In this document: positions 1-64,000 of the stretch, one piece after another
How positions within the stretch are numbered: position 1 is the stretch's first letter
How the letters are laid out: each line of letters begins with the position of its first letter
Source of the DNA: an uncultured Rickettsiales bacterium
GTDB taxonomy: Bacteria > Myxococcota_A > UBA796 > UBA9615 > CAYRNR01
Reading direction: 5' to 3'
Length of the DNA stretch: 64,000 bases
NCBI GenBank assembly: GCA_964639985.1
Contig: CAZXHG010000013.1
Span: 1,597 to 65,596, forward strand
Notes under the pieces: generated by a model
Seen by the model: the letters and a program-made list of their open reading frames with translations, nothing else
Told to the model about the DNA's origin: nothing
The model's database searches: none
Program-made: the position numbers and the translations under genes

Positions 1-749
1 GGGTCGATCACCACGACCTTCTGTCCGCCACGGCGGTGGCACTGCACCATGCGGCCGAACAGGGTCGGGTGTCTCTCCGCGGGATCCGCCCCCACGACCA
101 GCACGGCGCCCGCCTCATCCATGGCATCCAGTGGCTGGCTGGCCCCGAAGAATCCGAGCCCTCGCTCCGCAGCCACCACCCCGGCCATGGCGTCCAGCCG
201 CAGGTTGCTCTCCACGGTCGCGCAGCCCAGGAAGCCGCGCAGCAGCCGGTTGAACACGAGGTGGGTCTCGGTGGGCAGACCCACGTCGAGGAAGGTTGCC
301 AGTCCCGAGGGCTTCTTCTTCGCGATCGGTGCCACGTGCTCACCGAGCCAGGCCAGGGCCTGCTCCCACGTCACCGCCTCGAGTCCACCGGTCGAGCCCT
401 TGGTCGCGGGATCACGGCGGAGTAGCGGCTGGCTGACGCGGCGATCCGGGTCCAGTCCCGCCGGGAACGCCATGCCACGGGTGCACAGGCGGCCGTAGTT
501 CACCGGTGACACGGGATCGCCCTTGACGGTCACCGCTCGGCCTCTGCGCACCCCCACGAACAGGGGGTCGGCCATGCCGCACTGGCCGCAGATGCCGCGG
601 TACCAGTGCTCCAGACCAGCCCCGGGGGCATGCAGATCCTGGGACAGCGCCGGGCACAGCCAGCCCAGCGCGGTGCCGCCCAGAGCGGCACTGCAGCCGG
701 TGGCCGCGGCCGCCCTCAACACGTCTCGACGGGTCGGTGTGTTGCCCAT
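1..749 (-). CDS. Tat-exported molybdopterin (Mo/W-bisPGD) oxidoreductase catalytic subunit, NapA/NasA/Fdh-like; runs off the window edge
   Basis: Not in the ORF track; translated by hand from ATG 749: MGNTPTRRDVLRAAAATGC (twin-Arg signal), GICGQCGMAD...KGDPVSPVNYGRLCTRG (N-terminal Fe-S motif), EAVTWEQAL, SNLRLDAM, VLVVGADPAERHP, KVVVID. Starts 4 nt after the upstream stop. Confidence 0.85.
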   Translation of the reverse strand, partial: MGNTPTRRDVLRAAAATGCSAALGGTALGWLCPALSQDLHAPGAGLEHWYRGICGQCGMADPLFVGVRRGRAVTVKGDPVSPVNYGRLCTRGMAFPAGLDPDRRVSQPLLRRDPATKGSTGGLEAVTWEQALAWLGEHVAPIAKKKPSGLATFLDVGLPTETHLVFNRLLRGFLGCATVESNLRLDAMAGVVAAERGLGFFGASQPLDAMDEAGAVLVVGADPAERHPTLFGRMVQCHRRGGQKVVVID

Positions 750-753
750 GGCT

Positions 754-1629
754 CTACCTCCCCCCCGCCTTCCAGGTGGTCAGGATCGGATCCGAATGCT
801 GCAGCCGGTACTCGGAGATCGCGCGGGCATGACACTGCAAGCAGATCTCCACGAACGCCTCCCGTGAAGCCTCGTCCAGCCGGGTCTCGTCGCCCTTCAG
901 CCGCGTCAGCATCCCACTCACGTCGTGGTCCATCACCGTGTCGCAGCGCAGGTCGTTGGTGTGATCGTGTACGTCGGAGAGGCGTACGTGGCACATGTGG
1001 CAGTTGGCGGCCGCGGGCACGTCGTCGGCGTCGAACCCCTCGCGGGCGAAGATCGTGCCCATCTTGGACTGCGCGTAGGTCTGCACGTGTACCGAGTCGC
1101 GGTGGCACGAGTTGCAGGCCGAGGGTTGCTTGACCTCCTCGAGGTCGAACGCGTGGGCGCGGTGGCACGAGTCGCAGCGGATCCCGCTGTCCGGGGTGTC
1201 CGCATGCAGGCCCTTGCGCATGTCCTGCTCTTCCTGGGGGTGGCAGGCCCGACAGCGGTCCGGCCCGGGGTGCGGCACGAACCCGGCCTCGTGCGTGCCG
1301 TGGCACGCCTCGCAGCCGACGCCCACCAGCGCGTGCAGGCTCGTGGCCCAGTCCTCGGTGGCGAACGAGGTCTGGGACGTGGTGTGGCAGTTGAGGCACA
1401 GGCTGGCCACGTGACCGGCGTCCCTGCCCGCGTAGCGCTCACCCACACCCTGGCTGTAGGTGAAGTGGTTGGCGGGCAGCTCCATGTCCAGGAACTCCTG
1501 GCTCCGTCCAGGCGGCACGAGCAGGTCGTCCGGGGCCGGAGGCGGGGCCTCGGCGCGGGTGCACCCCCCGATCCCGACCAGGACGGCCACGATCCAGAGG
1601 GCACTCGAAATCGAAAGTGATTTCAGCAT
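754..1629 (-). CDS. Heptaheme cytochrome c lipoprotein, HAO/octaheme-family fold
   Basis: Seven CxxCH motifs (CLNCH, CEACH, CRACH, CDSCH, CNSCH, CHMCH, CLQCH); lipobox-like LVGIGGC; ATG 1629 preferred over the TTG at 1647. Confidence 0.9.
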   Translation of the reverse strand: MLKSLSISSALWIVAVLVGIGGCTRAEAPPPAPDDLLVPPGRSQEFLDMELPANHFTYSQGVGERYAGRDAGHVASLCLNCHTTSQTSFATEDWATSLHALVGVGCEACHGTHEAGFVPHPGPDRCRACHPQEEQDMRKGLHADTPDSGIRCDSCHRAHAFDLEEVKQPSACNSCHRDSVHVQTYAQSKMGTIFAREGFDADDVPAAANCHMCHVRLSDVHDHTNDLRCDTVMDHDVSGMLTRLKGDETRLDEASREAFVEICLQCHARAISEYRLQHSDPILTTWKAGGR

Positions 1630-1663
1630 CTTGTACCATCCCAACAAAAACGTTGGATTGCTC

Positions 1664-2857
1664 CTACATCACGTGTTCGTACGCCAGGTCCTTCACCCCG
1701 AAGGGATCGTGGCACTGCACGCACACGTTGCGCGTGGCCATCTGCTCGCGCAGCTGGGTGGACACCTCGTCCAGCAGCCGCTCGCCCTCGGACACGTCCC
1801 CGCTCGCCTGCAGCACCACGGCCGCGGCCATGGCCGCGGCGTAGTCCGCGCCCGGCCCGTGGCAGCCCTCGCAGGTCACGCCCTCCTGCAGCCAGGTGTC
1901 GGTGACCGGGTCGTACCCGGTGGTGTGGCACTCCAGGCAGGGGGTGTTGTCCTCCACCGCCTCGAGGCGGTCGAAGGAGGTGAACTTGGTGGCGCGCCAG
2001 CGCTCCACGTGGCGCCGCTGTCGCGCCTCGTGGCAGCGCAGGCAGGCACCGGAGCCCACGTAGGGCACTGGTCTGCCGGACGAATCGTAGCCCGTCGCGT
2101 CGAGGCCCGTCGGAAGCCGCGGACGCCAGTGGGTGGCGTTGGCCGCCCACCAGGTGCGCCAGCGCCCCACGGCCTCGGCTCGTTCGGCCGCGGGCGCGTG
2201 GTACGCGTACCCGAGGTCCCGGCCCGTCAGCCGGCGCAGGCTGGCCACGGCCGCAGCGCGCTCGGCCTTGTCCCGGTGGTCCAGGGCGTCGACCAGCGGC
2301 TCGAGGGTGACTGCCGGGCCGCGGGTCCAGGGGCGCAGCATCATGAAGCGGTGCGCCTCGTCCGAGCGCAGGGCGCGGCCGTTGCCCCCGTGGCAGACCG
2401 TACAACCCCAGCCCTGGTAGGGGCTCTGGGGCCCGAGGCCGGGGTGCGTGGCAGCGAGGTCGTCCATGCCCGGGTGGCAGGTCCCGCAGCGCTCCACAGT
2501 GCCGTCGGGCGTGATCTGCTCGTCGATCCCCCGGGGGCGCTGCTCCCAGCGGGCGAGCCTCGCCTCGGCATGGTCGAGGTCGGCGCGGTACGCGGCCAGG
2601 TGCCGCAGCTCCGCTTCCCCGGCGTCGGGGGAACTCGCGGCCTCCTCGGCGCGGCGGTAGTCCAGGGATCTCTGCACGTCGTCGAACGTCTGTTGCTCGG
2701 CGAGCAGCGAGGCCTGCGCCGCCCCGCGCTGCTCGGCCACTCGCTGTCGCTGCACGGCGCGGTGCTCGGGGAACACCACCCGCCAGCACAGGGCGACCGT
2801 CACGGCCAGCGCGGCCACGGCGGCGATCGCGAAAAGGCGGCTGGGATCGCGGGTCAC
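1664..2857 (-). CDS. Membrane-anchored hexaheme cytochrome c
   Basis: 3' part of track ORF 1664..3457. GTG 2857 with GGAGG upstream, directly after the upstream stop. N-terminal TM helix, six CxxCH (CGTCH, CTVCH, CLRCH, CLECH, CEGCH, CVQCH), C-terminal c554-like YVGSGAC domain. Confidence 0.9.
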   Translation of the reverse strand: MTRDPSRLFAIAAVAALAVTVALCWRVVFPEHRAVQRQRVAEQRGAAQASLLAEQQTFDDVQRSLDYRRAEEAASSPDAGEAELRHLAAYRADLDHAEARLARWEQRPRGIDEQITPDGTVERCGTCHPGMDDLAATHPGLGPQSPYQGWGCTVCHGGNGRALRSDEAHRFMMLRPWTRGPAVTLEPLVDALDHRDKAERAAAVASLRRLTGRDLGYAYHAPAAERAEAVGRWRTWWAANATHWRPRLPTGLDATGYDSSGRPVPYVGSGACLRCHEARQRRHVERWRATKFTSFDRLEAVEDNTPCLECHTTGYDPVTDTWLQEGVTCEGCHGPGADYAAAMAAAVVLQASGDVSEGERLLDEVSTQLREQMATRNVCVQCHDPFGVKDLAYEHVM

Positions 2858-2859
2858 GC

Positions 2860-3534
2860 TCAGTACACCCCCTCCAGCCAGGGCCACACCCAGGCCCAGC
2901 CCGGACCGCGGAACAGGGCGCCGACCAGGGACAGCAGTACGGCCTCCACTGCGATCCAGGCTCCGATCCAGTGCACCGCAGGCCAGCGGGCCAGTCGCGC
3001 CATCGGCCCACGCGGCCGCTGGATCAGGCCGGGTGCGACCGCGAGGGCGCCGAACAGCGCCGTGGGCACCAGCAGGAGCCAGGGCGCGTGGTCCGCGGTC
3101 AGCGTCATCAGCCCCAGCGCGATCACCAGGCCACCGGCCATCAGCGCGGCCCTCCGCGGTTCGTTCGCCTCCCCGGTCCACAGCGGCCGGTGGGTCAGGT
3201 CCGGGCGGGTGTAGGGCACGACCAACAGCAGCACCACCGCGGCCGCGGGCACGGCCACCCCCGAGATCACGGGCGGGTAATAGTGCAGCAGTTCCTGCAG
3301 GCCCACGAAGTACCACGGCGCCTTGCTCGGATCCGGGGTCACAGACGGGTCCGCGATCTCCAGCAGGGGAGCGTCGACCACCAGGGCCAGCACCGACAGC
3401 GCGGCCATCACCAGCAGCCCGGCCGCGCACTCCAGCAGGAAGAAGCGGGGGAACCACGGCACCGTGGGCCGCGGATCACGGTGTGGCCCGTCCGGCGCGA
3501 CGTCGTGCACGCGTTGTCCGCCCGGCGTGGTCAT
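2860..3534 (-). CDS. petD: Cytochrome b/b6 C-terminal subunit (subunit IV / PetD-like)
   Basis: WFPRFF, APL..IADP..TPDPSKAPWYFVGLQELL (PEWY-equivalent), several TM helices; adjacent to cytochrome b6. Confidence 0.9.
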   Translation of the reverse strand: MTTPGGQRVHDVAPDGPHRDPRPTVPWFPRFFLLECAAGLLVMAALSVLALVVDAPLLEIADPSVTPDPSKAPWYFVGLQELLHYYPPVISGVAVPAAAVVLLLVVPYTRPDLTHRPLWTGEANEPRRAALMAGGLVIALGLMTLTADHAPWLLLVPTALFGALAVAPGLIQRPRGPMARLARWPAVHWIGAWIAVEAVLLSLVGALFRGPGWAWVWPWLEGVY

Positions 3535-3538
3535 CGGT

Positions 3539-4273
3539 TCACAGGGGGCGGGTGACGCCCCCGTCCTTTCGTACGCGCCAGAAGTGAAGAGCCATCAGGC
3601 CGACCGTGGCCAGGGGCAGCACGATGCAGTGCAGCACGTAGAAGCGCAGCACGGCTGCGCCGCCCACCTCGTCGCCGCCGAGCAGGAGCCGGCGGAGGAA
3701 CTCGCCCACCAGGGGCACGGACGCCGCCATCTTCGTGCCCACGGACACGGCCCACAGGGCGAGCTGGTCCCAGGGCAGCAGGTAGCCGGTGTAGCTCAGC
3801 GCCAGGGTCAGCAGCAGCAGCGCCACCCCCACCACCCAGTTGAACTCCCGCGGCGGCCGGTAGGCCCGCGCCACGAACACCCGCACCATGTGCAGCAGCA
3901 CCGTGGCCACCATGCCGTGGGCCGCCCAGCGGTGCAGGTTGCGCATGAATGCGCCCGCGGGCACCGCGTACATCAGGTCCTCGATGTCGTGGTAGGCGTC
4001 GGGCACGGTGGGGCGGAACCACACCATCAGGTAGATGCCGGTCACGGTCAGCGCCACGAACAGCAGCGCGGACAGGCCGCCGAGGCAGAACGTGGTGGCG
4101 AAGCGGTAGTCCAGCGGGTGCACCTTCACCGGCCGGATGTGCAGCAGCACGCTGGACAGCACAAACCGGGCGCGGCCGGTGGGGGTGGACTCGTACGCCG
4201 TGCGCACGAACGAACGCCACGGACGCGATCGCGCCACACGCCCCAGCCAGCCCTCGCGCCGTGGCTCGCTCAT
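3539..4273 (-). CDS. petB: Cytochrome b6-type N-terminal subunit (PetB-like)
   Basis: [56 protein letters not shown]; FCLGG heme-ci cysteine; ATG 4273 overlaps the Rieske stop. Confidence 0.95.
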
Positions 4274-4701
4274 GCGGGCTCCCCGTCCGGATCGACCACC
4301 AGCCGGCCCTGGTCGTCCAGGCCCACGGCCACGGCCACCAGGTCTTCCCGCGCTGGACCGTTGAGCACGTGGCCGTCCGGCTCGAAGCGGCTGCCGTGGC
4401 AGGGACAGTGGAAGCGCTCCTCCTCCTCCAGCCACCGCACCACGCAGCCCAGGTGCGGGCAGACCGTGGACAGGGCGTAGAACCCGTCGGCGGTGCGGCC
4501 CACGGCCAGCTGGTCCGCGGGCAGCAGCAGCACGCCGTCCAGCGGGATGTCCTCTGGAAAGCCCGCCACCACCGCTGCGTCGGCGCGCGTCGACGGCCAG
4601 GGCGTGGCGAACCGCAGGGACACGAACGCCCCCAGGCCGCAGGTCGCGGCCAGCGCGGTCGCGCCCTGGCGCAGCAGTCGGCGACGGGTCGGGTCAGCCA
4701 C
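4270..4701 (-). CDS. petC: Rieske 2Fe-2S protein with Tat signal
   Basis: TRRRLLR signal; CPHLGC and CPCHGSRF boxes; GPA motif. Confidence 0.95.
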
Positions 4702-6172
4702 GGTGCGGCTCCTCGCCCAGCTGGTGGGCGGACAGGCACTCGGCCGGACACCGCTCGATGCACAGTCCGCAGCGCAGGCAGCGTGAGCCGTCCCAGTGCA
4801 GCCCGTCCAGCAGGCGCAGCGCGCTCACCGGGCAGCCGTTCACGCAGCGGCCACAGGCCAGGCAGGCGTCGGCGTGGGCGCGCGGACCGACCTGGGTCCA
4901 GCAGTCCAGGCAGCGCCGGCCCTCGGCCGATGGCTCGTCGAGACGAGGGGAGTGGGGTGGGTTGGGGTGGGACGGACCGCGCTCGAACCCGGGGCCGGGG
5001 CCCGGTACGTGGACCGCTCCTCCGGCGAGATCGCGGTCGATGTGGGAGGCCATGGAGTGGCCGTGGGCCACGGCCGCGATCACCGTTCCCGCGCCGGTGA
5101 GGTCGCCGCCGGCGATGCCCCCCGGCGGGGCCTCCAGGCCCGGCGTACGGCCGATGGCGACGACCACGCTGTCCACGGCCAGCCGAGTCCGGCTGGCTGG
5201 CCTCACGCGAGGGCGGTAGCTGCCGCGCGGGTCGTGGTACGTGGCCACCCGCGAGTGGATCACGGCGGTGACCCGATCGTCTCCGTCGATCGAGACGGGG
5301 ACCACGCCAGTGACCTGCCGGACGCCCTCGTCCCGGGCGGCCCGCGCCTCCTGCTGGCGGGCGCGGCCCTCGAGCGAGAGTCGGCGCACCAGCAGGGTCA
5401 CGTCGCGGCCCGTTCGGACCAGCGCGCGCGCGGCGTCGACGGCCGTGTCGCCCCCTCCGATCACGGCCACGTCGTGGCCGAGGCCGAGGTCATCGCCCGC
5501 CACGCCCGCGCGCAACACGTCGAGCCCGTCGTGCACGCCAGGGAGGTCGTGGCCCGGTACGTCGAGTGGCCGACCGCGGGGCAGTCCCGTGGCCACGGCC
5601 ACGCGCTCGAAGCCGTCGGCGAGCAGGTCATCGACCGAGTCCACCGGGGTGCTGCAGCGCAACTCGAACCCCGCGTCGAGCATGGCGCGGACGTCGGCCT
5701 CCAGCGCCTCGGTGGGCAGGCGGAACCGGGGGATGGCGTGGCGCGGCATGCCGCCGGGCTCGGCGTGGGCCTCGAACGCGGTCACGGCGTAGCCGAGCAG
5801 GGCCAGGTCGTAGGCAGCGGTCAGGCCGGCCGGTCCGGCTCCGACGATGGCCACGCGCCGTCCCTCTCCTCGGTCCAATCGGGGTGGCGTGGGAGGGGGC
5901 GTACCGCCCTCGACCGCGACGCGCTTGAGTCGCCGCAGGGCCAGGGGCTCGTCAACGGCCGAACGGGCGCAGGCATCCTCGCAGGGGTGGGTGCAGATGA
6001 AGGCGCAGGTCCGCACGAACGGGTTGCGCAGGGCGGCGAGGCGGAATGCCTCGTCCAGATCACCGCGGGCCACGGCGCGGGCGTAGAGCCCGGCCGGTGT
6101 GTGCACCGGACAGGCCCGTCGGCACCCGATCCCTTCCAGCAGCGGCAGCAGCAGCTCGGGCCGGCTCCCCAT
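4694..6172 (-). CDS. FAD/NAD(P)H-dependent oxidoreductase, GltD/NfnB/DsrL-like, with C-terminal 2x[4Fe-4S] ferredoxin domain
   Basis: CRRACPVH and CAFICTHPCEDAC Fe-S motifs, VAIVGAGPAG (FAD), VIGGGDTAVD (NAD(P)), CLACGRCVNGCP and CLRCGLCIERCP; AGGAG RBS before ATG 6172; no signal peptide. Confidence 0.9.
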   Translation of the reverse strand: MGSRPELLLPLLEGIGCRRACPVHTPAGLYARAVARGDLDEAFRLAALRNPFVRTCAFICTHPCEDACARSAVDEPLALRRLKRVAVEGGTPPPTPPRLDRGEGRRVAIVGAGPAGLTAAYDLALLGYAVTAFEAHAEPGGMPRHAIPRFRLPTEALEADVRAMLDAGFELRCSTPVDSVDDLLADGFERVAVATGLPRGRPLDVPGHDLPGVHDGLDVLRAGVAGDDLGLGHDVAVIGGGDTAVDAARALVRTGRDVTLLVRRLSLEGRARQQEARAARDEGVRQVTGVVPVSIDGDDRVTAVIHSRVATYHDPRGSYRPRVRPASRTRLAVDSVVVAIGRTPGLEAPPGGIAGGDLTGAGTVIAAVAHGHSMASHIDRDLAGGAVHVPGPGPGFERGPSHPNPPHSPRLDEPSAEGRRCLDCWTQVGPRAHADACLACGRCVNGCPVSALRLLDGLHWDGSRCLRCGLCIERCPAECLSAHQLGEEPHRG

Positions 6173-6248
6173 CGACTCCTCGGGTTCGTGCAGCTCTATT
6201 GAACCACAGGCGCGGGGGTCAAATGAAAGGAACGGCGAAGTAATTCCT

Positions 6249-6266
6249 GCCAACAGGATTGTTGGC
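6249..6266. repeat. Perfect 7-bp inverted repeat GCCAACA-GGAT-TGTTGGC
   Basis: Read directly from the intergenic sequence between the cytochrome c stop and the flavoprotein start; function unknown. Confidence 0.5.
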
Positions 6267-6268
6267 CA

Positions 6269-6637
6269 CTACTCCTCGGCGTCGACGCGGTCGAAGTGGT
6301 ACTGCAGGAAGGACTGGATCCTCGCCCCGGTGCCAGGGGAGATACCGGAGTTGGGCTTGCGGGACATGCGGGTCACGTAGCGGCTCCAGTCGTCGCCGCG
6401 GTACTCGGAGTTGATGGATCGGGCCAGGGTGTGGCACTTGCTGCACTTCTTGGCGTACAGCCGGTACAGCTCCTGCATGTCTTCGGGGTAGTCGCTGACG
6501 TCGATGGCGGCCGGGCCGAAGTCGGCGTCGAAGACCTTCTCGTCGCCGTCTTCCTCCTGCGCCAGGCCAGGCGTGGTCATCGCGCCCAGCACCACGATCG
6601 CGGTCACCGTCAGCAGCCATGCCAGCATCGTTCTCAT
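6269..6637 (-). CDS. Exported monoheme cytochrome c
   Basis: Signal peptide ending PGLA-Q; CSKCH; distal Met candidate in YVTRMSRK; GAGG 9 nt before ATG 6637. Confidence 0.85.
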   Translation of the reverse strand: MRTMLAWLLTVTAIVVLGAMTTPGLAQEEDGDEKVFDADFGPAAIDVSDYPEDMQELYRLYAKKCSKCHTLARSINSEYRGDDWSRYVTRMSRKPNSGISPGTGARIQSFLQYHFDRVDAEE

Positions 6638-6795
6638 CGCATCCATCCTCGTCGTGTGGGGTACGACGTGCGGGTGCGCCCGCGTATTCACAACCGCACC
6701 GCCGCGGACCATGGTGATCGGTTCGGCGGACGCCAGCAAGTGCAATTGCGCAGGGGAGTGGTTCGGGATAGCTTGTGGCCTTTCTGGAGGACGCC

Positions 6796-8916
6796 ATGGA
6801 ACCCACCCGGGAGATCATGTGGAACGTGCACTGGATGCGGTGGCCGATCTACGGCCCGGCGCTGATCGCGTTCGGCATCATGGCGTGGGGATTCTGGAAG
6901 GAGTATGGACGCCGCAGCGTGCTGTTCCGCGCTGCCCGGCCGGACGACGAGCGGCGCAAGGAACTCGGCCGGCGGATCTTCGACGCGCTGCGCTACCTGT
7001 TCGGCCACCAGCGGATCCTGCGTGAGACCTACCCCGGCGTGATGCACTGGCTGGTGTTCTTCGGCTTCTTCGTGCTGTTCGTGGTCACGCTGCTGGTGAT
7101 GGTGCAGGAGGACTTCACGGCCCTCTTCTTCGGCGTGGAGTTCCTGAAGGGCCCGACCTACCTGGTGTGGTCGCTCGCCGGCGACGTGTTCGGACTGGGA
7201 CTGCTGATCGGCGCGGGCATGGCGCTCGTGCGTCGCTACATCGCGCGGCCGAAGCGGCTGGACAGCCGGCCCATGGAGTTGTGGGCGCTGCTGCTGATCC
7301 TCGGGTTGCTGCTGACCGGGTTCTTCGCCGAGTCCCTGCGCATGGTCGGGGACGGCGAGGTGGGCGCGCCCTGGGCGCCGTGGTCGCCGGTGGGCTGGCT
7401 GGGCGCCCTGCTGCTGCGGGGCACGGGCATGGGCGAGGGCACGGTGCGGCTGTTGCACGCGGTGGACTGGCAGGTGCACATGGTGCTGGCGCTGGTGTTC
7501 GTGGCCACCATCCCGTGGTCGAAGTTCTGGCACATGGTGCCCGGCTTCGCCAACGTGGTGCTGCGCAACGAGGCGCCCAAGGGCGATCTGCCGACCCTGG
7601 ACATGGAGGATCTCGAGGACGAGACCCGCGAGACCTTCGGTATCCACCGGGTGGACGAGTTCACCTGGAAGGACCTGCTCGACACCGAGGCCTGCATGCG
7701 ATGTGGCCGCTGTACGGACGCTTGCCCGGCGTTCGCCACGGACAAGCCGCTGAACCCCAAGAAGATCATCCAGGATCTCAAGGCCAACGCCGACGAGAAG
7801 CTCGGCCTGTGGTTCGACGCCGCGGGCAACGTCAAGGAGGACGTGGACCGCGAGGCCGAGGGCACGACGCTGGTCCACGGCTCGGACGCGGGTGAGGACC
7901 TGCCCGCGGGCGCCATCGGGTTCGAGGAGCTGTTCGCCTGCACCAGCTGCCGCGCGTGCATGGAGGCGTGCCCGGTTCACATCGAGCACGTGCCCAAGAT
8001 CCTGTCCATGCGCCAGTACCTGACGCTGATGATGAGCGACTTCCCCAAGGAGGCGCAGGCCGTGATGCGCAACCTGGAGAACAACGGCAACCCCTGGGGC
8101 ATCGGCATGGCCCAACGCGGCGAGTGGGCCGAGGGCCTGGACGTGCCCACCTTCGAGGAGGCCCCGGACTCCGAGTACCTGCTGTTCCCGGGGTGCGCGG
8201 GCGCGTTCGACGACCGCAACCGCAAGGTGGCGCGGGCTACGGCCGAGTTGCTGAAGCGGGCAGGCGTCAGCGTCGCCACGCTGGGCGGCCAGGAGACCTG
8301 CTGCGGCGACCCGGCGCGGCGCATCGGCAACGAGTACCTGTTCGCCATGCAGGCCCAGATGAACATCGAGCTGTTCAACAGCTACGGCGTGAAGAAGATC
8401 GTCACCATCTGCCCCCACGGATTGACCGTGCTGGGCACGGAGTACCGCCGCCACGGCGGCGACTTCGAGGTGGTGCACCACGCCGAGCTGCTGGCGCAGC
8501 TGGTGGCCGAGGGCCGGCTGACGCCGGAGCGGACCCCGGACGGCGTCAAGAACGTGACGTACCACGACTCGTGCTACCTCGGTCGCTGGAACGACATCTA
8601 CGAGCCCCAGCGCGACATCCTGCGTGCGCTGCCCGGCGTGCACGGGGAGGAGATGCCGCGCCACGGCTCCACCAGCTTCTGCTGTGGCGCGGGCGGCGGA
8701 CGGCTGTGGATGGAGGAGAACCTCGGCACGCGGATCAACCACGACCGGGTGAACGAGGCGTTGGGCACGGGCGCGGACACCCTGGTCTCGGCCTGCCCCC
8801 ACTGCATGATCATGCTCGGCGACGGCGTGTCGGGCATGCAGAAGCAGGACGACCTGGCGCTGAAGGACGTGGCCGAGCTGCTGCTCGACGCCCTCGGCGA
8901 CCGCGGAGGGGAGTGA
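6796..8916 (+). CDS. Membrane-bound heterodisulfide-reductase-like Fe-S protein (NarI-like TM + 4Fe-4S dicluster + two CCG domains; FadF/HdrF type)
   Basis: TM helices with His residues; CMRCGRCTDACP and CTSCRACMEACP; ETCCG and FCCGAGGG; YHDSCYLGR; GGAGG before ATG 6796. Confidence 0.88.
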   Translation: MEPTREIMWNVHWMRWPIYGPALIAFGIMAWGFWKEYGRRSVLFRAARPDDERRKELGRRIFDALRYLFGHQRILRETYPGVMHWLVFFGFFVLFVVTLLVMVQEDFTALFFGVEFLKGPTYLVWSLAGDVFGLGLLIGAGMALVRRYIARPKRLDSRPMELWALLLILGLLLTGFFAESLRMVGDGEVGAPWAPWSPVGWLGALLLRGTGMGEGTVRLLHAVDWQVHMVLALVFVATIPWSKFWHMVPGFANVVLRNEAPKGDLPTLDMEDLEDETRETFGIHRVDEFTWKDLLDTEACMRCGRCTDACPAFATDKPLNPKKIIQDLKANADEKLGLWFDAAGNVKEDVDREAEGTTLVHGSDAGEDLPAGAIGFEELFACTSCRACMEACPVHIEHVPKILSMRQYLTLMMSDFPKEAQAVMRNLENNGNPWGIGMAQRGEWAEGLDVPTFEEAPDSEYLLFPGCAGAFDDRNRKVARATAELLKRAGVSVATLGGQETCCGDPARRIGNEYLFAMQAQMNIELFNSYGVKKIVTICPHGLTVLGTEYRRHGGDFEVVHHAELLAQLVAEGRLTPERTPDGVKNVTYHDSCYLGRWNDIYEPQRDILRALPGVHGEEMPRHGSTSFCCGAGGGRLWMEENLGTRINHDRVNEALGTGADTLVSACPHCMIMLGDGVSGMQKQDDLALKDVAELLLDALGDRGGE

Positions 8917-8957
8917 GGCGCCCCCGTCATTGATCGGCTCCTCCCGCTCCGGATAGG

Positions 8958-9914
8958 ATGCCGAGGAGGATGTCCCCCCGTCTCCCATGGCTGCTGTTGC
9001 TCGTGCTGGGCGTGTGCGCCGGCTGCCAGGAGTACGGCCTCCAGGAGAACATGTTCACCGACGTGTTCGACCAGGGCACGGACGAGGACCGGGTGGTGGA
9101 CGTGCTGTGGGTGCTGGACAACTCGGGCACCATGGCCGAGGAGCAGGGCCGGCTGGCCGAGAGCCTGGGCGAGGTGCTGCTGATGTTCGAGGAGACCCTG
9201 GCAGCGTTCCGGCTGGGGGTGATCACCACGGACGTGGACGACTCCGAGCAGCGGGGGAGGTTGCAGGGGCACCCATCGGTGATATCGCCGCAAACCGAAG
9301 ATATCACGGGGTCTTTCTTGTCCAACGCATCTGTTGGTATCCTCGGTAGCAAGGAGGAGCAGGGCCTGGAAGCGCTGCGGCTGGCCCTGACCGAGGCGCG
9401 TGACGACCCGGCCAACGAGGGCTTCTTCCGCGCCGACACCGGGCTGCACGTGGTGGTGGTCAGCGACGAGGACGACCACTCGCCCGGGGAGGTGAGCGAC
9501 CTGCTCGCGGGGCTGATGGTGCTGGTCCCGGACTCCACCGACTTCGAGGTACACGCGGTGGTCGGCGACGAGCCGGACGGCTGCCTGTCGTCCGAGGTAG
9601 CCGCGGACTCCGGATCCCGCTACCTGGACGCTGCCCGGCGCACTGGCGGGTACAGCGGCAGCATCTGCCTGGAGGACTGGACCCCGCTGCTGGGCAGTAT
9701 CGTGCGCAGCTCGCTGGGCCTGGACGACACCTTCCCCCTGAGCCACGAGCCGGATCCCGACACCCTCGAGGTGCGGGTGGACAGCGTGCTGATCCCCCAG
9801 CGGGAGACGGACGGCTGGATCCACGATCTGGGCACCAACGCCATCGTGCTGCACGGTAACGCCGTGCCGCGGCCGGGCATGCAGGTGGTGGTGACGTACT
9901 ACCTGAAGCGGTAG
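8958..9914 (+). CDS. vWA-like domain lipoprotein
   Basis: Lipobox VCAGC; VDVLWVLDNSGTMAEEQ (MIDAS-like), EQGLEA, VVVSDEDD; paralog of 23013-24089. Confidence 0.75.
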   Translation: MPRRMSPRLPWLLLLVLGVCAGCQEYGLQENMFTDVFDQGTDEDRVVDVLWVLDNSGTMAEEQGRLAESLGEVLLMFEETLAAFRLGVITTDVDDSEQRGRLQGHPSVISPQTEDITGSFLSNASVGILGSKEEQGLEALRLALTEARDDPANEGFFRADTGLHVVVVSDEDDHSPGEVSDLLAGLMVLVPDSTDFEVHAVVGDEPDGCLSSEVAADSGSRYLDAARRTGGYSGSICLEDWTPLLGSIVRSSLGLDDTFPLSHEPDPDTLEVRVDSVLIPQRETDGWIHDLGTNAIVLHGNAVPRPGMQVVVTYYLKR

Positions 9915-9933
9915 AACCGCAGCGAGAGGGACC

Positions 9934-10251
9934 ATGTATCGCTGTACGCAGACGTACCCTGGCCGCTCGGCCGAGGAGATCTTCGACAAGCTCAGCAGCG
10001 ACCTGTGGGGGCGCCGCGGCGAGATCACGGACTCGGACCTGATTGACAAGATCCTGGGGGGCGTCAAGTGGGACCGCCGGCGGCTCTGGGCGGGTGGCGC
10101 CAAGCGGATCATGCTGATCAAGAGCAAGGTGGATCTGACCGTGGTGGGAGAGACGGCCACCCTGGAGCTGACCATCCCGTTCAGGGACTTCGAGCGGACC
10201 TATGGGGAGCGGATGAGGGGGATCCTGGAGACGTTATTCCAGGACGGATGA
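9934..10251 (+). CDS. Hypothetical protein, 105 aa
   Basis: GAGGG RBS, GC3-biased codons; no motif confidently recognised. Confidence 0.6.
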   Translation: MYRCTQTYPGRSAEEIFDKLSSDLWGRRGEITDSDLIDKILGGVKWDRRRLWAGGAKRIMLIKSKVDLTVVGETATLELTIPFRDFERTYGERMRGILETLFQDG

Positions 10252-11286
10252 GAATGCGCGCCGGGTGATGGCCTCGATCTCGGCACGCGCGTTCGCCACG
10301 GACAGCCCCAGCGACAGCTGCCCCCGCGCCCTTGCGAGGTTGTGCTCCCGACGCGAGCCGAACCTCTCTGCGTTCCAGCCGAAGTAGCGATTCTCGTAGG
10401 CATCGGCGCAGAACCGCGCCGCGAGTTCGATCGCGATCCGCTCCAGCGCGATACCGAATCCCCGAACCTCTTCCGCGGTCACGAATCCCGTTGCCTCGGC
10501 TGCATAGCCCTCGGCCGCGGCCCGCAGGAACGCCAGGTCCAGGGCCGCGTCGACCTCGTCCTCTCCGGAGCGGTTGCACCAGGAGCGCCACGCGTCGCCC
10601 AGGTCGTGGGTCAGCGGCCCCCGCCGCAGCGTGTCCAGGTCGACGAGGCACAGCGCGCGCTGGCTGTCGCCGTCGAAGCGCACGTTGTCCAGCTTGGGAT
10701 CGCCGTGGAGCACCCGGGGCGGGGTATCGGGCAGCGCCGGCAAGGCCGCACCGGCCACCAGGATCGATGAGGCGAGTCCGTCCACCTGCGCCCGGACCGC
10801 GGGATCCGCCTCGTCTGCGCGCAGGCCCGTCAACTTCGCCAGGTGCGCGTCCGTGTCGTGCACCACGCGCGCGAACCCGAACTCGATATCCAGGTCGGCC
10901 AGCGCGCGATGGAACCGCCCCAGCAGCGAGGCCGCCTCGGCCACGGTGTCGGGCGACGACGCGCGCGGCAGCGTGGTGCCCTCCACCCAGCTCAGCGCCC
11001 GCCAGGCGCCGTCGTCGCCGAGGTCGATCCACAGGTCGTCAGCGAGGGTGCGCAGGACGACCGGCGTGGCCATGCCGCGGTCCTGCAGGTGTGCGGTCAC
11101 GCGGTCGATGTCGGCGTTGATCGATGGGGGGAAGATGGGATTCAGCCGCTGCAGGACTCCACGGCCCTGTGCGCACGTGAAGCGGAAGGTCTGATTGATC
11201 AGACCGCCGCCCAGGGGGGCGAGGCGAGCGGCGGGATCGTCGGTGTAGCGCGCCAGCGCGCGCCGGGCGGGATCTACTCCTCCCAC
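10234..11286 (-). CDS. Aminoglycoside-phosphotransferase-fold kinase (N-acetylhexosamine 1-kinase-like)
   Basis: GGGLINQTF loop, VLQRLN, LHGDPKLDNVRF (Brenner motif), VDLDT, RYFG; start codon uncertain (GTG 11286 chosen). Confidence 0.8.
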   Translation of the reverse strand: MGGVDPARRALARYTDDPAARLAPLGGGLINQTFRFTCAQGRGVLQRLNPIFPPSINADIDRVTAHLQDRGMATPVVLRTLADDLWIDLGDDGAWRALSWVEGTTLPRASSPDTVAEAASLLGRFHRALADLDIEFGFARVVHDTDAHLAKLTGLRADEADPAVRAQVDGLASSILVAGAALPALPDTPPRVLHGDPKLDNVRFDGDSQRALCLVDLDTLRRGPLTHDLGDAWRSWCNRSGEDEVDAALDLAFLRAAAEGYAAEATGFVTAEEVRGFGIALERIAIELAARFCADAYENRYFGWNAERFGSRREHNLARARGQLSLGLSVANARAEIEAITRRAFSSVLE

Positions 11287-11753
11287 GCCTTGGCGCACAG
11301 CTCGGACGCCTTGGCCTTGGTGTCGGCCAGGCCGGGCACATCGACCGCGTTGGCCGCCTCGTCCAGGGCGGTCTGGGCCGGCACGCACTCCATGAACGGC
11401 GGCAGGGTCTCCTCCTCACCCCGCGCCTCCACGTCGGCGATGGTCTTGTCGTACATGGCCTTGTGCACGTCGCCGTAGCACAGCTTCCTGGAGTCCTCGA
11501 GCAGCTTCTTGTCGGCTTCGGAGGAGGCCCCCTCCTCGATCATGCCCATGAGGAACGCGCAGGCCAGGTTCTGGTCCGCGCCGTTGCCCTTGTCGACCTC
11601 GGCCTTGATCTCGTCGTAGTTGCTCTTGGCCAGCTCGCCGTTGACCGACAAGCCCGAGTCGCTGGCCGCCTCGCCGCTGCCGCCGCCGCCGCAGCCCGCG
11701 AGGATCAGTCCCATGATGGCCGCGCTCGGTAGCGCGATACGTGCGATGTGCAT
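11274..11753 (-). CDS. Hypothetical lipoprotein
   Basis: GGAGG RBS; LILAGC lipobox followed by a Gly/Ser linker; four further Cys. Confidence 0.75.
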   Translation of the reverse strand: MHIARIALPSAAIMGLILAGCGGGGSGEAASDSGLSVNGELAKSNYDEIKAEVDKGNGADQNLACAFLMGMIEEGASSEADKKLLEDSRKLCYGDVHKAMYDKTIADVEARGEEETLPPFMECVPAQTALDEAANAVDVPGLADTKAKASELCAKAWEE

Positions 11754-11778
11754 GGTGCCCTCCAGGTTATGGACGCGG

Positions 11779-11807
11779 AGAATCGGGTACCGGGCACGGC
11801 ATGTCAA
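11779..11807 (-). promoter_or_regulatory. Putative sigma70 promoter (TTGACA-17-GATTCT)
   Basis: Consensus -35 at 11807-11802, 17-nt spacer, weak -10, upstream of ATG 11753. Confidence 0.4.
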
Positions 11808-11858
11808 GAGCCGCGGCACCTGTGGGACAATGGCGGGGACCTCGGAAGCGGAGGGTCG

Positions 11859-12533
11859 ATGGAGCTGTTCGACGTGCTGGGATACGGCGTGTGCCATCGT
11901 GAGCCGGCGCGCACCATGGCGGATGCATGGCTGTGCTATCGCTGCAGCGGGCTGTACGCCGGTGGCCTGCTGGGTGTTCTCGTCGCGGGGTGGTTCGACC
12001 GGCGCCTCGGCGTGGGCGTGCAGGTCATGGTCTGCGGCCTGCTGCTGGCTCCGATCGCCATCGACACCCAGTTCTTCGGCCGGGGCTCGCCCTTCGACGT
12101 GGGCTGGTGGCGGCTGGTCAGCGGTGCACTCGCGGGAGTTGGCAGCGGGCTGTTCTTCGGCGCCCGCGCGGTGCGGCGGGTGGCGTGGCCGTCCGCGGCG
12201 CGACCCCTCGTGGCCACGGCCGCGGTGTGGGGGCCGCTGCTGATCGCGCTGGCTGTGGTGTTGCGTGGGTTCGGCGTGGCCGCGGGCCTCGACCTGGCCG
12301 TGGGCGCCGGCCTGACCGCGCTGTGCTTCGCGGGTACGGCCTGGGGCCTGGCGGTGGCGCGCTGGCTCGTCAACCGGCTGACGTGGCTGCGGCTGGAGGT
12401 GCGGCCGTTCTCCTCGAACCTCCTGGCGGCCGTCGTGGTCGCCGAGCTGGTGGCCGTGTCGCTGATCCCCAACCAGTACAAGCCCAGCGGCCTGTGGCTG
12501 CGGCCGGTGCTGGAGCTGCTCGGGCTGCGATGA
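11859..12533 (+). CDS. DUF2085-like membrane protein
   Basis: GYGVCHREPART...LCYRCSGLYAG motif followed by multiple TM helices. Confidence 0.75.
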   Translation: MELFDVLGYGVCHREPARTMADAWLCYRCSGLYAGGLLGVLVAGWFDRRLGVGVQVMVCGLLLAPIAIDTQFFGRGSPFDVGWWRLVSGALAGVGSGLFFGARAVRRVAWPSAARPLVATAAVWGPLLIALAVVLRGFGVAAGLDLAVGAGLTALCFAGTAWGLAVARWLVNRLTWLRLEVRPFSSNLLAAVVVAELVAVSLIPNQYKPSGLWLRPVLELLGLR

Positions 12534-12571
12534 CGTCGCGGCCGCTCCACGCGCGCGCTACCATCGGACCG

Positions 12572-15118
12572 ATGACTCTCGCGCGGATCCCGTGGGCGTG
12601 GCTATCGATCGTGGCGTGTGCGCTGGCCTGGCCGGCCGCGGCCCATTTTCCCCACGATCCGATGGCCGAGATCGCCATCGACGCGAGCGGTGAGCGGATC
12701 GTGGCGCAGTACCTCTACCCCGGGCGACGGCTGGTGGTGGTCAGCGAGGATGCGGGCCGCACCTGGGCGTTCGTGGCCCCCGAGGCCGCGCGGGAGCAGC
12801 TCGACAGCCTGCAATTCGCCGGCGGCGAGTCCCTCGTCGCCGCGGACGCCATGGCGGCCCACCCCTGGGTGAGCCACGACGGCGGCTACCGCTGGGACGC
12901 GTTGTCCGAGCCGGACGGCGCGCCCGTGCACCACGTCGCGCCCGCCCCGGGCTACGACGAGCAACCCACCCTGTTCGCCGGCACGGAGCTCGGCGTGGCG
13001 CGCAGTGATGATGGTGGCGCCACGTGGACCACGCTGGCAGGCGCGCCGGGCGGTCCCGTGAGGAAGATCGCGGTGGCGCCTGGCTGGCCGGACGATCCAG
13101 TGGTGGTCACCGTGGGGGACGAGGGCGTGTGGTTCGGCGAGGACGGCGGGCTGGACTGGCGACTGGCCCTGGGGCCGTCGGAGCTCCCCGCCGTGGTGAC
13201 CCTGTCGCCGCGGTTCGCCGAAGACGACCGCCTGTGGATCGGCACCCGGGACGGCCTGCTGCTGCGCAGCGACGATCGCGGAGGGGAATGGACGACCGTG
13301 CGCCCCGAGCCGGAGTCCATCGGCGCTCTCGACGAGATGGTGCAGGACCTGCTGGCCCTGTCGGACCAGCGCCTGCTGGCGGTCACGGCCAGCTACGGGG
13401 TGCTGTGCAGCGACGACGCCGGGGATTCGTGGGCCATGTGCTCCGAGGGGCTGCCGGCGCGGACCAGCCAGTTCAGCAGCAGCTGGGGACACTATCGTCG
13501 GCTCGATCGGGCGGTGAGCTCGCCCGACGAGGTGGTGCTCGGGGCCTGGGAGGGGCTGGTCGCGAGCCAGGACGGCGGGGCCACGTGGGAGGAGCGCTGC
13601 GCGCTGCAGCCGACCTACGTGCGCTCGGTGGGGTTCTCGCCGGCCTATCCCGACGATCCGAGCCTCTGGGTGGGTTCGTACGGCGCGGGGGTGTACGTGA
13701 CTCGCGACGGCGGGCTCGGCTGGACCGTGCTCGACGGGCTGCCCTACGCCCTGCACACCGAGGCCGTGGCCGTGAGCCCGGCCTGGCCGCACGATCCGCG
13801 CATGTTCGTCATCGGCTCCCGCCGGCTGCTGGTGTCGGCGGACGGGGGCCTGGGGTTCGCCGTTCAGGAGTTCCCGGACGTGCAGCTGATGCACCAGGTG
13901 GTGCTCGCCCCGGACTTCGACCTGGGGGGCCCGGTGATGGCCACGGGCACGACCGACGACGAGGGGCACTGGGGGGTGGTGCGCAGCGACGACGGCGGCG
14001 TGAGCTGGGAGCAGGTGTGGCTGGCGGCCGAGCCCCCCGCGCCCCAGATCACCCGGATCGCCTTCTCGGCGGTCGCGGCGGACGTGCTGTACGGAGCCCA
14101 GCGGGAACCCGCGGCCGTGGTGATATCCCGGGACGGCGGCCGGAGCTGGACGGAGCTGCAGGCCGTGGAGGGCGACGACGAGCCCGCGGCCCTGGAGGTG
14201 CTGGCAGTGGATGGCGCCGACCGCGTCGTCGCGCTGATGCCCGGAGGCCAGGTCTGGCTCGGAGGCGCCGACGCGGGGTCGTTCGACCTCGTGACCGACC
14301 TGGGCGCCGCCGTGATCTGGGGTGGGGTCGGGGGGACGGGCTCGGATGTGCTCCTCGCCTCGCTGGATCCACCGGCCCTGGTGCGGTCCCTGGACCGGGG
14401 CGAGAGCTGGCAGCTGCTCGAGGTGCCCTTCGGGTCGGTGGTGCTGGCTGCGGCGGTGCCGCCGGACCATCCGGACGACCCCACGGTGGTGGCATCCACC
14501 CACTACGGCACCTTCGTCTCCTGTGACGGGGGGAGCGCGTGGCAGCTGCTGGATCGCATGGTGCGCTGGGAGCACGGCGCGTGTGACCTGCGCTACCCGG
14601 CGATCGAGCCCGACCTGCTGCTTGGCCCGGGCACCGGCGGCGCGGCCGCCGTGATGCGCAGCGCGAGCGACGCGGTCGAGGTCGCGTTCCACGGCCGCGC
14701 GGTGCGCTGGCTGTCCTGGCGGGGCCCGGCGTGGGGCGCGGCGGACGTGTGGCTCGACGGCGAGGTGGTGGCCCACGTCGACCTGGCCGCGGATGTGGCC
14801 AGCGGTCCCGTGGTGGTGTTCGAGGAGGATCTCGGCGAGGACGGTGAGCATCAGCTGCGGGTGGAGGTGACCGACGCGCGTGGCGGCGTGGTGGTGGATG
14901 CGATCGAGGTGGAGCGCGACGCCGTCGACAACGGCCCGGACGAGCACTACGAGAGCATGGACTGGTGCGTGGACCTGCCGGCGTGGGAGGAGCCCACGCC
15001 GATCGGCGGCGGGTGCTGTGCTTCGGGGGACGGCGGCGCGCCCGAGGTGCAGGTGGGCGCGATGATCGTGCTGTTGGGGGTGGTCTGGGGCCGCCGGCGA
15101 TCCGGGGCGGGAGGGTAG
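12572..15118 (+). CDS. Surface protein with BNR/Asp-box beta-propeller repeats, jelly-roll domain and MYXO-CTERM-like anchor
   Basis: Signal peptide ending AAA-H; more than 10 S-x-D-G-G-x-x-W repeats; C-terminus GGGCC + hydrophobic helix + RRR. Alternative start at ATG 12530. Confidence 0.85.
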   Translation: MTLARIPWAWLSIVACALAWPAAAHFPHDPMAEIAIDASGERIVAQYLYPGRRLVVVSEDAGRTWAFVAPEAAREQLDSLQFAGGESLVAADAMAAHPWVSHDGGYRWDALSEPDGAPVHHVAPAPGYDEQPTLFAGTELGVARSDDGGATWTTLAGAPGGPVRKIAVAPGWPDDPVVVTVGDEGVWFGEDGGLDWRLALGPSELPAVVTLSPRFAEDDRLWIGTRDGLLLRSDDRGGEWTTVRPEPESIGALDEMVQDLLALSDQRLLAVTASYGVLCSDDAGDSWAMCSEGLPARTSQFSSSWGHYRRLDRAVSSPDEVVLGAWEGLVASQDGGATWEERCALQPTYVRSVGFSPAYPDDPSLWVGSYGAGVYVTRDGGLGWTVLDGLPYALHTEAVAVSPAWPHDPRMFVIGSRRLLVSADGGLGFAVQEFPDVQLMHQVVLAPDFDLGGPVMATGTTDDEGHWGVVRSDDGGVSWEQVWLAAEPPAPQITRIAFSAVAADVLYGAQREPAAVVISRDGGRSWTELQAVEGDDEPAALEVLAVDGADRVVALMPGGQVWLGGADAGSFDLVTDLGAAVIWGGVGGTGSDVLLASLDPPALVRSLDRGESWQLLEVPFGSVVLAAAVPPDHPDDPTVVASTHYGTFVSCDGGSAWQLLDRMVRWEHGACDLRYPAIEPDLLLGPGTGGAAAVMRSASDAVEVAFHGRAVRWLSWRGPAWGAADVWLDGEVVAHVDLAADVASGPVVVFEEDLGEDGEHQLRVEVTDARGGVVVDAIEVERDAVDNGPDEHYESMDWCVDLPAWEEPTPIGGGCCASGDGGAPEVQVGAMIVLLGVVWGRRRSGAGG

Positions 15119-15122
15119 CGGG

Positions 15123-16160
15123 CTACTTCTTCTCTTCGCCCTCTTCGCCTTCCTCGACGGGGGGCGCGGGAGGCGCCCAGCTCATCAGCAGGGAGTAGTT
15201 CGGGTCGTTCATCTTGGCCTGGTGGATGGCCTTCTTGGCCTTGCCCTCCTCGCCCTTGGCGCACAGGGTGGCGGCCATCACCAGGGTCATGTCCGAGGCC
15301 ACGCGTGCGGGCACCTTGCCCTGGTGGGTCTCGTTGATGAAGGTCTTGATATCCCCGACGGCGTCCTGCTCGGGCGTCATCTGCAGCAGCATCAGGTAGC
15401 CCTGGGCGGCGATGTGGGCGGGGTTGGTCTCGACCACCTTCGTGTACTCGGCCTTGGCCTCCTCGGCCTTGCCCGCGTCGGTGAGCACGCGCGCGAGGCC
15501 GAAGCGGTGGTGCGGGTTGTCGGCCGCGGCCACGGAGGCGCGCATCTGGGCCTCGGCCTTGACCATGTCCCCCTGGGACCAGAACGCCATGCCCAGCCAG
15601 AACTCCTTCTCACCCGGGGCGAGCAGGCCCGCGTCGATGCCCGAGAGGGTCGCCAGGCCGGCCTTGGTCGCCTCCTCGTCCTCGTCGAGCATGACGTCGA
15701 AGACCGCGTCCACCAGGTGGGTCATCGGGTCGTCCTTGTACGGGCTCTCGTGCACGTTGCCCTCGTCGTCCTCGTAGGGCTCGGCGAGGAAGGCCACGAG
15801 CTTGCGGCTGTCGCTGATCAGCATCGCCTCGCCGGTGAACACCTTCCAGATCAGGCAGCGCAGCAGCACCGTATGGCCCACGGCCTGGACCCGGGGCGGG
15901 GTCTCGCCGGTGAGGTCGGCGACCACCTTCTCGGCCTCGGCGAGGCTGGCGTAGTCGCCGTTGGTCAGGCTGGCGTCCATGGTCGCCATGGCCTCGTTGA
16001 AGGCCTTGTTGCTGGTGTAGTCGGAGTACACCTTGAACCCGATCATGCCGCCGATGATCAGCACGACCAGGAAGAACACGGTCGCGTAGTACCGCCTCTT
16101 CTTCTGCTTGATCGGGCGCATCGCCAGCTTGGTCTCTTTTCCGAAGACGTCCTTTGCCAC
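15123..16160 (-). CDS. Membrane-anchored TPR-like protein
   Basis: Basic N-terminus, one TM helix, helical repeats (FWLGMAFW..GDMVKAEAQMR; FGLARVL..AGKAEEAKAEY); GTG 16160 with upstream GAGGG. Confidence 0.75.
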   Translation of the reverse strand: MAKDVFGKETKLAMRPIKQKKRRYYATVFFLVVLIIGGMIGFKVYSDYTSNKAFNEAMATMDASLTNGDYASLAEAEKVVADLTGETPPRVQAVGHTVLLRCLIWKVFTGEAMLISDSRKLVAFLAEPYEDDEGNVHESPYKDDPMTHLVDAVFDVMLDEDEEATKAGLATLSGIDAGLLAPGEKEFWLGMAFWSQGDMVKAEAQMRASVAAADNPHHRFGLARVLTDAGKAEEAKAEYTKVVETNPAHIAAQGYLMLLQMTPEQDAVGDIKTFINETHQGKVPARVASDMTLVMAATLCAKGEEGKAKKAIHQAKMNDPNYSLLMSWAPPAPPVEEGEEGEEKK

Positions 16161-16354
16161 TGCTCTCACCCTCGCGTTGTTGGTTCGACTCGCCCCCACC
16201 GGCTGCGGCCCGGCCGCGCACGGATCGAAGGTCGAACGACCGCTAACTCTAGCACAGGCGCCTAAGCAACCCCAGGGGGGGAGGCCGCCTGCGGCTGGCA
16301 AACAGTGCGGGCGCGGTGCATAGTACGGACTCACGGGTGCCCAGGAGGAGATCG

Positions 16355-18565
16355 ATGCCCAGGTGGTGGTTCGCGCTGGCGGTGACGCTCGGTCTGACGC
16401 TCGCGTGTGGTTGCGATCCCGGGGACGACGACGACGACACGATCGCCCCTGACGACGACGACGACACCACCGCGTCCGACGACGACGACAGCGCCGACGA
16501 CGACGAGTACGACGATCCCTGCGAGCTGCCCGCGGCGTGGATCGATCTGCTGGGCGAGCCCGACCCCGAGGGCGACGCCGGAGGCTACCTGCTCGACATC
16601 GCCAGCTACTCCGCCGCGCTGGAGGGCACGCAGCTGGTGCTGCGCCTGGGCGGTCACGCACCGTTCTCCGGGTTCGATCCCATGCTCGAGATCGACATGT
16701 ACCTCGGTGATGGCACCACCACGTACACCCTCACCTGGGACAACCAGCGACCCAACCCGGGCCCCCTGCAGCTGTGGTCCGACAGCAACGACTGGACCGA
16801 GCCGCTGGCGTCGCCCGGGTCCCTGTGTGGCATGGGCGACGGCGAGGCCATGATCCTGGGCATCGACCTGGCCGACCTGGGCATGGCCGACGCGGGCGAG
16901 GTCGAGACCTGGGCTGGCGTCGACCTGTACAGCGGCTACCTGGACGAGGCGCCCGATGGGGCCTTCGAATTCGGGCTGCACGCGGTGATCGAGGTGACCG
17001 AAGAGCCCGACCTGGGCATCACCGCGGTGACCTTCGACGACTCGGCCCTGGGTGACGGTGACGGCGTCGTGGACCCCGGCGAGACGGTCTCGGTCACGGT
17101 ACAGCTGGAGAACTCGGGCAACGGGGCCACGGGCGCGGACGTCACCGGGGCGCTGGTCGCGCACGGCGCGGCCACGGCGGCTTTCGAGGTGGACACGCCC
17201 GCGATGGTGCTCGCCGACGGCGATCCGCTCGACGTGGGGGACAGCACGGACGCGACCTTCGACGTGTCCGTCGACGCTGCCGCCGTGGCGGGGCAGGTGC
17301 TGCGCTTCGAGCTGTCGGTGAGCGACGCGGACGGCAACGCCTGGACCCTGGACACCGGGTCGACCCCGGTCGGGTTGGTGCAGGTGCTGAGCGACGGCGT
17401 GGACCTGGCCGCTCCCTTCGACGCGTCGGCCGTGTTCTACGGCCTGGACGGCGAAGACCTGCTGGTGACGGTGGTCAGCCACTCGGACCACGAGGGCGAC
17501 CAGGAGGTCGACATGTTCCTCGACGTCGACCTCGATGGGGACTACGACCGCGCGGTGTCGACCATCGACACCGAGAGCGACACCTTCATCGGCGGCGTGT
17601 TCGTCTGGGACGGCGGCTGGGTGCAGACCTCCCAGCCCACCCGCTTCGAGTACGTTTCGGGCACGGACTTCGTGCTGATCGGCGTACCGGTCGTCGATCT
17701 GGGCAATCTCGTGCAGGCGCGAGCCTACGCCGTGGTCAAGGACGTGACCGAGGAGTACAGCGACTTCGTGCCCGACGATCCCGAAGAGACCCTCGACCTC
17801 GCCTTGCTGGAGGTGGCCGAAGCGCCGTTCCTGGTACTGGACGGGAGCGTCCCGGCGGAGGTCGCGGGCAACGGTGACCTGTACATCGACGCGGGCGAGC
17901 AGTGGAACGTGACCCTGTCGGTGAGCAACCTCGGCACGGCCGACGGCGCAGTGGTGACCGGAGAGTTGACGTCGCCGGTACCGGAGATCACGGTCACCGA
18001 CGGCGCGGTCTCGTTCGGTGCGGTGGCCATGGGGACCAGCGCGACCGGGGCGCCGGTGCCGCTGCTGACCATCGACGCGGGGGCGCCGGCCAGCGCGTCC
18101 TTCGATCTGGTCCTGGCGGTGGATGCGGACGGGCGCACGTTCGAGCTGCCCGTACGAGTGGCCCTGGGCATCCTGCCGGCCGACCTGGGTGTGGAGGCGC
18201 CCGTCGTACCCGCGCCGGCCACCCTCAGCGGGGACACCACCGACCTGGCGGACGACTACCAGAACCCCTCGGCGTGCACCAGCTACAGCGCCATCGGCCA
18301 CGACGGCGTGTACGCCGTGGAGCTGACGACCGGGCAGGTGCTGGACCTGGACCTGCGCTACGCGCAGGGCAGCGGGGTCGATGCGGTGCTGTACGTCAGT
18401 GACGACCCCACCTCACCCGACCTGCAGTGCCTCGCGGGCGCCGATGGCGAGACCGGGACCCACGAGGACCTGTCGTACACGGCCACCGCGGACGGCACGA
18501 TCTACGTGGTCGTGGACGCGTTCGTGGACTGGGGAGGGGAGTTCACCCTGGAGATCGGGTTCTGA
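16355..18565 (+). CDS. Large acidic lipoprotein with repeated Ig/CBM-like domains and a C-terminal PPC-like domain
   Basis: AGGAGG RBS; LACGC lipobox; poly-Asp linker; two GDG..DPGE/DAGE modules; C-terminal DGVYAV..DAVLY..YVVVD..GEFTL. Confidence 0.8.
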   Translation: MPRWWFALAVTLGLTLACGCDPGDDDDDTIAPDDDDDTTASDDDDSADDDEYDDPCELPAAWIDLLGEPDPEGDAGGYLLDIASYSAALEGTQLVLRLGGHAPFSGFDPMLEIDMYLGDGTTTYTLTWDNQRPNPGPLQLWSDSNDWTEPLASPGSLCGMGDGEAMILGIDLADLGMADAGEVETWAGVDLYSGYLDEAPDGAFEFGLHAVIEVTEEPDLGITAVTFDDSALGDGDGVVDPGETVSVTVQLENSGNGATGADVTGALVAHGAATAAFEVDTPAMVLADGDPLDVGDSTDATFDVSVDAAAVAGQVLRFELSVSDADGNAWTLDTGSTPVGLVQVLSDGVDLAAPFDASAVFYGLDGEDLLVTVVSHSDHEGDQEVDMFLDVDLDGDYDRAVSTIDTESDTFIGGVFVWDGGWVQTSQPTRFEYVSGTDFVLIGVPVVDLGNLVQARAYAVVKDVTEEYSDFVPDDPEETLDLALLEVAEAPFLVLDGSVPAEVAGNGDLYIDAGEQWNVTLSVSNLGTADGAVVTGELTSPVPEITVTDGAVSFGAVAMGTSATGAPVPLLTIDAGAPASASFDLVLAVDADGRTFELPVRVALGILPADLGVEAPVVPAPATLSGDTTDLADDYQNPSACTSYSAIGHDGVYAVELTTGQVLDLDLRYAQGSGVDAVLYVSDDPTSPDLQCLAGADGETGTHEDLSYTATADGTIYVVVDAFVDWGGEFTLEIGF

Positions 18566-18568
18566 TCC

Positions 18569-20023
18569 CTACCAGCGCAGCACCTGCTTGATCCGGTCCT
18601 TGGTGGACTGCGGCATCAGCTTGATCACCTCCTTGCGCCAGCGCGACGACTGTCCGAAGACGCCGTCGAAGCCGTCGTAGAGGGTGTGGCTGCCGTTGAT
18701 GCGGACCTTGTCCAGGGGCCGCAGGCCGGCCGCGACCTTGGGGTGCCTCACCATCAGGCGGAAGAACTTGTGGTAGTGGGCGACCACGCGCGCGTCGACC
18801 GAGGGCTGGTCCAGCACCGAGGTGTGCTCGAAGTAGGACTTCACCTTGCGGTCGGACAGCCAGCCCTTCTCCACGACCAGGTCGTGCAGGTCCGTGCCGG
18901 GGAACGGGTTGAACACCGAGCAGAACACCGTGTCGGGCAGCACCTTGCGGTTGAGCTCCACGGTCTTGCGGATCGACTCCTCGGTCTCGTAGGGCAGGCC
19001 CAGCATGTTGAATCCGAAGGTCAGCATGCCCGCCTCCTTGCACCAGCGGAAGGAGTCGATGATCTGCTCGTCGGTGACGTCCTTCTTGAGCACCGTGTTG
19101 CGGATCCAGGGATCGCCCGACTCGATGCCGATGTGGATCTCGAAGCAGCCCGCGTCGGACATGATGCGGGCCATCTCCACGTCCATGTGCGAGGCGCGGG
19201 TGTTGCACCACCACGGCACGCCGATGTCCTTGAGCACCTTGCACACGGACACGGCCCAGTCACGCTCCAGGGTGAAGGTGGGATCGTGGAAGCCGATACA
19301 CGGGGTGCCCTGGCGCAGCGGGAAGTCGCGGATGGTCTCTCGGATCTCCTGCTCCAGGTACTCGGGGCTCTTGAGGCGCACGTAGCCCTCGTCCCCGTGC
19401 AGGTTGCGCATCCACGAGTGGTGGAAGCAGTTGGTGCAGCCCACGGGGCAGCCCCGCTGACCGGTGAACTCCCAGTACGGCAGCTTGGTCAGCCAGCGCT
19501 GACCCTCGAAGAGGGTGCGGTCGGGGAACGGCAGCTTGTCCAGATCGTGCACATAAGGCGGTTCGGCGTTGCGGATGATCTCGCCGTCCTCGCCGCGGAA
19601 CCAGAACCCCTTGAGGTCCGAGTAGTCCTTGCCCTGCTCCATGCGCCTGACCAGCTGACGCAGACTGACTTCACCCTCGCCGCGGGCGATGCCGATGATG
19701 TCCGGACAGGCGATCGCCTCCTCCCCCTGGGTGGTGGGCCAGATGCCGCCGAAGATCACCTTCACGCCGTGGGCGCTGTTGAGGCGGGCGGCCATGCGCA
19801 TGGCCAGGTCGCACTGGGGATAGGTGACGTAGAACCCGGCGAGGTCGGGCTGGAACTCCCGCACGGCCTCGTCGAACTCGTCCTCGTGGTACTCGTAGTG
19901 TGCGTACAGCCGGGTCTCGTGGCCGTCCTTCTTGAGCACGGCCGACAGCGAGGCGATGCCCTGCTGGATGCCGAAGATGTCGAAGTTCGGCGGGGTCACC
20001 GGGTAGACGAACAGGAATCTCAT
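18569..20023 (-). CDS. Cobalamin-binding radical SAM protein (class B methyltransferase-like)
   Basis: N-terminal B12-binding domain (GIASLSAVLK, FGGIWPT, GEGE); RGCPVGCTNC; GIESG, FNMLGLPYET, PFPGT. Confidence 0.9.
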   Translation of the reverse strand: MRFLFVYPVTPPNFDIFGIQQGIASLSAVLKKDGHETRLYAHYEYHEDEFDEAVREFQPDLAGFYVTYPQCDLAMRMAARLNSAHGVKVIFGGIWPTTQGEEAIACPDIIGIARGEGEVSLRQLVRRMEQGKDYSDLKGFWFRGEDGEIIRNAEPPYVHDLDKLPFPDRTLFEGQRWLTKLPYWEFTGQRGCPVGCTNCFHHSWMRNLHGDEGYVRLKSPEYLEQEIRETIRDFPLRQGTPCIGFHDPTFTLERDWAVSVCKVLKDIGVPWWCNTRASHMDVEMARIMSDAGCFEIHIGIESGDPWIRNTVLKKDVTDEQIIDSFRWCKEAGMLTFGFNMLGLPYETEESIRKTVELNRKVLPDTVFCSVFNPFPGTDLHDLVVEKGWLSDRKVKSYFEHTSVLDQPSVDARVVAHYHKFFRLMVRHPKVAAGLRPLDKVRINGSHTLYDGFDGVFGQSSRWRKEVIKLMPQSTKDRIKQVLRW

Positions 20024-20061
20024 GGGGATATCGCTCCGTACCGCGCCGCGCGGTGGTGCTC

Positions 20062-20089
20062 ACCATAGCCGCAACGCGCCGCCTGTCAA
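20062..20089 (-). promoter_or_regulatory. Putative sigma70 promoter (TTGACA-16-TATGGT)
   Basis: -35 at 20089-20084, -10 at 20067-20062, about 40 nt upstream of the radical SAM start. Confidence 0.5.
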
Positions 20090-20151
20090 GCCACAGGCTC
20101 CACGCGTACTACTATGGATATCGGGGCGCGCACACGTGTGTGCGCGTGCCG

Positions 20152-22908
20152 TCAATCGCTCAGGGTGAACGCGAGGTACTCCCCGGGGGGGATCTGGAAG
20201 CGCCGCTGCAATGACTCGGCGTCGGCGGTCCAGGCCGCCTCGCCCGCGGCCTCGGCCGAGAATTCCAGCGAGCCCACCATGGTGGAGGACAGGACCCCGG
20301 TGTTGGACAGCACCAGCGCCCAGCTGCGGGTGCGGGGCAGCTCCACGGACAGCTCCCCGGTGGCCGCGTCCAGCAGCGACGTCTGGGCCTCGAACGGCTC
20401 GCCGTCCTTGAACAGGTCGTAGTTGGCCGCGTCCACCACGAACGCGTCGAGGTGGCCGCCCTCCTGCTCGAGGGACAGCTTGCCGGAGTAGGAACCGTCC
20501 GCCTCGATGCGGTGGCCCTCCACGTCGAAGGCGAGCTGCCAGCGCGCGTCCAGCGGCTCACCGTCGGTGAGGTCGGCTTCGGCCAGGTCCAGGTCCGCGG
20601 GCATGGCCCCGCCGATCGCCTGGGTCAGCAGGTAGGTCTCGTAGGGCTCGCTCATCTCCACGCCCTGATACAGGGAGTCCCCGCCGGGTTCGTTGCCGAT
20701 GGGCGACGCGACCGAGTACCCATAGGGGTTGTACTCCCCCACCGTGGACGAGGCGAACCCGTCGATGTCCGTGATCAGCTCCGCAGCCCAGGTCCACGCG
20801 TCCGGGTAGCCGTACACCGCCCACGTGCCATAGACGGTGACCACGGCGCCGTCCACGGGGCGGCCGTCCTCGTCGGTCACCTCGAACTCCAGGTAGGACG
20901 GGAGGGTCACGTACTCGTCGGTCATGGTCGTGCTGATGTAGGTGTCGCCGCGGCCGCCCGTCATGGCGTACAGGCGGTTGGTGGACAGGCCCGGGTCGGA
21001 GGCGTCGGGGTGGCGACCCGCGTCGAGGTCGTCGCAGTCGCCCGTCTCGAGGGTCCAGCCGTCGCCGTCCCGGTCGTGGCCGCGCAGCCCCTCGTCGGCC
21101 TGGCCGTCGCAGTTGTCGTCGATGCCGTTGGGCAGCTCGACCGCGTCGGGGTTCACGTCCGGGTTGGTGTCGTCGCAGTCGTGGAAGATGATCTCCACGC
21201 CGTCGCCGTCGTTGTCCTCCATGGACGTGCCGCTGTCGGCGTCGCCATCGCAGTCGTCGTCGACCAGGTTGTCCACCTCGGTGGCGCCGGGGTGGATCGT
21301 GTCCACCCAGTCGTTGCAGTCCCCGTCGGCGATGGTGTAGCCGTCCCCGTCCCTGTCCAGGTACGGGTCGAGGAAGCCCTCGTCGGCGGTGCCGTCGCAG
21401 TTGTCGTCCACTGCATTGCCGGTTTCGGCCGCGTCCGGGTGGCGGGCCGCGTCGTTGTCGTCGCAGTCACCGCCGGCGATGGTGTAGCCATCCCCGTCCG
21501 CGTCGGCCTCGTCGAGCCCGTCGTCGGCCGTTCCGTCGCAGTCGTCGTCCAGACCGTTGGTCGCCTCGGTGGCGCCCGGGTACACCGCGGCGTCCGTGTC
21601 GTCGCAGTCACCCGCGGACAGGGCCACGCCGTCACCGTCCGCGTCCAGGTCGGCCTCGGACATGCCCGGGTCGGCCACGCCGTCGCAGTCGTCGTCGTAG
21701 CCGTTGTGCAGCTCGGGAGCGCCCGGGTAGACGTCCGCGTCGTTGTCGTCGCAGTCGAAGGTGGCGGGTGAGTACCCGTCGCCGTCCACGTCGTCGGTGT
21801 CCAGCGCGTCGTCGGCGATGCCGTCGCAGTCGTCGTCCTCGCCGTCGCGGCTGATCCCGCCCTTGTAGTAGTTGAAGTAGTCCACGTGGGTCCCGATGGG
21901 CTCCCAGGCGACCCAGCGGTCGTCCCAGAACTCGTCCCAGGTGTGGTCGTTGGAGCGCGCGCCCACGTTGCGACAGGGGATCAGGGCGGTGCGCGCGGCG
22001 GCCGAGGTCAGGTCCGCGTGCTCGCCGCAGTTGCCGGCCCCCACCGTGTAGATGCGCACCGGCTGGATCGGCCGCTCGTCGCCCGCGCCGAAGTCGATGG
22101 TGTCCCAGACGAACTGGATGATCTCGCCGATGGCGCCGTTGTCCGTGCGGGTCTCGGCCTTGCTGTTCCACACCGTGTCGATGCCGTCGAAGTAGTCGGC
22201 CAGCAGGTAGCAGGTGTGGTCTCCGGGGCACTCGTCCGCGGCCGCGTCCCAGAGGAACTCGCGCCAGAACCAGCCGTTGTCCGGGCTCGTGCCGCTGGCG
22301 TTGACCCAGCCGTCGATGAACAGCGGGTACTCGTCCTCCAGGCGTGGGTGGACCACGTACCAGTAGTAGATGTCGCGGTCGATGGTCTTGTCCTCGACGG
22401 TGCCGTCCTCGTACCCGATGCGGTACGTGGCGGTCGTGTAGTAGTCTGGATCGATCCCCGGTTCACCCACGTCCTCGAGCTGCACGAAGTCCAGCAGCGG
22501 ATCGTAGGCATAGATCAGCTCGGCGTTCACGGTCAGCAGCTCGGGGTAGAACGTGTGGTACTCCAGCACCGAGCGGGACGTGTGGGCGATGGCGAATGCG
22601 ATCTCGTCGATCAGGTACACGTCCTCCGCGTCCACGATCAGCATGGCCAGGTCGTCCTGGTCCTCGTCGTTGAGCCGGTCGAAGGCGATGGCCAGATCGT
22701 CGGTCAGCCAGGTCGGCACCAGCTCGAGCGCCTCGTACGCCAGCTCGGTGAGGCCCAGGGGTTCGTGCACCACCTCCAGCAGGGGCGGGTCGACCGGGTC
22801 GCTGACCTCGGCGGTGGTGTCGTCGTCGTCGTCGATGTCCTCGGTGGTGGGGCAGGCGACGAGGGTGAGGGCGAACAGGCTACAGGCCAGGGCCAGCAGG
22901 TGTCTCAT
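20152..22908 (-). CDS. Lipoprotein with a transglutaminase-like core and MopE-type metal-binding repeats
   Basis: LTLVAC lipobox, poly-Asp linker, GNCGEHA...DHTWDEFW...WVAWEP, tandem DGDG..DCDD...PGA.E..NG.DDDCDG repeats; GGAG RBS before ATG 22908. Confidence 0.85.
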   Translation of the reverse strand: MRHLLALACSLFALTLVACPTTEDIDDDDDTTAEVSDPVDPPLLEVVHEPLGLTELAYEALELVPTWLTDDLAIAFDRLNDEDQDDLAMLIVDAEDVYLIDEIAFAIAHTSRSVLEYHTFYPELLTVNAELIYAYDPLLDFVQLEDVGEPGIDPDYYTTATYRIGYEDGTVEDKTIDRDIYYWYVVHPRLEDEYPLFIDGWVNASGTSPDNGWFWREFLWDAAADECPGDHTCYLLADYFDGIDTVWNSKAETRTDNGAIGEIIQFVWDTIDFGAGDERPIQPVRIYTVGAGNCGEHADLTSAAARTALIPCRNVGARSNDHTWDEFWDDRWVAWEPIGTHVDYFNYYKGGISRDGEDDDCDGIADDALDTDDVDGDGYSPATFDCDDNDADVYPGAPELHNGYDDDCDGVADPGMSEADLDADGDGVALSAGDCDDTDAAVYPGATEATNGLDDDCDGTADDGLDEADADGDGYTIAGGDCDDNDAARHPDAAETGNAVDDNCDGTADEGFLDPYLDRDGDGYTIADGDCNDWVDTIHPGATEVDNLVDDDCDGDADSGTSMEDNDGDGVEIIFHDCDDTNPDVNPDAVELPNGIDDNCDGQADEGLRGHDRDGDGWTLETGDCDDLDAGRHPDASDPGLSTNRLYAMTGGRGDTYISTTMTDEYVTLPSYLEFEVTDEDGRPVDGAVVTVYGTWAVYGYPDAWTWAAELITDIDGFASSTVGEYNPYGYSVASPIGNEPGGDSLYQGVEMSEPYETYLLTQAIGGAMPADLDLAEADLTDGEPLDARWQLAFDVEGHRIEADGSYSGKLSLEQEGGHLDAFVVDAANYDLFKDGEPFEAQTSLLDAATGELSVELPRTRSWALVLSNTGVLSSTMVGSLEFSAEAAGEAAWTADAESLQRRFQIPPGEYLAFTLSD
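20995..21850 (-). repeat. In-frame tandem coding repeats (six full plus two half units of about 45 aa)
   Basis: Recurring gccgtcgcagtcgtcgtc-type DNA corresponds to the DCDD/DDDCDG protein repeats. Confidence 0.85.
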
Positions 22909-23012
22909 GGCGGATCTCCGGTGGGTGCGTGGACATTGTCGCACGGAGGGGGCCGGGACTGGAGGGAAAGCCGAACGCTGCGGCCCATGCTGGAACATGG
23001 GCCCCGAGGGGA

Positions 23013-24089
23013 CTACGCGTCCTCGGCGATCTGGTACACGACTCGCAGCTGCGCGCTCTCGGGCGGCATGGTCTCGAACACGAAGTCGAGGCTGTTGGAC
23101 ACGCGGTTGTAGGTGTACGAGTACTGCTGCAGGTAGGTCTCGTCCTCGAAGATCTCGAACTCCTCCTCGGAGCCGTCCTCGCCGTCCGGGTCGAGCCACA
23201 CCGCCAGGGTGCCCTCGACCGGCACCAGGCTGAGGTGGAACTCGGTGCGCAGGCCTGCCGCCTCCAGCCCGAGCTGGGTCATCACCTCGGTCCAGTCCTG
23301 GGTGCAGATGCTGAAGTTGGTGGCGTGCTCGTCACCCAGGGCGGTGTAGACCTCGTAGTAGCCCCGCCCGGGGTCGGCCTGGCCCCACGAGCTGTTGCAG
23401 CCGCTGGGCTGGTCCCCGACGATGGCCGCGAAGTGGATCATGTCGATGGAGTGCGGGCCCTTGAGCGTGGTCAGCCAGGGGATGTACTCCATGTAGCTGA
23501 TCGCCTGGCAACCCGCCGTGCTGCCGTCCACCTCGTCGGACACGATCACGATCGACAACAGCGCGTCCTCCCGGTAGAAGCCGGCGTTGTAGCCGTCCAC
23601 CAGCGGCGGCGTCAGGGCGCGGTAGCTGGCCTCGAGGCCCACCTCGCACGAGCCCACGCCGTCCGAACCCATGGTCATGTTCGCGGTGAACGCACCGACC
23701 GGGTCGGGCGTGCTCGGCTCGATGTACCGGGTGGTGCCGTACAGCTGGCCGATCGGCGGCTGGCTCTGCCAGTCGTCGAGCACGGTGACGCCGATGTGGT
23801 AGTCGAGGCCGGAGTCGACGAAGAACTGGATGAAGTTCCAGAAGTTCGTCATCAGTGCCTGCTGCTCCTCCTGCATGGAGCAGGAGTTGTCGACCACGAA
23901 CAGGATGTCGCTGGCCTCGGCCGTGCGCTGGATGAAGATGTCCTCCTGCATGGTCTCGCCGAGCTGTTCGGGCTGCTCGGCAGGCCGCCAGTCCCCTGGT
24001 CCGATCATGTTGTAGTCCTGGCAGCCGATGCCCAGCAGGCAGCCGGTGGCCACGGCGAGGAAGACGCCGAATCGAATCATGCGAGCCAT
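23013..24089 (-). CDS. vWA-like domain lipoprotein
   Basis: LLGIGC lipobox; SDILFVVDNSCSMQEEQ, EVGLEA, IVSDEVD; GAGGAG RBS; paralog of 8958-9914. Confidence 0.75.
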   Translation of the reverse strand: MARMIRFGVFLAVATGCLLGIGCQDYNMIGPGDWRPAEQPEQLGETMQEDIFIQRTAEASDILFVVDNSCSMQEEQQALMTNFWNFIQFFVDSGLDYHIGVTVLDDWQSQPPIGQLYGTTRYIEPSTPDPVGAFTANMTMGSDGVGSCEVGLEASYRALTPPLVDGYNAGFYREDALLSIVIVSDEVDGSTAGCQAISYMEYIPWLTTLKGPHSIDMIHFAAIVGDQPSGCNSSWGQADPGRGYYEVYTALGDEHATNFSICTQDWTEVMTQLGLEAAGLRTEFHLSLVPVEGTLAVWLDPDGEDGSEEEFEIFEDETYLQQYSYTYNRVSNSLDFVFETMPPESAQLRVVYQIAEDA

Positions 24090-24316
24090 GTCGCTCACTC
24101 CTCGTTGTCCGGGGGGGTTCCCCGGGTCAGGCCCCTTGCAAGCCCGGTGCCGCTGCGGCGGGCACACGCCGGCCACGGTCTACGGGCACGCCACAATCTA
24201 CCCGTGCGTGCGCGTACCGTTCAAGCACAAACCGGGCTGGCGGCGCCCCGTTCCCCATCGGCTTCATCGAGCAGCGGTGGTCTTGACGATGAGCGCGGGA
24301 GGCGTAAGGTTGCGGC

Positions 24317-25729
24317 ATGCGAGCGCTGAGACTGTACAACACCGCCGAGCGGCGGGTCGTGACGTTCCAAACCCAGGTCGACGGGCGGGTCAGCTACTAC
24401 TCCTGCGGTCCCACCGTGTACGGGTACGCCCACCTGGGCAACCTGCGCACGTATGTCTTCACCGATGTGCTGCGGCGGCTGCTGGAGTACGACGGCCACG
24501 ACGTCTCCCACGTGATGAACATCACCGACGTGGGACACATGACCACGGACGAGGACGAGGGCGAGGACAAGATGGAGGCGTCGGCCCGTGAGAAGGGCAT
24601 GACGCCGTGGGAGGTGGCCGCGTTCTACACCGAGGCCTTCCTCGCGGACATGGACCGGCTCAACCTGCTGCGGCCGCACATCATGCCCAGGGCCACCGAG
24701 CACATCGAGCTGATGATCGAGCTCGTGCAGCAACTCGAAGACAACGGCTTCGCCTACGTGACCGACAGCGCGGTGTACTTCGATACCGCCCGGTTCCGCA
24801 CGTACGGCGCCATGGCCGGCCTCAACCTGCGCGGACAGGTGGCGGGTGCGCGCGTCGAGATCCATCCGGACAAGCGCAACCCCACGGACTTCGCCCTGTG
24901 GAAGGTCGATCAGCCCAACCACATCATGCAGTGGGACTCCCCCTGGGGTCGCGGCTACCCCGGCTGGCACCTGGAGTGCTCGGCCATGTCCATGCACTAC
25001 CTCGGCCAGACCCTGGACCTGCACTCCGGCGGCATCGACCACATCCCCGTGCACCACACCAACGAGATCGCCCAGAGCGAGGGGGCGACCGGCAAGCCGT
25101 TCGTCAACCACTGGGCGCACGCGGCATTCCTCACCATCCCGGCCGAGGGGGGCGAGGAGAAGCGCATGGGCAAGTCGCTGGGCAACGTGTCCACGCTCAG
25201 CGGCCTGGTGGACCAGCGCATCAACCCGCTGGCGTGGCGTGTGTTCTGCTACGGCGCCAAGTATCGACAGCCGCTGACCTTCGACCTCAAGGCCGTGCGT
25301 GCGGCTGGCAAGGCGCTGCAGGGGCTGTACGGATTCGTTCGCTACGCGCCGCCCGAGGCGGACGAGGGGACCGAGCCCTGGGCCGAGCCGTACCGCGACA
25401 GGTTCCTCGACGCGGTGCACGACGACCTCAACATGCCGGTGGCGTGGGCCGTCGTGCTGGAGCTCGTGCGCGAGGCCAACCGGCGGGGCGAGCCGCGCAT
25501 CCTGCAGCTCCTGTTCGACCTCGACCGCGTGTTCGGGCTGCGGCTGGCCGAGGTCCGCGCCGAGGAGGTCGACATCCCGGCGGACGTGCGTGACGCCGTG
25601 GCGCGGCGCGAGCAGGCGAGGGAGGCCCGGGACTGGCCAACGGCCGACGCGATTCGCGACGAACTCGGCGTGGCTGGCTGGATCCTGGAGGACACCCCGC
25701 AGGGGATCCGGGTCAGGCAGAAGGAGTAG
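24317..25729 (+). CDS. cysS: Cysteine--tRNA ligase
   Basis: CGPTVY, HLGN (HIGH), DFALWK, WDSPWGRGYPGWHLECSAM, GGIDH..HHTNE, KRMGKSLGN. Confidence 0.98.
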   Translation: MRALRLYNTAERRVVTFQTQVDGRVSYYSCGPTVYGYAHLGNLRTYVFTDVLRRLLEYDGHDVSHVMNITDVGHMTTDEDEGEDKMEASAREKGMTPWEVAAFYTEAFLADMDRLNLLRPHIMPRATEHIELMIELVQQLEDNGFAYVTDSAVYFDTARFRTYGAMAGLNLRGQVAGARVEIHPDKRNPTDFALWKVDQPNHIMQWDSPWGRGYPGWHLECSAMSMHYLGQTLDLHSGGIDHIPVHHTNEIAQSEGATGKPFVNHWAHAAFLTIPAEGGEEKRMGKSLGNVSTLSGLVDQRINPLAWRVFCYGAKYRQPLTFDLKAVRAAGKALQGLYGFVRYAPPEADEGTEPWAEPYRDRFLDAVHDDLNMPVAWAVVLELVREANRRGEPRILQLLFDLDRVFGLRLAEVRAEEVDIPADVRDAVARREQAREARDWPTADAIRDELGVAGWILEDTPQGIRVRQKE

Positions 25730-26657
25730 CCGCCAGCGCCACCCACTCGTCGTCGCTGCGGCGTTCGGTCACGGCGAGCCCCGCGTCAGCGAATGCAGCG
25801 CGTACCTCGTCCTCCTGCTCGGCGAGCAGGCCCGAGCAGATCAGCACCCCGTCGTCTCGCAGGTGCGAGGCCAGGTTCGCGGCGGTCTCGCACAGGACCG
25901 GCGCCAGGATGTTGGCCAGGATCACGTCGTACCGCCCCTCGACCACGCTCAGGGTGCCCGCGCGAAGCGAGATCCGCGATCCGATGGCGTTGAGGTGCAG
26001 GTTGCGGGCGGCCACGGTGAGGGCGTCGGCGTCCACGTCCACCGCGACCACCGCGTCCGCGCCCAGCTTGATGGCGGCGATGGCCAGGATCCCGGTGCCG
26101 GTGCCCACGTCGAGCACGCGGCAGCCGGCGCGGTCCACCAGGGCGTCCTCCAGCAGCGCGAGGCAGGCCGCGGTGGTGAAGTGGGTCCCGGTGCCAAAGG
26201 CCATCGAGGGGTCGATCACGATCTCGGTGCGCGTGTCGTCGACCGCCTCGATCCAGGACGGACGCACGAACAGCGAGCGGCCGACCTCCACCCCCTCGAA
26301 GTGCTCCCGCCAGGCTTTACCCCAGTCCTCGGGGGGCACGCTGGCGTAGCGGGCGGGCGCGTCGGGCAAGCGCGGGAACAGCTCGGCGAAGCAGGCCAGG
26401 GCTGCGCGCAGCTGCCGGTCGATGCGTGGAGCGTCGGCGGGATCCGCGCGCAGGAATCCGATCACCTCCACCCTGCCCGACGGGGCGGGGGGCGGCGGCG
26501 CCCACTCGGTGGCGGCCACGGCCGGTCCTCCGCGGCGCAGCTCCGGGTAGTCCTCGCGGATCCCCTCGGCGCCGATCTCAAGGAGAATCCCGGCCACGGC
26601 GTCCGCGGCCGCGGCCGTGACCTCGACCTCCACCCGGATCCAGGAATCGTCGCTCAT
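25713..26657 (-). CDS. prmA: Ribosomal protein L11 methyltransferase
   Basis: EDWGKAW, IDPSMAFGTGTHFTT, VLDVGTGTGILAI, ANILA, SGLL. Confidence 0.95.
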   Translation of the reverse strand: MSDDSWIRVEVEVTAAAADAVAGILLEIGAEGIREDYPELRRGGPAVAATEWAPPPPAPSGRVEVIGFLRADPADAPRIDRQLRAALACFAELFPRLPDAPARYASVPPEDWGKAWREHFEGVEVGRSLFVRPSWIEAVDDTRTEIVIDPSMAFGTGTHFTTAACLALLEDALVDRAGCRVLDVGTGTGILAIAAIKLGADAVVAVDVDADALTVAARNLHLNAIGSRISLRAGTLSVVEGRYDVILANILAPVLCETAANLASHLRDDGVLICSGLLAEQEDEVRAAFADAGLAVTERRSDDEWVALAATPSA

Positions 26658-26658
26658 C

Positions 26659-27960
26659 TCACTCGTGGTACAGCAGGGGCGGCTCGAGCTCGGCGCCCTG
26701 CTCCGCCAGGAGATCGCGGATCAGCAGCTCGAGATAGGTGGTCGCCCCGGCGCCGCCGGGCAGGAGCTTGCCGTTGACGTACAGCGCCGGGGTCCCGGAG
26801 ACGCCCGACTCCCGACCGCTGAGTACGCTGGCCACGATGCGCTCGCGGACCGCGGCCTCCTCCAGGCAGTAGTAGAAGTCCTCGGCAGGCACCTCCAGCT
26901 CGTGGGCCAGGGCGCGGAAGTCCTCGGGCTGCGGTCGCGCGCGTTGCTGCGACAGCGTCGTGAACATGGTGAACAGCCCGTTGTACATCTCCCAGAACCG
27001 GCCGTGGCGGCCCGCGCATTCGGCCGCGTACGACGCCAGGCAGGCGTCCGGGTGCATGTTGTTGCTGTTGCCCGGGTTGCAGTCCGTACCCAGCGGGTAG
27101 TGGCGGAACACGAAGTGGATCTGGCCAGGGTACCGGTCCTTCAGGGCGTGCACCTGCGCGGAGCAGCGGGCGCACCACGGGCACTGGAAGTCCGCGTACT
27201 CGACCACGTGGAAGGGCGCGTCCGGCTCACCGAGGTAGTGCTCGTCCCAGGGCAGCTCGGCCAGGGTGGGGGCGGCGCCCTCGAAGTCCTCGATGAACTG
27301 GGCCCGGTTGCTGGCGATGGCGTCCTCGATGCCGCCCGAGTAGGTGAGCTGGCCCACGACCACGACCAGGGCGAACACCAGCCCGAAGACCAGCCAGTTG
27401 GCGTGTCGCAGCCCGCCGGCTACCCCATCGCGGAACAGGTGGCGGTACCCCTTCGTGCGAGCCAGCGGCGTGAGGATCAGCAGTAGCAGGGTGGCACCAT
27501 CGAGGGTCAGGCACACGATGCACCACGTCTGCAGGATCGCCTTCATCACGTAGATCAGCAGACCGTCGACCACGGCCGCGGGCAGCAGCAGCAGCCAGGC
27601 GAAGGCCAGGGTGTCGTCGCGGGCCTGGTCTGCGGGGTAGCTCCCGTCGCCGCGGCGCCACCAGCCCAGCAGGACCAGGGTCGCGAACCCGGCGAAGAAC
27701 CCCAGCGGCGGGATCGAGGTGGGCAGGGGCCAGCGGAACAGGAACACCTGCCACTCGGCGTAGTCGGATTCGCTGACCTTGGCGCAGTCGAAGGCCGTGC
27801 CCTCGACCGTGCACCAGCTCTCGTGGTCGGGGTCGGTGAGGACCTTGAGGTGCTCGACGGTGAGGTCGTAGGCTCCCCAGATCCCGACCGATGCCAGCAA
27901 CAGCAGCAGCGCGGCGATGATGTGGCGTCGCTTGCCCGGGCGCTTGATGTGCGTCATCAC
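26659..27960 (-). CDS. VKOR-DsbA (thioredoxin-like) fusion protein
   Basis: VKOR loop Cys pair SWC...DCAKV and WCIVC; C-terminal EYADFQCPWC, FRHYPL, GVSGTP. Confidence 0.9.
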   Translation of the reverse strand: MMTHIKRPGKRRHIIAALLLLLASVGIWGAYDLTVEHLKVLTDPDHESWCTVEGTAFDCAKVSESDYAEWQVFLFRWPLPTSIPPLGFFAGFATLVLLGWWRRGDGSYPADQARDDTLAFAWLLLLPAAVVDGLLIYVMKAILQTWCIVCLTLDGATLLLLILTPLARTKGYRHLFRDGVAGGLRHANWLVFGLVFALVVVVGQLTYSGGIEDAIASNRAQFIEDFEGAAPTLAELPWDEHYLGEPDAPFHVVEYADFQCPWCARCSAQVHALKDRYPGQIHFVFRHYPLGTDCNPGNSNNMHPDACLASYAAECAGRHGRFWEMYNGLFTMFTTLSQQRARPQPEDFRALAHELEVPAEDFYYCLEEAAVRERIVASVLSGRESGVSGTPALYVNGKLLPGGAGATTYLELLIRDLLAEQGAELEPPLLYHE

Positions 27961-28484
27961 GGGGTCTCTTCCAGCAGCGCGGCGACCTCGCGGCTGAGGC
28001 CCTCGAAGGTCGCCGAGTCGAATCCGTCGTAGCGTCCCCGGACCCTACCCTGCCGGTCCACGAGGATCGAGCGGGGGAGGGTGGAGACCTTGTAGGTGCC
28101 GGACACCTCGCCGTCGGCGTCCCATGCGACCGGGAAGCTGACCGGGACGGCGTCGAGGAACGCCGCTGCGTCACGCTGGTCCGCGTCCACGCTCACGCTG
28201 AGCACCACGAAGCCGTCGTCCTGGTAGCGGATCCACAGGGACTCCAGCTCCGGCATCTCCAGCCGGCAGGGAATGCACCACGAGGCCCAGAAGTTCACCA
28301 GCACGACCTGGCCCTCGTACGACTTCAGCGAGCGGTCCCGCGTGCCGTACAGGCCCCGCAGATCGATGTCCGGTGCCTGATCGCCAATGGCCAGGCCCAC
28401 GCCGGACTGTCCGCCCTTGCCACCACACGCGGGCAGCACGGCCATGGCCGGGAGCAGCAGCAACGTGATCGCGAGTCGCATCAT
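27957..28484 (-). CDS. TlpA/ResA-family thiol-disulfide reductase lipoprotein
   Basis: VLPAC lipobox; VNFWASWCIPC..EMP; cis-Pro LP. Confidence 0.92.
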   Translation of the reverse strand: MMRLAITLLLLPAMAVLPACGGKGGQSGVGLAIGDQAPDIDLRGLYGTRDRSLKSYEGQVVLVNFWASWCIPCRLEMPELESLWIRYQDDGFVVLSVSVDADQRDAAAFLDAVPVSFPVAWDADGEVSGTYKVSTLPRSILVDRQGRVRGRYDGFDSATFEGLSREVAALLEETP

Positions 28485-28507
28485 CGGGGCTCCGGAGATG
28501 TCGGAGG

Positions 28508-28536
28508 ATACTGGATCCTCCCGCGCGTGCTGTCAA
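28508..28536 (-). promoter_or_regulatory. Putative sigma70 promoter (TTGACA-17-CAGTAT)
   Basis: -35 at 28536-28531, -10 at 28513-28508, upstream of the TlpA start. Confidence 0.45.
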
Positions 28537-28581
28537 TGCGGTCACCTGCGGGATCGAGGGGCGCCTGCGCGCGAAACGCAC

Positions 28582-29460
28582 TCAGCGTACGCGCAGCGCC
28601 TGCACCTGGTGCACCCCGTCGCCGCAGCCGCTGGGCTGGCCCACGTGCAGCCCGGTCACCTGCATGTCCGACCAGAACACCCAGGTCCCGGGATCCATCC
28701 GCACGGCGTCGTCCGCGGCCAGGACCACTGCGGCCTGCCCGGAGTGCAGGCGCATACCGATGGTGTGGGCCCCTTCGACCTGGTCCGGGATCGCACAGTC
28801 GACCATGATCGGCACACCTGGCTGGACCATCACGTCGGCCTGCCGCTCGCCGCAGGTGACCCGATGCTGCCCCAGGGGCAGACCGGGCATCACCAGCGGT
28901 GCCAGGCCTCGAGGGCGGCCGTCGACCCACACCGGCTGGCCGCGTCCCTGCACCCGCAGGGCGCCGATCTGCTGGCCGGCCGCGAGGTCCCGCGCCCGAA
29001 CCCGGGTGCCCTCGGCGAAGCGGCCGGCTGGCAGATCTCGCTCCGGGCGGGCGCCCAGGAGGGCGGACAGGGCCTGACGCAACGCGGCGTCGTCCTCCAG
29101 TCCCCACGCCACACGCACGGCGTCGTCGCAGGCTGCCTCCCAGGTCGACCACGCCGCCGGAGCATCTCCGTTCGGCCGGGCGCCGGTGCATGCGCGCAGG
29201 TAGGCGCGAAGGGCGGAGGGCAGGTCGAAGTCGGCCTCCTGTCCCGCACCCTCGGCGCGCGCCTGCCGAAGGTCGGCATCCGTGGCCGTGTCGGGGGGAG
29301 GGGCCTCCGCCGTGGCCGACGGCAGCGCCGCGTCGACCTCGGCGGACCAGATCCGGGCATCCTCGACCGCGACCGTGCCGGCGCGCGCGCGCTGGGGGAG
29401 GACGTCGCCGGCGGCCGACGCCGGGATCAGCAGGATCAGCGCGAGCGCGGCCCCCCTCAC
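28582..29460 (-). CDS. Hypothetical exported protein with PEGA-like domain
   Basis: GTG overlaps the smpB stop (GTGA); signal peptide; VWVDGRPRGLAP..LPLGQHRV is PEGA-like. Confidence 0.6.
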   Translation of the reverse strand: MRGAALALILLIPASAAGDVLPQRARAGTVAVEDARIWSAEVDAALPSATAEAPPPDTATDADLRQARAEGAGQEADFDLPSALRAYLRACTGARPNGDAPAAWSTWEAACDDAVRVAWGLEDDAALRQALSALLGARPERDLPAGRFAEGTRVRARDLAAGQQIGALRVQGRGQPVWVDGRPRGLAPLVMPGLPLGQHRVTCGERQADVMVQPGVPIMVDCAIPDQVEGAHTIGMRLHSGQAAVVLAADDAVRMDPGTWVFWSDMQVTGLHVGQPSGCGDGVHQVQALRVR

Positions 29461-29918
29461 GACTCCCGCGCCCTCCGCAGGGCGCGCTCCATGTCCCGGT
29501 CCGCCTCCTTGCGGCGGATGTCCGCCCGCCGATCGTGCAGCTTCTTTCCCTTGCCGAGGCCGAGCTCGACCTTGGCGTGAGCGCCCCGGAAGTACAGGTG
29601 CATGGGTATCAACGAGTAGCCTCGCTCGGTGACCTTGCCCATCAGCCGCTTGATCTGACGAGCCCGCAGCAGCAGCTTCCGCTCCCGCAGGGGGTCGTGG
29701 TTGAGGCGATTGGCCTCGGTGTAGGGCGAGATGTGGCAGCCGATCAGGAACGCCTCGCCCCCGCGGAACTGCACGTACGCGTCGCCGATGTCGACCGTGC
29801 CGGCGCGCAGGGACTTCACCTCGGAACCGACGAGGACCAGCCCCGCCTCCACGGTCTCCTCGACATCGTACTCCCGCCTTGCCTTGCGGTTGACCGAGAT
29901 GGTACGGATATCGGTCAA
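29457..29918 (-). CDS. smpB: SsrA-binding protein
   Basis: NRKARREY, EAGLVLVGSEVKSLR, HISPY, RKLLL, GKKLHDRR; TTG start with GGAGG. Confidence 0.97.
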   Translation of the reverse strand: MTDIRTISVNRKARREYDVEETVEAGLVLVGSEVKSLRAGTVDIGDAYVQFRGGEAFLIGCHISPYTEANRLNHDPLRERKLLLRARQIKRLMGKVTERGYSLIPMHLYFRGAHAKVELGLGKGKKLHDRRADIRRKEADRDMERALRRARES

Positions 29919-30133
29919 GGGGCATGCCTCCAGGAGGGTGATGATACCTTCCCTCGGTCGGGGTGGCTCGGTGACCCCGGGACGAATCGCCCATCTGAAC
30001 GGATGTACAGCCCCATATCTTGTGGTGAGAGAGGTGCATGACCCCAACATCTGGTATGGCCTGAAAAAGGTCAAAAAAGCCAGTGATTCCGGGCACTTGA
30101 GGGGCCCCCAGTTTCTCCTTTTTTTTACCCCCC

Positions 30134-30210
30134 TTGGGGGGGAAATGGGTTAGCATGGGGACGCGTGGCACAAGATGGTAAACGGTAGGAATTCGCGGCA
30201 GGAAGTGGTC
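30134..30210 (+). promoter_or_regulatory. MraZ operator array: TGG-core repeats phased at 10 bp
   Basis: TGG at 30146, 30156, 30166, 30176 and 30206; variants TAG at 30186 and CGG at 30196; TGG at 30135; immediately upstream of mraZ. Confidence 0.75.
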
Positions 30211-30235
30211 GCGGCGGACGGGCGGGTGCGCGGTC

Positions 30236-30700
30236 GTGCTGGGTGTACAGGGGCAGAGTCAGGGCAAGTTCGATGACCGGGGGCGGATCCCCCTGGGATC
30301 GAAGCTCAAGGAGGCGCTCCGGGCCCACGGCCACCACTCCATCGTCCTGACCTACAACGACGGCGCGGTCCAGGGCTTCACCCTCGACCAGTGGCGACGG
30401 CTCGAGCGGAAGGTCGCTCGCCAGCCTCGCTTCAACAAGGCAGCGCGCTCGTTCCAGCTGCTGTTCATGGGCATCGCCAACGAGGTGCCGGTGGACAAGC
30501 AGGGGCGAGTGCTGGTGCCGCAACACCTGCGCAAGCGTGCCGGTCTGGGCAAGGAGGCCGTGGTGCTCTCCTTCATGGACACCCTGGAGATCTGGGATCC
30601 GGACCGGCTGGAGACGCGGCGCGAGGAGGAAGCGGCGACAACGGATATCGGGGGCTTCCTGGACGACCTGGTGGTCCCCATGGACGACGAGGATGAATGA
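30236..30700 (+). CDS. mraZ: Division/cell-wall cluster repressor MraZ
   Basis: Two DxxGR motifs (DDRGRI, DKQGRV), LEIWD; first gene of the dcw cluster. Confidence 0.93.
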   Translation: MLGVQGQSQGKFDDRGRIPLGSKLKEALRAHGHHSIVLTYNDGAVQGFTLDQWRRLERKVARQPRFNKAARSFQLLFMGIANEVPVDKQGRVLVPQHLRKRAGLGKEAVVLSFMDTLEIWDPDRLETRREEEAATTDIGGFLDDLVVPMDDEDE

Positions 30701-31673
30701 ACGTGTTCGCCACCAGCCGGTCATGCTCTCCGAGACGGTCGAGGCCCTCGTCGTCGCGGGAGAGGGGCGTTATCTCGACGCCACGGCCGGCTGGGGCGGG
30801 CACGCGGAGGCGATAGCCCGGCGCCTGGGCGACTCCGGTCGCCTGCTGGCGTTGGACCGGGACCCTGCAGCAGTAGAAGCGGTATGCAGAAGGCTGGCGG
30901 AATTCGGAGAGCGGGTGCAGGTGCTGAGGAGCTCATACAGCAGGATGGCGGAGCAGGCCCGGGCGCTGGGGTGGCATCACGGTTCCCTCCGGGGGATCGT
31001 GATGGACCTCGGCGTGGGCTCCCACCAGTTGGACGACCCCGACCGCGGCTTCGCTTTCTCCCACGACGGCGAGCTCGACATGCGCTACCACCGCGAGCAG
31101 GGCCCCACGGCCGCGGACCTGGTCAACGACCTCGACGAACGCGAGCTGGCCGACACCCTGTGGCGTTACGGCGAGGAGCGAGGCTCCCGCCGCGTGGCGC
31201 GGGCGATCGTGCGGCGGCGACGCACGACCCCGTTCCGGCGCACCTCCGACCTGGCCGACGTGGTCTCGGCCGCGCTGGGAGGCCGGCGTGGCCGGCGCAC
31301 CCACCCGGCGACGCGCACCTTCCAGGCGCTGCGGATACGCGTCAATGGCGAGCTCGACGAGCTGCGGCGGGCCCTGCCCCAGGCCGTGCAGCTGCTCGCC
31401 CCTGGCGGCCGCCTGGCCGTGCTGAGCTTCCACTCGCTCGAGGATCGAGTGGTCAAGAACTTCCTGCGCGAGCAGGAGAACCCATGTACCTGCCCCCCCG
31501 ATCTCGGGGCCTGTGTCTGTCGGCGGATGCCGACGTTGAAGCGGATGCGGAAGAGGGCCTTCAAGCCCTCGGCTGAAGAGGTGAACCTCAACCCGCGGGC
31601 GCGTTCCGCCCTGCTCCGGGTCGCCGTACGGACGGAGCCTGCTCGCGGTGAGGTGCTGGACCGGAAGCAGTAG
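30693..31673 (+). CDS. rsmH: 16S rRNA m4C1402 methyltransferase
   Basis: HQPVM, DATAGWGGH, DLGVGSHQLD, HPATRTFQALRI, SFHSLEDR, NPRARSA. Confidence 0.97.
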   Translation: MNERVRHQPVMLSETVEALVVAGEGRYLDATAGWGGHAEAIARRLGDSGRLLALDRDPAAVEAVCRRLAEFGERVQVLRSSYSRMAEQARALGWHHGSLRGIVMDLGVGSHQLDDPDRGFAFSHDGELDMRYHREQGPTAADLVNDLDERELADTLWRYGEERGSRRVARAIVRRRRTTPFRRTSDLADVVSAALGGRRGRRTHPATRTFQALRIRVNGELDELRRALPQAVQLLAPGGRLAVLSFHSLEDRVVKNFLREQENPCTCPPDLGACVCRRMPTLKRMRKRAFKPSAEEVNLNPRARSALLRVAVRTEPARGEVLDRKQ

Positions 31674-31691
31674 AGGACGAGGTTGCTGACG

Positions 31692-32021
31692 ATGGACGGC
31701 AGACACGAGGACCGGAGATCGGGGGCGGTGGGCGCGGAGCGCGTCCGCCCGACGCACGGGACCTGGACACGCTGGGTTCCCTGGATCGCGCTGGTGTACA
31801 TCCTGCTGGGGGGCCTGTTCGTGGCGTGGGCCAAGATGGAGACCACCCAGCTGACGTACGAGGTGCACCAGCTTCGCAGTCAGCAATCGGAGTTGCAGCG
31901 GGAGCACCGCTTGCTCAACGCGGAGCTCGCCTCCTTGCGCGCGCCCGCGTACCTCAGTCAACGCGCAGACGAGATCGGTCTGCAGGAGGCCTCCGCTGGC
32001 GCTGTACGCCGCGTGGAGTGA
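31692..32021 (+). CDS. ftsL: Cell division protein FtsL
   Basis: One TM helix plus coiled coil ending LRAP..L...A.EIGL; position between rsmH and ftsI. Confidence 0.85.
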   Translation: MDGRHEDRRSGAVGAERVRPTHGTWTRWVPWIALVYILLGGLFVAWAKMETTQLTYEVHQLRSQQSELQREHRLLNAELASLRAPAYLSQRADEIGLQEASAGAVRRVE

Positions 32022-32038
32022 GAAGGGCTCGGGGGGTC

Positions 32039-34183
32039 ATGGCAGGCCGCAGAACGTTCGACCGGAACCTCGGAACCCCTCGCAGGCCATCCCCGACGAC
32101 CCGGCCTCGCACCACCGGCCGACGGGTGGTGCACTGGCGCTCCCAGGCCGTCCTGCTGCTGTTCGCGCTCGGATTCGGCCTGCTCGCCTACCGCACCGTT
32201 TCCCTGATGGTCGTCCCGGATCCGCAGCTCGAGGAGCGGATCACGAGACAGTACGAGAGCCCGGTGACGCTGCATCCCAAGCGGGGCGCGATCCTGGACC
32301 GCGCGGGCCGGGAACTGGCCGTGTCGGTCACACTGGATTCGATCTTCGCGGACCCGGCGCTCGTGGAAGACCCGATCGCAACGGCGCAGCAACTGGCGCC
32401 GGTGCTCGACCTGTCGCCGCAGGAGCTGGAGCAGGCGCTGCGCCGTGAGCGGAGGTTCGTGTGGTTGAAGCGGCAGGTCGACCCGGACGTCAGCGACGAG
32501 GTGCGGGCGCTGGGGCTCGACGGTGTGCGATGCACACCGGAGGCGAAGCGGCACTACCCCAATGGCATGCTGGCCGGCCAGATCCTCGGCTTCGTGGGTG
32601 TGGACGGCAACGGCCTCGAGGGGCTGGAGGCCCGCTACGACGAGATCCTGATGGGGGAGAAGGAGACCTACGTCTCCCTGCGTGACGGCCGTCGCCGCAA
32701 CATCACGCCCCAGGGGGTGGTGGTCAAGCGCTCCACCGAGGGGCACACCGTCCGGCTGACCATCGACCGGCACATCCAGTTCATCGCCGAGGAGGCGCTG
32801 GGGCGGGCGGTGGAGCTGTACCGCCCCAAGGGTGCGTTCGTGATCGTGATGGACCCCCACACCGGGGACCTGCTGGCCATCGCCAACGCGCCGACGTTCG
32901 ATCCCAACGAGTTCGGTGAATTCGATCGTGCCAGCTTCCGCAACCGCGCGGTCAGCGACTCGTTCGAGCCGGGCTCCACCATGAAGCCCTTCCTCGTCGC
33001 CACGGCGCTCGACCTCGGGCTGGTCACACCGCAGATGGTGTTCGACTGCGAGCACGGCGCGTACCGTATCGGCCGCAACACGATCCACGACACCCACGCC
33101 TACGACCTGATGACCGTGGACGAGATCCTGCAGGTCTCGTCCAACATCGGGTCGGCCAAGATCGCCGAGAAGGTCACCCCAGAGGGCCTGCACGACGCCT
33201 ACGCCCGGCTCGGCTTCGGGCGCTCCAGCGGGGTCGACCTGGCCGGTGAGTCCGGGGGGATCCTGCGGGACTGGCGGAGCTGGCGCCGCATCGGCCTGGC
33301 GACCCACGCCTTCGGCCAGGGCATCTCCGTCACCGGGATCCAGCTCGCGTCTGCGCTCAGCGCCGTGGCCAACGGCGGCACCCTGCTGCAGCCCCGGATC
33401 ATCCACGAGGTGCGGGACCGGCACGCCGAGCTCGTCGATGCCCGCGAGCCCGTGGCCGTGGACAGCTGCTTCGACGCCGACGCCGCACACGAGGTGCGCC
33501 GGATGATGGGCCTGGTCGTGGGGGAGGGCGGGACCGGGACGCGTGCGCGCCTGGATCGGTACTCCTGCGGTGGCAAGACCGGCACCGCCCAGAAGGTCAA
33601 CTCGGCCACCGGGCGCTACGACCGCACCATGTGGGTCAGCTCGTTCATCGGGTTCGCGCCGCTGGAGGATCCCCAGGTCGTGGTGGTCGTGGTGGTGGAC
33701 GAGCCCCAGGGCAAGCACTACGGCGGCACGGTCGCCGGCCCGGTGTTCAAGGAGGTGACCACCCGCACGCTGCAGTACCTGGGCGTGACGCCGCTCCCCG
33801 AGCCGGCGCCGGACGAGCTGCTCGCCGAACAGGTCGAGCAGCTCCAGCAGCAGGACGACCCGGACCCTTGTTCGCCGGAGTCGGACGCATCGGCGATGCG
33901 CGGCGCCGACGACCCGGGCCAGGAGGTGGACGTCGTCCCGCTCACCGAGGGCGACCTGGCCCTGTCCGTGGACGACCTCACCGACGATCTCGACGGCGAG
34001 GAGGCCATGCCCGACCTCGCCGGCCTGACCATCCGGGCAGCCGTGGCCCGGCTCGCCGAACGCGAGGTGGCGCTGCGCATCGAGGGCAGCGGCCGACTGG
34101 TCGAACAGCTTCCGCCCGCAGGCGCTCCGTTGCGCGAGGGCGACGAGGTGAGCCTCACGTTCGGGGAGGCGCAGCCGCAGTGA
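32039..34183 (+). CDS. ftsI: Penicillin-binding protein FtsI/PBP3 with C-terminal PASTA domain
   Basis: RGAILDR, EPGSTMK (SxxK), SSN (SxN), KTGTAQK, acidic linker, MPDLAGL PASTA start. Confidence 0.95.
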   Translation: MAGRRTFDRNLGTPRRPSPTTRPRTTGRRVVHWRSQAVLLLFALGFGLLAYRTVSLMVVPDPQLEERITRQYESPVTLHPKRGAILDRAGRELAVSVTLDSIFADPALVEDPIATAQQLAPVLDLSPQELEQALRRERRFVWLKRQVDPDVSDEVRALGLDGVRCTPEAKRHYPNGMLAGQILGFVGVDGNGLEGLEARYDEILMGEKETYVSLRDGRRRNITPQGVVVKRSTEGHTVRLTIDRHIQFIAEEALGRAVELYRPKGAFVIVMDPHTGDLLAIANAPTFDPNEFGEFDRASFRNRAVSDSFEPGSTMKPFLVATALDLGLVTPQMVFDCEHGAYRIGRNTIHDTHAYDLMTVDEILQVSSNIGSAKIAEKVTPEGLHDAYARLGFGRSSGVDLAGESGGILRDWRSWRRIGLATHAFGQGISVTGIQLASALSAVANGGTLLQPRIIHEVRDRHAELVDAREPVAVDSCFDADAAHEVRRMMGLVVGEGGTGTRARLDRYSCGGKTGTAQKVNSATGRYDRTMWVSSFIGFAPLEDPQVVVVVVVDEPQGKHYGGTVAGPVFKEVTTRTLQYLGVTPLPEPAPDELLAEQVEQLQQQDDPDPCSPESDASAMRGADDPGQEVDVVPLTEGDLALSVDDLTDDLDGEEAMPDLAGLTIRAAVARLAEREVALRIEGSGRLVEQLPPAGAPLREGDEVSLTFGEAQPQ

Positions 34184-35694
34184 AGATCCTGGCCCTGGAC
34201 GAGGCGGCCGCTGCCGTGCCGGAGGCGCGGATCAGCGGGCCGGCGAGTGGCACGATCGTGTCGCTGGCCTACGACTCGAGGTCGGTGGTGCCCGGCGGGC
34301 TGTTCGCGGCCATCCCGGGCACGCTGACCGACGGGCACCGCTTCATCGGTGCGGCCGTGGAGGCCGGCGCCACCGCCGTCGTGCTGGAGCGGCCCGTGGC
34401 CGACCTGCCCGACCACGTGACCGTCCTGCACGTCCCCGATGCCCGGCGCGCCCTGGCGCGCATCGCCGCCGCGTTCCACGGTGATCCCTCTCGTCGCCTG
34501 GCCCTCGCCGGCGTGACGGGGACCAACGGCAAGACCACCATCACCTACCTCGTCGAGGCGATCCTGCAGCGCGCCGGCCGCACGGTGGGAGCCGTCGGGA
34601 CCACCGGCATCCGGCTCGCTGGCCGCGTACGACCGGCCACGCACACCACACCGGAGGGGCCCGAACTGCAGGCCGCGCTGGCCCAGATGCGGGACGCGGG
34701 TGTGGACGCGGTCGTGATGGAGGTCAGCTCCCATGCCCTGCAGCAGGGGCGCGCCGTGGGCTGTCACCTGGACGTGGCCGCATTCGCCAACCTCAGCCGC
34801 GACCACCTGGACTTCCACGGCGACATGGCGCGATACCTCGAGGCCAAGAAGCGCATCGTGTCCGAGCTGCTGGCCTGCAGCGACAAGCCCCGACGTCGCC
34901 TGGTGGTCAACGTGGACGATCCCGAGGGGGAGGGATTCGTGGCTGGCTGGCGCGACGTGATCCGCGTGTCCGCTGGCGCCGTGACCGCGGCGGACGTGGT
35001 CCCGAGCGAGGTCGCGTTCGATCTCGAGGGGATCCGAGGGCAGCTGGTCACGCCGGCGGGACCGATCCGGCTGGAGTGCTCCCTGGTGGGGGCCTTCAAC
35101 CTGGCCAACGTGGTCGTGGCCACGGGGATCGCGCTGGCGCTGGACGTCCATCCGGATGCCATCGCCGACGGGCTGCGGGCCGTGCGCCGCGTGCCCGGGC
35201 GGCTGGAGCCGGTGACGCTGCCGCGCGGGCCAGGCCCCAGCGTGGACGTGCCCACCGTACTCGTGGACTACGCGCATTCGCCCGACGCCCTGCAACGGGT
35301 GCTGGCCGCGCTGCGACCCCTGGTGCCCGGACGCATCGTGACGGTGTTTGGCTGCGGTGGCGACCGCGACCGCGGCAAGCGACCGCTGATGGGTGAGGCC
35401 GCCGCGGGCGGCTCGGACCTGTCCGTGGTGACCACCGACAACCCACGCAGCGAGGACCCCGCGGCCATCATCGCCGAGGTCCTGCCCGGCGTGCAGCGGA
35501 CGGGCGGCGATCACCTCGTGGAGGTTGATCGCCGCCGCGCGATCCATCGGGCCGTGGCCGAGGCGGACCCGGCGGACCTGGTGCTGGTCGCGGGCAAGGG
35601 GCACGAGCAGGTGCAGGTCGTGGGAGACCACGCCCACCGGTTCGACGATCGGGACGTGGCGCTCGAGGCGCTCGAGCGACGGGTGACCCCATGA
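34180..35694 (+). CDS. murE: UDP-MurNAc-tripeptide synthetase (meso-DAP type)
   Basis: GVTGTNGKTT, HTTPE, MEVSSHA, DYAHSPD, GCGGDRD, DNPR (DAP specificity motif), AGKGHE. Confidence 0.97.
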   Translation: MKILALDEAAAAVPEARISGPASGTIVSLAYDSRSVVPGGLFAAIPGTLTDGHRFIGAAVEAGATAVVLERPVADLPDHVTVLHVPDARRALARIAAAFHGDPSRRLALAGVTGTNGKTTITYLVEAILQRAGRTVGAVGTTGIRLAGRVRPATHTTPEGPELQAALAQMRDAGVDAVVMEVSSHALQQGRAVGCHLDVAAFANLSRDHLDFHGDMARYLEAKKRIVSELLACSDKPRRRLVVNVDDPEGEGFVAGWRDVIRVSAGAVTAADVVPSEVAFDLEGIRGQLVTPAGPIRLECSLVGAFNLANVVVATGIALALDVHPDAIADGLRAVRRVPGRLEPVTLPRGPGPSVDVPTVLVDYAHSPDALQRVLAALRPLVPGRIVTVFGCGGDRDRGKRPLMGEAAAGGSDLSVVTTDNPRSEDPAAIIAEVLPGVQRTGGDHLVEVDRRRAIHRAVAEADPADLVLVAGKGHEQVQVVGDHAHRFDDRDVALEALERRVTP

Positions 35695-37106
35695 GCACCC
35701 TGTTCCACCCTCCTCGCGAGATCGCGACCGAGCAGCTCCTGGCCGCGGTCTCGGGACAGCTGTCGGGCACGGTCGGACCGGGCCCCTGGCGGGTGACCAC
35801 CGACTCTCGTGCGGCAGGGCCGGGCACGGTGTTCTTCGCGTTGGCGGGTGATCGTTTCGATGGCCACGACTTCGTGGGCGACGTGCTGGCACGGGGTGGG
35901 ACGGGCGCGGTGGTGGCGGAGTCTCACGCCTCGGCCCGCGCCGAGGTGCCCGCTGGCAGCTTCGTGGTGGGGGTGGACGATCCCCTGGTCGCCCTGGGGC
36001 AGCTGGCCCGGTCCGTGCGGCGCAGCGCTGACGTGCCCGTCATCGGCCTGACCGGCTCCAGCGGCAAGACCACCACGCGAGACATGATCGCCGCGGTGAT
36101 GCGCACTGCCGGCTCGGGGCTGGCCACCACGGGCAACTTCAACAACCTCGTGGGCCTGCCCCTGACCCTGATGCACCTGCAGGACGATCACGCCTGGATC
36201 GTGCTGGAGATGGGGATGTCCGCACCCGGCGAGATCCGGGAGCTGGCCCGCATCGCCGAGCCCGGCATCCGGCTGGTGACCAACGTGGCCGCCGCCCACC
36301 TGGAGTTCTTCGCGGACCTCGACGGCGTGGCCCGGGCCAAGGGCGAGCTGTTCGAGGACGCGAGGCCAGGTGAGGTGCTGATCACCAACGCGGACGATCC
36401 GCGCAGCGCGCTGTTCCCGCGACCGGACGGCACGCGGGAGATCCGTTTCGGCGCCCGCGCCGAGGCCGACGTGCGCATCCTGCGGGTGGACGCGGCCGAC
36501 CTGGACGGCAGCCGTGCCGTGCTGTCCCTGTTCGGCGACGAGCTGACCTGCGACGTGCCGCTGCCGGGGAGGCACAACGTGGCCAACGCGGCCGCCGCGC
36601 TGGCGGTGGCCTGGGCCGCAGGCGTCGACCCCGAGGCCGCGGCGGCGACGCTGTCCGGCGTGCGTGTCACCGGGGGGCGTATGCAGGTGCGCGAGATCGG
36701 CGATGTGCACGTGATCGACGACACGTACAACGCCAACCCCCGCTCCGTGGCGGCCGCGCTCGAGACCCTGGTCACGGGCGAGGGTGGCGGGCGGCGGTTC
36801 GCGGTGCTGGGCGACATGCTGGAGCTGGGGGTCACCGGCGCGGAGCTCCACCGGGAGATCGGGGAGACGGCCGCGGCCCTCGATGTGGACCGGCTGATGG
36901 TGACCGGGCCCCTGGGCCGGCACCTGGCCGAGGGTGCGCGAGCAGCCGGCATGAGCCCGGAACGGGTGGGCTGGTATGCGTCCCACGACGACCTCGTACA
37001 TGACCTGCTCGCCGAGCTCGAGGCCGGCGATCGCGTCCTGGTCAAGGGATCGCGGGGCATGCACATGGAGCGGGTGGTCCAGGGAATCGAGGCACGACAG
37101 CGATGA
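35691..37106 (+). CDS. murF: UDP-MurNAc-pentapeptide synthetase
   Basis: TDSR, TGSSGKTTTRD, NFNNLVGLP, EMGMSAPGEI, DTYNANP, GDMLELG, KGSRG. Confidence 0.97.
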   Translation: MSTLFHPPREIATEQLLAAVSGQLSGTVGPGPWRVTTDSRAAGPGTVFFALAGDRFDGHDFVGDVLARGGTGAVVAESHASARAEVPAGSFVVGVDDPLVALGQLARSVRRSADVPVIGLTGSSGKTTTRDMIAAVMRTAGSGLATTGNFNNLVGLPLTLMHLQDDHAWIVLEMGMSAPGEIRELARIAEPGIRLVTNVAAAHLEFFADLDGVARAKGELFEDARPGEVLITNADDPRSALFPRPDGTREIRFGARAEADVRILRVDAADLDGSRAVLSLFGDELTCDVPLPGRHNVANAAAALAVAWAAGVDPEAAAATLSGVRVTGGRMQVREIGDVHVIDDTYNANPRSVAAALETLVTGEGGGRRFAVLGDMLELGVTGAELHREIGETAAALDVDRLMVTGPLGRHLAEGARAAGMSPERVGWYASHDDLVHDLLAELEAGDRVLVKGSRGMHMERVVQGIEARQR

Positions 37107-38449
37107 GGCTCCGCGAGACCAAGGTGCTGGTGATGGGCCTGGGCCGTAGCGGCCAGGCGGCCCTCCGCCTGTGCGCCCGCAGCGGGGCCCGCGTCACCGG
37201 GACCGACCGACGCAGCGCCGACCAGCTGGCCGCCGTGGTCGCCCTCGCCAGGAGCGAGGGAGCCTCGCTCGTGCTGGGTGAGCACCGCGAGCAGGACTTC
37301 CTCGACGCGGATCTGATCGTGCTCAGTCCGGGGATACCGCCGGAGCAGGCGCACGTGGCCGCGGCCATCCGGGCGGGGGTGCCCGTGATCGGTGAGCTCG
37401 AGCTGGCCTGTTCGCAGCTGGACTGTGTGGTCGTGGGCATCACCGGGACCAACGGCAAGTCGACCACCACCACCTTCTGCGGGGACCTGCTGGTCGCAGC
37501 CGGGCGGTCGGTGTTCGTCGGGGGCAACCTCGGCGTGCCCCTCAGCGACGGTGTGCTCGAGGGCCCCTACGACCTCGCCGTGGTCGAGGTGAGCTCCTTC
37601 CAGCTCGAGACCGCGCCCACCTTCCACCCCCGCGTGGCCGCCCTGCTCAACCTGACCGAGGACCACCTGGACCGGTACCCGAGCTTCGAGGCCTACTGCG
37701 ACGCCAAGGCCAACATCTTCGTGAACCTGGGCGAGGACGACACCGTCGTCTACAACGCCTCCGATACCCGGGTCGTGGCGATGATCTCGCACGTCCCGGG
37801 TCGCCACCTGGCCTTCTCCTTGCGCGACCACGGCGTCGACGGCGCGTTCCTCGACGGTGGTTCACTCGTCGTGCGGCGAGGCGGAGTGGTCCAGCGCGTG
37901 GAGCTGGAACCGTTCGCCGTGCCGGGTGCCCACAACATCGAGAACCTGATGGCCGCGCTGCTTTGCACGCTCGCCGCAGGCGCGGATCTCGAGGCCGTGG
38001 CCGAGGCGCTGCCGACGCTGCGCGGGCTGCCGCACCGGATGGAGTGGGTGGGAACGGTCGATGACGTGGCCTTCTACAACGACAGCAAGGCCACCAACGT
38101 CGCGTCCGCGGCCAAGACCCTAGAGGGGTGCCCCCGCCCGGCCGTGGTCCTGCTCGGCGGCAAGGACAAGGGGGGCGACTACGGGCCGCTGGTCCAGGCC
38201 CTGGCCGAGCAGGCCCGGGGTGCGGTCGTGTTCGGCCAGGCCGCGGACGTGATCGCCGGGGCCCTGACCGAGGGCGGCGTCCCGTTCGAGCGAGCGGAGG
38301 ACCTGGCTGGCGCCCTGGCCGCGGCGCAGACGATCGCCCGCCCGGGCGATGCGGTGCTGCTGAGCCCAGCGTGCTCCAGCTACGACCAGTTCCGTGACTA
38401 CGAGCAGCGCGGGGACACCTTCCGCACGCTGGTGGAGGATCTGCGATGA
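37103..38449 (+). CDS. murD: UDP-MurNAc-L-Ala--D-Glu ligase
   Basis: GLGRSG, SPGI, ITGTNGKSTTT, GGNLG, EVSSFQL, HRME, NDSKATN, LSPACSSYDQF. Confidence 0.97.
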   Translation: MRLRETKVLVMGLGRSGQAALRLCARSGARVTGTDRRSADQLAAVVALARSEGASLVLGEHREQDFLDADLIVLSPGIPPEQAHVAAAIRAGVPVIGELELACSQLDCVVVGITGTNGKSTTTTFCGDLLVAAGRSVFVGGNLGVPLSDGVLEGPYDLAVVEVSSFQLETAPTFHPRVAALLNLTEDHLDRYPSFEAYCDAKANIFVNLGEDDTVVYNASDTRVVAMISHVPGRHLAFSLRDHGVDGAFLDGGSLVVRRGGVVQRVELEPFAVPGAHNIENLMAALLCTLAAGADLEAVAEALPTLRGLPHRMEWVGTVDDVAFYNDSKATNVASAAKTLEGCPRPAVVLLGGKDKGGDYGPLVQALAEQARGAVVFGQAADVIAGALTEGGVPFERAEDLAGALAAAQTIARPGDAVLLSPACSSYDQFRDYEQRGDTFRTLVEDLR

Positions 38450-39642
38450 AGGCCGTTCGGCGACACGTGGACCCCGTACTGATGACCTGTGTGCTGGGTC
38501 TCGTCGGACTCGGCATCGTCATGGTCTACTCGGCCGGCGGTGTGCGTGCGGCCGACGTGTACGGCCAGGAACACTTCTACCTGTCGCGGCAGGCCGCGTT
38601 CGCCTGTGTGGGGCTGCTCGCGATGGCGATCGCGGCACGCATCCCCTACCAGTTCTACCGGCGCTGGACGTACCCCATCCTGGGCACGGTGATGGTGATG
38701 CTGGTGCTGGTGTTCATCCCCGGGGTGGGCAGCACCATGGGTGGTGCCACCCGCTGGATCAACCTGCACTTCATCTACCTGCAGCCCTCGGAGCTGGCCA
38801 AGTTCGCGCTCGTGCTGTACCTGGCCTACTCGCTGGCCAAGAAGCAGGAGCACATCGACACGTTCTCGGTGGGCATCCTGCCCCACCTGATCGTCGCGGG
38901 ACTGGCCCTGGCGCTGATCCTGCTGGAGCCGGACTTCGGCACCACCGCGGTGCTGGCCTCGATCCTGTTCGCGATGATGTTCATCGCCGGGACCCGGATC
39001 CTGCACCTGTCGGCCATCTTCACCGTGGCCCTGCCCCTGGCCTTCGTGGTGCTGATCGGGGCGGAGTACCGGCGCCGCCGGTTGCTGGCGTTCCTCGATC
39101 CCTGGGCCGACCAGGCGGACACCGGCTTCCACATCATCCAGAGCTGGCTGGCGTTCCACCGCGGGGGGGCCTTCGGGGTCGGGCTCGGCGCGGGCACCCA
39201 GAAGCTGTTCTACCTGCCCGCAGCGCACACGGACTTCATCTTCAGCGTGGTAGGCGAGGAGCTGGGCCTGGTCGGTGTGACGCTGACCCTGGCCGCCTTC
39301 GCCGTGTTCATCTGGCGGGGGACCACGCTGTCGCGCCGAGCTCCCGACCTGTTCGGCCAGCTGCTGGGCACGGGCATCACCTTCATCATCGGCCTGCAGG
39401 CCGTGATCAACATGATGGTCGTCACCGGATTGCTGCCCACCAAGGGGTTGACCTTGCCCTTCGTCAGCTACGGAGGATCCTCCCTGGTGGCCTACCTGTT
39501 CATGGTGGGCGTGCTGCTCAACATCAGCTCCCAGGCCCTGGTGGGCAACCGCCGGGTTCGCGGGGGGCAACCGGACGAGCCGCAGCGGCGGTGGTCTCCG
39601 GTGGGCGGGGGCAAGGTGCCCGACCGGGGGGACTGGCTGTGA
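38446..39642 (+). CDS. ftsW: SEDS peptidoglycan polymerase FtsW
   Basis: GATRWI, QPSELAK, EPDFGT, LPAAHTDFIF, LPTKGLTLPFVSYGGSS. Confidence 0.97.
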   Translation: MKAVRRHVDPVLMTCVLGLVGLGIVMVYSAGGVRAADVYGQEHFYLSRQAAFACVGLLAMAIAARIPYQFYRRWTYPILGTVMVMLVLVFIPGVGSTMGGATRWINLHFIYLQPSELAKFALVLYLAYSLAKKQEHIDTFSVGILPHLIVAGLALALILLEPDFGTTAVLASILFAMMFIAGTRILHLSAIFTVALPLAFVVLIGAEYRRRRLLAFLDPWADQADTGFHIIQSWLAFHRGGAFGVGLGAGTQKLFYLPAAHTDFIFSVVGEELGLVGVTLTLAAFAVFIWRGTTLSRRAPDLFGQLLGTGITFIIGLQAVINMMVVTGLLPTKGLTLPFVSYGGSSLVAYLFMVGVLLNISSQALVGNRRVRGGQPDEPQRRWSPVGGGKVPDRGDWL

Positions 39643-39692
39643 CGACACTGCGACTGGACGCCCGCCAGCGAGCGGGCTGGAGGCGAGCATGA
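39639..39692 (+). pseudogene. 17-codon mini-ORF (MTTLRLDARQRAGWRRA) at the murG position; putative deletion scar
   Basis: GTG overlaps the ftsW TGA (GTGA) and its TGA overlaps the murC ATG (ATGA). The murG origin is inference. Confidence 0.45.
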
Positions 39693-41092
39693 AGGCGCTG
39701 TTCCGCAGGACCCGACGGGTCCACTTCGTCGGCATCGGCGGGATCGGCATGAGTGGGATCGCCGAGGTCCTGATCAACCTGGGCTACGAGGTGTCCGGGT
39801 CGGACCTGCGCGAGTCGCCGGTCACGCGCCAGCTCGTCTCCCAGGGCGCGGAGGTGGCCCTCGGCCACGCGGCGGACAACGTCGAGGGGTCCCACGTGGT
39901 GGTGATCAGCTCGGCGGTGAAGGACGACAACGTGGAGGTGGTGGCGGCCTACGACCGGGGGATCCCGGTGATCCCGAGGGCCGAGATGCTCGCCGAGCTG
40001 ATGCGCATGAAGCACGGCCTCGCCGTGGCCGGCAGCCACGGCAAGACCACGACCACGTCCATGCTGGCCGAGTGCCTGGCCGCGGCCAACATGGATCCCA
40101 CGGTGGTCGTGGGCGGTCGGCTCAACTCCATCGACAGCAACGCCAAGCTGGGGGAGGGGGACTTCCTGGTCGCCGAGGCCGACGAGAGCGACGGCTCCTT
40201 CCTCAAGCTGTCGCCCACGGTCGCGATCGTGACCAACATCGACCGCGAGCACATGGACCACTACCAGGACTTCGACACCCTGGTGCAGGCGTTCCTCGAC
40301 TTCATCAACAAGGTGCCGTTCTACGGCGCGGCCGTGATCTGCCTGGACCACCCCGTGATCCAGAAGATCATCCCCCGCATCCACAAGCGCTACATCACCT
40401 ACGGGCTGTCCTCGCAAGCCGAGGTGCACGCCGTGGACCTGCACTTCAGCGGCGGCACCAGCGTGTTCACGGTGATGCACAACGACCGATGGCTGGGCAA
40501 GGTCGAGCTGAACATGCCCGGCCGACACAACGTGCTCAACGCCCTGGCCGTGGTCGCGGCCAGCCTCGAGGTGGACATCCCGTTCAAGGTCGTGCGTCGT
40601 GCGTTGAACCAGTTCGGCGGCGTGTCGCGGCGATTCACGGAGCGTGGCAACGAGGGCGGCGTGCTGGTGATCGACGACTACGGGCATCACCCCGTGGAGA
40701 TCCGCTCCACCCTGCAGGCGGCCCGCGAGGGATTCGGCAGGCGCGTGATCTCCGTGTTCCAGCCGCACAGGTTCTCGCGCATACAGGACCTGCAGGATGA
40801 TTTCATGAGCGCATTCAACGACACGGATCTGCTCGTGGTGACCGACATCTACGCCGCCGGGGAGCGGCCGGTGGAGGGGGTCACCGGTCGGGGCCTGTAC
40901 CAGGGACTGCGGGAGCACGGTCACAAGAATGCGGTGTACCTGCCGGATCGTGCGGCGATCGTGGCCTACCTGCTGGACACGGTGGAGAAGGGCGACATCG
41001 TGATCACGCTGGGTGCGGGTGACGTGTACCGGGTCGGTGAGGAGCTGCTCGAAGGACTTCGCGAACGAGGTAGGGGTGGCGATGGCGGTTGA
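39689..41092 (+). CDS. murC: UDP-MurNAc--L-alanine ligase
   Basis: HFVGIGGIGMSG, GSHGKTTTT, EADESDGSF, DDYGHHP, QPHRF, GAGD. Confidence 0.98.
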   Translation: MKALFRRTRRVHFVGIGGIGMSGIAEVLINLGYEVSGSDLRESPVTRQLVSQGAEVALGHAADNVEGSHVVVISSAVKDDNVEVVAAYDRGIPVIPRAEMLAELMRMKHGLAVAGSHGKTTTTSMLAECLAAANMDPTVVVGGRLNSIDSNAKLGEGDFLVAEADESDGSFLKLSPTVAIVTNIDREHMDHYQDFDTLVQAFLDFINKVPFYGAAVICLDHPVIQKIIPRIHKRYITYGLSSQAEVHAVDLHFSGGTSVFTVMHNDRWLGKVELNMPGRHNVLNALAVVAASLEVDIPFKVVRRALNQFGGVSRRFTERGNEGGVLVIDDYGHHPVEIRSTLQAAREGFGRRVISVFQPHRFSRIQDLQDDFMSAFNDTDLLVVTDIYAAGERPVEGVTGRGLYQGLREHGHKNAVYLPDRAAIVAYLLDTVEKGDIVITLGAGDVYRVGEELLEGLRERGRGGDGG

Positions 41093-42062
41093 CCCCCGGC
41101 GACGCGGCCGGTCGCGCCAGCGGCTGGACGAGGCCCGGCGGCAGCAGCTCGCTGCGCTGGAGGCAGGGGACGTGCGCTTCGACGAGTCCATGTGCGCCTG
41201 GACCGCGTTCCGCAGCGGTGGCCCGGCCGAGGCCCTGGTGGCCGTGCAGGACGTTCCCGGGTGGCTGGCCCTGCTGCGCTGGTGTCGCGAGGAGCGCGTC
41301 CCGGTGTTCGTGCTCGGCGAGTCGCACGGCGTGCTGGTCGGGGACGGCGGCGTGGACGGGGTCGTGGTGGTCACCCGGGGCTGTCACACGGTACGCCCGG
41401 TGGACCGGGAGATCGACCCGGTCGAGATCCTGGCCGAGGTGCCCGCGGCCGTGATCGTGGCCGAGGCCGGGGCCACCCTGGGCAGGCTGGCGCAGGCGTC
41501 CGCGGACCTCGGCTTCGACGTGCCCTTCGGCGCCCCAGGGCAGGACGGCACCGTGGGGGGCGTGGTGCGCCGCTGCTTCGGCGAGCTGCGCGAACACGTG
41601 GTGGCCGTGGGCGTGCTCACGGATCGCGCCCGGATCCAGGTCCGGCTGGCGCGGGAGGTGGATCCCGACGTGGACGCGTTCCCCCTGCGTGTGAGGCAGG
41701 CCATCGCCTGGGTCGCGTTCGCGCTGCCCCGGTCCACGACCGGCGATCTGTTCGCCGGTGAAGAAATTACCACTGGTAGCAGGAAAACAGAGGAAAACGT
41801 GCGGAATGGTAGATTTCGCATGTTCCTGGATCCTCGGGAATCCACAGCCTCCGAGGTCCTGCAATCCGTGGACGTCAAGGGCATCCGCCTTCGTGATGTC
41901 ACGCTGGACGAGCAGGATCCCAACGTGGCCGTGAACCTGGGGGAGGGGTCGAGTCACGACCTCCAGCTGCTCGTCGCCTACCTGGCCGAGCGGGTTTCCA
42001 GTCGTGCTGGTGTGAAGCTGGAACCCGCCTATCGTGCGCGTGGTAAAAAAAGACAAACTTGA
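41082..42062 (+). CDS. MurB-like FAD-fold protein with degenerate active-site motifs
   Basis: Sits in the murB slot. WTAFRSGGPA, VLVGDGGVDGVV, AEAG, GTVGG, VKG...NVAVNLG...GVKLEP align to MurB, but the GxGSN, YRxS, GSxF and ExE motifs are altered. Confidence 0.8.
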   Translation: MAVDPRRRGRSRQRLDEARRQQLAALEAGDVRFDESMCAWTAFRSGGPAEALVAVQDVPGWLALLRWCREERVPVFVLGESHGVLVGDGGVDGVVVVTRGCHTVRPVDREIDPVEILAEVPAAVIVAEAGATLGRLAQASADLGFDVPFGAPGQDGTVGGVVRRCFGELREHVVAVGVLTDRARIQVRLAREVDPDVDAFPLRVRQAIAWVAFALPRSTTGDLFAGEEITTGSRKTEENVRNGRFRMFLDPRESTASEVLQSVDVKGIRLRDVTLDEQDPNVAVNLGEGSSHDLQLLVAYLAERVSSRAGVKLEPAYRARGKKRQT

Positions 42063-42074
42063 CGCGCGCGTAGG

Positions 42075-42103
42075 TTGACAATATTGGCGCAAACCCCCAA
42101 AAT
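42075..42103 (+). promoter_or_regulatory. Internal sigma70 promoter upstream of ddl (TTGACA-17-CAAAAT)
   Basis: -35 at 42075-42080, -10 at 42098-42103, in an AT-rich 86-bp gap. Confidence 0.65.
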
Positions 42104-42148
42104 CGACATTGCGGTGGTAGCTGTATTTCAGGCTGTACAGGCAGGCGG

Positions 42149-43090
42149 ATGCTGGATGCGTGGCGGGACAGGAAGATCGCGGTGCTCCTCGGCGGGCTGA
42201 GTGCCGAGCGCGACGTCTCGCTGGCCAGCGGTGCCGCTGTCGCATCGGCCCTGCGCGATCGTGGCTACGACATCGCCGAGATCGACGTGGGGCGGGACCT
42301 CTCCAGTCAACTCCACGACGCAGGCGCCGAGGCAGCCGTGATCCTGCTGCACGGCACGTTCGGCGAGGACGGCTGTGTTCAGGGCGTGCTCGAACTGCTC
42401 GACATCCCGTACTCCGGGTCGGGCGTGGCCGCATCCGCGCTGGCCATGGACAAGGTCCGGACCAAGCGACTGCTGGAGGCCAGCGGTCTGCCCGTCCCCC
42501 GGGACCGGGTGCTCACACCGGACGAGGCGCTCGCCGCAAACGTGCACATCCCGTTCGGCATCCCGCTGGTGGTCAAGCCCGCGGCCGAGGGCTCGAGCGT
42601 GGGGACGGCGGTGGTCACGGACCGCGCTGATCTCGCCGACGCGCTGACCGACGCGGCGCGCTACGGCCGGGTCCTGGTCGAGGAATTCGTGGCCGGCCCC
42701 GAGGTCACGGTGGCCATGCTGGACGGACGGCCGCTGCCGCCGGTGGAGATCCGACCCCACGACGGGTTCTACGACTACCGCAACAAGTACACCAAGGGGC
42801 GGACCGTCTACATCTGCCCCGCAGAGATCAGCACGGCCGCGACCGCGAGCATCCAGCGGATGGCCGTGAAGGCCTGTGACCTGGTGGGTGTGCGCGGCGT
42901 GGCGCGCGTGGACTTCATGCTCGGCGGTGGCGACGCCCCGCACCTGCTCGAGATCAACACCATCCCCGGCATGACCGAGCTGTCGCTGGTGCCCATGGCC
43001 GCCCGGGAGGCGGGCCTGTCCTTCGGTGACGTGGCCGAGCGTATGCTGGCCGGAGCGCGGTGCGAGCTGCGCGCCGCGGAGGCGGACTGA
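42149..43090 (+). CDS. ddl: D-alanine--D-alanine ligase
   Basis: GGLSAERDVSL, LHGTFGEDG, MDK, EGSS, FYDYRNKY (Tyr omega loop), EINTIPG. Confidence 0.97.
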   Translation: MLDAWRDRKIAVLLGGLSAERDVSLASGAAVASALRDRGYDIAEIDVGRDLSSQLHDAGAEAAVILLHGTFGEDGCVQGVLELLDIPYSGSGVAASALAMDKVRTKRLLEASGLPVPRDRVLTPDEALAANVHIPFGIPLVVKPAAEGSSVGTAVVTDRADLADALTDAARYGRVLVEEFVAGPEVTVAMLDGRPLPPVEIRPHDGFYDYRNKYTKGRTVYICPAEISTAATASIQRMAVKACDLVGVRGVARVDFMLGGGDAPHLLEINTIPGMTELSLVPMAAREAGLSFGDVAERMLAGARCELRAAEAD

Positions 43091-44508
43091 TGGGCGTGCT
43101 GGACACCCAGACGGTCCGTCGCACGGCCAACCGCAGGTTGGGGCGGGAGAAGGTCACCGAGGCGCCGCAGCGGAGCACGCGCGAGGCCCGGAGCCGACGT
43201 GCGCCCGACAGCGAGGTCCGTCCCCGACTGTCGAAGAAGCAGCCGTCCGACAGCTTCCGGGCGGTGTCCCCGGGTCGCGGATTCCCGCTCCAGGTGTGGT
43301 TCGAGGAGGCGCTGGCCGCCCTGATCGACGTCAGCCGACGCGCCGTGGGCGCGACCGGGTGGTTCGGTGCGGCGCTCAGCGCGGTGGTCGGGTCGGTGGC
43401 GTTCGCCCTGGTCTGGTCCGCGGCCACCTCCCTGTCCCTGGGCTGGCGCGCATTCCGCTGGAGCCTGGCGATGGCCCGCCGGGGGCTGGTGTTCCTGATG
43501 CCCCACCTGCGAACGGGCGTGGAGCATTCCGCACGGATCGGCAGGCAGGGCGCGATCCACTCGGCCCGGGCCGGTCGGCAGGTGGCCACGCAGACCCGCA
43601 CGCAGATCCGGACTCAGGCCGAGGACATGCGGGACGGGTTCCCGGACCTGCAGGAAGGCGCCGAGGCCGCGCAGCGGGCCTGGCTGCGGTTCCTCGGCTA
43701 TGCCGTGTACCAGCGCCGCGAGCTGCAGCGACAGGGATTCCTCGATCGGCCGGGCTGGCGCCAGGCGCTGAACGCGACGACCGTGGGCCTCGTGATCGGC
43801 GGGACCCTGCTGACCGTGACCGCGGCCGCGCTGTTCGGACCGCAGCTGCTGCGGGAGAGCGACGCCCTGTGTCTCCACGAGATCAGCGTGCGTGGCAACG
43901 ACATGGTGCCCGTCGGCGTGATCCTGGAGACCGCGGACGTGGATATCGGCGACAACCTCACCACGCTGGACCTCGCGGCCATCGCCGACGAGCTGTCCGC
44001 GTTGCCCTGGATCGAGTCCGCCACCCTGCGGCGCAGCTACCCGGACCGGCTGACGGTGCAGGTGGTCGAGCGCCAGCCCGCGCTGATGCTGGCCGACGAG
44101 CAGCTGTGGTTCGTGGACCACCTGGGCGAGGTGTTCAAGCCGGTGGACCCGACCGAGTGGACCGACCTGCCGGTGATCACTGGCATCGACGTGGACCAGC
44201 GCGCCGTGGATCCGGACGGCAGCCGGGAACGACTGCGTCGCGCCCTGGCGGTGATCGCGGCGATCGGCGAGTCACAGTCGCTGGAAGCCGACGACATCGG
44301 CGAGGTCGCCGTGGAGCGGGGTGGCCTGTACCGGGTGCGCCTGGTCGAGCAGCAGGTGGACCTCCGGCTGGCCGAGGACAACTACGAGACCGGGTTGCAG
44401 CGACTCGATTCCCTGCTGACCCGCGAGCTGATCGCCCTGGACCAGGTGGAGAGCCTGGACCTGGCGCTGCGCAACCAGGTGGTCGCGACCTGGAAGGCGG
44501 AGTTATGA
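43090..44508 (+). CDS. ftsQ: Cell division protein FtsQ with long N-terminal extension
   Basis: POTRA region (ISVRGN...LPWIESATLRRSYPDRLTVQVVERQP), DLPVITG, LDLALRNQVV; position between ddl and ftsA. Confidence 0.88.
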   Translation: MGVLDTQTVRRTANRRLGREKVTEAPQRSTREARSRRAPDSEVRPRLSKKQPSDSFRAVSPGRGFPLQVWFEEALAALIDVSRRAVGATGWFGAALSAVVGSVAFALVWSAATSLSLGWRAFRWSLAMARRGLVFLMPHLRTGVEHSARIGRQGAIHSARAGRQVATQTRTQIRTQAEDMRDGFPDLQEGAEAAQRAWLRFLGYAVYQRRELQRQGFLDRPGWRQALNATTVGLVIGGTLLTVTAAALFGPQLLRESDALCLHEISVRGNDMVPVGVILETADVDIGDNLTTLDLAAIADELSALPWIESATLRRSYPDRLTVQVVERQPALMLADEQLWFVDHLGEVFKPVDPTEWTDLPVITGIDVDQRAVDPDGSRERLRRALAVIAAIGESQSLEADDIGEVAVERGGLYRVRLVEQQVDLRLAEDNYETGLQRLDSLLTRELIALDQVESLDLALRNQVVATWKAEL

Positions 44509-45731
44509 GCAAACCCAACCTGATCGTCGGCCTCGACATCGGCACGACCAAGATCGCCGCCATCGTCGGGGAGCAGACGGACCATGGACTGGAGATCGTG
44601 GGGATCGGCACGCACCCGAGCAACGGGCTGCGCAAGGGCGTGGTGATCAACATCGAGTCCACGGTCGACTCCATCCAGAAGGCCGTGGAGGAGGCCGAGC
44701 TGATGGCGGGCGCGGAGATCAGCTCCGTGTTCGTGGGCATCGCGGGCGGTCACATCAAGTCGCTCAACTCCCAGGGCACGGTCGCGATCAAGGACCACGA
44801 GGTCACGGGGCTGGACGTGAGCCGGGTGCTGGACACGGCCCAGGCCGTGGCCATCCCGATGGATCGGGAGCTGATCCACATCATCCCGCAGGAGTACATC
44901 GTCGACGATCTCGAAGGGATCAAGGATCCCCGCGGCATGCGCGGCGTGCGGCTGTCGGCCAAGGTGCACATCGTCACCGGCGCGGTCACGTCGGCCCAGA
45001 ACATCGTCAACTGCTGTAACAAGTCCAGCCTCAACGTGCGTGATATCGTGCTGGAGCAGCTCGCGGCCAGCGAGGCCGCGCTGACCCCGGACGAGCGTGA
45101 CCTCGGCGTGATGCTGGTGGACATCGGCGGCGGGACCACGGACATCGCCATCTTCGTGGACGGGGCCGTGGTGCACACCAGCGTGCTGGCCCTGGGCGGC
45201 GACCACATCACCCACGACATCGCCTACGGGTTGCGCACCCCAGCGACCGAGGCGGAGCGGATCAAGCGCAAGCACGGCTGCGCGCTGGCCGCGATGGTGG
45301 ACGAGGACACCAGCTTCGAGGTGGAGTCCGTGGGCGGGTCGAGGACCCGCACGACCAACAAGACGATCCTGGCGGAGATCATCGAGCCCCGGGTCACGGA
45401 GATCTTCTCCCTGGTCCACCAGGAGCTGGTACGCACTGGTCTGGAGGATCACCTCCCGGCCGGCGTGGTGCTGACCGGCGGCTCGGTCATCCTGCCGGGC
45501 ATGCCCGAGCTCGCCGAGCGAGTGTTCGGCATGCCCGCGCGCAGGGGCAGTCCCCGGGAGACCGGCGGCCTCACCGATGTCATCAACAGCCCGATCTTCG
45601 CGACGGGCGTGGGGCTGGTGAAGTACGGCATGGCGCATGACACCGAGGAGTCGAAGTCGAACGGCGGCTCGCCGTCGATCTACGACTGGATTCGTCGCAC
45701 CATGCAGGGTTGGGTGAAGAAGGCTGTATAG
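44505..45731 (+). CDS. ftsA: Cell division protein FtsA
   Basis: GLDIGTTK, GLRKGVVINI, VDIGGGTTD, AERIK, LTGG, FATGVGL. Confidence 0.98.
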   Translation: MSKPNLIVGLDIGTTKIAAIVGEQTDHGLEIVGIGTHPSNGLRKGVVINIESTVDSIQKAVEEAELMAGAEISSVFVGIAGGHIKSLNSQGTVAIKDHEVTGLDVSRVLDTAQAVAIPMDRELIHIIPQEYIVDDLEGIKDPRGMRGVRLSAKVHIVTGAVTSAQNIVNCCNKSSLNVRDIVLEQLAASEAALTPDERDLGVMLVDIGGGTTDIAIFVDGAVVHTSVLALGGDHITHDIAYGLRTPATEAERIKRKHGCALAAMVDEDTSFEVESVGGSRTRTTNKTILAEIIEPRVTEIFSLVHQELVRTGLEDHLPAGVVLTGGSVILPGMPELAERVFGMPARRGSPRETGGLTDVINSPIFATGVGLVKYGMAHDTEESKSNGGSPSIYDWIRRTMQGWVKKAV

Positions 45732-45790
45732 CTGGAGCTGTAGCAGAGAACAACGCTGACGCACGAGCGAGAACGAGAGCGGGGAACGAG

Positions 45791-47050
45791 ATGACGATTT
45801 CTTTTGCGGACATGCCAGAGGTGAGGCCTCCCACCGATTGCGACGACGTGGTCGTGCTCAAGGTGGTGGGCGTGGGCGGTGGCGGCGGCAACGCGGTCAA
45901 CACGATGGTGGAGTCCGGGCTGAGGGGCGCGGAGTTCATCGCCACCAACACCGACCAGCAGGCGCTGCGAGAGCTGAAGGTCACGCAGAAGGTGCAGCTG
46001 GGGTACGGCATCACCAACGGGCTCGGTGCGGGCGCGCGGCCCGAGGTGGGACGCCAGGCGGCCGAGGAGAGTGTCGAGGAGATCAAGGGGCTGCTGGCGG
46101 GCTCCAACATGGTCTTCGTGACCGCGGGCATGGGCGGCGGTACAGGCACCGGCGCGGCGCCGATCATCGCCCGAGCGGCCAAGGAGGTCGGCGCGCTGAC
46201 CGTGGGCGTGGTCACCAAGCCGTTCAACTTCGAGGGCAAGAAGCGACGCCGGCACGCCGACCAGGGCATCCGCGAGCTGCGCGAGGTGGTGGACACGCTG
46301 ATCGTGATCCCCAACCAGCGGCTGCTGAGCATCGCGGGCGAGAACACCTCGATGAAGGACGCCTTCCGCAAGGCCGACGAGGTGCTGCTGCACGCGGTCA
46401 AGGGGATCGTGGAGCTGATCCAGGTCAAGGGCATCATCAACGTGGACTTCGCGGACGTGCGTACCGTGATGAGCAACCAGGGCCTGGCGCTGATGGGTAT
46501 CGGTTCGGCCAACGGCAAGATGAAGGCCGTGGAGGCCGCGCAGCGCGCCATCTCCAGCCCGCTGCTGGACGAGATCAGCATCACGGGCGCCACCGGCATC
46601 CTGATCAACATCACGGGCAACAGCGACCTCAAGCTCTACGAGGTCAACGAGGCGGCCACGTTGATCCAGGAGGAGGCGGACGAGGACGCGGAGATCATCT
46701 TCGGCTGGGTCATCGACGACACCATGGAGGACGAGGTCCAGGTGACGGTGATCGCCACGGGCTTCGAGGCCGAGGAGCAGGTGGTCAATCCGAGCGCGCC
46801 GCCGCTGAGCGGCGTGTTCCGGCCGGTGCCGCCGCGCACTCAGGCGGTCACACCGTGGGCCGGCGCCAGCGATCCGCTGGACGTGCCGACCGCGGTGCGA
46901 GAGCGGAAGATCACGCAGGAGTACGACAAGCCGCCCCAGGAGGATTCGAGGCTCCTGGAGCGTGACCGGCAGCAGGTGCTGGAACAGCAGGTGCCGCTGG
47001 ACATGGACGAACTGGATCGACCGGCCTACATGCGAAAGATCGCGGACTAG
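45791..47050 (+). CDS. ftsZ: Cell division protein FtsZ
   Basis: GVGGGGGNAVN, GLGAGA, GMGGGTGTG, NVDFADV, C-terminal LDRPAYMRK. Confidence 0.99.
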   Translation: MTISFADMPEVRPPTDCDDVVVLKVVGVGGGGGNAVNTMVESGLRGAEFIATNTDQQALRELKVTQKVQLGYGITNGLGAGARPEVGRQAAEESVEEIKGLLAGSNMVFVTAGMGGGTGTGAAPIIARAAKEVGALTVGVVTKPFNFEGKKRRRHADQGIRELREVVDTLIVIPNQRLLSIAGENTSMKDAFRKADEVLLHAVKGIVELIQVKGIINVDFADVRTVMSNQGLALMGIGSANGKMKAVEAAQRAISSPLLDEISITGATGILINITGNSDLKLYEVNEAATLIQEEADEDAEIIFGWVIDDTMEDEVQVTVIATGFEAEEQVVNPSAPPLSGVFRPVPPRTQAVTPWAGASDPLDVPTAVRERKITQEYDKPPQEDSRLLERDRQQVLEQQVPLDMDELDRPAYMRKIAD

Positions 47051-47210
47051 GACGGTCGGCCAGTAGCATTTGATTTCTGGATCGGGTGGCCAGGCAGAGG
47101 CGGAGCGGGACAAGGGACCCCGGGGAGCAGGTAGATGCTGACGCTGAAGTTGCCGGGCGCAAAGCAGGAGCTGAGATTGACGTAGAAGCTGAGGTTGCCC
47201 CCCGAACCAG

Positions 47211-47249
47211 GGGAAGGACGCTGCGCCGGGCGTCCTTCCCTTTTTATTT
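47211..47249 (+). terminator. Rho-independent terminator of the dcw operon
   Basis: GGGAAGGACGC / GCGTCCTTCCC stem followed by TTTTTATTT. Confidence 0.9.
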
Positions 47250-47261
47250 GTTACATCCGGA

Positions 47262-48194
47262 TCACTCCACGAACGTCAGGTACACGGACCCCCACGTCGT
47301 CTGCGAGCGCAGCTCCACGCACCCCCGGTCGGTCATCACCAGGTCCTGGGTGTAGCGCCGCGTGGTGGCCGAGACCGGGTTGAGCTCGTCGAACACGTCC
47401 ATCGCCCAGATGGCCTGGATCAGGGATGCGGGCACGACCACCGTGCCGAGCGCGTCGTCCACGTCGCACACCAGCTCGGCGGGCAATGCGCCGTGCTGGT
47501 CGCTCTTGTAGATCGTGAAGCGGAACCGCGCGCCGGAGACCTCCCCTGGTGACCAGTCGCAGACGATATCCTCGTGGGCGGTCATGGTCAGCTCCTCGCA
47601 GATCGTCCCCAGAGGGGCGACACCGAGGGTGGTGAGCTCGAACGAGTCGAAATCCGAGCTGCCGGACGCGGCCACGGTGAGGAGGTCTCCGGGTGTGTAG
47701 AGATCGGGGAAGTCCGCGCCGCCGATGTAGACACCGTTGTCGATCTCGTCGAGGGTGAGGGGTGGGTCGGTACCGGTCACCGCCACCGCGCCCACGGAGA
47801 TCACCGCGGGCATGGTCCGGCACTCGTCCCCGAAGCCGCAGTACTCGTCCTCGTCGCATTCAGGCTCGCAGTGGGGAGGGTGATCCCAGCCGTACAGGAC
47901 GCAGTCGCCCTCCCGGTCGAGTTCGTCGAGGATCCAGGGCTCGGGCCCGTCCTCGACCATCCCGCCCACCCAGGTCTCGGGTGGGTTGTCGTCATCCACG
48001 GTCAGGTGGAAGTAGCCCCAGGTGGTGTAGCGGTCACACGCCTCCACGGGCGCGGTCGTGTCGTCGTCGTCGTCGGCCGTGTCGTCGTCGGCCGTGTCGT
48101 CGTCGGCCGCGTCGTCGTCGTCCCCAGCCGTGGTTCCGGCCGGGCATCCGAGGGCGAGCGCGAGGAGCAGCAGCGGGTACGGCGCACGGTGCAT
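47262..48194 (-). CDS. Hypothetical lipoprotein with poly-Asp linker and Cys-rich motif
   Basis: GGAGG RBS; LALGC lipobox; DDDTA repeats; CEPECDEDEYCGFGDEC. Confidence 0.8.
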   Translation of the reverse strand: MHRAPYPLLLLALALGCPAGTTAGDDDDAADDDTADDDTADDDDDTTAPVEACDRYTTWGYFHLTVDDDNPPETWVGGMVEDGPEPWILDELDREGDCVLYGWDHPPHCEPECDEDEYCGFGDECRTMPAVISVGAVAVTGTDPPLTLDEIDNGVYIGGADFPDLYTPGDLLTVAASGSSDFDSFELTTLGVAPLGTICEELTMTAHEDIVCDWSPGEVSGARFRFTIYKSDQHGALPAELVCDVDDALGTVVVPASLIQAIWAMDVFDELNPVSATTRRYTQDLVMTDRGCVELRSQTTWGSVYLTFVE

Positions 48195-48239
48195 GGGTCC
48201 TCCTGCGAGACGCACGGTGGGGGATGCGAAGAGACCGCT

Positions 48240-48450
48240 ACCCCGGGGCTACTCCTCGTCAGACGAACCGGGTGGTTCCGCCGACAGTATCTGGGCGTTT
48301 CGGCAGCAGGAAGAAGGCCCACAGTGTCTGCTTCCACTCCGTCACGGGATTTCCTCCATCGCCTCGTACCCGGGTGAGGATAGCACCCTGTTCGGAGAAG
48401 TGGTGGGCCCGGCACCGCGCACCGGCTACCCTCCATTTCCCCGCGGTGCA
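48240..48450 (-). ncRNA. Candidate structured RNA at the 3' end of the tRNA array, containing a hammerhead-like core
   Basis: Stems GCACCGCG/CGCGGTGC, GGCCCAC/GTGGGCC and GGGTG/CACCC; CCGAAACGCC...GGCG...CTGACGAGG. No family match established. Confidence 0.45.
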
Positions 48451-48526
48451 TGGCAGGCGAGGAAGGACTCGAACCTCCAGCCAACGGTTTTGGAGACCGC
48501 TGCTCTACCATTGGAGCTACTCGCCC
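48451..48526 (-). tRNA. trnW: tRNA-Trp (CCA)
   Basis: Cloverleaf; anticodon loop CT-CCA-AA; G73; encoded CCA end. Confidence 0.95.
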
Positions 48527-48535
48527 GCGATGAGC

Positions 48536-48620
48536 TGGTGGGTCAGGCAGGAATCGAACCTGCAAGCCAGCGGCGGCGGATCTACAGTCCGCTGGGCTCA
48601 CCACACTGCCCAACTGACCC
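48536..48620 (-). tRNA. trnY: tRNA-Tyr (GTA)
   Basis: Loop CT-GTA-GA; variable arm; encoded CCA. Confidence 0.92.
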
Positions 48621-48635
48621 ACGAAAAGGTGAAAC

Positions 48636-48715
48636 TGGTGGGGACGGTCCGGTTCGAACGGACGACCTCCTGGGCCACGACCAGGCGCTCTGACCAGAGA
48701 CTGAGCTACGTCCCC
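48636..48715 (-). tRNA. trnH: tRNA-His (GTG), atypical (C33, A73, no G-1)
   Basis: Loop TC-GTG-GC; acceptor GGGGACG/CGTCCCC; enlarged D-loop; encoded CCA. Confidence 0.8.
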
Positions 48716-48716
48716 G

Positions 48717-48791
48717 TGGCGACTCCCCGGAGATTCGAACTCCGAACCACGCGGTTAACAGCCGCGCGCTCAGCCGTTGAGCTAGGGAGTC
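48717..48791 (-). tRNA. trnN: tRNA-Asn (GTT)
   Basis: Loop CT-GTT-AA; G73; encoded CCA. Confidence 0.93.
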
Positions 48792-48797
48792 ATTTCC

Positions 48798-48874
48798 TGG
48801 TACCGCTGCCCGGACTCGAACCGGGAGCCTCCTGTGTATCAGACAGACGCTCTCGACCATTGAGCTACAGCGGT
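48798..48874 (-). tRNA. trnI: tRNA-Ile (GAT)
   Basis: Loop CT-GAT-AC; A73; encoded CCA. Confidence 0.92.
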
Positions 48875-48879
48875 ACGTG

Positions 48880-48954
48880 TGGAGGCGGCACCCGGACTCG
48901 AACCGGGGATCGAGGAGTTGCAGTCCTCTGCCTTTCCATCTTGGCCATGCCACC
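48880..48954 (-). tRNA. trnC: tRNA-Cys (GCA)
   Basis: Loop CT-GCA-AC; U73; encoded CCA. Confidence 0.93.
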
Positions 48955-48967
48955 TCGGGTACCTTCC

Positions 48968-49042
48968 TGGTCACAGGGGGAGGACTCGAACCTCGCGCTG
49001 GTCCGCTCATGAGACGGACAGGCACATCCCGTGCGCCCTGCG
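48968..49042 (-). tRNA. Atypical tRNA with CAT anticodon (Met/Ile2, possibly degenerate)
   Basis: Loop CT-CAT-GA; T-loop TTCGAGT; shortened D-arm without U8/A14; C-C mismatch at the base of the T-stem; encoded CCA. Confidence 0.6.
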
Positions 49043-49045
49043 ATC

Positions 49046-49121
49046 TGGAGCGGGTAGCCGGACTCGAACCGGCCGCCGTCTGGTTGGAAGCCAGGCGCTC
49101 TACCTGATGAGCTATACCCGC
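49046..49121 (-). tRNA. trnG: tRNA-Gly (TCC)
   Basis: Loop CT-TCC-AA; U73; encoded CCA. Confidence 0.93.
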
Positions 49122-49131
49122 CCGTGGATGA

Positions 49132-49218
49132 TGGTGCCGGAGGCGGGAGTCGAACCCGCACGACCACGAGGGCCACTGCGTCCTGAGCGCAGCGTGTCTG
49201 CCATTTCACCACCCCGGC
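49132..49218 (-). tRNA. trnL: tRNA-Leu (CAG)
   Basis: Loop CT-CAG-GA; long variable arm; encoded CCA. Confidence 0.95.
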
Positions 49219-49242
49219 AATGCCCCCTGTCGGGGGCTGAAC

Positions 49243-49318
49243 TGGAGCGCCCACCGGGAGTCGAACCCGGAATCTACGGATTAAGAGTCCGCCGCTCTAC
49301 CAGCTGAGCCATGGGCGC
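49243..49318 (-). tRNA. trnK: tRNA-Lys (CTT), U73
   Basis: Loop CT-CTT-AA; acceptor GCGCCCA/TGGGCGC; discriminator T; encoded CCA. Confidence 0.92.
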
Positions 49319-49319
49319 G

Positions 49320-49402
49320 TGGCGGGGGTGGGAGTCGAACCCACCTGCCCTCTCGGGACTGGGATATGAGCCCAGTGACCGGCCGTTGGTTCCATCCCCG
49401 CG
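49320..49402 (-). tRNA. Initiator-like tRNA-fMet (CAT) with a long variable arm
   Basis: 5' CGCGGGG, C1-C72 mismatch, GGG/CCC in the anticodon stem, loop CT-CAT-AT, 14-nt variable region CCC-GAGA-GGG; no encoded CCA. Confidence 0.75.
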
Positions 49403-49442
49403 TCATTTTCCTGTTGCACGTCACCTCGGGACTCCGGGCGGG

Positions 49443-49518
49443 TGGCGGGAGCGACGGGGCTCGAACCCGCTGCCTCCGGCTCGACAGGCCGGCGTCCTTC
49501 CTCCAGGACCTCGCCCCC
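49443..49518 (-). tRNA. trnD: tRNA-Asp (GTC)
   Basis: Loop CT-GTC-GA; G73; encoded CCA; first gene of the array. Confidence 0.92.
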
Positions 49519-49531
49519 GTAGCCACCCGGA

Positions 49532-49572
49532 CGTTCGTGTGACGCGCGATGAACGGTGTATTCGGTTGTCAA
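49532..49572 (-). promoter_or_regulatory. Putative tRNA-array promoter: consensus -35 with non-consensus -10 flanked by an inverted repeat
   Basis: TTGACA at 49572-49567; the 17-nt-spaced hexamer is TCGCGC; inverted repeat CGTTCGT (49532-38) / ATGAACG (49549-55). Confidence 0.4.
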
Positions 49573-49601
49573 AGTCCGCGTCGCCCGTGCCGGCCGGAAC
49601 G

Positions 49602-49634
49602 AAAAAAGCCGGACTGCCTTTCGGCGGCCCGGCT
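49602..49634 (-). terminator. Rho-independent terminator upstream of the tRNA array
   Basis: AGCCGGGCCGCC-GAAA-GGCAGTCCGGCT followed by a T run on the minus strand. Confidence 0.88.
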
Positions 49635-49660
49635 CCTGGTCATCGTCTGTGTCGATTCGC

Positions 49661-49792
49661 CTAGCCGGGCCCTGCCTCCTCGAGGTCGCAACCGTCGATC
49701 AGGTGGACGTAGGCCATGTTCCACCCGAACGCACTGCTCCCCGTGGCCTTTGCAGGCATCGGGTTCTCGGCAGAGGCGGTCGGTGATGACAT
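49661..49792 (-). CDS. Small ORF, 43 aa (MSSPTASAENPMPAKATGSSAFGWNMAYVHLIDGCDLEEAGPG)
   Basis: GGAGGAG RBS about 10 nt upstream; terminator 27 nt downstream of the stop. Confidence 0.55.
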   Translation of the reverse strand: MSSPTASAENPMPAKATGSSAFGWNMAYVHLIDGCDLEEAGPG

Positions 49793-49898
49793 GGAAATCG
49801 GTCTCCTCCAGCCCCACGCGGGGCCCGGTTCTGCCGGTACATTCAGGCCTTTTCTCGCGCCACAGGAACGAGAGGAGGAGGAGGGGCGGGGGAGGGGC

Positions 49899-50516
49899 TC
49901 AGCCGAGCCCGTCCCAGCGGTCCAGTCGGACCTGGATGGCCGTCTCCGGTTCACCGAGGAAGGTCGCGAGGTCGGCGAGCGTGTACTCGTGGTCCCACAC
50001 ACCCTGGTACACGCGGGCGTCCACGATGCCGTCGTTGGACGCGTCCGCGAACAGCTCGTCGAGCGTGGGACGGTGGTCGAACCGCGGTGTCTCGCCGGTG
50101 GACGTGCCGAAGGTGCGGATGTTCTCCTCACGCGTCTGGCGGGCCCGAACGTGGCGCAGGCGGGGGAGGGAGGAGAAGTCGCCCGACAGCAGGTCGGCCG
50201 CGTACCGCGCCGTGAGGTCGGCGAGGCGATCGAGCACGTCGTCCTCGTCTTCACCGGAATGCGAGACGAGCTCGCCCTCACGCTGGGGGGCCCGGTCGCC
50301 GACCACCTGCTTGAGCCCGAACTGTTCGCCGCCCACGGGCCCGATGGTGACATAGGGATCACAGCCAGCGCCGAGCATCACCCTGAGCTCCACGGTGGTG
50401 CTGATGAAACAGACGACAGCTTCGCGTTGCCAGATCCGAGGTTCAACGGGCCGCAGCCCATGGTCGGCCGCGACTGCCGTGAACCTCTTCGTGGCTTCAC
50501 CTGCGCTCCGTTGCAT
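49899..50516 (-). CDS. Hypothetical protein with probable C-terminal helix-turn-helix
   Basis: RPTLDELF...YTLADLATFLG.PETAIQVRL resembles the C-terminal HTH of REP-associated tyrosine transposases, but no HUH catalytic motif is visible. Confidence 0.6.
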   Translation of the reverse strand: MQRSAGEATKRFTAVAADHGLRPVEPRIWQREAVVCFISTTVELRVMLGAGCDPYVTIGPVGGEQFGLKQVVGDRAPQREGELVSHSGEDEDDVLDRLADLTARYAADLLSGDFSSLPRLRHVRARQTREENIRTFGTSTGETPRFDHRPTLDELFADASNDGIVDARVYQGVWDHEYTLADLATFLGEPETAIQVRLDRWDGLG

Positions 50517-50565
50517 GGTCTCGTTTCCTGACAGCTCCCGAACGCGAGGGCACAGGTCCTGTGAC

Positions 50566-50593
50566 TACCATTTCGCGAGCGGCCGAAATGGTA
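50566..50593. repeat. Perfect 10-bp inverted repeat TACCATTTCG-N8-CGAAATGGTA
   Basis: Read directly; 50 bp upstream of ATG 50516; no U-tract. Confidence 0.6.
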
Positions 50594-50651
50594 ATGGAAA
50601 GTGCCTGACCCCTCTCTCAGTACATTCAGGCCGTCCTCATGAAAGTGCTCT

Positions 50652-52172
50652 TCAGCGGCATCGCCGCGCCACCCACCACACACCCATGCCCACCACGACC
50701 AGCCAGCCACGCGGCGTGGCTTCGGCCACATCGCAGCTGCAATCATCGTCCACGATCACCACCCCCGTATCATCGTCCCCACCCGAGTCGTCATCATCCC
50801 CCGCGTTCGTGTCGTCGTCGTCATCTCCGCCGGTCACCACATCGACCCAGATCGGGCTGGTCCACACCTGCTCCAGGTCGGACTCCCCGCTGTCGTCGCA
50901 GACCACGCCCGCATCCGCCCACCAGGCTCCGCCGTCCACGTGCACGATCGCGTAGGCGACCACCGTGTCCCCCTCGTCGAGGACCATGGACAGGGTGTAG
51001 CGCCCGACCTCCAGTTCCTCCATGGCCGTACGCGAGAACTCCGGCCGCACCAGGTCGGCCCCATTCACGTGGGCCGCGTCCGCCGCCGACACCTGGATCG
51101 CGAACGTCACCTCGGTCCCGGCCTCGAACTCGATCTCCTCGCCGAAGCGCGCGACATCCACCCCATCGACCGTCACACGGAAATCCACCGGCAGCCTCGG
51201 CCCGGACGTGGCCTGGCCGCGCCGATCCCGTAGAGCCTCGTAGATCGCCGTGCGGTCCAGCGGCTCCCCCTCGGGCATCACCACCACGGTCAAACCACCC
51301 CCGTAGTTGACCGCGTTGTCCGCGAACCGAGGGTCGATGTCGCACACCGAACCAGGCCGGGTGTCGTGGGAGTCCGTCCCCGAGATGATGCCCATGCGCA
51401 GGCCGTAGTGGTCCGGTGACAGCGCCCGGTCCACGGTCGAATCCGGTCGCTCCGCGTTCGGGTCCACCGGATCGAAGTACCCGTCGTACGAGGGCGACGT
51501 GGAGTTGCCGTGCTCGCTGTAGTTCTCCACCACCGGGTTGTACGCCAGGTCCGCGCACATCCAGTCGGCGGCCCCCGGCGGCCGGATCGCGGGGTGGTGC
51601 GGGATCAGCAGCAGCGGGCCGAGGTCGCCCTCGAGGTCCCCCAGCAGGTCGAATATCTCGGGACAATCATCCGTGGTGAACGGCGGGTCGCCCGAGTCCC
51701 CGACCACGTCCAGCAGGCGGAGGTCCTGCAGGTCGTGCTCGTCCCCGAAGAAGTACAGGTTGCGGTGGTCGCGGATGTCGCCGCTGCCGTCCCAGAACCA
51801 CAGCTCCACCCCGGGCACGGTGACGAACCCGCCCTCCGGATCGTCCGCGGCCAGCAGGTCGACCACCTGCTGGTCCCAGTCGCCTGCGTGCCACACCGCG
51901 TGGATCCCGTTGCCGTGTTCGGTCAGCGACAGGAAGTCCAGGTCCCAGGTCTCCCGCGCGTCCTCGATCACGCTGGCGTACGGGCCGCAGGGGTAGCCGT
52001 CAGGGCAGACGTTGCCGGTGTCGGTCGAGTAGCCGTCGCGGGACAGCCCGGTGTGGGCGTGCAGGTCACCGTAGTAGTAGTCGAAGCCGGCGTGGTTGAT
52101 CGGGGACGCCCACCCATCGCGTTCGACAGCCGCCAGGCCGACGAGTACGCATGCGACCGCCCACCCGCGCAC
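50652..52172 (-). CDS. DUF3604/PHP-like metallohydrolase with MYXO-CTERM-like anchor
   Basis: YYYGDLHAHT, SLTEH, IPHHP, ENYSEHG, SGTDSHD; C-terminal DDDCSC + TM + RR. Confidence 0.82.
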   Translation of the reverse strand: MRGWAVACVLVGLAAVERDGWASPINHAGFDYYYGDLHAHTGLSRDGYSTDTGNVCPDGYPCGPYASVIEDARETWDLDFLSLTEHGNGIHAVWHAGDWDQQVVDLLAADDPEGGFVTVPGVELWFWDGSGDIRDHRNLYFFGDEHDLQDLRLLDVVGDSGDPPFTTDDCPEIFDLLGDLEGDLGPLLLIPHHPAIRPPGAADWMCADLAYNPVVENYSEHGNSTSPSYDGYFDPVDPNAERPDSTVDRALSPDHYGLRMGIISGTDSHDTRPGSVCDIDPRFADNAVNYGGGLTVVVMPEGEPLDRTAIYEALRDRRGQATSGPRLPVDFRVTVDGVDVARFGEEIEFEAGTEVTFAIQVSAADAAHVNGADLVRPEFSRTAMEELEVGRYTLSMVLDEGDTVVAYAIVHVDGGAWWADAGVVCDDSGESDLEQVWTSPIWVDVVTGGDDDDDTNAGDDDDSGGDDDTGVVIVDDDCSCDVAEATPRGWLVVVGMGVWWVARRCR

Positions 52173-52175
52173 GGC

Positions 52176-54449
52176 TCAGTGCCTCCGCCTCATCGCCAGC
52201 AGACCCAGCAGCGCCAGCCCCAGGGCGGCCCCTTGCTCGCCGGTCTCGCCTTCCGTGCGACACGCGCAGTCGTCGTCGTCCGCCACGTCGTCGTCCGCGC
52301 TGTCGTCGTCGTCCGCGCTGTCGTCGTCGTCCACGGTGTCGTCGTCATCATCGTCCGTGGCGCTGTCGTCGTCGTCCGTGGGCTCGCACAGCCCGGCCGG
52401 GTCGTCGGCGTCCGCGTCGCAGTCCGGATGCAGCCAGATGGGGCTGGTCCAGGCCTGGGCGCCGTCCTCCTGCAGCACGTGCACCCAGAACAGGGCGGGC
52501 TCGTCGAGCTCGTAGTCCGGGTCGGACGAGGCGAAGCCGAGCTCCGCGTCGTGCTCGCCGACCCCGAAGGTCCACTCCTTGACCACCTCGTCCTCGCCGC
52601 CGTCGAGGTACAGGCGGTGAAGGCTCACGGTCTCGAGGTTGTGGGTGGCGTGCACCTGCACCTCGAACGCCGGCTCGAACCCGATCAGCTCCTCGCCCAT
52701 GCGCGCCGCGTACCCCTCCTCGAAGGTGTCCAGCAGCACGATGATGCGCTCCATGTTGGACGTACCGTAGGACGCGCGGTCGCGGATCGCCTCCCACACG
52801 TCGTCTCGCTCGAGCTCGTCGGCCAGCACCGCGACCAGCCCACCCTTGGTGTTCTTGGTCGCCAGCGGGTTGCCCATGAACCCGTCGTGGTTGTCCGACG
52901 AGGCGATGATGCCCACGCGGTTGCCGAGCATCAGCCCGTCGAGCACGCCGCGCAGGCCATCGGACTCCATGGACGGGCCCCACTCGGAGAACACCTCGGC
53001 CGAGGGCCGGTACACGTCGTCGATCGCGGCCCAGCCGTTGCCGGTGTAGCGGGTGGCGTGGGGCACGGCGAACGCGCGCAGGCCGGGGTTGTCGTCCTCC
53101 ATGTCCTCGAGGAACGCGTACAGCCCGTCCCCGGAGTCCAGGTCGAGGATGCTGATGTCCACCGTGATCTCGCCGAAGCAGTCGTCGAAGTACACGTTGT
53201 GGTGGCCGCTGCCCGTGGGCGTTCCCATCCACTCGAAGGCGAGCACCGGAACGAACGTCTCGCTCTCGTGGATGGCGCAGCCGGTCATCAGGTCCTGCCA
53301 CAGGTCCTCGGCGTACACCTCGGTGGGCGGCAGCTTCATGGTCTCGGCCGCGAAGTCCAGGCCGGCCACGTCCTGCGCGTAGCGCAGGTTCTCGTCGATG
53401 TAGTCCCCGGCGTCGTCGGTGTACGACACGCCGTGGTGGCTGTGGATGTCGCCCCAGAAGATGTCCTGCTCCGGCGGGTCCGTGGTGACCACGCAGGGAT
53501 TGGACGTCGCCTGGATCCCGTCGGTGCCCATCACGGTGATGCGCAGCACGCCTTCCTCATCCGGGGTGGCCTCCAGATCGACCACGGCCGGGGCGGTCTC
53601 GGGCACGGGCACGTTGGCCACCAGGTCGGGCACGGACAGGCTCGGCTGGGTCACGAACGAGCCGCTGAAGCCCTCGACCGCGTTGCCGAACTGGTCGAGC
53701 AGGGCCACCTTCACCGGGATGGTCTCCCCCACCTGCGCGAACGACGGCAGCACCACGCGGGTCGCGGCCACGTCCTGCTCACCCCAGGTGCGCATCTGCG
53801 GCGCGGGCACGTCCAGCATGGCCCAGGTGGCGTTCTCGTCGGTGCGGCTGGCCACCGGCCAGTCGATGCGCTCGAAGGCCCGGTAGGGCACGCGCACGTG
53901 GCACTCGGCGCTGGCCGGCCCCAGCGGGGTCTCGTCGGCCATGCCGATGTACAGGGTGATCACGTCGCCCTGGACCAGGGATCCGTCGACCGTGATGGTG
54001 GTGTAGAGCTCCTGGTGGAAGTCCTCGGTGTGCTCCGGACGGTCGATGGCCACGTTCACCCCGGCCCCGTCCGTCTCGGCCCAGGCCAGGCCCTCGTAGC
54101 GGGCGGGATCCACGCCCTCCTGGTACAGGTCGTTGCAGTCCGCCGGGGCCGTGACCCAGTCCATCCACTTGGTGATCACGATGCCATGGAACACCGGGTC
54201 CAGCAGCAGGAAGCCACCCCCGGCGTCGAGCCCGGTCGGCCCCACCGTGAAGCTGAACTCCAGCGTCTCCAGGCCATGCACGGTGAACGGCGCGCTGCCG
54301 CCCAGCTGTAGCGTGCCCTCGCCCCCCTGGGCAAGGATCGGCGGCAGCTCCAGGGCGTGGCTCCGCCGTGCGGTGGGTTCGTCGACCGGGTGGTCTTGAC
54401 AGCCGGCAGTGACCAGCACTGCGAGCGCGAGGAGGTGGTGAAGGCGCAT
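52176..54449 (-). CDS. DUF3604/PHP-like metallohydrolase with MYXO-CTERM-like anchor
   Basis: FWGDIHSHH, HHNVYF, PHAT, EVFSEWG, ASSDNHDG; poly-Asp linker; DDDCAC + TM + RRRH. Confidence 0.85.
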   Translation of the reverse strand: MRLHHLLALAVLVTAGCQDHPVDEPTARRSHALELPPILAQGGEGTLQLGGSAPFTVHGLETLEFSFTVGPTGLDAGGGFLLLDPVFHGIVITKWMDWVTAPADCNDLYQEGVDPARYEGLAWAETDGAGVNVAIDRPEHTEDFHQELYTTITVDGSLVQGDVITLYIGMADETPLGPASAECHVRVPYRAFERIDWPVASRTDENATWAMLDVPAPQMRTWGEQDVAATRVVLPSFAQVGETIPVKVALLDQFGNAVEGFSGSFVTQPSLSVPDLVANVPVPETAPAVVDLEATPDEEGVLRITVMGTDGIQATSNPCVVTTDPPEQDIFWGDIHSHHGVSYTDDAGDYIDENLRYAQDVAGLDFAAETMKLPPTEVYAEDLWQDLMTGCAIHESETFVPVLAFEWMGTPTGSGHHNVYFDDCFGEITVDISILDLDSGDGLYAFLEDMEDDNPGLRAFAVPHATRYTGNGWAAIDDVYRPSAEVFSEWGPSMESDGLRGVLDGLMLGNRVGIIASSDNHDGFMGNPLATKNTKGGLVAVLADELERDDVWEAIRDRASYGTSNMERIIVLLDTFEEGYAARMGEELIGFEPAFEVQVHATHNLETVSLHRLYLDGGEDEVVKEWTFGVGEHDAELGFASSDPDYELDEPALFWVHVLQEDGAQAWTSPIWLHPDCDADADDPAGLCEPTDDDDSATDDDDDDTVDDDDSADDDDSADDDVADDDDCACRTEGETGEQGAALGLALLGLLAMRRRH

Positions 54450-54535
54450 GATCCCTCTTCAATAGGAACGGGGCCGGGCCGGGGCCAGTATAGCCGCTGA
54501 TCAGCGGGCCAAGGGGGGAACGGAGGGGCGGCGGT

Positions 54536-56668
54536 CTACGAGTCGTCGTCCGCCTCGGCCTCTTCGGTGCGCTGCATGGCGCTGCCCCAGCGGGCGAGCC
54601 AGAAGCACACGCCCACCAGGGCGAGGAAGGCCAGTACGCTGACGAACTGTCCGGGGAAGCCGGCGTAGTACTGGTAGAAGCTCTCGCCCATGCCGCCGGC
54701 CGCTGCCTCGTGGGCGCGCTCGCCCCAGGCGTGCAGGTCGATCTTCTTCATCGGCTCGCCGATCTGCGGTAGCAGCAGGATCGCGCCGATGGTGCCCACG
54801 ATGGCGGCGCCCGCCATCAGCCCCGAGGCGATCAGCGTGCCCTGCTCCCGGCGGGCGGCCCGGTCCTCCTCGCTGCTGCCGGACTTGCCGATAAAGTGGC
54901 CGGCGGCCGCGCCGGCGAACACGGCCATGTTGATCTCGATCGGCAGGTACATGCCCAGGCCGAACGCCAGCGCCGGTACGGACGCCATCTCCAGCAGGAT
55001 CGCGACCACGCCGCCGAGGGCGAACAGCAGCAGCGCCTGCTGCTCGCCGCCCATCACTCCGGAGACGATCGTGCCCATCACGTGCCCCTGGGGAGCGGGC
55101 AGGTTGGGGTTGGGGATCATGGCGCCGGTCTTGTCCTCGATCATGAAGCCGTAGGAGCTGGACAGCACCCAGATCACCAGGCCCACGCTGAACGAGGCGA
55201 CCACGATGCCGAGGTACTTCCAGCGCTGCTGCTGCACCGGGCTCGAGCCCAGCCAGTAACCGATCTTGAGGTCGGAGACGAACGCTCCCGAGGTGGACAG
55301 GCCGGTGCACACCGCGCAGCCCACGATCAGGGCCACGGACATGCCGACAGCGTCGCCGCGCAGGCCGGTGGCGACCAGGATCAGGCAGGCGATGATCAGC
55401 GTGATCATGGTCATGCCCGACACCGGGTTGACGCCCACGATGGCGATGGCGCGGGCCGCGACCGGGGTGAACAGGAAGGCCAGGACGTAGGTGACGACCG
55501 TGCCCACCAGCGCGGCGGTGACGCTCTCGCCCACGTACCAGAAGAGGAAGAACATGCCGATCACGCAGCCGACCTGGATCAGCAGGGTGTTGCGGGGGGA
55601 CATGTCGCGGTCGGTGCGCTCGATGGCCTCGCCGCCGCCGCCGCCGGTCAGGCCCTTGAAGGCCAGGGACAGCGAGCTGAGGATGATCTTCGACATCTTG
55701 ATGATGCCGATGAACCCGGCCACCGCGATGCAGCCGATGCCGATGGGGCGGATGTAGGTGCCCCACACCGCGCCGGCGTCCATGTCGCGGATCAGGGTCT
55801 CGACCACGGGCGGGGTCAGCGGCTGGTCCAGCCCGGACGCCGCGAAGTACACCAGCGGCACCATCACCAGCGTCGACAGCACCGAGCCCGCGGCGATGAT
55901 GCCCGCGTAGCGCGGCCCGATGATGTAGCCGAGCCCGAAGTACACCGCCGTAGCGTTGAGCTTGAGCTCGAAGCGGGCCTCGGACAGGCGCGCGCCGACC
56001 CCGGTGAGCAGCACCTTGGTGTTGAGGTGGTGGTTCCACAGGTGGAGGAACTCCACGAACAGGTCGTAGATGAACCCGATGCCGAACGCGGCCAGCAGCA
56101 CCTTGCCGGACGCGCCCTTGGCCTTCTCGCCGGCCGCGAGCACGTTGGTGATGGCCGTGGCCTCGGGGAAGGGCAGCTGGCCGTGCAGGTCCTTGACGAA
56201 GTAGCGCCGCAGCGGGATGAGCAGCACCACGCCGAGGAAGCCACCGAACATGCACGACAGCGCGATCTGGATGAACGACGGCTGCAGATCCAGGATGTAC
56301 AGCGCCGGGATGGTGAAGATTGCGCCGGCCACGACCACGCCCGAGGCCTGGCCGATGGACTGGATGATCACGTTCTCCAGCAGGTGGTTGCGCCGCTTGA
56401 AGAACCGCGCCATCAGCGTGTTGCCGAAGAACACCGCCAGGATCGCGATCGGGATCGAGGTCTCGATCACGTTGCCGGTCTTCAGCCCGATGTAGGCCGC
56501 GGCAAAGGTGAACAGCACCACCGCGCCCACGCCGTAGAGCACCGCTCGCAGCGTCACCTCAGGGGGTGCCTCCTGGGGCGAGACGACCGGCTCATAGGTC
56601 TCACCGGGTTCGAGCTCCCGGAATGCGTTGGGCGGCAGGACCTTGCTCTTGCCCGGGCTGACTTCCAT
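54536..56668 (-). CDS. OPT-family oligopeptide / metal-chelate transporter
   Basis: EVTLRAV, YIGLKTG, SIPIAI, LENVIIQS, LPFPEATA, SDLKIGYWLG, APQG, FGLGMYLP, ASGLMAG. Confidence 0.93.
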   Translation of the reverse strand: MEVSPGKSKVLPPNAFRELEPGETYEPVVSPQEAPPEVTLRAVLYGVGAVVLFTFAAAYIGLKTGNVIETSIPIAILAVFFGNTLMARFFKRRNHLLENVIIQSIGQASGVVVAGAIFTIPALYILDLQPSFIQIALSCMFGGFLGVVLLIPLRRYFVKDLHGQLPFPEATAITNVLAAGEKAKGASGKVLLAAFGIGFIYDLFVEFLHLWNHHLNTKVLLTGVGARLSEARFELKLNATAVYFGLGYIIGPRYAGIIAAGSVLSTLVMVPLVYFAASGLDQPLTPPVVETLIRDMDAGAVWGTYIRPIGIGCIAVAGFIGIIKMSKIILSSLSLAFKGLTGGGGGEAIERTDRDMSPRNTLLIQVGCVIGMFFLFWYVGESVTAALVGTVVTYVLAFLFTPVAARAIAIVGVNPVSGMTMITLIIACLILVATGLRGDAVGMSVALIVGCAVCTGLSTSGAFVSDLKIGYWLGSSPVQQQRWKYLGIVVASFSVGLVIWVLSSSYGFMIEDKTGAMIPNPNLPAPQGHVMGTIVSGVMGGEQQALLLFALGGVVAILLEMASVPALAFGLGMYLPIEINMAVFAGAAAGHFIGKSGSSEEDRAARREQGTLIASGLMAGAAIVGTIGAILLLPQIGEPMKKIDLHAWGERAHEAAAGGMGESFYQYYAGFPGQFVSVLAFLALVGVCFWLARWGSAMQRTEEAEADDDS

Positions 56669-56784
56669 CGGATACCTCCCGCATCGTGGCGTCCGGCGAT
56701 CCTACACGCGCGGGGTCGGCGCGCAAAGTTGCAATGAAACACGCACGCCCGTGCGGAGGCAGAGATGGTAGTAGAGTAGGCGCG

Positions 56785-57816
56785 ATGAAACTGGTCCACC
56801 TGTCCGATATCCACGTCTACGATCCGTCGTCGCATGCGCTGCAGCGGGCCAAGGAGTGGGGAAAGATCGCCATCGCCCTGGCCGCGGTCGGCGGAGTGCT
56901 CAAGGCGGGCGCCGCGCCGCTGGCCGTGGTGCAGGAGGCCCGTGAGCGGCACCCGGGCATGTTCCGCATGGTGCAGGGGCTCGTGCTGGCCGGGCTTGCG
57001 GGCTACCTGGTGCGCAAGCTGATCGACAAGGGCCACCACCGCGCCTACCGGTCGCTCAACAGCGAGCCGGCGCGGCGGGTGCTGCAGGCAGACCTGCAGT
57101 CCATGTCCTTCGACCACATGCTGGTCACCGGAGACGTGGCGCTCACCCCGTCCGCGGCCGAATTCGAGGGAGCGGCCGAGTTCCTGCGGCCGTACTGGGA
57201 TCGGCTGCACGTGGTGCCGGGCAACCACGACGTGCCGTTCATCGAGGGATCGTCCGGCGACTTCATGCAGACCTTCGACGAGCGGCTGGAGCCGTTCCCC
57301 TACGTGCGCGACCTCGGCGACGGCGTGGCCCTGGTGGGCGTGGATTCCACCGTGCGCGGCATGGTGCAGGACCCGTGGGCGCTGCTGTCCAACTCCCGGG
57401 GTCGGGTGAGCCCCAAGCAGCTGCTGGGCGTGCGCCGGCGCATGCCGGAGCACGGGATCCGGCTGCTCGCCATGCACCACCACATCATGCCGTCACCCGC
57501 CGGACGCGAGGGCCTGGTCAAGCGCATCTACATGGGCCCGGCCAAGGGCGCGGACTTCCTGCTGGAGCAGCTGCACCAGCCCGCGGGCGTGGACCTGGTG
57601 CTGCACGGCCACCAGCACTGGAACTACTTCGGGCCGGGCTTCCTCTGCGCGGGCACGTCCACGCTCACCCCGGACGGCGGCGGTGAGCACCCCACGTACA
57701 ACGTGTACGTGTTCGACGACGGCAAGCTCGTGGAGATCCGCCGGCGTACCATCGAGGGCGAGAAGGTGGTGGAGACGAGGCTGCCGGTACGAGACGTGGT
57801 CCCGGACGACTCATGA
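56785..57816 (+). CDS. Calcineurin-like metallophosphoesterase with a hydrophobic insertion
   Basis: HLSDIH, TGDV, VPGNHD, MHHH, LHGHQH. Confidence 0.88.
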   Translation: MKLVHLSDIHVYDPSSHALQRAKEWGKIAIALAAVGGVLKAGAAPLAVVQEARERHPGMFRMVQGLVLAGLAGYLVRKLIDKGHHRAYRSLNSEPARRVLQADLQSMSFDHMLVTGDVALTPSAAEFEGAAEFLRPYWDRLHVVPGNHDVPFIEGSSGDFMQTFDERLEPFPYVRDLGDGVALVGVDSTVRGMVQDPWALLSNSRGRVSPKQLLGVRRRMPEHGIRLLAMHHHIMPSPAGREGLVKRIYMGPAKGADFLLEQLHQPAGVDLVLHGHQHWNYFGPGFLCAGTSTLTPDGGGEHPTYNVYVFDDGKLVEIRRRTIEGEKVVETRLPVRDVVPDDS

Positions 57817-58493
57817 TCGAGCTGCGTGGCGTGTTGCGGTCGTTCCCCAGGCCGGGACGACGGCGTGGCGGGTTCCTGCCCGTGCTGGACGTGCCGACCC
57901 TGGACGTGGCCGCCGGCACCTGCCTGCGCGTGCGCGGCCCCAACGGCGTGGGCAAGACCACCCTGCTGCACCTGCTGGCCGGGCTGTTACGGCCCGACGC
58001 GGGCACCGTGCGGATCGCGGGCACCGACATCGTCGGGCTGGGCGAGGCGCAGCTCGACCGCTTCCGCGCCCGCGGCGTGGGGTACGTGCTCCAGAACGCC
58101 TGGCTGCTCGACGGCCTGTCCGCCCGGGAGAACGTGGCGGCCGCGCTGCTGTTCGGCGGCGCCGCCCGGGGCGGCCGGATGAAGCGCGCCGAGGCGTTGC
58201 TCGATCGCCTGGGCGTGGGCCACCGGGCCGCGCACCAGCCGCACCAGCTCTCCGGGGGCGAGCGGCAGAAGGTGGCGCTGGCGCGTGCCCTGGCCAACGA
58301 CCCGCCGCTGCTGCTGGCAGACGAGCCGTTCGCCAGCCTCGATCGTGCTGCGGCGGATGGGCTCGCCCGGGACCTCGAGTCCCTCGTGCGAGAGGAGGGG
58401 CGGACCCTGGTGCTGGTGTCCCACGGGGTGGGGGAGGGGATCTCCGTGGACCAGGAGCTGGACCTCGGGGACCGACCGGAGGTCTCGGCGTGA
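57813..58493 (+). CDS. ABC transporter ATP-binding protein (LolD/MacB-like)
   Basis: GPNGVGKT, LSGGERQKV, LLADEP, VSH. Confidence 0.95.
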   Translation: MIELRGVLRSFPRPGRRRGGFLPVLDVPTLDVAAGTCLRVRGPNGVGKTTLLHLLAGLLRPDAGTVRIAGTDIVGLGEAQLDRFRARGVGYVLQNAWLLDGLSARENVAAALLFGGAARGGRMKRAEALLDRLGVGHRAAHQPHQLSGGERQKVALARALANDPPLLLADEPFASLDRAAADGLARDLESLVREEGRTLVLVSHGVGEGISVDQELDLGDRPEVSA

Positions 58494-60205
58494 GCCTGCT
58501 CGGCCTCTCCTGGCGCCTGGTGCGGGTTCGCGCGCTCAAGAACGGGCTCACCGTGGTCGTGATCACCCTGGGCACCGCCCTGGTGCTGACCTCGGTGGCG
58601 GTCGCGCACGGCAGCCGCGGCGCGCTGAGCGCGGCGGCCGCGCGCCACCCCCTGGTCGTGGGGGGCGACGTGGGCGCCTTCACCCTGGTCCTGGGGGCGC
58701 TCACCGGGCTGCAGGACCTCGAGGCAGGTGTCGACGGGCACCTGGTCGAGGAGCTCGCGAAGGATCCCAGGATCGAGGAGGCCGTCCCCCTGCTGGGCGG
58801 GCACCAGGTGGGCGGATACGCCCTGCTTGGCACGTCCCCGGCGCGGTTGCAGCCCCGGGAACGGTACCCCCTGGCGCAGGGGCGGGTGTTCGAGGAGGGC
58901 CTGGAGGCGGTGGCTGGGGCGGACGCCGCCGCCGGTCTGGGCGTGTCCGTAGGGGACCGGGTGGCCCTGGATCACGACCACGCCGGTGCCCCCTCCCGGG
59001 GCATGAGCCTGACCGTGGTGGGCGTGCTGGCGTCGACGGGCAGCGACGTGGACACCATGCTGCTGTGTCCGCTCGTCGCGATCGCCGCCAGCCATGACAG
59101 CCACGGCGCCCACGAGGGGCACGTTCACGCCGTCGAGGCGGTATCCGCCATCCTGCTGCGGCCGGTGGACGACGTGGCCCTGCTGGACCTGCAGGAGGAC
59201 CTGGGCTCGCGGCCTGGCCTGCAGGTGGCGCTCACGGGCCAGACCCTGCGCAGGCTGGCGGACCGGCTCGCCGTGGGAGGGCGGATCCTGGGCCTGCTGG
59301 TGGCCGCGGTCGCGTTGCTGACCGCGCTGGCGCTGATGCTGGCCGTGCACGGGACCTCCCTGGCCCAGGCCCGCGAGGTGGCGGTGATGCGGGTGATGGG
59401 GGCTCGCCGTGCGCACGTGGTCGCGGTGGCGGGTCTGGCCACCGCGATGGTGATCGGGGCCGGGCTGGTGCTCGGCCTGGCCGGGGCCGGCGTGCTCGGA
59501 GGCGTGGTCGAGGGCGTGATGCGGCGGGACCTGGGGTTCGAGGCCGAGGTGAGCGTGCTGGCGCCGGTCGTGCTCGCGTGGCTGGCCGGACTCGGCGGGC
59601 TGCTCGCGGTGGCTGGGGCCCAGCCACCGCTGGCCGCGTACAGCGTGGAGGCGGCCGACGCGCTGGCCGAGACCCCCGGCGCAGGTGGGGCCGCGCGCTC
59701 CCAGCTCCGCTGGGTGCCGCGGGTGGCGGTGCTGGCACTGGTAGCCCTGTGGCTGCTGCGCGCATTCGGGCAGCACTCGGGCGAGGTGCGCGTGGCGCCC
59801 CTGGATCCGGCCTCGCAGGCCGTGTTCGCCGAGCTCGCCGCCTGGGTGGGCGATGAGGCGCCCGTCGGACTGCGTGACCTGACCGCGGGCACGGCGTCCA
59901 TCGAGGGCCACATGTACGCCCTCGGCGACCCGTTCACGGTGCAGGATTTCTACCTGGTGGCCGTGAATCCACGCCTCCCCCGCTGTCCGTTCTGCTACCG
60001 CGCCCCCACGCGCAGCGAGCGCATCCGCGTGCTCACCGGCGGCCGCACCCTGGACGTGATCAACGGCCCGGTCCGGGTCACTGGTGCGGTGACGCTGACG
60101 CCGGGGTCGGATGATCCCGTGGTGCTGATGCTGGACGATTTCGAGGTGGTGATGCGGCGCGGCCACGGCGCAGGGGAGCCGGACGTGGTATCACCGAACC
60201 CATGA
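58490..60205 (+). CDS. FtsX/MacB-type ABC permease fused to a C-terminal DUF3299-like (CPFC) domain
   Basis: GTG overlaps the ATPase stop; GRVF...EAVAG; His-rich DHDH and HDSHGAHEGHVH; REVAVMRVMGA; LPRCPFC...VRVTGAV. Confidence 0.82.
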   Translation: MSLLGLSWRLVRVRALKNGLTVVVITLGTALVLTSVAVAHGSRGALSAAAARHPLVVGGDVGAFTLVLGALTGLQDLEAGVDGHLVEELAKDPRIEEAVPLLGGHQVGGYALLGTSPARLQPRERYPLAQGRVFEEGLEAVAGADAAAGLGVSVGDRVALDHDHAGAPSRGMSLTVVGVLASTGSDVDTMLLCPLVAIAASHDSHGAHEGHVHAVEAVSAILLRPVDDVALLDLQEDLGSRPGLQVALTGQTLRRLADRLAVGGRILGLLVAAVALLTALALMLAVHGTSLAQAREVAVMRVMGARRAHVVAVAGLATAMVIGAGLVLGLAGAGVLGGVVEGVMRRDLGFEAEVSVLAPVVLAWLAGLGGLLAVAGAQPPLAAYSVEAADALAETPGAGGAARSQLRWVPRVAVLALVALWLLRAFGQHSGEVRVAPLDPASQAVFAELAAWVGDEAPVGLRDLTAGTASIEGHMYALGDPFTVQDFYLVAVNPRLPRCPFCYRAPTRSERIRVLTGGRTLDVINGPVRVTGAVTLTPGSDDPVVLMLDDFEVVMRRGHGAGEPDVVSPNP

Positions 60206-60822
60206 GCGCCCGGCTCCTGGTCCTGTGTGCGGTGTTGCTCGCGACACCCGCCGCCCACGCTGCCATGCCGCTGTCGCCCGGGTCCCCGCCGACGCTGTCC
60301 TGGGGCGAGCACCTGCTGACGCTGCAGGGCGGCTGGCCGGTGCAGGCCGTGGCGCTGGAGTGGGGCACGGCGCGGGGGTGGAACAACGGCGCGTTCGCCA
60401 CCCTCGACCTGCGCGGCCCGGATCACACCTGGGGCGCGGGTATGTCGTTGGCGCGCTCCGTGGCCCACGGCGCGCGGACGAGCCTCCTGTTGCACATCGC
60501 GGGCGCGGTCGACCTGCAACATCGCCGAGGAGGTCCGGTCCGGTTCGGCGGCGAGGGCCGCGTGGGCCTGCTGCTGGGGGTGGGCCTGGGCCCGCGGCAC
60601 CTGACCAGCCTGGAGCTGGGGCTGGTGCCCACGTTCCGCTTCGGACCGGGCGCGTTCGACCGGCGTCCCTGGCTGGCCGCCCACGGCACCGCCGGCTTCA
60701 CCGCGTGGCTCTCGCGGCAGGTCTCGGTCAGCGTGCGTGGCCGGGCCGGACCTGCAGCCCGGCCCGGCGATCCGATCACCCTGGACTGGGGCGCCGCCCT
60801 GGTGTTCGGCAGGGTGTTCTGA
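60202..60822 (+). CDS. Exported protein, probable outer-membrane beta-barrel
   Basis: Signal peptide ending AHA; alternating amphipathic strands; ends WGAALVFGRVF (terminal Phe). Confidence 0.55.
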   Translation: MSARLLVLCAVLLATPAAHAAMPLSPGSPPTLSWGEHLLTLQGGWPVQAVALEWGTARGWNNGAFATLDLRGPDHTWGAGMSLARSVAHGARTSLLLHIAGAVDLQHRRGGPVRFGGEGRVGLLLGVGLGPRHLTSLELGLVPTFRFGPGAFDRRPWLAAHGTAGFTAWLSRQVSVSVRGRAGPAARPGDPITLDWGAALVFGRVF

Positions 60823-60825
60823 CCC

Positions 60826-62523
60826 ATGGCACGGGCACGACGCGAACTCACCACCCGGCAGCTGCGGGCTGCGGAGCGCTGGCTGATGCCGCGGCCGGCG
60901 CGGGCACAGCACACCGCGGCCGTCGTGTACCCCAACCGCTACCACGTGGGCATGAGCAACCTCGGCCTGCACCGGCTGCTGGAGCTGGTGCACGCCCAGC
61001 CCTCGTGGCAGGGTGTACGGCTGTTCCTCCCACCGGGCATCGGGCCGGGACGACCGGCTCCGGCCGGGGATGTGCGCACCTTCGACCTGGACCTGCCGGT
61101 GCGGGACGTGGACGTGCTGCTGGTGACCCTGTCGTACGAGGAGGACTACGCCAACCTCGTCGCCCTGCTGCGCGCTGCCGGGATCCACGCGCAGGCCTCT
61201 CGCAGGCAGGTCGAGGATCCGCTCGTCGTGATCGGGGGCTTCGCCCCGTCCCTCAATCCCGAGCCACTGGCCTCGGTGGCGGATGCGTTCCTGCTCGGCG
61301 CGGCCGAACTGGTGTTGCCGCCGTTCCTCGAGCGCCTCGCCACCGAGGGGGCCGACAGGGATGGCCTGGCCACGGCGGTGGCCGACCTGTCCGGGTGCCT
61401 CGTGCCCGGTTCGGAGCCGCCGCAGCGACCGCTGTACGTGCCGTACGTGGAGCCTTCGTGGCTGGAGGACGGCGGCGAGGGCGCGCTCGCCATGACCGAG
61501 TCGCGGCTGCCGCTGGCAAGGACCCGGATCCTCACACCCCACACCGAGTTCGCCGATCGCTACCTCGTGGCCATGGGGGAGGGGTGCCCGCACGGCTGCC
61601 GGTTCTGCGCGGCCGGGTACGCGCGCCGGCCGCCGCTGGCCTGGGCGCCGGCGGCCCTGGAGGACGCGGTGGACGAGGGGCTCGCCGCCGGTGGGCGGAT
61701 CGGGCTGGTGGGCGCGGCCGTGACCGATCACCCCCACCTGCCAGCCCTCGCCGCCCGGGTGACCGCTGCAGGTGGGGACCTGTCCACCAGTTCCCTGGGC
61801 ATTCGCGCGATCCTGGCGCGTGACCCGGGCTCGGTCGGTCGGACGGCCACGCTGGCCCCCGAGGCGGCCACAGAGGCCCAGCGACGCGCGGTCAACAAGC
61901 CCCTGTCCGACGAGGACGTGCTGACCGCGGTGATGCGCTGCGTGGACCGCGGCGCGGTCCGGGTGCGGCTCTACCTGCTGGTGGGGCTGCCGGGCGAGGT
62001 CGACGCGGACGCCGACGCGATCGTCGACCTGGCGGCCGCCTGCCGCGAGCGCGTGCTCGCCCGGTCCCGGCACCCGGTGGAGCTGGTGCTGTCGGTGAAC
62101 CCCTTCGTGCCCAAGGCGGGCACGCCGATGCAGTGGGGGCCGCTGGCGCGGCCTGCGGTGGTGCGCCAGCGCCTGGACCGGATCCGGCGCGGCGTGCGGA
62201 TACTCGGCGGCGTGAGGCTGCAGACCGGCGGTGCGCGCCTGGCACTGCGCCAGGCCATCCTCTCGCTGGGTGGGCGGGACGTGGTCGAGGTGATGGAGCT
62301 GGTCCCGGGCGTGGCCGGCTGGTGGCAGCGGCTCCAGCGGTGGCACGACGACCGGGGCGCATTCCTGTTCGAACCGCGTGATCGGGATGCGTCGCTGCCC
62401 TGGGCCTATCTCGAGCGAGGGATCACCCGCGAGCACCTGTGGCGGGAGTGGCAGCGCGCCGGGCGTGGCCGGACGACGCCTGCCTGCGACGTGCTGCGCT
62501 GTACGGCCTGCGGGGCCTGCTGA
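60826..62523 (+). CDS. Radical SAM protein (TIGR03960/YgiQ-like)
   Basis: YPNRYHVGMSNLG, GCPHGCRFC, LAPEA, YLLVGLPGE, NPFVPKAGTP, C-terminal C..C.ACGAC. Confidence 0.85.
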   Translation: MARARRELTTRQLRAAERWLMPRPARAQHTAAVVYPNRYHVGMSNLGLHRLLELVHAQPSWQGVRLFLPPGIGPGRPAPAGDVRTFDLDLPVRDVDVLLVTLSYEEDYANLVALLRAAGIHAQASRRQVEDPLVVIGGFAPSLNPEPLASVADAFLLGAAELVLPPFLERLATEGADRDGLATAVADLSGCLVPGSEPPQRPLYVPYVEPSWLEDGGEGALAMTESRLPLARTRILTPHTEFADRYLVAMGEGCPHGCRFCAAGYARRPPLAWAPAALEDAVDEGLAAGGRIGLVGAAVTDHPHLPALAARVTAAGGDLSTSSLGIRAILARDPGSVGRTATLAPEAATEAQRRAVNKPLSDEDVLTAVMRCVDRGAVRVRLYLLVGLPGEVDADADAIVDLAAACRERVLARSRHPVELVLSVNPFVPKAGTPMQWGPLARPAVVRQRLDRIRRGVRILGGVRLQTGGARLALRQAILSLGGRDVVEVMELVPGVAGWWQRLQRWHDDRGAFLFEPRDRDASLPWAYLERGITREHLWREWQRAGRGRTTPACDVLRCTACGAC

Positions 62524-62527
62524 GCGC

Positions 62528-64000
62528 TCAGCTCTCCTCCGGCTCGCTCGCCGCTGGGGTCATCGGCTCGCTCTCCGGCGGGGCCTCGGCCGAGCTCTCC
62601 TCGCCCGCCTTGCCCCTCGACGCTCCTCGTCGTCCACGCGATCGTCCCCGCGACGAGCGGCTGCGTCGCGAGCGCTTCGAGCCACTGTCGGCTGCGTCGT
62701 CGGCCGCCTCTGGCCTGGACGAGTCCGCATCCGCCGGCGCTTCGTCCGACGACTCGGCGAGCTTGAGCGCCTGCTGCTCGGGCGAGCCCTTGTCGTCGGA
62801 GCGGCCCCTGCGGCGCCCGCGAGAGCGGGAGCGCTTCTTCCTGGGCTGGTTCGACCCTGCGGGCGTGTCGTCCGCGTGTCGGTCCGACCCCACGGCAGCC
62901 GGTGACGGGGCGTCGGCCTCGGCGGCCAGCAGCGTGGCCTCGGCCTCGTCCTCGCTCAGGCCCGACGCCATCAGGCGGTCCCGCTCGGCCTTGCGCTTGC
63001 GGCGCCGGCGGCGCTTCTGGCTCTTGGTCAACGGCAGCGTGTCCTGGGGAGGGGGCGATGGCCGGTCCGGCGTCTCGGCGGCCCCGGCGCGTGGCTCGGA
63101 CGGCTTGCGGGTACCCCTGTCGGGGCCCTTGTCCCTTGGCTTCGCCCTGGCCGGCGCCGCGGCCTGTGCGCGCTGGCTGGGCGGGGCCTGGGCCTTGCCG
63201 CCGTTGCGCGATCCTCCCTTGCCGCGCCCCTGGTTGCCCTTGCCCCTGCCCTTGCCCTCGTTGCCCTTGCGGCCCTGGCCCTTGCGGCGGGAGCCCCCCC
63301 GCTCCTTGAACGACAGCTGCTGCTCGGTGCGGGGCAGCCCCGGACGGCCCACGATGCGGATCTGGATGTCGTTGTCCGACTCGAGGTCGGCCAGCTCCCG
63401 GCGGTACTGGTTCTGTAGCTCGTCGGCCAGTTCCGGGTGCAGGTCCACCTGCACGGACAGCAGGGTGCCGGAGGACGCTCGCGCGTCGATCCGCCGCAGC
63501 ACCTGCATGGCCGTGAATTCCACGGCCGGGATCGATCCGGTGCCGCTGCAGGTGGGACAGTCGCGGTGGGTGCGCAGACGCAGGGCGGCCTTGATCCGCT
63601 GCCGGTTGATCTCCATCAGCCCGTTGTCGCTGATGCGCCCGAGGTAGACCCGCGCCTTGTCCTGCTTGACCCCCTCCCGCACGGCCTTCTCCACCATGCG
63701 GTTGTGCTTGCGGGCAGACATGTCGATGAAGTCCACCACGAGCAGCCCGCCGAGGTCCCGCAGCCGCAGCTGGCGGGCGATCTCGGTGGCGGACTCGAGG
63801 TTGGTCTTCAGCGCAGTCTCTTCCTGGCTCTTCTCGCGGGTGGCCTTGGCGCTGTTGACGTCGATCGCGGTCAGCGCCTCGGTCGGGTCGATGACGATGT
63901 TGCCCCCGGAGGGCAGCCGCACACGGCGGCTGTGGATGGTCTCGATCTGGTCCTCGATGCGATAGCGGCTGAACAGCGGCTCGCGGTCCTCGTGGAGCAC
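62528..64000 (-). CDS. rne: Ribonuclease E/G, 3' part (5' end outside the window)
   Basis: IDPTEALTAIDVNS, LRDLGGLLVVDFIDM, CPTCSGTG Zn link, long Arg/Lys-rich then acidic disordered tail. Confidence 0.93.
   Translation of the reverse strand: MLHEDREPLFSRYRIEDQIETIHSRRVRLPSGGNIVIDPTEALTAIDVNSAKATREKSQEETALKTNLESATEIARQLRLRDLGGLLVVDFIDMSARKHNRMVEKAVREGVKQDKARVYLGRISDNGLMEINRQRIKAALRLRTHRDCPTCSGTGSIPAVEFTAMQVLRRIDARASSGTLLSVQVDLHPELADELQNQYRRELADLESDNDIQIRIVGRPGLPRTEQQLSFKERGGSRRKGQGRKGNEGKGRGKGNQGRGKGGSRNGGKAQAPPSQRAQAAAPARAKPRDKGPDRGTRKPSEPRAGAAETPDRPSPPPQDTLPLTKSQKRRRRRKRKAERDRLMASGLSEDEAEATLLAAEADAPSPAAVGSDRHADDTPAGSNQPRKKRSRSRGRRRGRSDDKGSPEQQALKLAESSDEAPADADSSRPEAADDAADSGSKRSRRSRSSRGRSRGRRGASRGKAGEESSAEAPPESEPMTPAASEPEES

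Follow-up and report, generated by a model that had tools for sequence, protein, structure and literature searches.

The dcw cluster in the window

The stretch of DNA analyzed here, 64 kb long and hereafter called the window, carries a canonical collinear dcw gene order on one strand, as found by Pfam searches on the window's open reading frames and by the gene calls and Pfam annotation of contig L051, which is 99.995% identical to it (Table 1). Few gene arrangements are known to be as conserved as the dcw cluster, and the copy in the window shares its gene order, orientation and tight 4-nt overlaps with the canonical clusters of its relatives (L001-L007 and L096), of E. coli and of Myxococcota generally, with flanking proteins 63-84% identical to those of the relatives. 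In contrast to these canonical clusters, it lacks mraY and murG: Pfam domains run ftsI-murE-murF-murD-ftsW-murC-murB-ddl-ftsQ, and none of them belongs to MraY or MurG. Each of the two genes has been cleanly removed, with both deletion junctions lying exactly at gene boundaries and the neighboring genes retained at full length.

Table 1. Features of the dcw cluster, in window coordinates
Feature	Position	Strand	Description
dcw cluster	30236..47050	+	mraZ, mraW, ftsL-like, ftsI, murE, murF, murD, ftsW, murC, murB, ddl, ftsQ, ftsA, ftsZ; without mraY and murG
ftsI	32039..34183	+	Intact; class B PBP with C-terminal PASTA domain (Pfam, gene call)
murE	34180..35694	+	Intact (Pfam, gene call)
murF	35691..37106	+	Intact, 471 aa (Pfam)
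murF stop/murD start overlap	37103..37106	+	ATGA, 4 nt; mraY deletion site
murD	37103..38449	+	Intact, 448 aa (Pfam)
ftsW	38446..39642	+	Intact, 398 aa (Pfam PF01098, 1.9e-106)
Mini-ORF	39639..39692	+	GTG...TGA, 17 codons; spans murG start-codon to murG stop-codon position
ftsW-murC spacer	39643..39688	+	46 nt; murG deletion site; sole non-overlapping junction from ftsI to murC
murC Shine-Dalgarno sequence	39679..39683	+	GGAGG, 5 nt ahead of the ATG; inside the mini-ORF
murC	39689..41092	+	Intact, 467 aa (Pfam); length and start as in relatives, 84% identity to relatives

Every other junction from ftsI to murC (ftsI/murE, murE/murF, murF/murD and murD/ftsW) is a 4-nt overlap. The cluster sits among the single-copy housekeeping genes smpB, cysS, prmA and RNase E/G, and a gene with an OmpA-type peptidoglycan-binding domain lies just outside the window.

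Lineage-specific loss of mraY and murG

We compared the locus with those of seven related genomes (L001-L007) and of contigs L053-L061 and L096-L100. At least 15 distinct relatives, whose FtsW proteins are 73-84% identical to that of the window, all carry the order murF-mraY-murD-ftsW-murG-murC, with a 1074-nt mraY between murF and murD and a murG of ~1.1 kb between ftsW and murC. Based on sequence and gene calls, the start of murG overlaps the ftsW stop in 8/12 relatives, while two more share the RTGA, with the ftsW frame unchecked; at the other end, the stop of murG shares bases with the ATG of murC in 8/12. The GTGA and ATGA overlaps are common to the window and L001, L002, L053, L058, L060, L061 and L096, such that the GTG and TGA of the short reading frame now found between ftsW and murC (the mini-ORF; Table 1) fall where murG begins and ends in the closest relatives. 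The original prediction that this mini-ORF lies where murG should be is therefore correct, with the gene order of the relatives, rather than the ORF, as its basis.

In the tree, the window lineage is nested within this clade as the sister of L096, with L003-L007 as outgroups. As the window is nested among relatives that bear mraY and murG, the absence of the two genes is derived, i.e. a lineage-specific loss, and an ancestral absence is ruled out. Deletion of murG at the site between ftsW and murC is thus well supported. No FtsW protein between 84% and 100% identical to that of the window was present in the database, and a scan of JGI metagenomes for closer relatives by which to date the deletion returned nothing above 49%.

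The deletions are fixed in the population

The 46-nt spacer between ftsW and murC is identical in seven independent contigs of 2.3-71 kb (L051, L052 and L091-L095). Seven samples and two sources (JGI and ENA assemblies) are represented among them, and each matches the window at 99.99-100% identity. The population occurs in IMG assemblies 3300009008, 3300009128, 3300013118, 3300013119 and 3300007511 and in ENA assemblies ERZ23498668 and ERZ23498658; the sample names hint at the Cariaco Basin as a possible origin, on which none of our conclusions depends. The murF/murD junction likewise recurs in all four contigs that reach that far (L051, L091, L092 and L094), and every contig with the FtsW of this species is devoid of murG. 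The recurrence of the same junctions, base for base, across independent contigs identifies them as a fixed natural deletion and not as a misassembly. An assembly artefact (a collapse or chimera) in which murG and mraY were skipped, for which the original prediction had proposed a read-level check, is effectively refuted by these contigs, and the placement of the junctions exactly between full-length genes speaks against it as well, leaving it a negligible probability. Alternatively, the window could represent a second dcw cluster, a reduced paralogue of a primary one (for example of the L096 type) in which the genome still holds mraY and murG; a canonical cluster whose FtsW is 83% identical does occur in metagenomes of the same series (3300013120 and 3300009431). 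However, the reduced and canonical types come from different samples, each relative genome yielded one cluster only, the window has its own full ftsQ-ftsA-ftsZ and adjoins the housekeeping genes listed above, and the divergence between the two types, 17-50% per protein, corresponds to species-level distances in the tree. We therefore consider a paralogous cluster very improbable.

The mini-ORF between ftsW and murC

The GTG of the mini-ORF, at 39639-39641, shares bases with the ftsW stop (GTGA; ftsW ends in CTG TGA), its TGA at 39690-39692 does so with the murC ATG at 39689 (ATGA), and it contains the murC GGAGG, all as originally described. Its 17 sense codons read V T T L R L D A R Q R A G W R R A. 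The figure of 17 codons depends on picking the GTG at the ftsW stop as the start, since the same frame is open from 38394 and the mini-ORF makes up the end of an ORF of 432 aa that runs over ftsW in an alternative frame; long ORFs of this kind are usual at ~70% GC. We estimate the chance of the double-overlap geometry at ~0.13, the product of 0.51 (a start codon is formed), 1/3 (the right length class) and 0.74 (no earlier stop), and this geometry, taken alone, is not remarkable. The start and stop of the mini-ORF share a frame, for which the prior is likewise 1/3.

The codon usage of the mini-ORF looks like that of non-coding sequence. Its CAI of 0.45, compared with 0.76 +/- 0.14 in real in-frame windows, falls in the bottom 2%, its GC3 is 0.71 as against 0.85-0.95, and its codons include three CGA and one each of AGG, ACA and GCA, a composition typical of off-frame sequence. 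The Shine-Dalgarno position upstream of its GTG reads GGGGGG, where the murG of relatives has GGAGG. By contrast, the GGAGG ahead of murC has an equivalent GGAG(G) in all relatives examined. All known copies of the mini-ORF are identical (clonal). The mini-ORF is thus not demonstrably a gene; its likeliest reading is a non-coding spacer in which the ribosome-binding site of murC is the part that functions. We found no significant RNA structure in the 46-nt spacer (z = +0.82) and no promoter or terminator within it, and an Rfam scan of the window returned tRNAs only. We also rejected an origin of the spacer from a repeat or mobile element, as exact matches in the 102 loci retrieved in addition to the window occurred only at the same junction in contigs of the same species.

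The mini-ORF had been proposed to be an in-frame deletion scar that kept the start and stop of murG and thereby preserved translational coupling. Part of this proposal holds, in that murG was deleted here and the start and stop positions match, with the remainder in frame (prior 1/3); the interior, however, does not resemble murG above chance. We aligned the mini-ORF with 12 murG genes, both over the whole gene and anchored at the termini, and judged the scores against dinucleotide shuffles, which none of them exceeded. Smith-Waterman alignments of the interior gave p = 0.07-0.9, with the best matches away from the termini, and the terminus-anchored tests gave p = 0.12 at the 5' end and p = 0.23-0.52 at the 3' end, such that the expected resemblance to the murG termini is absent above chance. 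One eye-catching match to murG (GCCCGCCAG...CGAG) was rejected as not significant, and the agreement of the 'D-A-R-Q' of the mini-ORF with the C-terminal D-V-A-R-Q-C-E motif of MurG is suggestive only. As the interior has no significant similarity to murG, the scar is, by the refutation criterion of the original prediction, not demonstrated at the sequence level. That the start and stop of murG were kept to preserve coupling stays a conjecture, given this lack of resemblance, the in-frame prior of 1/3, the non-coding-like codons, the degraded Shine-Dalgarno sequence and the presence of murC's own GGAGG.

In its strongest form, this conjecture would make the mini-ORF a selected and translated coupling device, in which ribosomes would leave ftsW, reinitiate, read 17 codons and end on the murC ATG. 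A start inside the ftsW stop and a stop inside the murC start, both positionally equivalent to those of murG, are what such a device would need, and the mini-ORF would restore an unbroken chain in an operon whose remaining junctions between ftsI and ftsW are all 4-nt overlaps and where the mraY deletion likewise left a coupled ATGA junction. Its GTGA and ATGA also resemble the coupled junctions of bacterial operons. Unlike usual coupled junctions, however, the two overlaps are separated by 17 non-coding-like codons, served by a degraded Shine-Dalgarno sequence, in an arrangement that chance produces in ~13% of such spacers. The codon usage within the lowest 2% of real in-frame windows, the change of the relatives' GGAGG into GGGGGG, the optimally spaced GGAGG that murC owns, the absence of any murG-murC coupling in 4/12 relatives and the clonality of all copies further count against such a device, and we regard it as unlikely.

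Selection on the remaining peptidoglycan genes

The genes that surround the two deletions evolve as they do in the relatives. In the window lineage, dN/dS equals that between relatives (0.25 for ftsW, versus L002, and 0.22 for murC), and relative-rate tests are flat (ftsW, 17 versus 17; murC, 28 versus 26; murE, 47 versus 52; ftsI, 38 versus 54). Changes at otherwise invariant sites amount to 5/221 in ftsW and 8/336 in ftsI, values that do not exceed those of relatives. We detected no decay or relaxed selection in ftsW, ftsI, murC-F or ddl, with neither acceleration nor excess change at invariant sites, by a measure that spans a long terminal branch and to which a loss of function would be invisible if the deletions were very recent. 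FtsW, FtsI and the Mur ligases are under ordinary purifying selection. Combined with the Pfam annotation and the gene order of relatives, these tests bear out the original prediction that both lipid-linked steps have left a cluster whose ligases, FtsW and FtsI are intact.

Search for MraY and MurG outside the cluster

Searching the 64-kb window by tblastn with the proteins of three relatives gave no match to MraY or MurG (best E, 0.056), a Pfam scan of 30 further window ORFs revealed no GT4 or GT28 domain, and ~7 kb of flank outside the window held no gene of the mraY or murG type. We then searched the MurG and MraY of a relative against a collection of 5.8 billion proteins, which includes assemblies of this species from at least seven metagenomes and in which distant substitutes are not visible by sample; among the best matches, no native-like copy of either gene lay apart from a canonical cluster. 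The best unexplained matches (P0002, P0003, P0004, P0005, P0008, P0043, P0244, P0245 and P0246) each lie in a canonical cluster, and the samples of the window contributed none of them, while the remaining MurG and MraY matches fit known relative clades by sequence. The lack of a native-like orphan mraY or murG among these matches would fit either replacement by distant homologues or true loss.

A model for the two deletions

Our preferred explanation, to which we assign a probability of roughly 0.6, comprises two clean lineage-specific deletions, a mini-ORF that is a non-coding leftover, and synthesis of lipid I and II by genes elsewhere. The host is an uncultured, Myxococcota-like bacterium of ~70% GC. 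One deletion took mraY and left the ATGA overlap of murF and murD; another, separate, took murG, so that ftsW and murC are now 46 nt apart, and the mini-ORF is that leftover, read from the old start position of murG to its old stop position. Ribosomes finishing ftsW may pass through it, but we saw no sign of selection on it as an ORF. The clean junctions may have survived because they allow the essential genes downstream to stay expressed. Given the normal purifying selection on FtsW, FtsI and the Mur ligases, lipid I and II are probably still made from elsewhere, by MraY- and MurG-type enzymes that would be encoded outside the 64-kb window and are probably not native copies.

A substitute of this kind has been described in the actinomycetes Kitasatospora and Streptomyces, in which MurG can be replaced by MglA (Zhang et al. 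2021, PMC8092295), a distant homologue that shares 31% identity with it and whose gene lies away from the dcw cluster. In the MglA system, as we infer for the window species, lipid II synthesis is not bound to a murG encoded in the dcw cluster. The MglA actinomycetes nonetheless have a canonical murG in every strain, which was removed only in the laboratory, whereas in the window species murG is naturally absent, mraY is missing from the cluster as well and the substitute is a predicted one. Dispersed or incomplete dcw clusters are found in cyanobacteria, Deinococcota, Planctomycetota and Chlamydiota. Such lineages, among which we count the Myxococcota loci L008 and L009 (which contain no match to the MurD and MurC of the window), resemble the window in placing pathway genes outside the cluster without losing peptidoglycan synthesis; theirs, however, are old clade-wide rearrangements, whereas the window shows a single-species event in a strictly conserved clade that affects exactly the two lipid-linked steps. 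The literature that we searched yielded no precedent for a natural loss of mraY in which the ligases were kept.

The same observations could instead reflect a true loss of lipid I and II synthesis, with mraY and murG gone from the genome, the wall genes recently orphaned or re-used, and the cell either wall-deficient or obtaining the function otherwise. The lack of native-like orphans among the best database matches, for a species present in at least seven assemblies, would be expected under such a loss, and so would the removal of both lipid-linked steps, and only those, by two separate deletions. The retained genes argue otherwise: FtsW and FtsI work with lipid II, the four ligases and Ddl supply the substrate of MraY, and these genes show no frameshift, no acceleration and few substitutions at invariant sites. 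Moreover, the genotype is fixed and recurs across samples, a gene for a peptidoglycan-binding OmpA-domain protein lies close by, and MurG and MraY are established as essential in walled bacteria (PMC8092295). We accordingly judge a true loss to be improbable.

A bolder reading, namely that the species has no canonical MraY and MurG yet relies on its ligases, FtsW and FtsI, with lipid I and II or their equivalents supplied by non-orthologous or very divergent enzymes, is a speculative proposal to which we attach a low probability. If true, it would constitute a natural double displacement of two enzymes that are held to be essential and that, to our knowledge, are treated as universal in walled bacteria. 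Both enzymes are antibiotic targets.

The mini-ORF itself is of much less weight, and is at best a small example of a deletion that was tolerated in a tightly coupled operon. The cluster as a whole represents a natural experiment, in which both lipid-linked steps were excised while all the soluble steps, along with FtsW as polymerase and FtsI as transpeptidase, were kept under selection. Either mraY and murG have been relocated or replaced together, which would point to a functional linkage between them, or the species may possess an unrecognised route by which lipid I and II are made or bypassed.

Excision of mraY and murG from an otherwise conserved cluster

On its + strand the window carries, by Pfam, mraW, ftsI (with a PASTA domain), murE, murF, murD, ftsW, murC, murB, ddl and ftsQ in that order; gene calls on a public contig 99.995% identical to it supply mraZ, an ftsL-like gene, ftsA and ftsZ as well. 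Pfam detected no MraY (PF00953) or MurG (PF03033/PF04101) domain among the window's cluster genes. Four-nucleotide overlaps link ftsI to murE, murE to murF, murF to murD and murD to ftsW, and the only gap in this chain is the ftsW-murC spacer. PASTA domains are best known on Gram-positive PBPs and kinases; the one on FtsI recurs, weakly, in the relative L098.

Comparing the window's FtsW with one genome per species, we found seven close genomes (L001-L007) at 73-84% identity, followed by Myxococcota at no more than 45%. All seven have ~1.1 kb between murF and murD, encoding a MraY of 357-358 aa (...MAPFHHHLE...), and ~1.1 kb between ftsW and murC, encoding a MurG of 369-373 aa (...VIAGGGTGGHFFSG...). 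The canonical order was likewise present in all further relative contigs reached by protein searches and context look-ups (L053-L061, L096-L100). In a neighbour-joining tree of concatenated proteins the window is sister to L096, beside the L001/L002/L053 group and with L003-L007 outside; being nested among carriers of mraY and murG, it must have lost both genes on its own branch, bearing out the original prediction that murG had been deleted between ftsW and murC and that mraY was missing too. No FtsW between 84% and 100% identity to the window's occurs in a collection of 5.8 billion proteins, so the loss is undatable within that long branch. The records of the seven close genomes read 'uncultured Rickettsiales bacterium', a label that looks wrong: their GC content is 67-72%, and the named homologues closest to them come from Myxococcota or 'Deltaproteobacteria'.

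At the mraY site, relatives start mraY a few bases ahead of the stop of murF, and murD (GTG) 2-6 nt past the mraY stop. The window's murF is one codon shorter than that of L002, and its MurD opens with M R L R E T K V L V M G, in alignment with the M E L R G R R V L V M G of the relatives, indicating that mraY was removed from start codon to start codon, leaving a coupled junction.

An assembly collapse, which would have undercut the prediction, is contradicted by independent contigs. Eight public contigs encode the window's FtsW, and the DNA of seven was compared: one of 71 kb (L051; ENA ERZ23498668), one of 2.6 kb (L052; ENA ERZ23498658) and five of 2.3-31 kb from five different IMG metagenomes (L091-L095). 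Their identity to the window is 99.99-100%; 7/7 contain the 46-nt spacer without a difference, and all four that reach the murF/murD site (L051, L091, L092, L094) have its ATGA junction. On none of the contigs that encode this FtsW does murG adjoin it. Different pipelines thus arrived independently at the double deletion, which is fixed in a near-clonal natural population. We put the probability that the two deletions are real, fixed and lineage-specific at about 0.95. Within this population, contigs end at 35512 (L091, L094) and 33822 (L092, L093), and the sole differences among the seven are T/A at 35516 and C/G at 47669; strain-level variation inside murE may be breaking assemblies.

Features of the window and of the adjoining contig
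Feature	Position	Strand	Remarks
Redox group	3-8916		molybdopterin oxidoreductase, multihaem cytochrome c, Rieske protein, pyridine-nucleotide-disulphide oxidoreductase with Fe-S domains, HdrD-like CCG/4Fe-4S protein
Large protein	11903-15118		~1070 aa, BNR/Sortilin repeats
Large protein	20152-23331		~1060 aa, transglutaminase core and five MopE-type metal-binding repeats
ftsI	32039-34183	+	C-terminal PASTA domain (Pfam, 2.6e-8)
murF/murD junction	37103-37106	+	murF ends ...CAG CGA TGA, murD ATG inside
432-aa frame over ftsW	38394-39692	+	rejected as a gene
ftsW	38446-39642	+	Pfam; ends ...CTG TGA
Mini-ORF	39639-39692	+	GTG at 39639 formed by the G of ftsW's last CTG and the TG of its stop; 17 sense codons (V T T L R L D A R Q R A G W R R A)
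murC ribosome-binding site	39679-39683	+	GGAGG
Mini-ORF stop	39690-39692	+	TGA, overlapping the murC ATG at 39689
ftsA	44505-45731		faster in the window lineage
tRNA array	48451-49518	-	dense, ~1.4 kb downstream of ftsZ; 10 by ARAGORN (Trp, Tyr, Asn, Ile, Cys, Gly, Leu, Lys, Met, Asp); the loci compared in relatives stop slightly before the corresponding place
Additional tRNA	48639-48715		Rfam
OmpA-type protein gene	L101 16673-18418		contig L101, just past the window's right end; peptidoglycan-binding OmpA-type protein with TIG domain, adjoining a TPR/YfiO-like protein

The mini-ORF between ftsW and murC

As first described, and as read directly from the sequence, the mini-ORF starts in the ftsW stop, ends in the murC start and contains the murC GGAGG. 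The original prediction took it for an in-frame scar of murG that had kept the gene's start and stop to preserve translational coupling, and made resemblance to relatives' murG termini its own criterion. The positions agree with a scar. In 8/12 relatives (L001, L002, L006, L053, L058, L060, L061, L096) a murG start (GTG, ATG or TTG) overlaps the ftsW stop, scored as RTGA in the sequence and in L053, L058, L060, L061 and L096 also called as a 4-nt overlap; L005 and L007 have RTGA likewise, a putative overlap left out of this count, and in L003 and L004 murG starts a few bases downstream of the ftsW stop. The murG stop and murC ATG overlap as ATGA in 8 of the 12, and the window keeps both overlaps with the remainder in frame.

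The resemblance, by contrast, did not emerge. Local alignments of the spacer with the 12 murG genes scored inside the shuffle distribution, with the best matches lying away from the termini, and tests anchored on the first 45 nt (p = 0.12) and last 60 nt (p = 0.23-0.52) of murG were equally negative, so that by the prediction's own criterion the scar is unproven. One candidate, GAC GCC CGC CAG (D A R Q), recalls the MurG C-terminal motif D-V-A-R-Q-C-E and runs in the murG frame (the L053 counterpart being GAC GTG GCC CGC CAG); it fails the shuffle control. The deletion of murG itself is not in doubt, and the mini-ORF is a leftover junction that, by position, runs from where murG once started to where it stopped.

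Nor is the double overlap rare: given the window's own composition, the chance of such an ORF in a comparable spacer is ~0.51 x 1/3 x 0.74 = 0.13, the product of the probabilities that a start codon is formed, that the length class is right and that no earlier stop intervenes. The frame is also open well upstream, the mini-ORF being the last 17 codons of a 432-aa ORF over ftsW. ORFs of such size in alternative frames are commonplace at ~70% GC, and we rejected this one as a high-GC artefact, GC3 marking the ftsW frame as coding.

That the mini-ORF is retained for translational coupling is a conjecture that we consider unlikely. It draws on the two-overlap geometry and on the spacer's place as the sole break in the chain of overlaps from ftsI to murC, whereas the codon adaptation of the mini-ORF, at 0.45 against 0.76 +/- 0.14 in real in-frame 16-codon windows, ranks in the lowest 2%, a value typical for sequence read off-frame, with three CGA codons plus AGG, ACA and GCA despite a genome GC3 near 0.9. 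Moreover, where relatives have GGAGG ahead of murG the window now reads GGGGGG, and murC is served by its own well-placed GGAGG. Neither significant RNA structure (z = +0.82) nor a site resembling a promoter or terminator was detected in the spacer, and its copies, being identical throughout, carry no information on conservation. The mini-ORF is thus most likely a non-coding spacer, which ribosomes may traverse incidentally.

Constraint on the remaining genes and the probable source of lipid I and II

The remaining cluster genes are all full length, and pairwise dN/dS between window and relatives matches that between relatives at equal distance (ftsW, 0.25 and 0.26; murC, 0.22 and 0.19; murD, 0.37 and 0.36, respectively). 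Tajima relative-rate counts for the window against L002, with L005 as outgroup, were 17 and 17 for ftsW, 28 and 26 for murC, 47 and 52 for murE and 38 and 54 for ftsI. Of the sites that do not vary among the other taxa, the window has changed 5/221 in FtsW and 8/336 in FtsI, no more than any relative, and the ligases, FtsW and FtsI are thus as intact as had been proposed. The only cluster gene significantly faster in the window lineage is ftsA (counts of 35 and 14, p = 0.003), whose product has changed at 14/293 otherwise invariant sites.

Lipid II is polymerised by FtsW and the resulting product cross-linked by FtsI, while MraY receives its substrate from the ligases. That all of these remain constrained speaks for ongoing synthesis of lipid I and II, provided that the deletions are not very recent. 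Past the window's right end, the OmpA-domain and TPR/YfiO-like genes resemble a Pal-CpoB pair and lend indirect support to the presence of a wall.

Neither mraY nor murG was found in the 64-kb window or in ~7 kb beyond it. A relocated native copy would be expected to be ~70% identical to the relatives' proteins and to have been assembled in some of at least seven metagenomes; among the top matches of the MurG and MraY searches, all those above ~53% identity for MurG and ~65% for MraY lie in a canonical cluster or fall by sequence in a known relative clade, so simple relocation of the native genes is not supported. This leaves two options: the genes were replaced by distant or foreign homologues, or they were truly lost. 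Substitution has an experimental precedent in MglA, a protein with 31% identity to MurG whose gene lies outside the dcw (division and cell wall) cluster and which is able to take the place of MurG in Kitasatospora and Streptomyces (PMC8092295). Most likely, though with some reserve, lipid I and II are made by genes elsewhere; true loss or non-orthologous displacement is an improbable, minority reading.

Comparison with other dcw clusters

The window belongs to the dcw kind, two of whose defining members it nevertheless lacks. In several phyla dcw genes are known to be dispersed, and dispersal is also visible in two more distant Myxococcota MAG loci (L008 and L009; FtsW 43-45%), where the window's MurD and MurC have no match between murF, ftsW and ftsQ, which suggests that a different gene set has left the cluster there. 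What is unusual here is that the event is limited to a single species inside a clade otherwise strictly conserving the cluster, that it comprises two separate clean deletions of exactly the two lipid-linked steps, and that no native-like copy is detectable in public data. A search of the available literature found no description of natural lineages without mraY but with the ligases. The interest of the finding lies in this double excision, and would rise sharply if a near-complete genome were confirmed to be without MraY or MurG.

Follow-up and report, generated by a model that had tools for sequence, protein, structure and literature searches.

Described systems closest to the MurB-derived protein

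The MurB reaction is regarded as a step of peptidoglycan synthesis that is universal, essential and encoded by a single-copy gene, and the enzyme as a target for drugs. The nearest described relatives of the protein discussed here are the type II MurB enzymes of S. aureus (PDB code 1HSK), L. monocytogenes (3TX1) and Brucella (9DTK), with which it shares the predicted fold (TM-scores of 0.74–0.84), the domain order, the place between murC and ddl, and the GGPA and GTVGG motifs. It differs from them in that the catalytic Arg, Ser and Glu, the His and Asn of the substrate site, and the GxGSN and MNAG motifs are replaced, basic tails are added, and its scores lie far under the family cut-offs.

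Cell-wall pseudoenzymes that have kept a fold without its catalytic residues, and that owe their retention to regulatory protein–protein functions, are represented by EnvC and NlpD, degenerate LytM factors that are dead hydrolase homologues and activate amidases. Their fold and compartment are unrelated to those of MurB, and the analogy holds in principle only.

MurC–MurB fusions occur in Verrucomicrobia, along with other natural Mur chimeras, which hints that the two enzymes act next to each other (PMC10214165). In the present case the two are separate proteins, their genes are translationally coupled in every relative, and the MurB part is apparently dead. In P. aeruginosa, MurA activates LpxC, and the inactive variant MurA(C117S) still does so (PMC9995270), which is a precedent for a non-catalytic regulatory second function, although in a different enzyme whose wild type is still active. 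Life without MurA and MurB chemistry is documented for the AmgK-MurU-MupP route of MurNAc salvage in Pseudomonas and for the MurNAc auxotroph Tannerella (PMC7670621, PMC5371407). From Tannerella both murA and murB have disappeared, whereas the lineage described here keeps a degenerate copy; the window encodes a NahK/AmgK-like kinase, and MurU was not found among its scanned ORFs.

No relevant description of an inactive, degenerate or second MurB was found in the literature. The reading frame reported here is probably an old, selected, non-catalytic MurB derivative, that is, a MurB-derived pseudoenzyme co-translated with MurC in a lineage where the reductase would be supplied from elsewhere.

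The reading frame and its neighbours

The window, a 64-kb stretch of DNA from a marine, Myxococcota-like bacterium whose best matches place the lineage in Myxococcota, contains an intact ORF of 326 amino acids at 41082–42062 on the forward strand, with an ATG start and a TGA stop. It lies between murC (39689–41092, +) and ddl (42149–43090, +), which is where a dcw cluster canonically carries murB. Intactness of the frame is by itself little evidence, since the genome is 70% GC and long ORFs persist in it by chance. An assembly artefact can be excluded for 41082–42062, because a Logan contig of independent origin, assembled from a different run, spans 40559–43707 with zero differences to the window. 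GC3 of the gene is 0.84, compared to 0.90–0.93 for its neighbours, and the gene was absent from three metatranscriptome runs of the same study. The 86-nt gap before ddl holds a sigma-70-like promoter match at 42075–42103 (+; TTGACA, a 17-nt spacer and CAAAAT, 10/12), found once against 0.1 expected, as a consensus match only.

The protein is a full-length, “F-type” form, which by its motifs, domains and model is MurB-derived and predicted to be catalytically dead. It contains the Pfam domains FAD_binding_4 (44 bits) and MurB_C (33 bits) and aligns end to end with the NCBIfam model PRK13905 (MurB), where its 99.8 bits fall well short of the 259 required; with TIGR00179 it reaches 45.9 bits against 144.5. 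An HMM of canonical MurB built for this work gives 164 bits, compared to 249–392 for working MurBs.

Losses in the active site and flavin motifs

The domain-1 motif GGPAEA (residues 46–51; 41217–41234, +) is ancestral and has been kept: in an alignment of 119 sequences Gly46 and Gly47 are invariant, and Pro48 and Ala49 nearly so. At the position of the FAD-pyrophosphate motif GxGSN the protein reads GESHG (residues 79–83; 41316–41330, +), and relatives read GxGxG. Alignment with canonical MurBs places GTVGGVVRRCFG (residues 156–167; 41547–41582, +) where GTVGGAxxMNAG is expected. The GTVGG part is still kept, and the flavin loop itself is replaced by RR-x-aromatic followed by a four-residue deletion that removes the NAGxxG loop.

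In the segment aligned with FxYRxS (41664–41699, +), Tyr-Arg stands opposite Val-Asp, so that the position of the catalytic Arg (HMM 179) is occupied by Asp. RFRMFLDP (residues 244–251; 41811–41834, +) is found in place of AGSxFKNP, with the proton-donor Ser/Cys changed to Arg and the Asn to Asp. Further downstream, in GIRLRDVTLDEQDPNV (41880–41927, +), HANF has become DPNV (residues 279–282), and the His-Ala of the substrate site is thus Asp-Pro. LEPAY (residues 313–317) takes the place of LExEV and leads into the basic tail RARGKKRQT (42018–42059, +), with Ala for the catalytic Glu.

The triad R179/S229/E299 (HMM numbering; E. coli R159/S229/E325, S. aureus R188/S238/E308) is therefore D/R/A. 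R-[S/C]-E occupies the catalytic positions in 348 of the 381 MurB-family proteins sampled, and in all of the 62 MurB ORFs of at least 249 bits at related loci except those of L052 and L019, the latter truncated by the contig end. Since the triad is near-general both in the sampled family and at related loci, loss of the motif by chance is excluded.

Basic tails are present at both ends, the N-terminal RRRGRSRQR (residues 6–14; 41097–41123, +), which has no counterpart in canonical MurB, and the C-terminal GKKRQT; both are conserved among relatives, and Arg8, Arg10, Asp16 and Arg20 are invariant in the N-terminal region of the clade. The initial annotation had described a MurB pseudoenzyme retained as an intact ORF, with altered motifs (GESHG, RRCFG, an Arg-less FxYRxS segment, RFRMFLDP, DPNV and LEPAY), loss of the catalytic Arg, Ser and Glu, and added basic tails. 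Each of these readings holds in the alignments with canonical MurBs, and the description as a retained pseudoenzyme is borne out by the lost triad and flavin motifs together with the kept fold, the dN/dS values, the conserved coupling and the shortened sister forms presented below.

Structure prediction, which had been proposed as a check, gave an AF2 model of the 326-residue protein with a pLDDT of 87.6. The best PDB matches found by Foldseek are MurB structures (1hsk, 3tx1, 9dtk and 4pyt), with the TM-scores given above, and the three-domain MurB fold is retained in the model.

Relatives and shortened forms

The same degenerate form is found at this position in seven species-level MAGs and in several metagenome contigs. 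The degenerate state and a set of new motifs are common to L001–L003, L039, L041, L043, L098, L199, L201, L202 and P0002–P0006. These clade motifs, GxGxG, GTVGGxxRRx[FWY], [KR]xR[LM]FxDP, GIRLR, DPN and AYRxxGKK, are found in at least 15 sequences, and some 70 alignment columns show no variation across sequences with 40–47% identity.

Sister lineages contain a “mini-MurB” of 180–260 residues with the same derived motifs; forms of 179–202 residues, and one of about 235 in L044, lie directly after murC. The mini-MurB is made of domain 1 and domain 3, with [KR]xR[LM]FxDP (as RLFxDP) and DPN kept, and the central, FAD-binding domain 2 is absent, so that the mini forms cannot be flavin reductases. 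They are 48–49% identical to each other, compact, begin with Met and share extended segments without variation, RWCRRERL and R-L-R-G among them. A model built from four sequences has a pLDDT of 65, and only its C-terminal domain is confident. The domain content of the mini-MurB hints at which surfaces carry the retained function.

Other loci extend the range of forms. L052 is full-length and has a dead triad, yet scores 268 bits; L086 has only a 17-bit MurB remnant, and in L047 no remnant is detectable in the approximately 530 nt that separate murC and ftsQ. A canonical MurB is present in L051 and L055. Its origin by recent horizontal replacement was considered and rejected because lineage-specific features, LLAWCR among them, are common to this MurB and the degenerate forms.

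Selection

The dN/dS of the degenerate gene is 0.33–0.38 in the two closest pairs, compared to 0.08–0.10 for murC and 0.11–0.16 for ddl; the values were estimated pairwise by NG86, in a genome with biased GC3. Differences at the third codon position (0.46–0.47) are about two-fold those at the first and second (0.20–0.27). The gene is still under purifying selection, and the constraint is weak: its dN is about seven times that of murC, and close relatives are 62–66% identical in this protein and 93–94% identical in MurC. The C-terminal domain (residues 241–326) is the most constrained, with dN/dS of 0.12–0.43. The alignment reaches the last residues and the C-terminal tail is conserved, so a frameshift has never been tolerated. 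A dN/dS comparison among relatives had also been suggested at the outset, and it came out in favour of purifying selection. The accompanying proposal of relaxed selection, with UDP-MurNAc coming by another route, stands in its first part, given the weaker constraint; the other route was not found, the window having no second murB, murA or MurU.

These data bear on the possibility that the gene is a decaying relic, with the reductase function moved or no longer needed, the dcw copy eroding and the protein doing nothing. The frame would then stay open since sequence of 70% GC offers few stop codons and since read-through keeps murC-ddl-ftsQ expression coupled. Real and Henriques are said to have found in 2006 that in Bacillus subtilis it matters where murB lies within the dcw cluster, which would fit this explanation, as do the high dN, the lower GC3, and antisense frames in the region that also yield ORFs of more than 400 residues. 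The forms can also be read as a graded series that leads from L052 through diverged full-length proteins and forms of 190–260 residues with an internal deletion to L086 and L047. Against erosion stand the dN/dS and the excess of third-position changes, the focus of the constraint on one domain, the invariant columns with newly gained motifs among them, the tail that is conserved without a frameshift, and the mini forms, whose compactness and invariant stretches are unlike random erosion. A relic is accordingly rather improbable, and a selected, non-catalytic MurB derivative is preferred.

Coupling to murC and proposed role

The ATG of the MurB-derived gene (41082) lies inside murC and overlaps its end by 11 nt, the murC stop codon being at 41090–41092. 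The junction (41067–41092, +) begins with the Shine-Dalgarno-like GAGGTAGGGG at 41067–41076. A start–stop overlap of 11, 4 or 1 nt with murC is found in 8 of the 8 genomes examined, in a comparison that took in L001, L002, L003, L039, L041, L043 and L098, and a GAGG-type (GAGGAGG-like) motif precedes the start in the five genomes with the 11-nt overlap. An alternative gene-caller start, GTG at 41172 (P0001, 296 residues), would remove the conserved tail and the N-terminal helix.

In the proposed mechanism, MurC and the degenerate MurB would be translated together via their overlapping stop and start. The protein would keep the three-domain fold and be unable to bind flavin or use it to reduce enolpyruvyl-UDP-GlcNAc; judged from its residues, it appears dispensable as an enzyme. 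Selection would maintain a non-catalytic job, chiefly in domain 1 and in the C-terminal, formerly substrate-binding, domain. Most probably the protein would act, in a structural or regulatory way, as a partner for MurC or other cytoplasmic Mur enzymes.

Source of UDP-MurNAc

A MurB-shaped protein that is kept without its catalytic residues implies that an essential cell-wall step must run another way. The actual reductase step would have to be provided beyond the dcw cluster; candidates are an unlinked murB or analogue elsewhere in the genome, and MurNAc salvage. A non-exhaustive protein-database search with the canonical sister protein P0248 gave no sign of a second copy. The relatives of P0248 at 48–56% identity are L051-type proteins, and the three that were checked lie within their own dcw clusters. 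A search with the L001 MurG for a relocated murG, possibly accompanied by murB, matched only dcw clusters of other organisms, none from the window's sample.

The candidate NahK/AmgK-type anomeric N-acetylhexosamine 1-kinase of the window is encoded at 10234–11388 on the reverse strand and matches PDB entries 4wh1 and 4ocj (E 6e-32). It would fit a lineage that has no MurB activity and obtains UDP-MurNAc by salvage, perhaps from the walls of prey, using an anomeric kinase together with a uridylyltransferase in the manner of Tannerella or Pseudomonas, with the degenerate MurB as a subunit of the Mur machinery. Such a route is compatible with the preferred explanation and would name its missing part. 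Two relatives (L204 and L205) encode the same kinase on their dcw contigs, and Myxococcota is a phylum rich in predators. This kinase is widespread in the phylum, with Sorangium, Nannocystis and Enhygromyxa among the genera that carry it, and is thus not specific to genomes with the degenerate MurB; NCBIfam gives it no name, and no MurU-like nucleotidyltransferase adjoins it in 80 loci or occurs among the scanned ORFs of the window. An AmgK-MurU operon was rejected on these grounds, and salvage as the route is unlikely. The same low probability is given to the broadest form of the idea, in which a whole uncultured marine Myxococcota lineage would lack the MurB enzyme, build its wall from MurNAc salvaged from, for example, prey or neighbours, and use the degenerate MurB, full-length or mini, as an obligatory, non-catalytic subunit docked on MurC. 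If true, this would make the protein the first of a class among cell-wall pseudoenzymes and add a new instance of MurNAc auxotrophy.

An active reductase or other oxidoreductase with a rearranged site, built for example on the clade-invariant charged residues Arg205, Arg246 and Asp279, would agree with the confident fold, the kept GGPA and GTVGG, the GxGxG of relatives and the fact that no second murB was seen in the sequence available from these genomes, but it is very improbable given that the whole catalytic triad has changed at the same time as the flavin loop and the Ser-Asn of GxGSN, the NAGxxG loop is deleted, the scores are 100–164 bits as opposed to 249–392, relatives with the same derived motifs have no domain 2, and the protein evolves fast for an essential single-copy enzyme.

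A clade of non-catalytic MurB derivatives at the canonical murB position, which we favour, raises the testable question of where UDP-MurNAc originates and what non-enzymatic job a MurB fold can perform. It also touches on annotation. The JGI annotation of these proteins is “UDP-N-acetylmuramate dehydrogenase”, and automated pathway reconstructions will consequently count the step as present, while the early-stage form P0247 is named by NCBI only as “FAD-binding protein”.

Fold and active site of the MurB-like protein

The 326-residue protein encoded at 41082–42062 (+), between murC and ddl, is on sequence and predicted structure a MurB homolog with the MurB fold. Pfam assigns it FAD_binding_4 and MurB_C domains, the NCBIfam MurB model PRK13905 aligns over the full length with 99.8 bits versus a cut-off of 259, and the best solved structures found by sequence are MurBs (E 1e-12 to 1e-8). 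The AlphaFold2 model, built with 119 homologs (pLDDT 87.6, pTM 0.85; disorder confined to residues 1–3 and 225–239), has its top structural matches among the MurB structures 1hsk, 3tx1, 9dtk and 4pyt, with TM scores of 0.74–0.84.

Alignment with canonical MurBs confirms the motif substitutions that the initial annotation had read from the sequence. The protein has GESHG in place of GxGSN, GTVGGVVRRCFG at the GTVGGAxxMNAG site, followed by a loop shorter by 4 residues, and DPNV at the HANF site. None of the three catalytic residues, Arg, Ser (or Cys) and Glu, is retained: Asp occupies the position of the Arg, RFRMFLDP at the AGSxFKNP site replaces the proton-donor Ser by Arg, and LEPAY at the LExEV site replaces the Glu by Ala. 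The R-[S/C]-E triad is present in 348 of the 381 MurB-family proteins gathered for this analysis and, in the related loci, in all MurB ORFs scoring at least 249 bits against a canonical MurB HMM built here, except those of L052 and L019, the latter being cut by a contig end. The additional basic tails, an Arg-rich one at the N-terminus and GKKR at the C-terminus, are kept in relatives. The ORF is intact and free of frameshifts. A contig assembled independently from a different sequencing run matches 40559–43707 with zero differences, which excludes an assembly artefact as the source of the reading frame. The proposal of a MurB pseudoenzyme is well supported by the replaced catalytic and cofactor sites, the retained fold, purifying selection and conserved new motifs.

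Translation and selection

The start of the MurB-like gene overlaps the stop of murC (39689–41092, +) in all eight genomes compared. The window and four relatives have an 11-nt overlap and, ahead of the start, a GAGG-type Shine-Dalgarno motif; in three further relatives the overlap is 4 or 1 nt. This conserved arrangement supports 41082 as the true start, rather than the 41172 of the gene caller, and indicates that the ORF is translated. No transcripts of the murB-like region were found in three metatranscriptomes from the same study. In this window of ~70% GC the ORF shows the codon-position GC pattern of real genes, with a somewhat lower GC3 than its neighbors (0.84 versus 0.90–0.93).

The window protein shares only 39–46% identity with its relatives, compared with 80–83% for MurC. 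In the two closest genome pairs (L001–L002 and L003–L098), the NG86 method gives dN of 0.27–0.29 and dN/dS of 0.33–0.38 for the MurB-like gene, compared with dN of 0.04 and dN/dS of 0.08–0.10 for murC, and dN/dS of 0.11–0.16 for ddl, 0.10–0.16 for ftsW and 0.15–0.25 for murD; since NG86 is rough in a GC3-biased genome, these values are relative. Differences at codon position 3 (0.46–0.47) are about twice those at positions 1 and 2 (0.20–0.27). Together with the conserved start coupling, these figures argue that the gene is far less constrained than its neighbors, yet not neutral. The main rival explanation is slow decay, where translation of the gene would matter for operon coupling alone. The fast evolutionary rate fits such decay, but domain-specific constraint does not: it is strongest in the C-terminal third (residues 241–326, dN/dS 0.12–0.43).

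A family of predicted inactive MurB proteins

The same protein occupies the same position in seven GTDB species-level MAGs (L001/L040, L002/L042, L003, L039, L041, L043 and L098) and on the metagenome contigs L199, L201, L202 and L203, with identical residue losses in all of them. The family shares the new motifs GxGxG, GTVGGxxRRx[FWY], [KR]xR[LM]FxDP, GIRLR, DPN and AYRxxGKK, whose conservation also does not fit slow decay. The protein database contains five close homologs (P0002–P0006, 40–47% identity); the remaining ones show at most 33% identity over most of their length, apart from one short local match of 39%. A family profile searched against 1.84 billion representative proteins found only about ten 50%-identity clusters above 170 bits. 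No description of such a protein was found in the literature searched.

The window organism comes from marine metagenomes. Public labels on the MAGs L001–L003, L039–L047 and L059–L076, such as “uncultured Rickettsiales bacterium” or “uncultured Enterobacterales bacterium”, clash with 64–73% GC and Myxococcota-like best hits, and are probably taxonomy-mapping errors; the related MAGs with the Rickettsiales label have 67–72% GC. For MurG and a sugar kinase, the nearest named homologs belong to Myxococcota, among them Corallococcus, Sorangium and Nannocystis, and two members of the wider group are labelled Myxococcota by NCBI.

Degenerate and shortened MurB in related lineages

The gene content downstream of murC was surveyed in 80 related genomes with MurC as the anchor. 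In a MurC neighbor-joining tree, whose branching order is not to be relied on because a single-protein tree of this kind is not robust, the genomes with a degenerate MurB, including the window clade, form one group. L052 is an early stage, its protein P0247 still scoring 268 bits with the triad G/G/A. L091, L067, L076 and the L059 group have a strongly diverged MurB, and L044, L046, L096 and L086 carry ORFs of only ~175–235 residues. L047 has no recognizable MurB remnant in ~530 nt at this position, and L051, L055 and the relatives encoding P0248, P0387 and P0395 have canonical MurB (R-C-E) there. This graded series fits slow decay.

The well-conserved shortened proteins, or mini-MurBs, do not. 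P0250, P0285, P0296 and P0299 (179–202 residues, 48–49% mutual identity with long invariant stretches) are compact, with MurB domain 1 joined to domain 3 by a short linker. The ORFs of L044 (7334–8116), L046 (2179–2760) and L096 (7305–7940) are of this type and directly follow murC. Mini-MurBs have lost domain 2, the site of the flavin loop and the catalytic Arg, and are thus, by their sequence, incapable of flavin reduction. They share the derived motifs RLFxDP and DPN with the window protein, which argues that both types descend from an ancestor that was already inactive and that domains 1 and 3 are the selected part.

In a sister group (L051, L055, L044, L046, L096, L086, L047, L284 and L286) murD and ddl are absent from the dcw cluster as well, and the genes run murF-mraY-ftsW-murG-murC-(MurB or mini-MurB)-ftsQ; in L044 a radical-SAM-like gene separates murG from murC. 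A predicted inactive MurB is found at the dcw position in at least one other lineage (P0071). Outside the clade, broken triads occur in MurB-family proteins P0071, P0092, P0252, P0255, P0282, P0333 and others. P0092 (R-R-E) is encoded in a polysaccharide gene cluster beside a UDP-glucose dehydrogenase, an epimerase and a GT2 glycosyltransferase, and may therefore be a MurB paralog with another substrate.

Source of UDP-MurNAc

As murC, murD, murE, murF, ddl, ftsW and ftsI are retained under strong constraint, the gene complement argues that these bacteria make peptidoglycan and need UDP-MurNAc. A second MurB homolog was found neither in the 64-kb window in all frames nor in the other sequences retrieved from these genomes, and when the canonical sister protein P0248 served as query, the three homologs examined for their context all lay in dcw clusters of other lineages. 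The window ORFs scanned include no MurA- or MurU-type protein. The earlier suggestion of selection relaxed by another route to UDP-MurNAc agrees with the weaker constraint relative to the neighbors, but no such route was found in the window.

A NahK/AmgK-type anomeric N-acetylhexosamine 1-kinase is encoded at 10234–11388 (−) (E 6e-32 to PDB 4wh1 and 4ocj); it has no NCBIfam name. Enzymes of this type catalyze the first step of the known MurA/MurB bypass (PMC5371407, PMC7670621). Since the kinase is conserved across Myxococcota and adjoins no MurU-like gene in 80 related loci, it is a lead to a salvage route rather than evidence of one.

Possible role of the MurB-like protein

The kept fold, the replaced sites, the focused selection, the invariant murC coupling and the viable two-domain version favor a non-catalytic protein produced in step with MurC. 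Its catalytic and cofactor sites are now filled by bulky charged residues, and the moderate purifying selection is centered on the former substrate-binding domain. With two precedents, these features favor a role as partner or regulator within the cytoplasmic Mur machinery. Natural MurC-MurB fusions are a precedent for physical association of the two proteins (PMC10214165), and Pseudomonas MurA, which activates LpxC independently of catalysis, shows that an early cell-wall enzyme can have a second, regulatory function (PMC9995270). Of the repurposed regulatory or scaffold protein first proposed, the pseudoenzyme part is well supported and the specific role is inferred.

Other features of the dcw cluster and the window

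The dcw cluster (+ strand) has the order mraZ, rsmH, ftsL, ftsI, murE, murF, murD, ftsW, murC, MurB-like ORF, ddl, ftsQ, ftsA, ftsZ. The 86 nt separating the MurB-like gene from ddl (42149–43090, +) include a strong match to the sigma-70 consensus (TTGACA, 17 nt, CAAAAT) at 42075–42103 (+), a possible internal promoter of ddl-ftsQAZ. FtsQ (43060–44508, +) has an Arg-rich N-terminal extension of ~270 residues ahead of POTRA, as in relatives. FtsI (PBP3; 31826–34183, +) has a C-terminal PASTA domain, as do its counterparts in L038 and L201. Such domains are more typical of PBPs and kinases from Gram-positive bacteria.

The cluster lacks mraY and murG (region 35691–39689). In every examined relative, mraY separates murF from murD, and murG separates ftsW from murC. 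Both junctions (murF/murD at 37103–37106; ftsW end at 39642, murC start at 39689) are backed by independent contigs. No MraY or MurG homolog was found within the whole 64 kb, nor any MurG from the window's own sample among close MurG homologs.

Just downstream of the cluster, at 48451–49518 (−), 11 tRNA genes form a dense array: Trp, Tyr, Asn, Ile, Cys, Gly, Leu, Lys, Met, Asp and one at 48639–48715 detected by Rfam alone. A respiratory-looking set at 754–8916 comprises a multihaem cytochrome c, a cytochrome b, an ExtQ-like membrane cytochrome b, an FAD/4Fe-4S oxidoreductase and an HdrD-like CCG-domain protein.

Follow-up and report, generated by a model that had tools for sequence, protein, structure and literature searches.

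A 64,000-nt stretch of DNA from an uncultured marine bacterium (70% G+C, probably a member of the Myxococcota), referred to here as the window, contains 12 co-oriented tRNA or tRNA-like genes (positions 48451-49518, minus strand) that probably represent a lineage-specific tRNA operon, in all likelihood a supernumerary one, with kinship to the longer, horizontally acquired L-arrays and tRNA arrays. Other copies of these isoacceptors would then be encoded elsewhere in the genome. Most of the known dense acquired arrays come from Firmicutes, cyanobacteria, mycobacteria, Acidithiobacillus and phages, and the array in the window is a compact example that is fixed beside ftsZ in a Myxococcota-like marine lineage, with no mobile-element scars. 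The key features of the array, its distribution and its relationships with known tRNA clusters are described below.

Anatomy and genomic setting of the array

The 12 genes occupy 1,068 bp (11.2 tRNA genes per kb) and, in the minus-strand reading, are arranged as follows:

49443..49518, minus strand: tRNA-Asp (GUC); 76 nt, G73, CCA encoded; ARAGORN; Rfam 50.0 bits
49319..49402, minus strand: initiator-type (fMet-like) tRNA (CAU), its variable arm long; 84 nt, CCA not encoded; ARAGORN
49243..49318, minus strand: tRNA-Lys (CUU); 76 nt, U73, CCA encoded; ARAGORN; Rfam 71.6 bits
49132..49218, minus strand: tRNA-Leu (CAG), class II; 87 nt, A73, CCA encoded; ARAGORN; Rfam 53.0 bits
49046..49121, minus strand: tRNA-Gly (UCC); 76 nt, U73, CCA encoded; ARAGORN; Rfam 64.6 bits
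48968..49042, minus strand: Met-like tRNA (CAU); 75 nt, A73, CCA encoded; relaxed ARAGORN and hand fold; missed by Rfam
48880..48954, minus strand: tRNA-Cys (GCA); 75 nt, U73, CCA encoded; ARAGORN; Rfam 56.3 bits
48798..48874, minus strand: tRNA-Ile (GAU); 77 nt, A73, CCA encoded; ARAGORN; Rfam 70.8 bits
48717..48791, minus strand: tRNA-Asn (GUU); 75 nt, G73, CCA encoded; ARAGORN; Rfam 61.7 bits
48636..48715, minus strand: tRNA-His (GUG); 80 nt, CCA encoded; Rfam 58.2 bits; ARAGORN at the relaxed threshold only
48536..48620, minus strand: tRNA-Tyr (GUA), class II; 85 nt, A73, G37, CCA encoded; ARAGORN; Rfam 56.3 bits
48451..48526, minus strand: tRNA-Trp (CCA), the last gene of the array; 76 nt, G73, CCA encoded; ARAGORN; Rfam 62.3 bits

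The spacers, in gene order, are 40, 0, 24, 10, 3-5, 13, 5, 6, 1, 15 and 9 nt long, with tRNA-Lys beginning 0 nt past the fMet-like gene and tRNA-His 1 nt after tRNA-Asn. With default settings, ARAGORN called 10 tRNAs in 48451-49518, all on the minus strand, and no tRNA in the rest of the 64 kb. The Rfam model RF00005 also recovered 10 array tRNAs (50-72 bits), including tRNA-His (58 bits), which ARAGORN found only at the relaxed threshold, and missed the 84-nt CAU tRNA that ARAGORN called. The 12th gene, the Met-like one, was seen only by relaxed ARAGORN and in a hand fold. An earlier note on this DNA had described 12 genes in this order, with very short spacers (0-40 nt as measured here), CCA encoded in 11 of the 12 (here, all but the fMet-like gene), all four GUN anticodons, an upstream terminator and neither rRNA nor integrase. 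All these points stand: the gene set and order through the combination of ARAGORN (default and relaxed), Rfam and the hand fold, the terminator through its folding energy (see below), and the last point through the Rfam search, which detected only tRNAs in the 64 kb, and the scan of the open reading frames (ORFs).

All members have the standard 7/5 layout of the acceptor and T stems and anticodons that agree with their apparent identities, and the array shows no periodic repeats. The discriminator bases are canonical in 9-10 of the 12 genes (G73 in Asp, Asn and Trp; U73 in Cys and Gly; A73 in Leu, Ile and Tyr). Four or five members, among them His, Asp and both CAU tRNAs, depart from the canonical form. 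In tRNA-Asp, A8/U14 replaces the usual U8/A14, and the anticodon loop is CUGUCGA (G37, A38); tRNA-Gly has a C27×A43 mismatch. The Met-like tRNA, which may be either Met or Ile2, has a 3-bp D stem, a 5-nt D loop, a C49×C65 mismatch and the anticodon loop CUCAUGA (G37); the short CAU tRNAs of phage clusters, considered as its possible kin, show no specific similarity to it. tRNA-His has no encoded G-1 (C at -1), A73 in place of C73, C33 in place of U33, G37 and a 12-nt D loop. Bacterial Tgt requires the U33-G34-U35 motif, which C33 abolishes.

The array lies within a 3.6-kb variable segment, flanked on one side by the dcw cluster through ftsZ and on the other by two DUF3604 genes, an OPT transporter gene and the RNase E/G gene. 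Four more features of this segment are relevant:

49899..50516, minus strand: 205-aa ORFan, upstream of the array
49602..49633, minus strand: intrinsic terminator upstream of the array (hairpin 49608-49633 and a U6 run)
49567..49572, minus strand: TTGACA, a candidate -35 element 49 nt upstream of tRNA-Asp
47262..48194, minus strand: 310-aa lipoprotein-like ORFan with a lipobox (LALALGC) and Asp-rich repeats

The upstream terminator (-26.7 kcal/mol, z = -3.98) consists of an 11-position stem with one C·A mismatch, because of which a simple scanner missed it, and a GAAA loop; it closes the transcript of the preceding 205-aa/43-aa gene and is kept in the sister lineage described below. The TTGACA could serve as a -35 element; there is no convincing -10 element beside it, and a sigma-70 promoter scan revealed no promoter for the array. 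The motif CTTTGACAA also precedes the first tRNA gene of the sister lineage. The 310-aa ORFan starts 256 nt downstream of the array, in the same direction, is followed by a bidirectional terminator (47209-47242) and has no match in Pfam, PADLOC or PHROGs. The 205-aa ORFan belongs to a multi-copy family and was dismissed as a partner of the tRNA array given that its homologues have unrelated neighbours and no tRNA genes nearby. The ORFs scanned in the 64 kb include no integrase, transposase, HNH endonuclease, phage or plasmid gene and no nuclease, toxin-antitoxin or defence gene. The flanking ORFans have no matches in PHROGs, the neighbours with Pfam matches are cellular, and no att-like repeats flank the 3.6-kb segment.

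This anatomy suggests that the 12 genes would be read leftwards as one precursor that starts just past the terminator of the preceding gene. RNase P would cut every 5' end and, at the 0-1 nt junctions, the same cut would free the 3' end of the upstream tRNA; 3' trimming would halt at the encoded CCA in 11 genes, and the CCA-adding enzyme would complete the fMet-like tRNA.

The codon shares of the host are 98% for AAG, 70% for CUG, 85% for GAC, 97% for AUC, 95% for AAC, 93% for CAC and 94% for UAC. The array anticodons thus correspond to the major codons of the host, which argues against compensation for rare codons and indicates that arrays of this kind can match host codons instead. The array may add to, or back up, the supply of major rather than rare isoacceptors and may also supply variant forms, namely, a long-armed initiator-type tRNA and a tRNA-His without G-1, C73 and U33. 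The set may be in use constitutively, during translational stress or upon attack on the canonical tRNAs.

Distribution and divergence of the array

No tRNA array was found beside ftsZ in 40 FtsZ-anchored loci, three of which contain a single tRNA gene several kb away. In the best relative (L001, 74% FtsZ identity), synteny is kept on both sides, and the intervening 3.4 kb consist of other DNA, with no tRNA and no homologue of the 310-aa ORFan. Only 200 bp separate the closest DUF3604 homologue (P0002, 68% identity) from ftsZ, too little to accommodate an array, and L129 and L132 likewise lack tRNA genes. A metagenome scan anchored on DUF3604, with highly degenerate back-translated patterns, yielded one 1.2-kb relative among the matches listed. 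Of the loci compared, only those of the window species and of a single sister lineage contain the array. All same-species contigs, which come from four or more samples, have it in identical form; the nine such contigs match the window at 99.83% identity or more (eight of the nine, 99.98% or more) and are hence uninformative on variation. Comparison of these loci indicates that the array entered, together with the two ORFan genes, between ftsZ and the DUF3604 gene in a small clade and was inherited vertically thereafter.

The sister lineage, represented in brine metagenomes X5/X6, has the array at the same locus, with flanks that are about 84-90% identical to those in the window. Its array lacks tRNA-Asp and tRNA-Tyr. 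At the Tyr site, position 48529 is joined to 48635 with 9 nt between; at the Asp site, Asp and about 110 nt upstream are replaced by 24 nt (joint 49406 to 49603). The difference could result either from loss in the sister lineage or from gain in the window lineage. The tRNA bodies differ at 30 of 618 nt (4.9%), compared with 34 of 252, 31 of 194 and 55 of 353 nt (13-16%) in the adjacent non-tRNA DNA, that is, they are about 3 times more conserved, and the indels fall in the spacers.

Most of the sister changes are located in the D, T and variable loops or preserve pairing, and G·U pairs are replaced by G-C at Lys 27:43, Cys 3:69 and Met-like 2:70. Gene by gene, of the five changes in tRNA-Lys, three affect the D loop, one affects the variable loop and one turns G27·U43 into G-C; the Met-like gene is kept, with five changes that include G2·U70 to G-C and turn the anticodon loop into CUCAUAU; tRNA-Cys has one D-loop change and U3·G69 to C-G; the three changes in tRNA-Ile affect loops only; tRNA-His has two D-loop changes and keeps C33; and the region of tRNA-Trp (48446-48529) shows six changes and one gap. 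tRNA-Asn has seven changes, including A37G and a disruptive one at the last T-stem pair. Judging from these substitutions, the array appears to be maintained by selection as a set, with single members, such as Asp and Tyr, absent from the sister lineage, and Asn, damaged there, being expendable. This natural comparison of two lineages reveals which array members are retained and which can be dispensed with.

The earlier note had called the array accessory. This designation gains indirect support from the absence of the array at the syntenic site of the relatives, the lack of Asp and Tyr in the sister lineage and the non-canonical His, Asp and CAU tRNAs; the other gene copies that it implies are deduced from these observations. 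The weight that the note had placed on the four queuosine-family tRNAs is not supported given that the sister lineage lacks two of them and that C33 replaces U33 in the His gene.

A long-armed initiator-type tRNA and its phage look-alikes

The 84-nt fMet-like gene is the most unusual member of the array and has no Rfam match at E<=10. Its acceptor stem (CGCGGGG/CCCCGC) combines a C1×C72 mismatch with A73; the anticodon arm, CUGGG-CUCAUAU-CCCAG, contains three G:C pairs (G29-31:C39-41) and U38; and the variable arm forms a helix, CCC-GAGA-GGG, that is present in the minimum-energy fold. The 3' end is A73-C, directly abutting Lys +1. The D arm, AUGGAACCAACGGCCGGUCA, is aberrant, with at best a 3-bp ACC/GGU stem and extra linker bases. 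In the sister lineage, there are 0 differences in the 84 nt.

Long-armed initiator-type tRNAs (CAU) were identified in at least 24 + 61 viral contigs, and at least 67 distinct long-armed CAU look-alikes occur in phage tRNA clusters. The search pattern for this family comprised the CAU anticodon and the three G:C pairs of the anticodon stem, which are therefore a preset feature. Among the 67 distinct sequences listed, the 1:72 pair is a mismatch in 43 and A-U in 20, and A73 is present in 53; compensatory changes are found in the variable arm of the family. The window copy shares with these phage tRNAs the long variable arm, the lack of a strong 1:72 pair (a mismatch in the window), A73 and a GCGGGG-type acceptor. 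It departs from them in the D arm, which is of the class II style in the phage family (GAGUGGUCAAUC-like).

For a phage-derived covariance model, R1, the fMet-like gene is the top match in the window, aligned over its full length with 56.3 bits (E = 3e-15) and, in the D-arm part, with low posterior probability. The same model gives ordinary class II Ser and Leu tRNAs of phage loci 52-66 bits, so that kinship with the phage family rests on the shared features rather than on the score. The exact 22-mer of the fMet-like variable arm has 0 matches in the viral contigs, and a BLAST search with the 84-nt tRNAs against GenBank phages gave no match. The presence of an initiator type that is otherwise found in phage tRNA clusters points to phage or mobile-element ancestry of the array.

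Tentatively, the 84-nt CAU gene could be functional and belong to a class of long-armed initiator tRNAs that is common in phage clusters and apparently undescribed, in which case its additional arm and unusual anticodon loop might allow initiation when the canonical initiator is depleted or cleaved. If functional and undescribed, such tRNAs would be an exception to the rule of class I initiators and would offer a way to test how translation initiation is secured by phages and, in this case, by a bacterium. This by-product of the analysis may matter more than the array.

Known tRNA arrays and alternative explanations

L-arrays are long, horizontally spread tRNA operons, such as the trn operon on the delta plasmid of Anabaena PCC 7120 (Santamaria-Gomez et al. 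2021, PMC8421152). As in L-arrays, the genes in the window are on the same strand, with very short spacers, non-periodic organization and irregular tRNAs included, the distribution is sporadic, with close relatives lacking the array (PMC8421152), and the content presumably reflects isodecoder redundancy rather than new anticodons. Unlike L-arrays, which encompass up to 43 genes, the window array has 12 and resides in the core chromosome, without a neighbouring HNH endonuclease, a plasmid, ICE or phage location or flanking repeats. For Proteobacteria-like phyla, dominated by stand-alone genes, 12 genes are a long array (cf. PMC8421152). Comparison of the gene order with known arrays, which the earlier note had proposed, revealed no order in common with the arrays of Anabaena, Variovorax or C. 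difficile. Apparent two-gene matches, to the delta plasmid of Anabaena and to plasmids of C. difficile and Variovorax, were rejected: the tRNAs paired in them are non-cognate, and the gene orders differ. In a BLAST search against GenBank phages and plasmids, the array matched one tRNA at a time, at 72-80% identity, and had no close DNA relative.

By the definition of tRNA array units, at least 20 tRNA genes at a density of at least 2 per kb (Tran et al. 2015, PMC4758250), the window array passes on density (11.2 per kb) and, with 12 genes, falls short of the 20-gene minimum. The Mycobacterium arrays are viewed as an acquired redundant set with a proposed anti-defence role (PMC5966550, PMC12803027); the acquired, redundant reading is the same here, with no plasmid, ICE or prophage involved and in another host phylum. 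Irregular tRNA polycistrons, allo-tRNAs and tRNA-His with A73 and without G-1 have been described in environmental bacteria (Mukai et al. 2016, PMC5389517). A tRNA-His of this kind is known from a group of alphaproteobacteria and their phages (PMC5389517), whereas the irregular tRNAs described there, with 8/4 or 9/3 layouts and toxin-antitoxin neighbours, differ from the 7/5 members of the window array, which has no such neighbours.

The dense, one-per-amino-acid set with non-canonical members also resembles phage tRNA clusters (T4, T5, mycobacteriophage C1 and viral contigs L093-L194). Unlike in phage clusters, there are no phage genes within the 64 kb, and the anticodons suit the 70% G+C host. 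No near-identical tRNA was found in the viral contigs or GenBank phages. The 17-mer of the C33-containing His anticodon arm gave 11 matches in the viral contigs, 0 of them in tRNAs, and the Asp D-arm 20-mer gave one, inside a coding region, all apparently due to chance; the Met-like anticodon arm gave 0 matches there.

It is conceivable, if rather doubtful, that the array is a counter-measure, with variants that would escape tRNA-cleaving toxins or defence nucleases or would be induced upon impairment of translation. This reading, close to the back-up role against translational stress or anticodon nucleases that the earlier note had inferred, is narrower than the preferred explanation and compatible with it. 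The departures in the anticodon loops (G37 in Asp, His, Tyr and Met-like, C33 in His, U38 in the initiator type) are compatible with this possibility; U38 adjoins the site where enteric VapC cuts tRNAfMet. The initiator type common to the array and phage clusters fits as well, and there are published precedents: the Anabaena trn operon is induced under impaired translation, and phage tRNAs have been proposed to escape nucleases (PMC8421152, PMC10264068, PMC12803027). However, the ORFs scanned in the 64 kb include no nuclease, toxin-antitoxin or defence gene, Lys-CUU and the lack of Arg tRNAs do not match the classic targets of PrrC or colicin D, and the GUN set is not conserved in the sister lineage.

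An ordinary housekeeping cluster, that is, the sole or main genes for these isoacceptors in one constitutive operon, is an unlikely alternative, and yet many features fit it equally well: the anticodons suit the dominant codons, the identity elements are mostly canonical (discriminators in 9-10 of the 12), CCA is encoded and the site is a core one, beside the dcw cluster, with no mobile-element genes. Encoded CCA and host-fitting anticodons are indeed shared with housekeeping tRNA operons (the rrn-linked clusters of Firmicutes and accreted 'A-arrays'), and the identity across same-species contigs from four or more samples and the conservation of the tRNA bodies relative to the flanks are in line with such a role. 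However, unlike housekeeping operons, the array has no rRNA nearby and no periodic repeats, and the site is empty or otherwise filled in every relative outside the two-lineage clade, which implies that the ancestor had these tRNA genes elsewhere. A housekeeping set would, moreover, leave the sister lineage without Asp, which accounts for 8% of codons, and Tyr, and with a damaged Asn T stem; its sole His gene would lack G-1, C73 and U33, and its sole initiator would have an additional arm next to an aberrant D arm. Ile-GAU usually comes from rRNA operons, which also counts against this alternative.

An eroding, disused fragment of a phage- or plasmid-derived tRNA cluster, to which the irregular members (two CAU tRNAs missed by Rfam, His C33, Asp A8), the gene loss and disruptive T-stem change in the sister lineage, the lack of a convincing promoter in the scan and of RNA evidence in metatranscriptomes without cover even of ftsZ might point, is quite improbable given the roughly threefold conservation of the tRNA bodies over the adjacent DNA with indels in the spacers, the several changes that restore Watson-Crick pairs and the 84/84 identity of the oddest member across lineages with flanks about 13% different. 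The same-study metatranscriptomes have zero cover over 5 kb, ftsZ included, and are therefore silent on the array; run X7 contains short or foreign tRNA matches and one 251-nt contig that spans the fMet-like gene and the start of tRNA-Lys.

Layout and genomic setting of the array

ARAGORN at default settings calls ten tRNA genes, all on the minus strand within 48451-49518, and none elsewhere in the 64 kb; the Rfam tRNA model likewise yields ten matches (50-72 bits), with a membership not identical to that of ARAGORN. The tRNA-His gene (GUG, 48636-48715) scores 58 bits with Rfam and appears in ARAGORN only at a relaxed threshold, an 84-nt CAU gene (fMet-like, 49319-49402) is called by ARAGORN and not by Rfam, and a 75-nt CAU gene (Met-like, 48968-49042) is detected only by relaxed ARAGORN and hand folding. 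Combined, these approaches bear out the twelve-gene array in the minus-strand order that the earlier note had proposed: Asp-GUC, fMet-like-CAU, Lys-CUU, Leu-CAG, Gly-UCC, Met-like-CAU, Cys-GCA, Ile-GAU, Asn-GUU, His-GUG, Tyr-GUA, Trp-CCA. The spacers measure, in order, 40, 0, 24, 10, 3-5, 13, 5, 6, 1, 15 and 9 nt; their claimed shortness stands (0-40 nt), with a minimum of 0 nt at the fMet-like/Lys junction rather than 1 nt. As noted previously, 11 of the 12 genes encode CCA, the exception being fMet-like, which ends in ...CCCCGC-C-A-C, short of a full CCA, and runs directly into G1 of tRNA-Lys. The proposed insulating terminator upstream has the shape of an intrinsic terminator (stem 49608-49633 with one C.A mismatch, GAAA loop, U6 run; -26.7 kcal/mol, z = -4.0), although a simple terminator scanner overlooks it; there is no terminator within the array. 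The absence of rRNA and integrase also holds: Rfam finds no rRNA in the 64 kb, and no integrase, transposase, phage or defence families occur among the window ORFs examined.

Features of the array locus (window coordinates)
30236-47050, plus strand: mraZ-rsmH-ftsL-ftsI-murE-murF-murD-ftsW-murC-murB-ddl-ftsQ-ftsA-ftsZ (dcw cluster), an order also found in L081
47209-47242: bidirectional terminator following the end of ftsZ at 47050
47262-48194, minus strand: 310-aa lipoprotein-like ORFan with Asp-rich repeats
48451-49518, minus strand: tRNA array
49899-50516, minus strand: 205-aa ORFan
47050-50652: 3.6-kb segment from ftsZ to the first DUF3604 gene, with the 205-aa ORFan, a 43-aa ORF, the terminator, the array and the 310-aa ORFan, all on the minus strand

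The other flank, on the minus strand, comprises two DUF3604-like genes, an OPT transporter, an ABC/FtsX pair, a radical-SAM gene and RNase E/G. In the dcw cluster, murF overlaps murD and 46 bp separate ftsW from murC, so that mraY and murG, usually located inside this cluster, are not part of it here. Metagenome contigs of the same species (several marine samples, up to 71 kb) share at least 99.83% identity with the window, and eight of the nine reach 99.98% or more. The DUF3604 homologues that bear names are labelled Myxococcota, and the FtsZ relatives belong to Myxococcota- or Bdellovibrionota-like MAGs.

The 205-aa ORFan is a member of an uncharacterised family that has multiple copies in these metagenomes, with three tandem paralogues in L431 and a Fic-domain gene adjoining it in L433/L434; none of these homologues (L431, L433-L436) lies beside tRNAs. 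A 20-nt direct repeat (49830-49849 / 50613-50632; TCTGCCGGTACATTCAGGCC / TCTCTCAGTACATTCAGGCC) precedes both the 43-aa ORF and the 205-aa gene and may be a promoter or operator element common to the two. GAC/GTC-rich repeats (48053-48139, 50700-50850) code for runs of Asp, both in the 310-aa lipoprotein and at the C-terminus of the DUF3604 protein; in read-laying, they draw many foreign reads, producing spurious joints.

Individual tRNAs and codon supply

Eight genes (Lys, Leu, Gly, Cys, Ile, Asn, Tyr and Trp) look ordinary, with the usual bacterial discriminators (A73 in Leu, Ile and Tyr, U73 in Cys and Gly, G73 in Asn and Trp; Lys has U73), the bacterial class II layout in Leu and Tyr, and minor oddities such as Gly C27xA43, Trp G1.U72 and Tyr G37. 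The canonical U73 and GCA identity elements of tRNA-Cys should make it chargeable by the cysteinyl-tRNA synthetase encoded in the window at 24317-25729, 23 kb away from the array.

The other four depart from the norm. U8 and A14 are present in almost all tRNAs, and U33 is near-universal; tRNA-Asp carries A8 and U14, the reciprocal swap, with the anticodon loop CUGUCGA, and tRNA-His has C33 instead of U33, A73 instead of C73, no encoded G-1 (the lone spacer base is C), G37 and a 12-nt D loop. In the Met-like tRNA, the D stem is 3 bp long and its loop 5 nt, positions 49 and 65 are mismatched (C49xC65), and G37 is present. The fMet-like tRNA combines a bacterial-initiator acceptor stem (CGCGGGG/CCCCGC) with a C1xC72 mismatch, A73, an anticodon stem closed by three G:C pairs, the loop CUCAUAU (U38), a D region (AUGGAACCAACGGCCGGUCA) that forms a 3-bp stem at best, and a variable region of 14 nt folding into CCC-GAGA-GGG.

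In 36 window genes (G+C of the window, 70%), the preferred codons include AAG (98% of Lys), CUG (70% of Leu), GAC (85%), AUC (97%), AAC (95%), CAC (93%), UAC (94%) and UGC (79%), namely, those best read by the array anticodons CUU, CAG, GUC, GAU, GUU, GUG, GUA and GCA; the one exception is Gly-UCC, which reads minority codons (GGA and GGG, 31%). A classic supplement for rare codons is ruled out by this match to the major codons. The array thus appears, from codon usage, to duplicate the major isoacceptors of a high-G+C genome, which is compatible with a host-adapted accessory set and with a housekeeping set alike; the match is the strongest point for the latter.

A long-armed initiator-type tRNA in phage tRNA clusters

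The hallmarks of bacterial initiator tRNAs are C1xA72, A73 and three G:C pairs and, to our knowledge, all described initiator tRNAs are class I. We searched uncultivated viral contigs (IMG/VR) with a pattern consisting of the fMet-like anticodon arm followed by a T arm at class II distance, which imposes GGG:CCC. With the U38 loop (CUCAUAU), 24 contigs matched, 22 of them with an ARAGORN tRNA-Met(CAU) of 80-86 nt at the matched site, every one of these inside a phage tRNA cluster; the A38 loop added 61 contigs, with tRNA-Met calls of 80-90 nt at 58 of 62 matches. Long-armed initiator-type tRNAs(CAU) are common in phage tRNA clusters, being found in 85 viral contigs (L093-L116, L135-L194) with at least 67 distinct sequences. 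An alignment of twelve phage members bears out a cloverleaf with a helical variable arm, with compensatory changes in 16 of 23 pairs.

Of the 67 sequences, 43 have a mismatch at 1:72, 20 have A-U or U-A there, two have G.U and only two have G-C or C-G; the discriminator is A in 53, and positions 2-7 are mostly GCGGGG-like. Judged by sequence, the 1:72 state, A73 and the acceptor features are initiator hallmarks independent of the search pattern, GGG:CCC excepted. The window fMet-like gene has in common with this family CAU, GGG:CCC, C1xC72, A73, the acceptor sequence and the long arm; the phage D arm is not found in it. This gene is the top match in the window for a covariance model derived from ten of the phage sequences (56.3 bits, full length), a score that shows class II architecture rather than specific kinship, given that ordinary class II Ser/Leu tRNAs score 52-66 bits.

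A full-text literature search found no published description of long-armed initiator-type tRNAs, which is not proof of novelty. The nearest report, Mukai et al. 2016 (PMC5389517), describes 8/4 and 9/3 allo-tRNAs, as well as a G-1-less A73 tRNA-His from alphaproteobacteria and their phages, which the window tRNA-His resembles in acceptor features only.

Distribution, selection and possible function

Among 40 FtsZ-anchored loci from species-representative genomes, none has a tRNA array adjoining ftsZ, and three have a single tRNA gene several kb away. In L001, the locus of the best FtsZ relative of the 40 (FtsZ 74%, MurC 81%), gene order is kept on both sides, and the interval between the flanks (11254-14631) holds 3.4 kb of unrelated ORFs and no tRNA. 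On the P0002 contig, which encodes the nearest non-self DUF3604 homologue (68% identity), the DUF3604 gene and ftsZ end 200 bp apart, leaving no room for the array segment; two further relatives have no tRNA near the corresponding site. Because the filling differs (200 bp, 3.4 kb, 3.6 kb), the ftsZ-DUF3604 junction is a variable spot, and the array is lineage-specific, its segment limited to a small clade.

A sister lineage in two brine-metagenome runs (X5, X6) has the same locus, with flanks 84-95% identical to the window; its contigs are of low depth (about 4-5x), with every key joint and substitution found in both independent runs. The joint 48529 to 48635, with 9 nt between (a contig in both runs), shows that tRNA-Tyr is absent, and the joint 49406 to 49603, with 24 nt between, that tRNA-Asp and roughly 110 nt upstream are absent, placing the sister fMet-like gene about 30 nt from the terminator U-run. 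The remaining ten genes are all present.

Differences between sister lineage and window in tRNA bodies
fMet-like: 0/84
Lys: 5/76
His: 2/80
Asn: 7/75
Ile: 3/77
Cys: 2/75
Met-like: 5/75
Trp: about 6/76

Together, these bodies differ at 30 of 618 nt (4.9%), compared with 13-16% in adjacent non-tRNA DNA (34/252, 31/194, 55/353), and the insertions and deletions lie in the spacers. In His, Ile, Lys and Cys, the differences are confined to D, T or variable loops, besides Lys 27:43 and Cys 3:69, which, like Met-like 2:70, go from G.U to G-C; Asn 2:70 stays paired as G.U. The Met-like anticodon loop, CUCAUGA in the window, is CUCAUAU in the sister lineage. Asn departs from this pattern: besides A37G, its last T-stem pair carries a G-to-U change that should be damaging. 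The chance of no change in 84 nt at 5-13% divergence is about 0.01 to 1e-5. From these substitution patterns, selection holds the array as a set, and fMet-like, its oddest member, most strongly.

Single members apparently can be lost; with two lineages compared, sister loss and gain in the window lineage both fit the Asp/Tyr difference. The sister array tells against the housekeeping alternative: since Asp makes up 8% of codons, window Asp and Tyr as sole copies are hard to reconcile with their absence there, and variable membership is what would be expected of a redundant set.

The window array has in common with L-arrays, or tRNA arrays, that it is dense, same-strand, non-periodic, sporadic and presumably redundant. 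Its 12 genes fall below the 20-gene threshold of the tRNA array unit (PMC4758250), and neither a mobile-element context nor a homing endonuclease, both of which often go with L-arrays, accompanies it. Nor is it linked to rrn, as rrn-linked operons are, or a prophage, and on these traits we file it as a short acquired tRNA-array, among which the long-armed initiator-type tRNA is its distinctive feature. In the comparison of gene order with known arrays, which the earlier note suggested as a check, no order is common to this array and those of Anabaena, Variovorax or C. difficile.

In our reading, the array is a redundant tRNA supply that is under selection and descends from a mobile element, probably a phage. 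Constitutive use is one candidate role; others, by analogy, are stress induction, as in Anabaena (PMC8421152), and the provision of variants insensitive to nucleases, a role proposed for phage tRNAs and for mycobacterial arrays (PMC10264068, PMC12803027), for which the loop departures C33, G37 and U38 are suggestive only.

All twelve genes would be transcribed as one polycistronic precursor, perhaps starting near TTGACA (49567-49572); in the sister lineage, too, the motif CTTTGACAA lies ahead of the first tRNA. A sigma-70 promoter scan was negative, with no evident -10 element, and for the sister lineage transcription reading through from the preceding gene would be at least as likely as an own promoter. 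RNase P would cut at each 5' end, also freeing the upstream 3' end at the Asn/His and fMet-like/Lys junctions, followed by exonucleolytic trimming back to the encoded CCA and, for fMet-like, CCA completion. The 256 nt between the array and the 310-aa gene contain no U-run terminator, so transcription may run on into that gene. Directly 3' of tRNA-Trp is a stable hairpin (48380-48452; -37.1 kcal/mol, z = -3.0, no U-run) that could serve in processing or stabilising the precursor at its 3' end; conservation in the sister lineage does not extend to the intergenic DNA around it.

A 251-nt contig from a metatranscriptome run (X7) matches the fMet-like gene in full, together with 4 nt upstream of it and 27 nt at the start of Lys (49292-49406), with two differences, and diverges at both ends, the upstream break coinciding with the sister-lineage breakpoint at 49406; it may be a precursor transcript of a further array variant, an assembly chimera or DNA carry-over.
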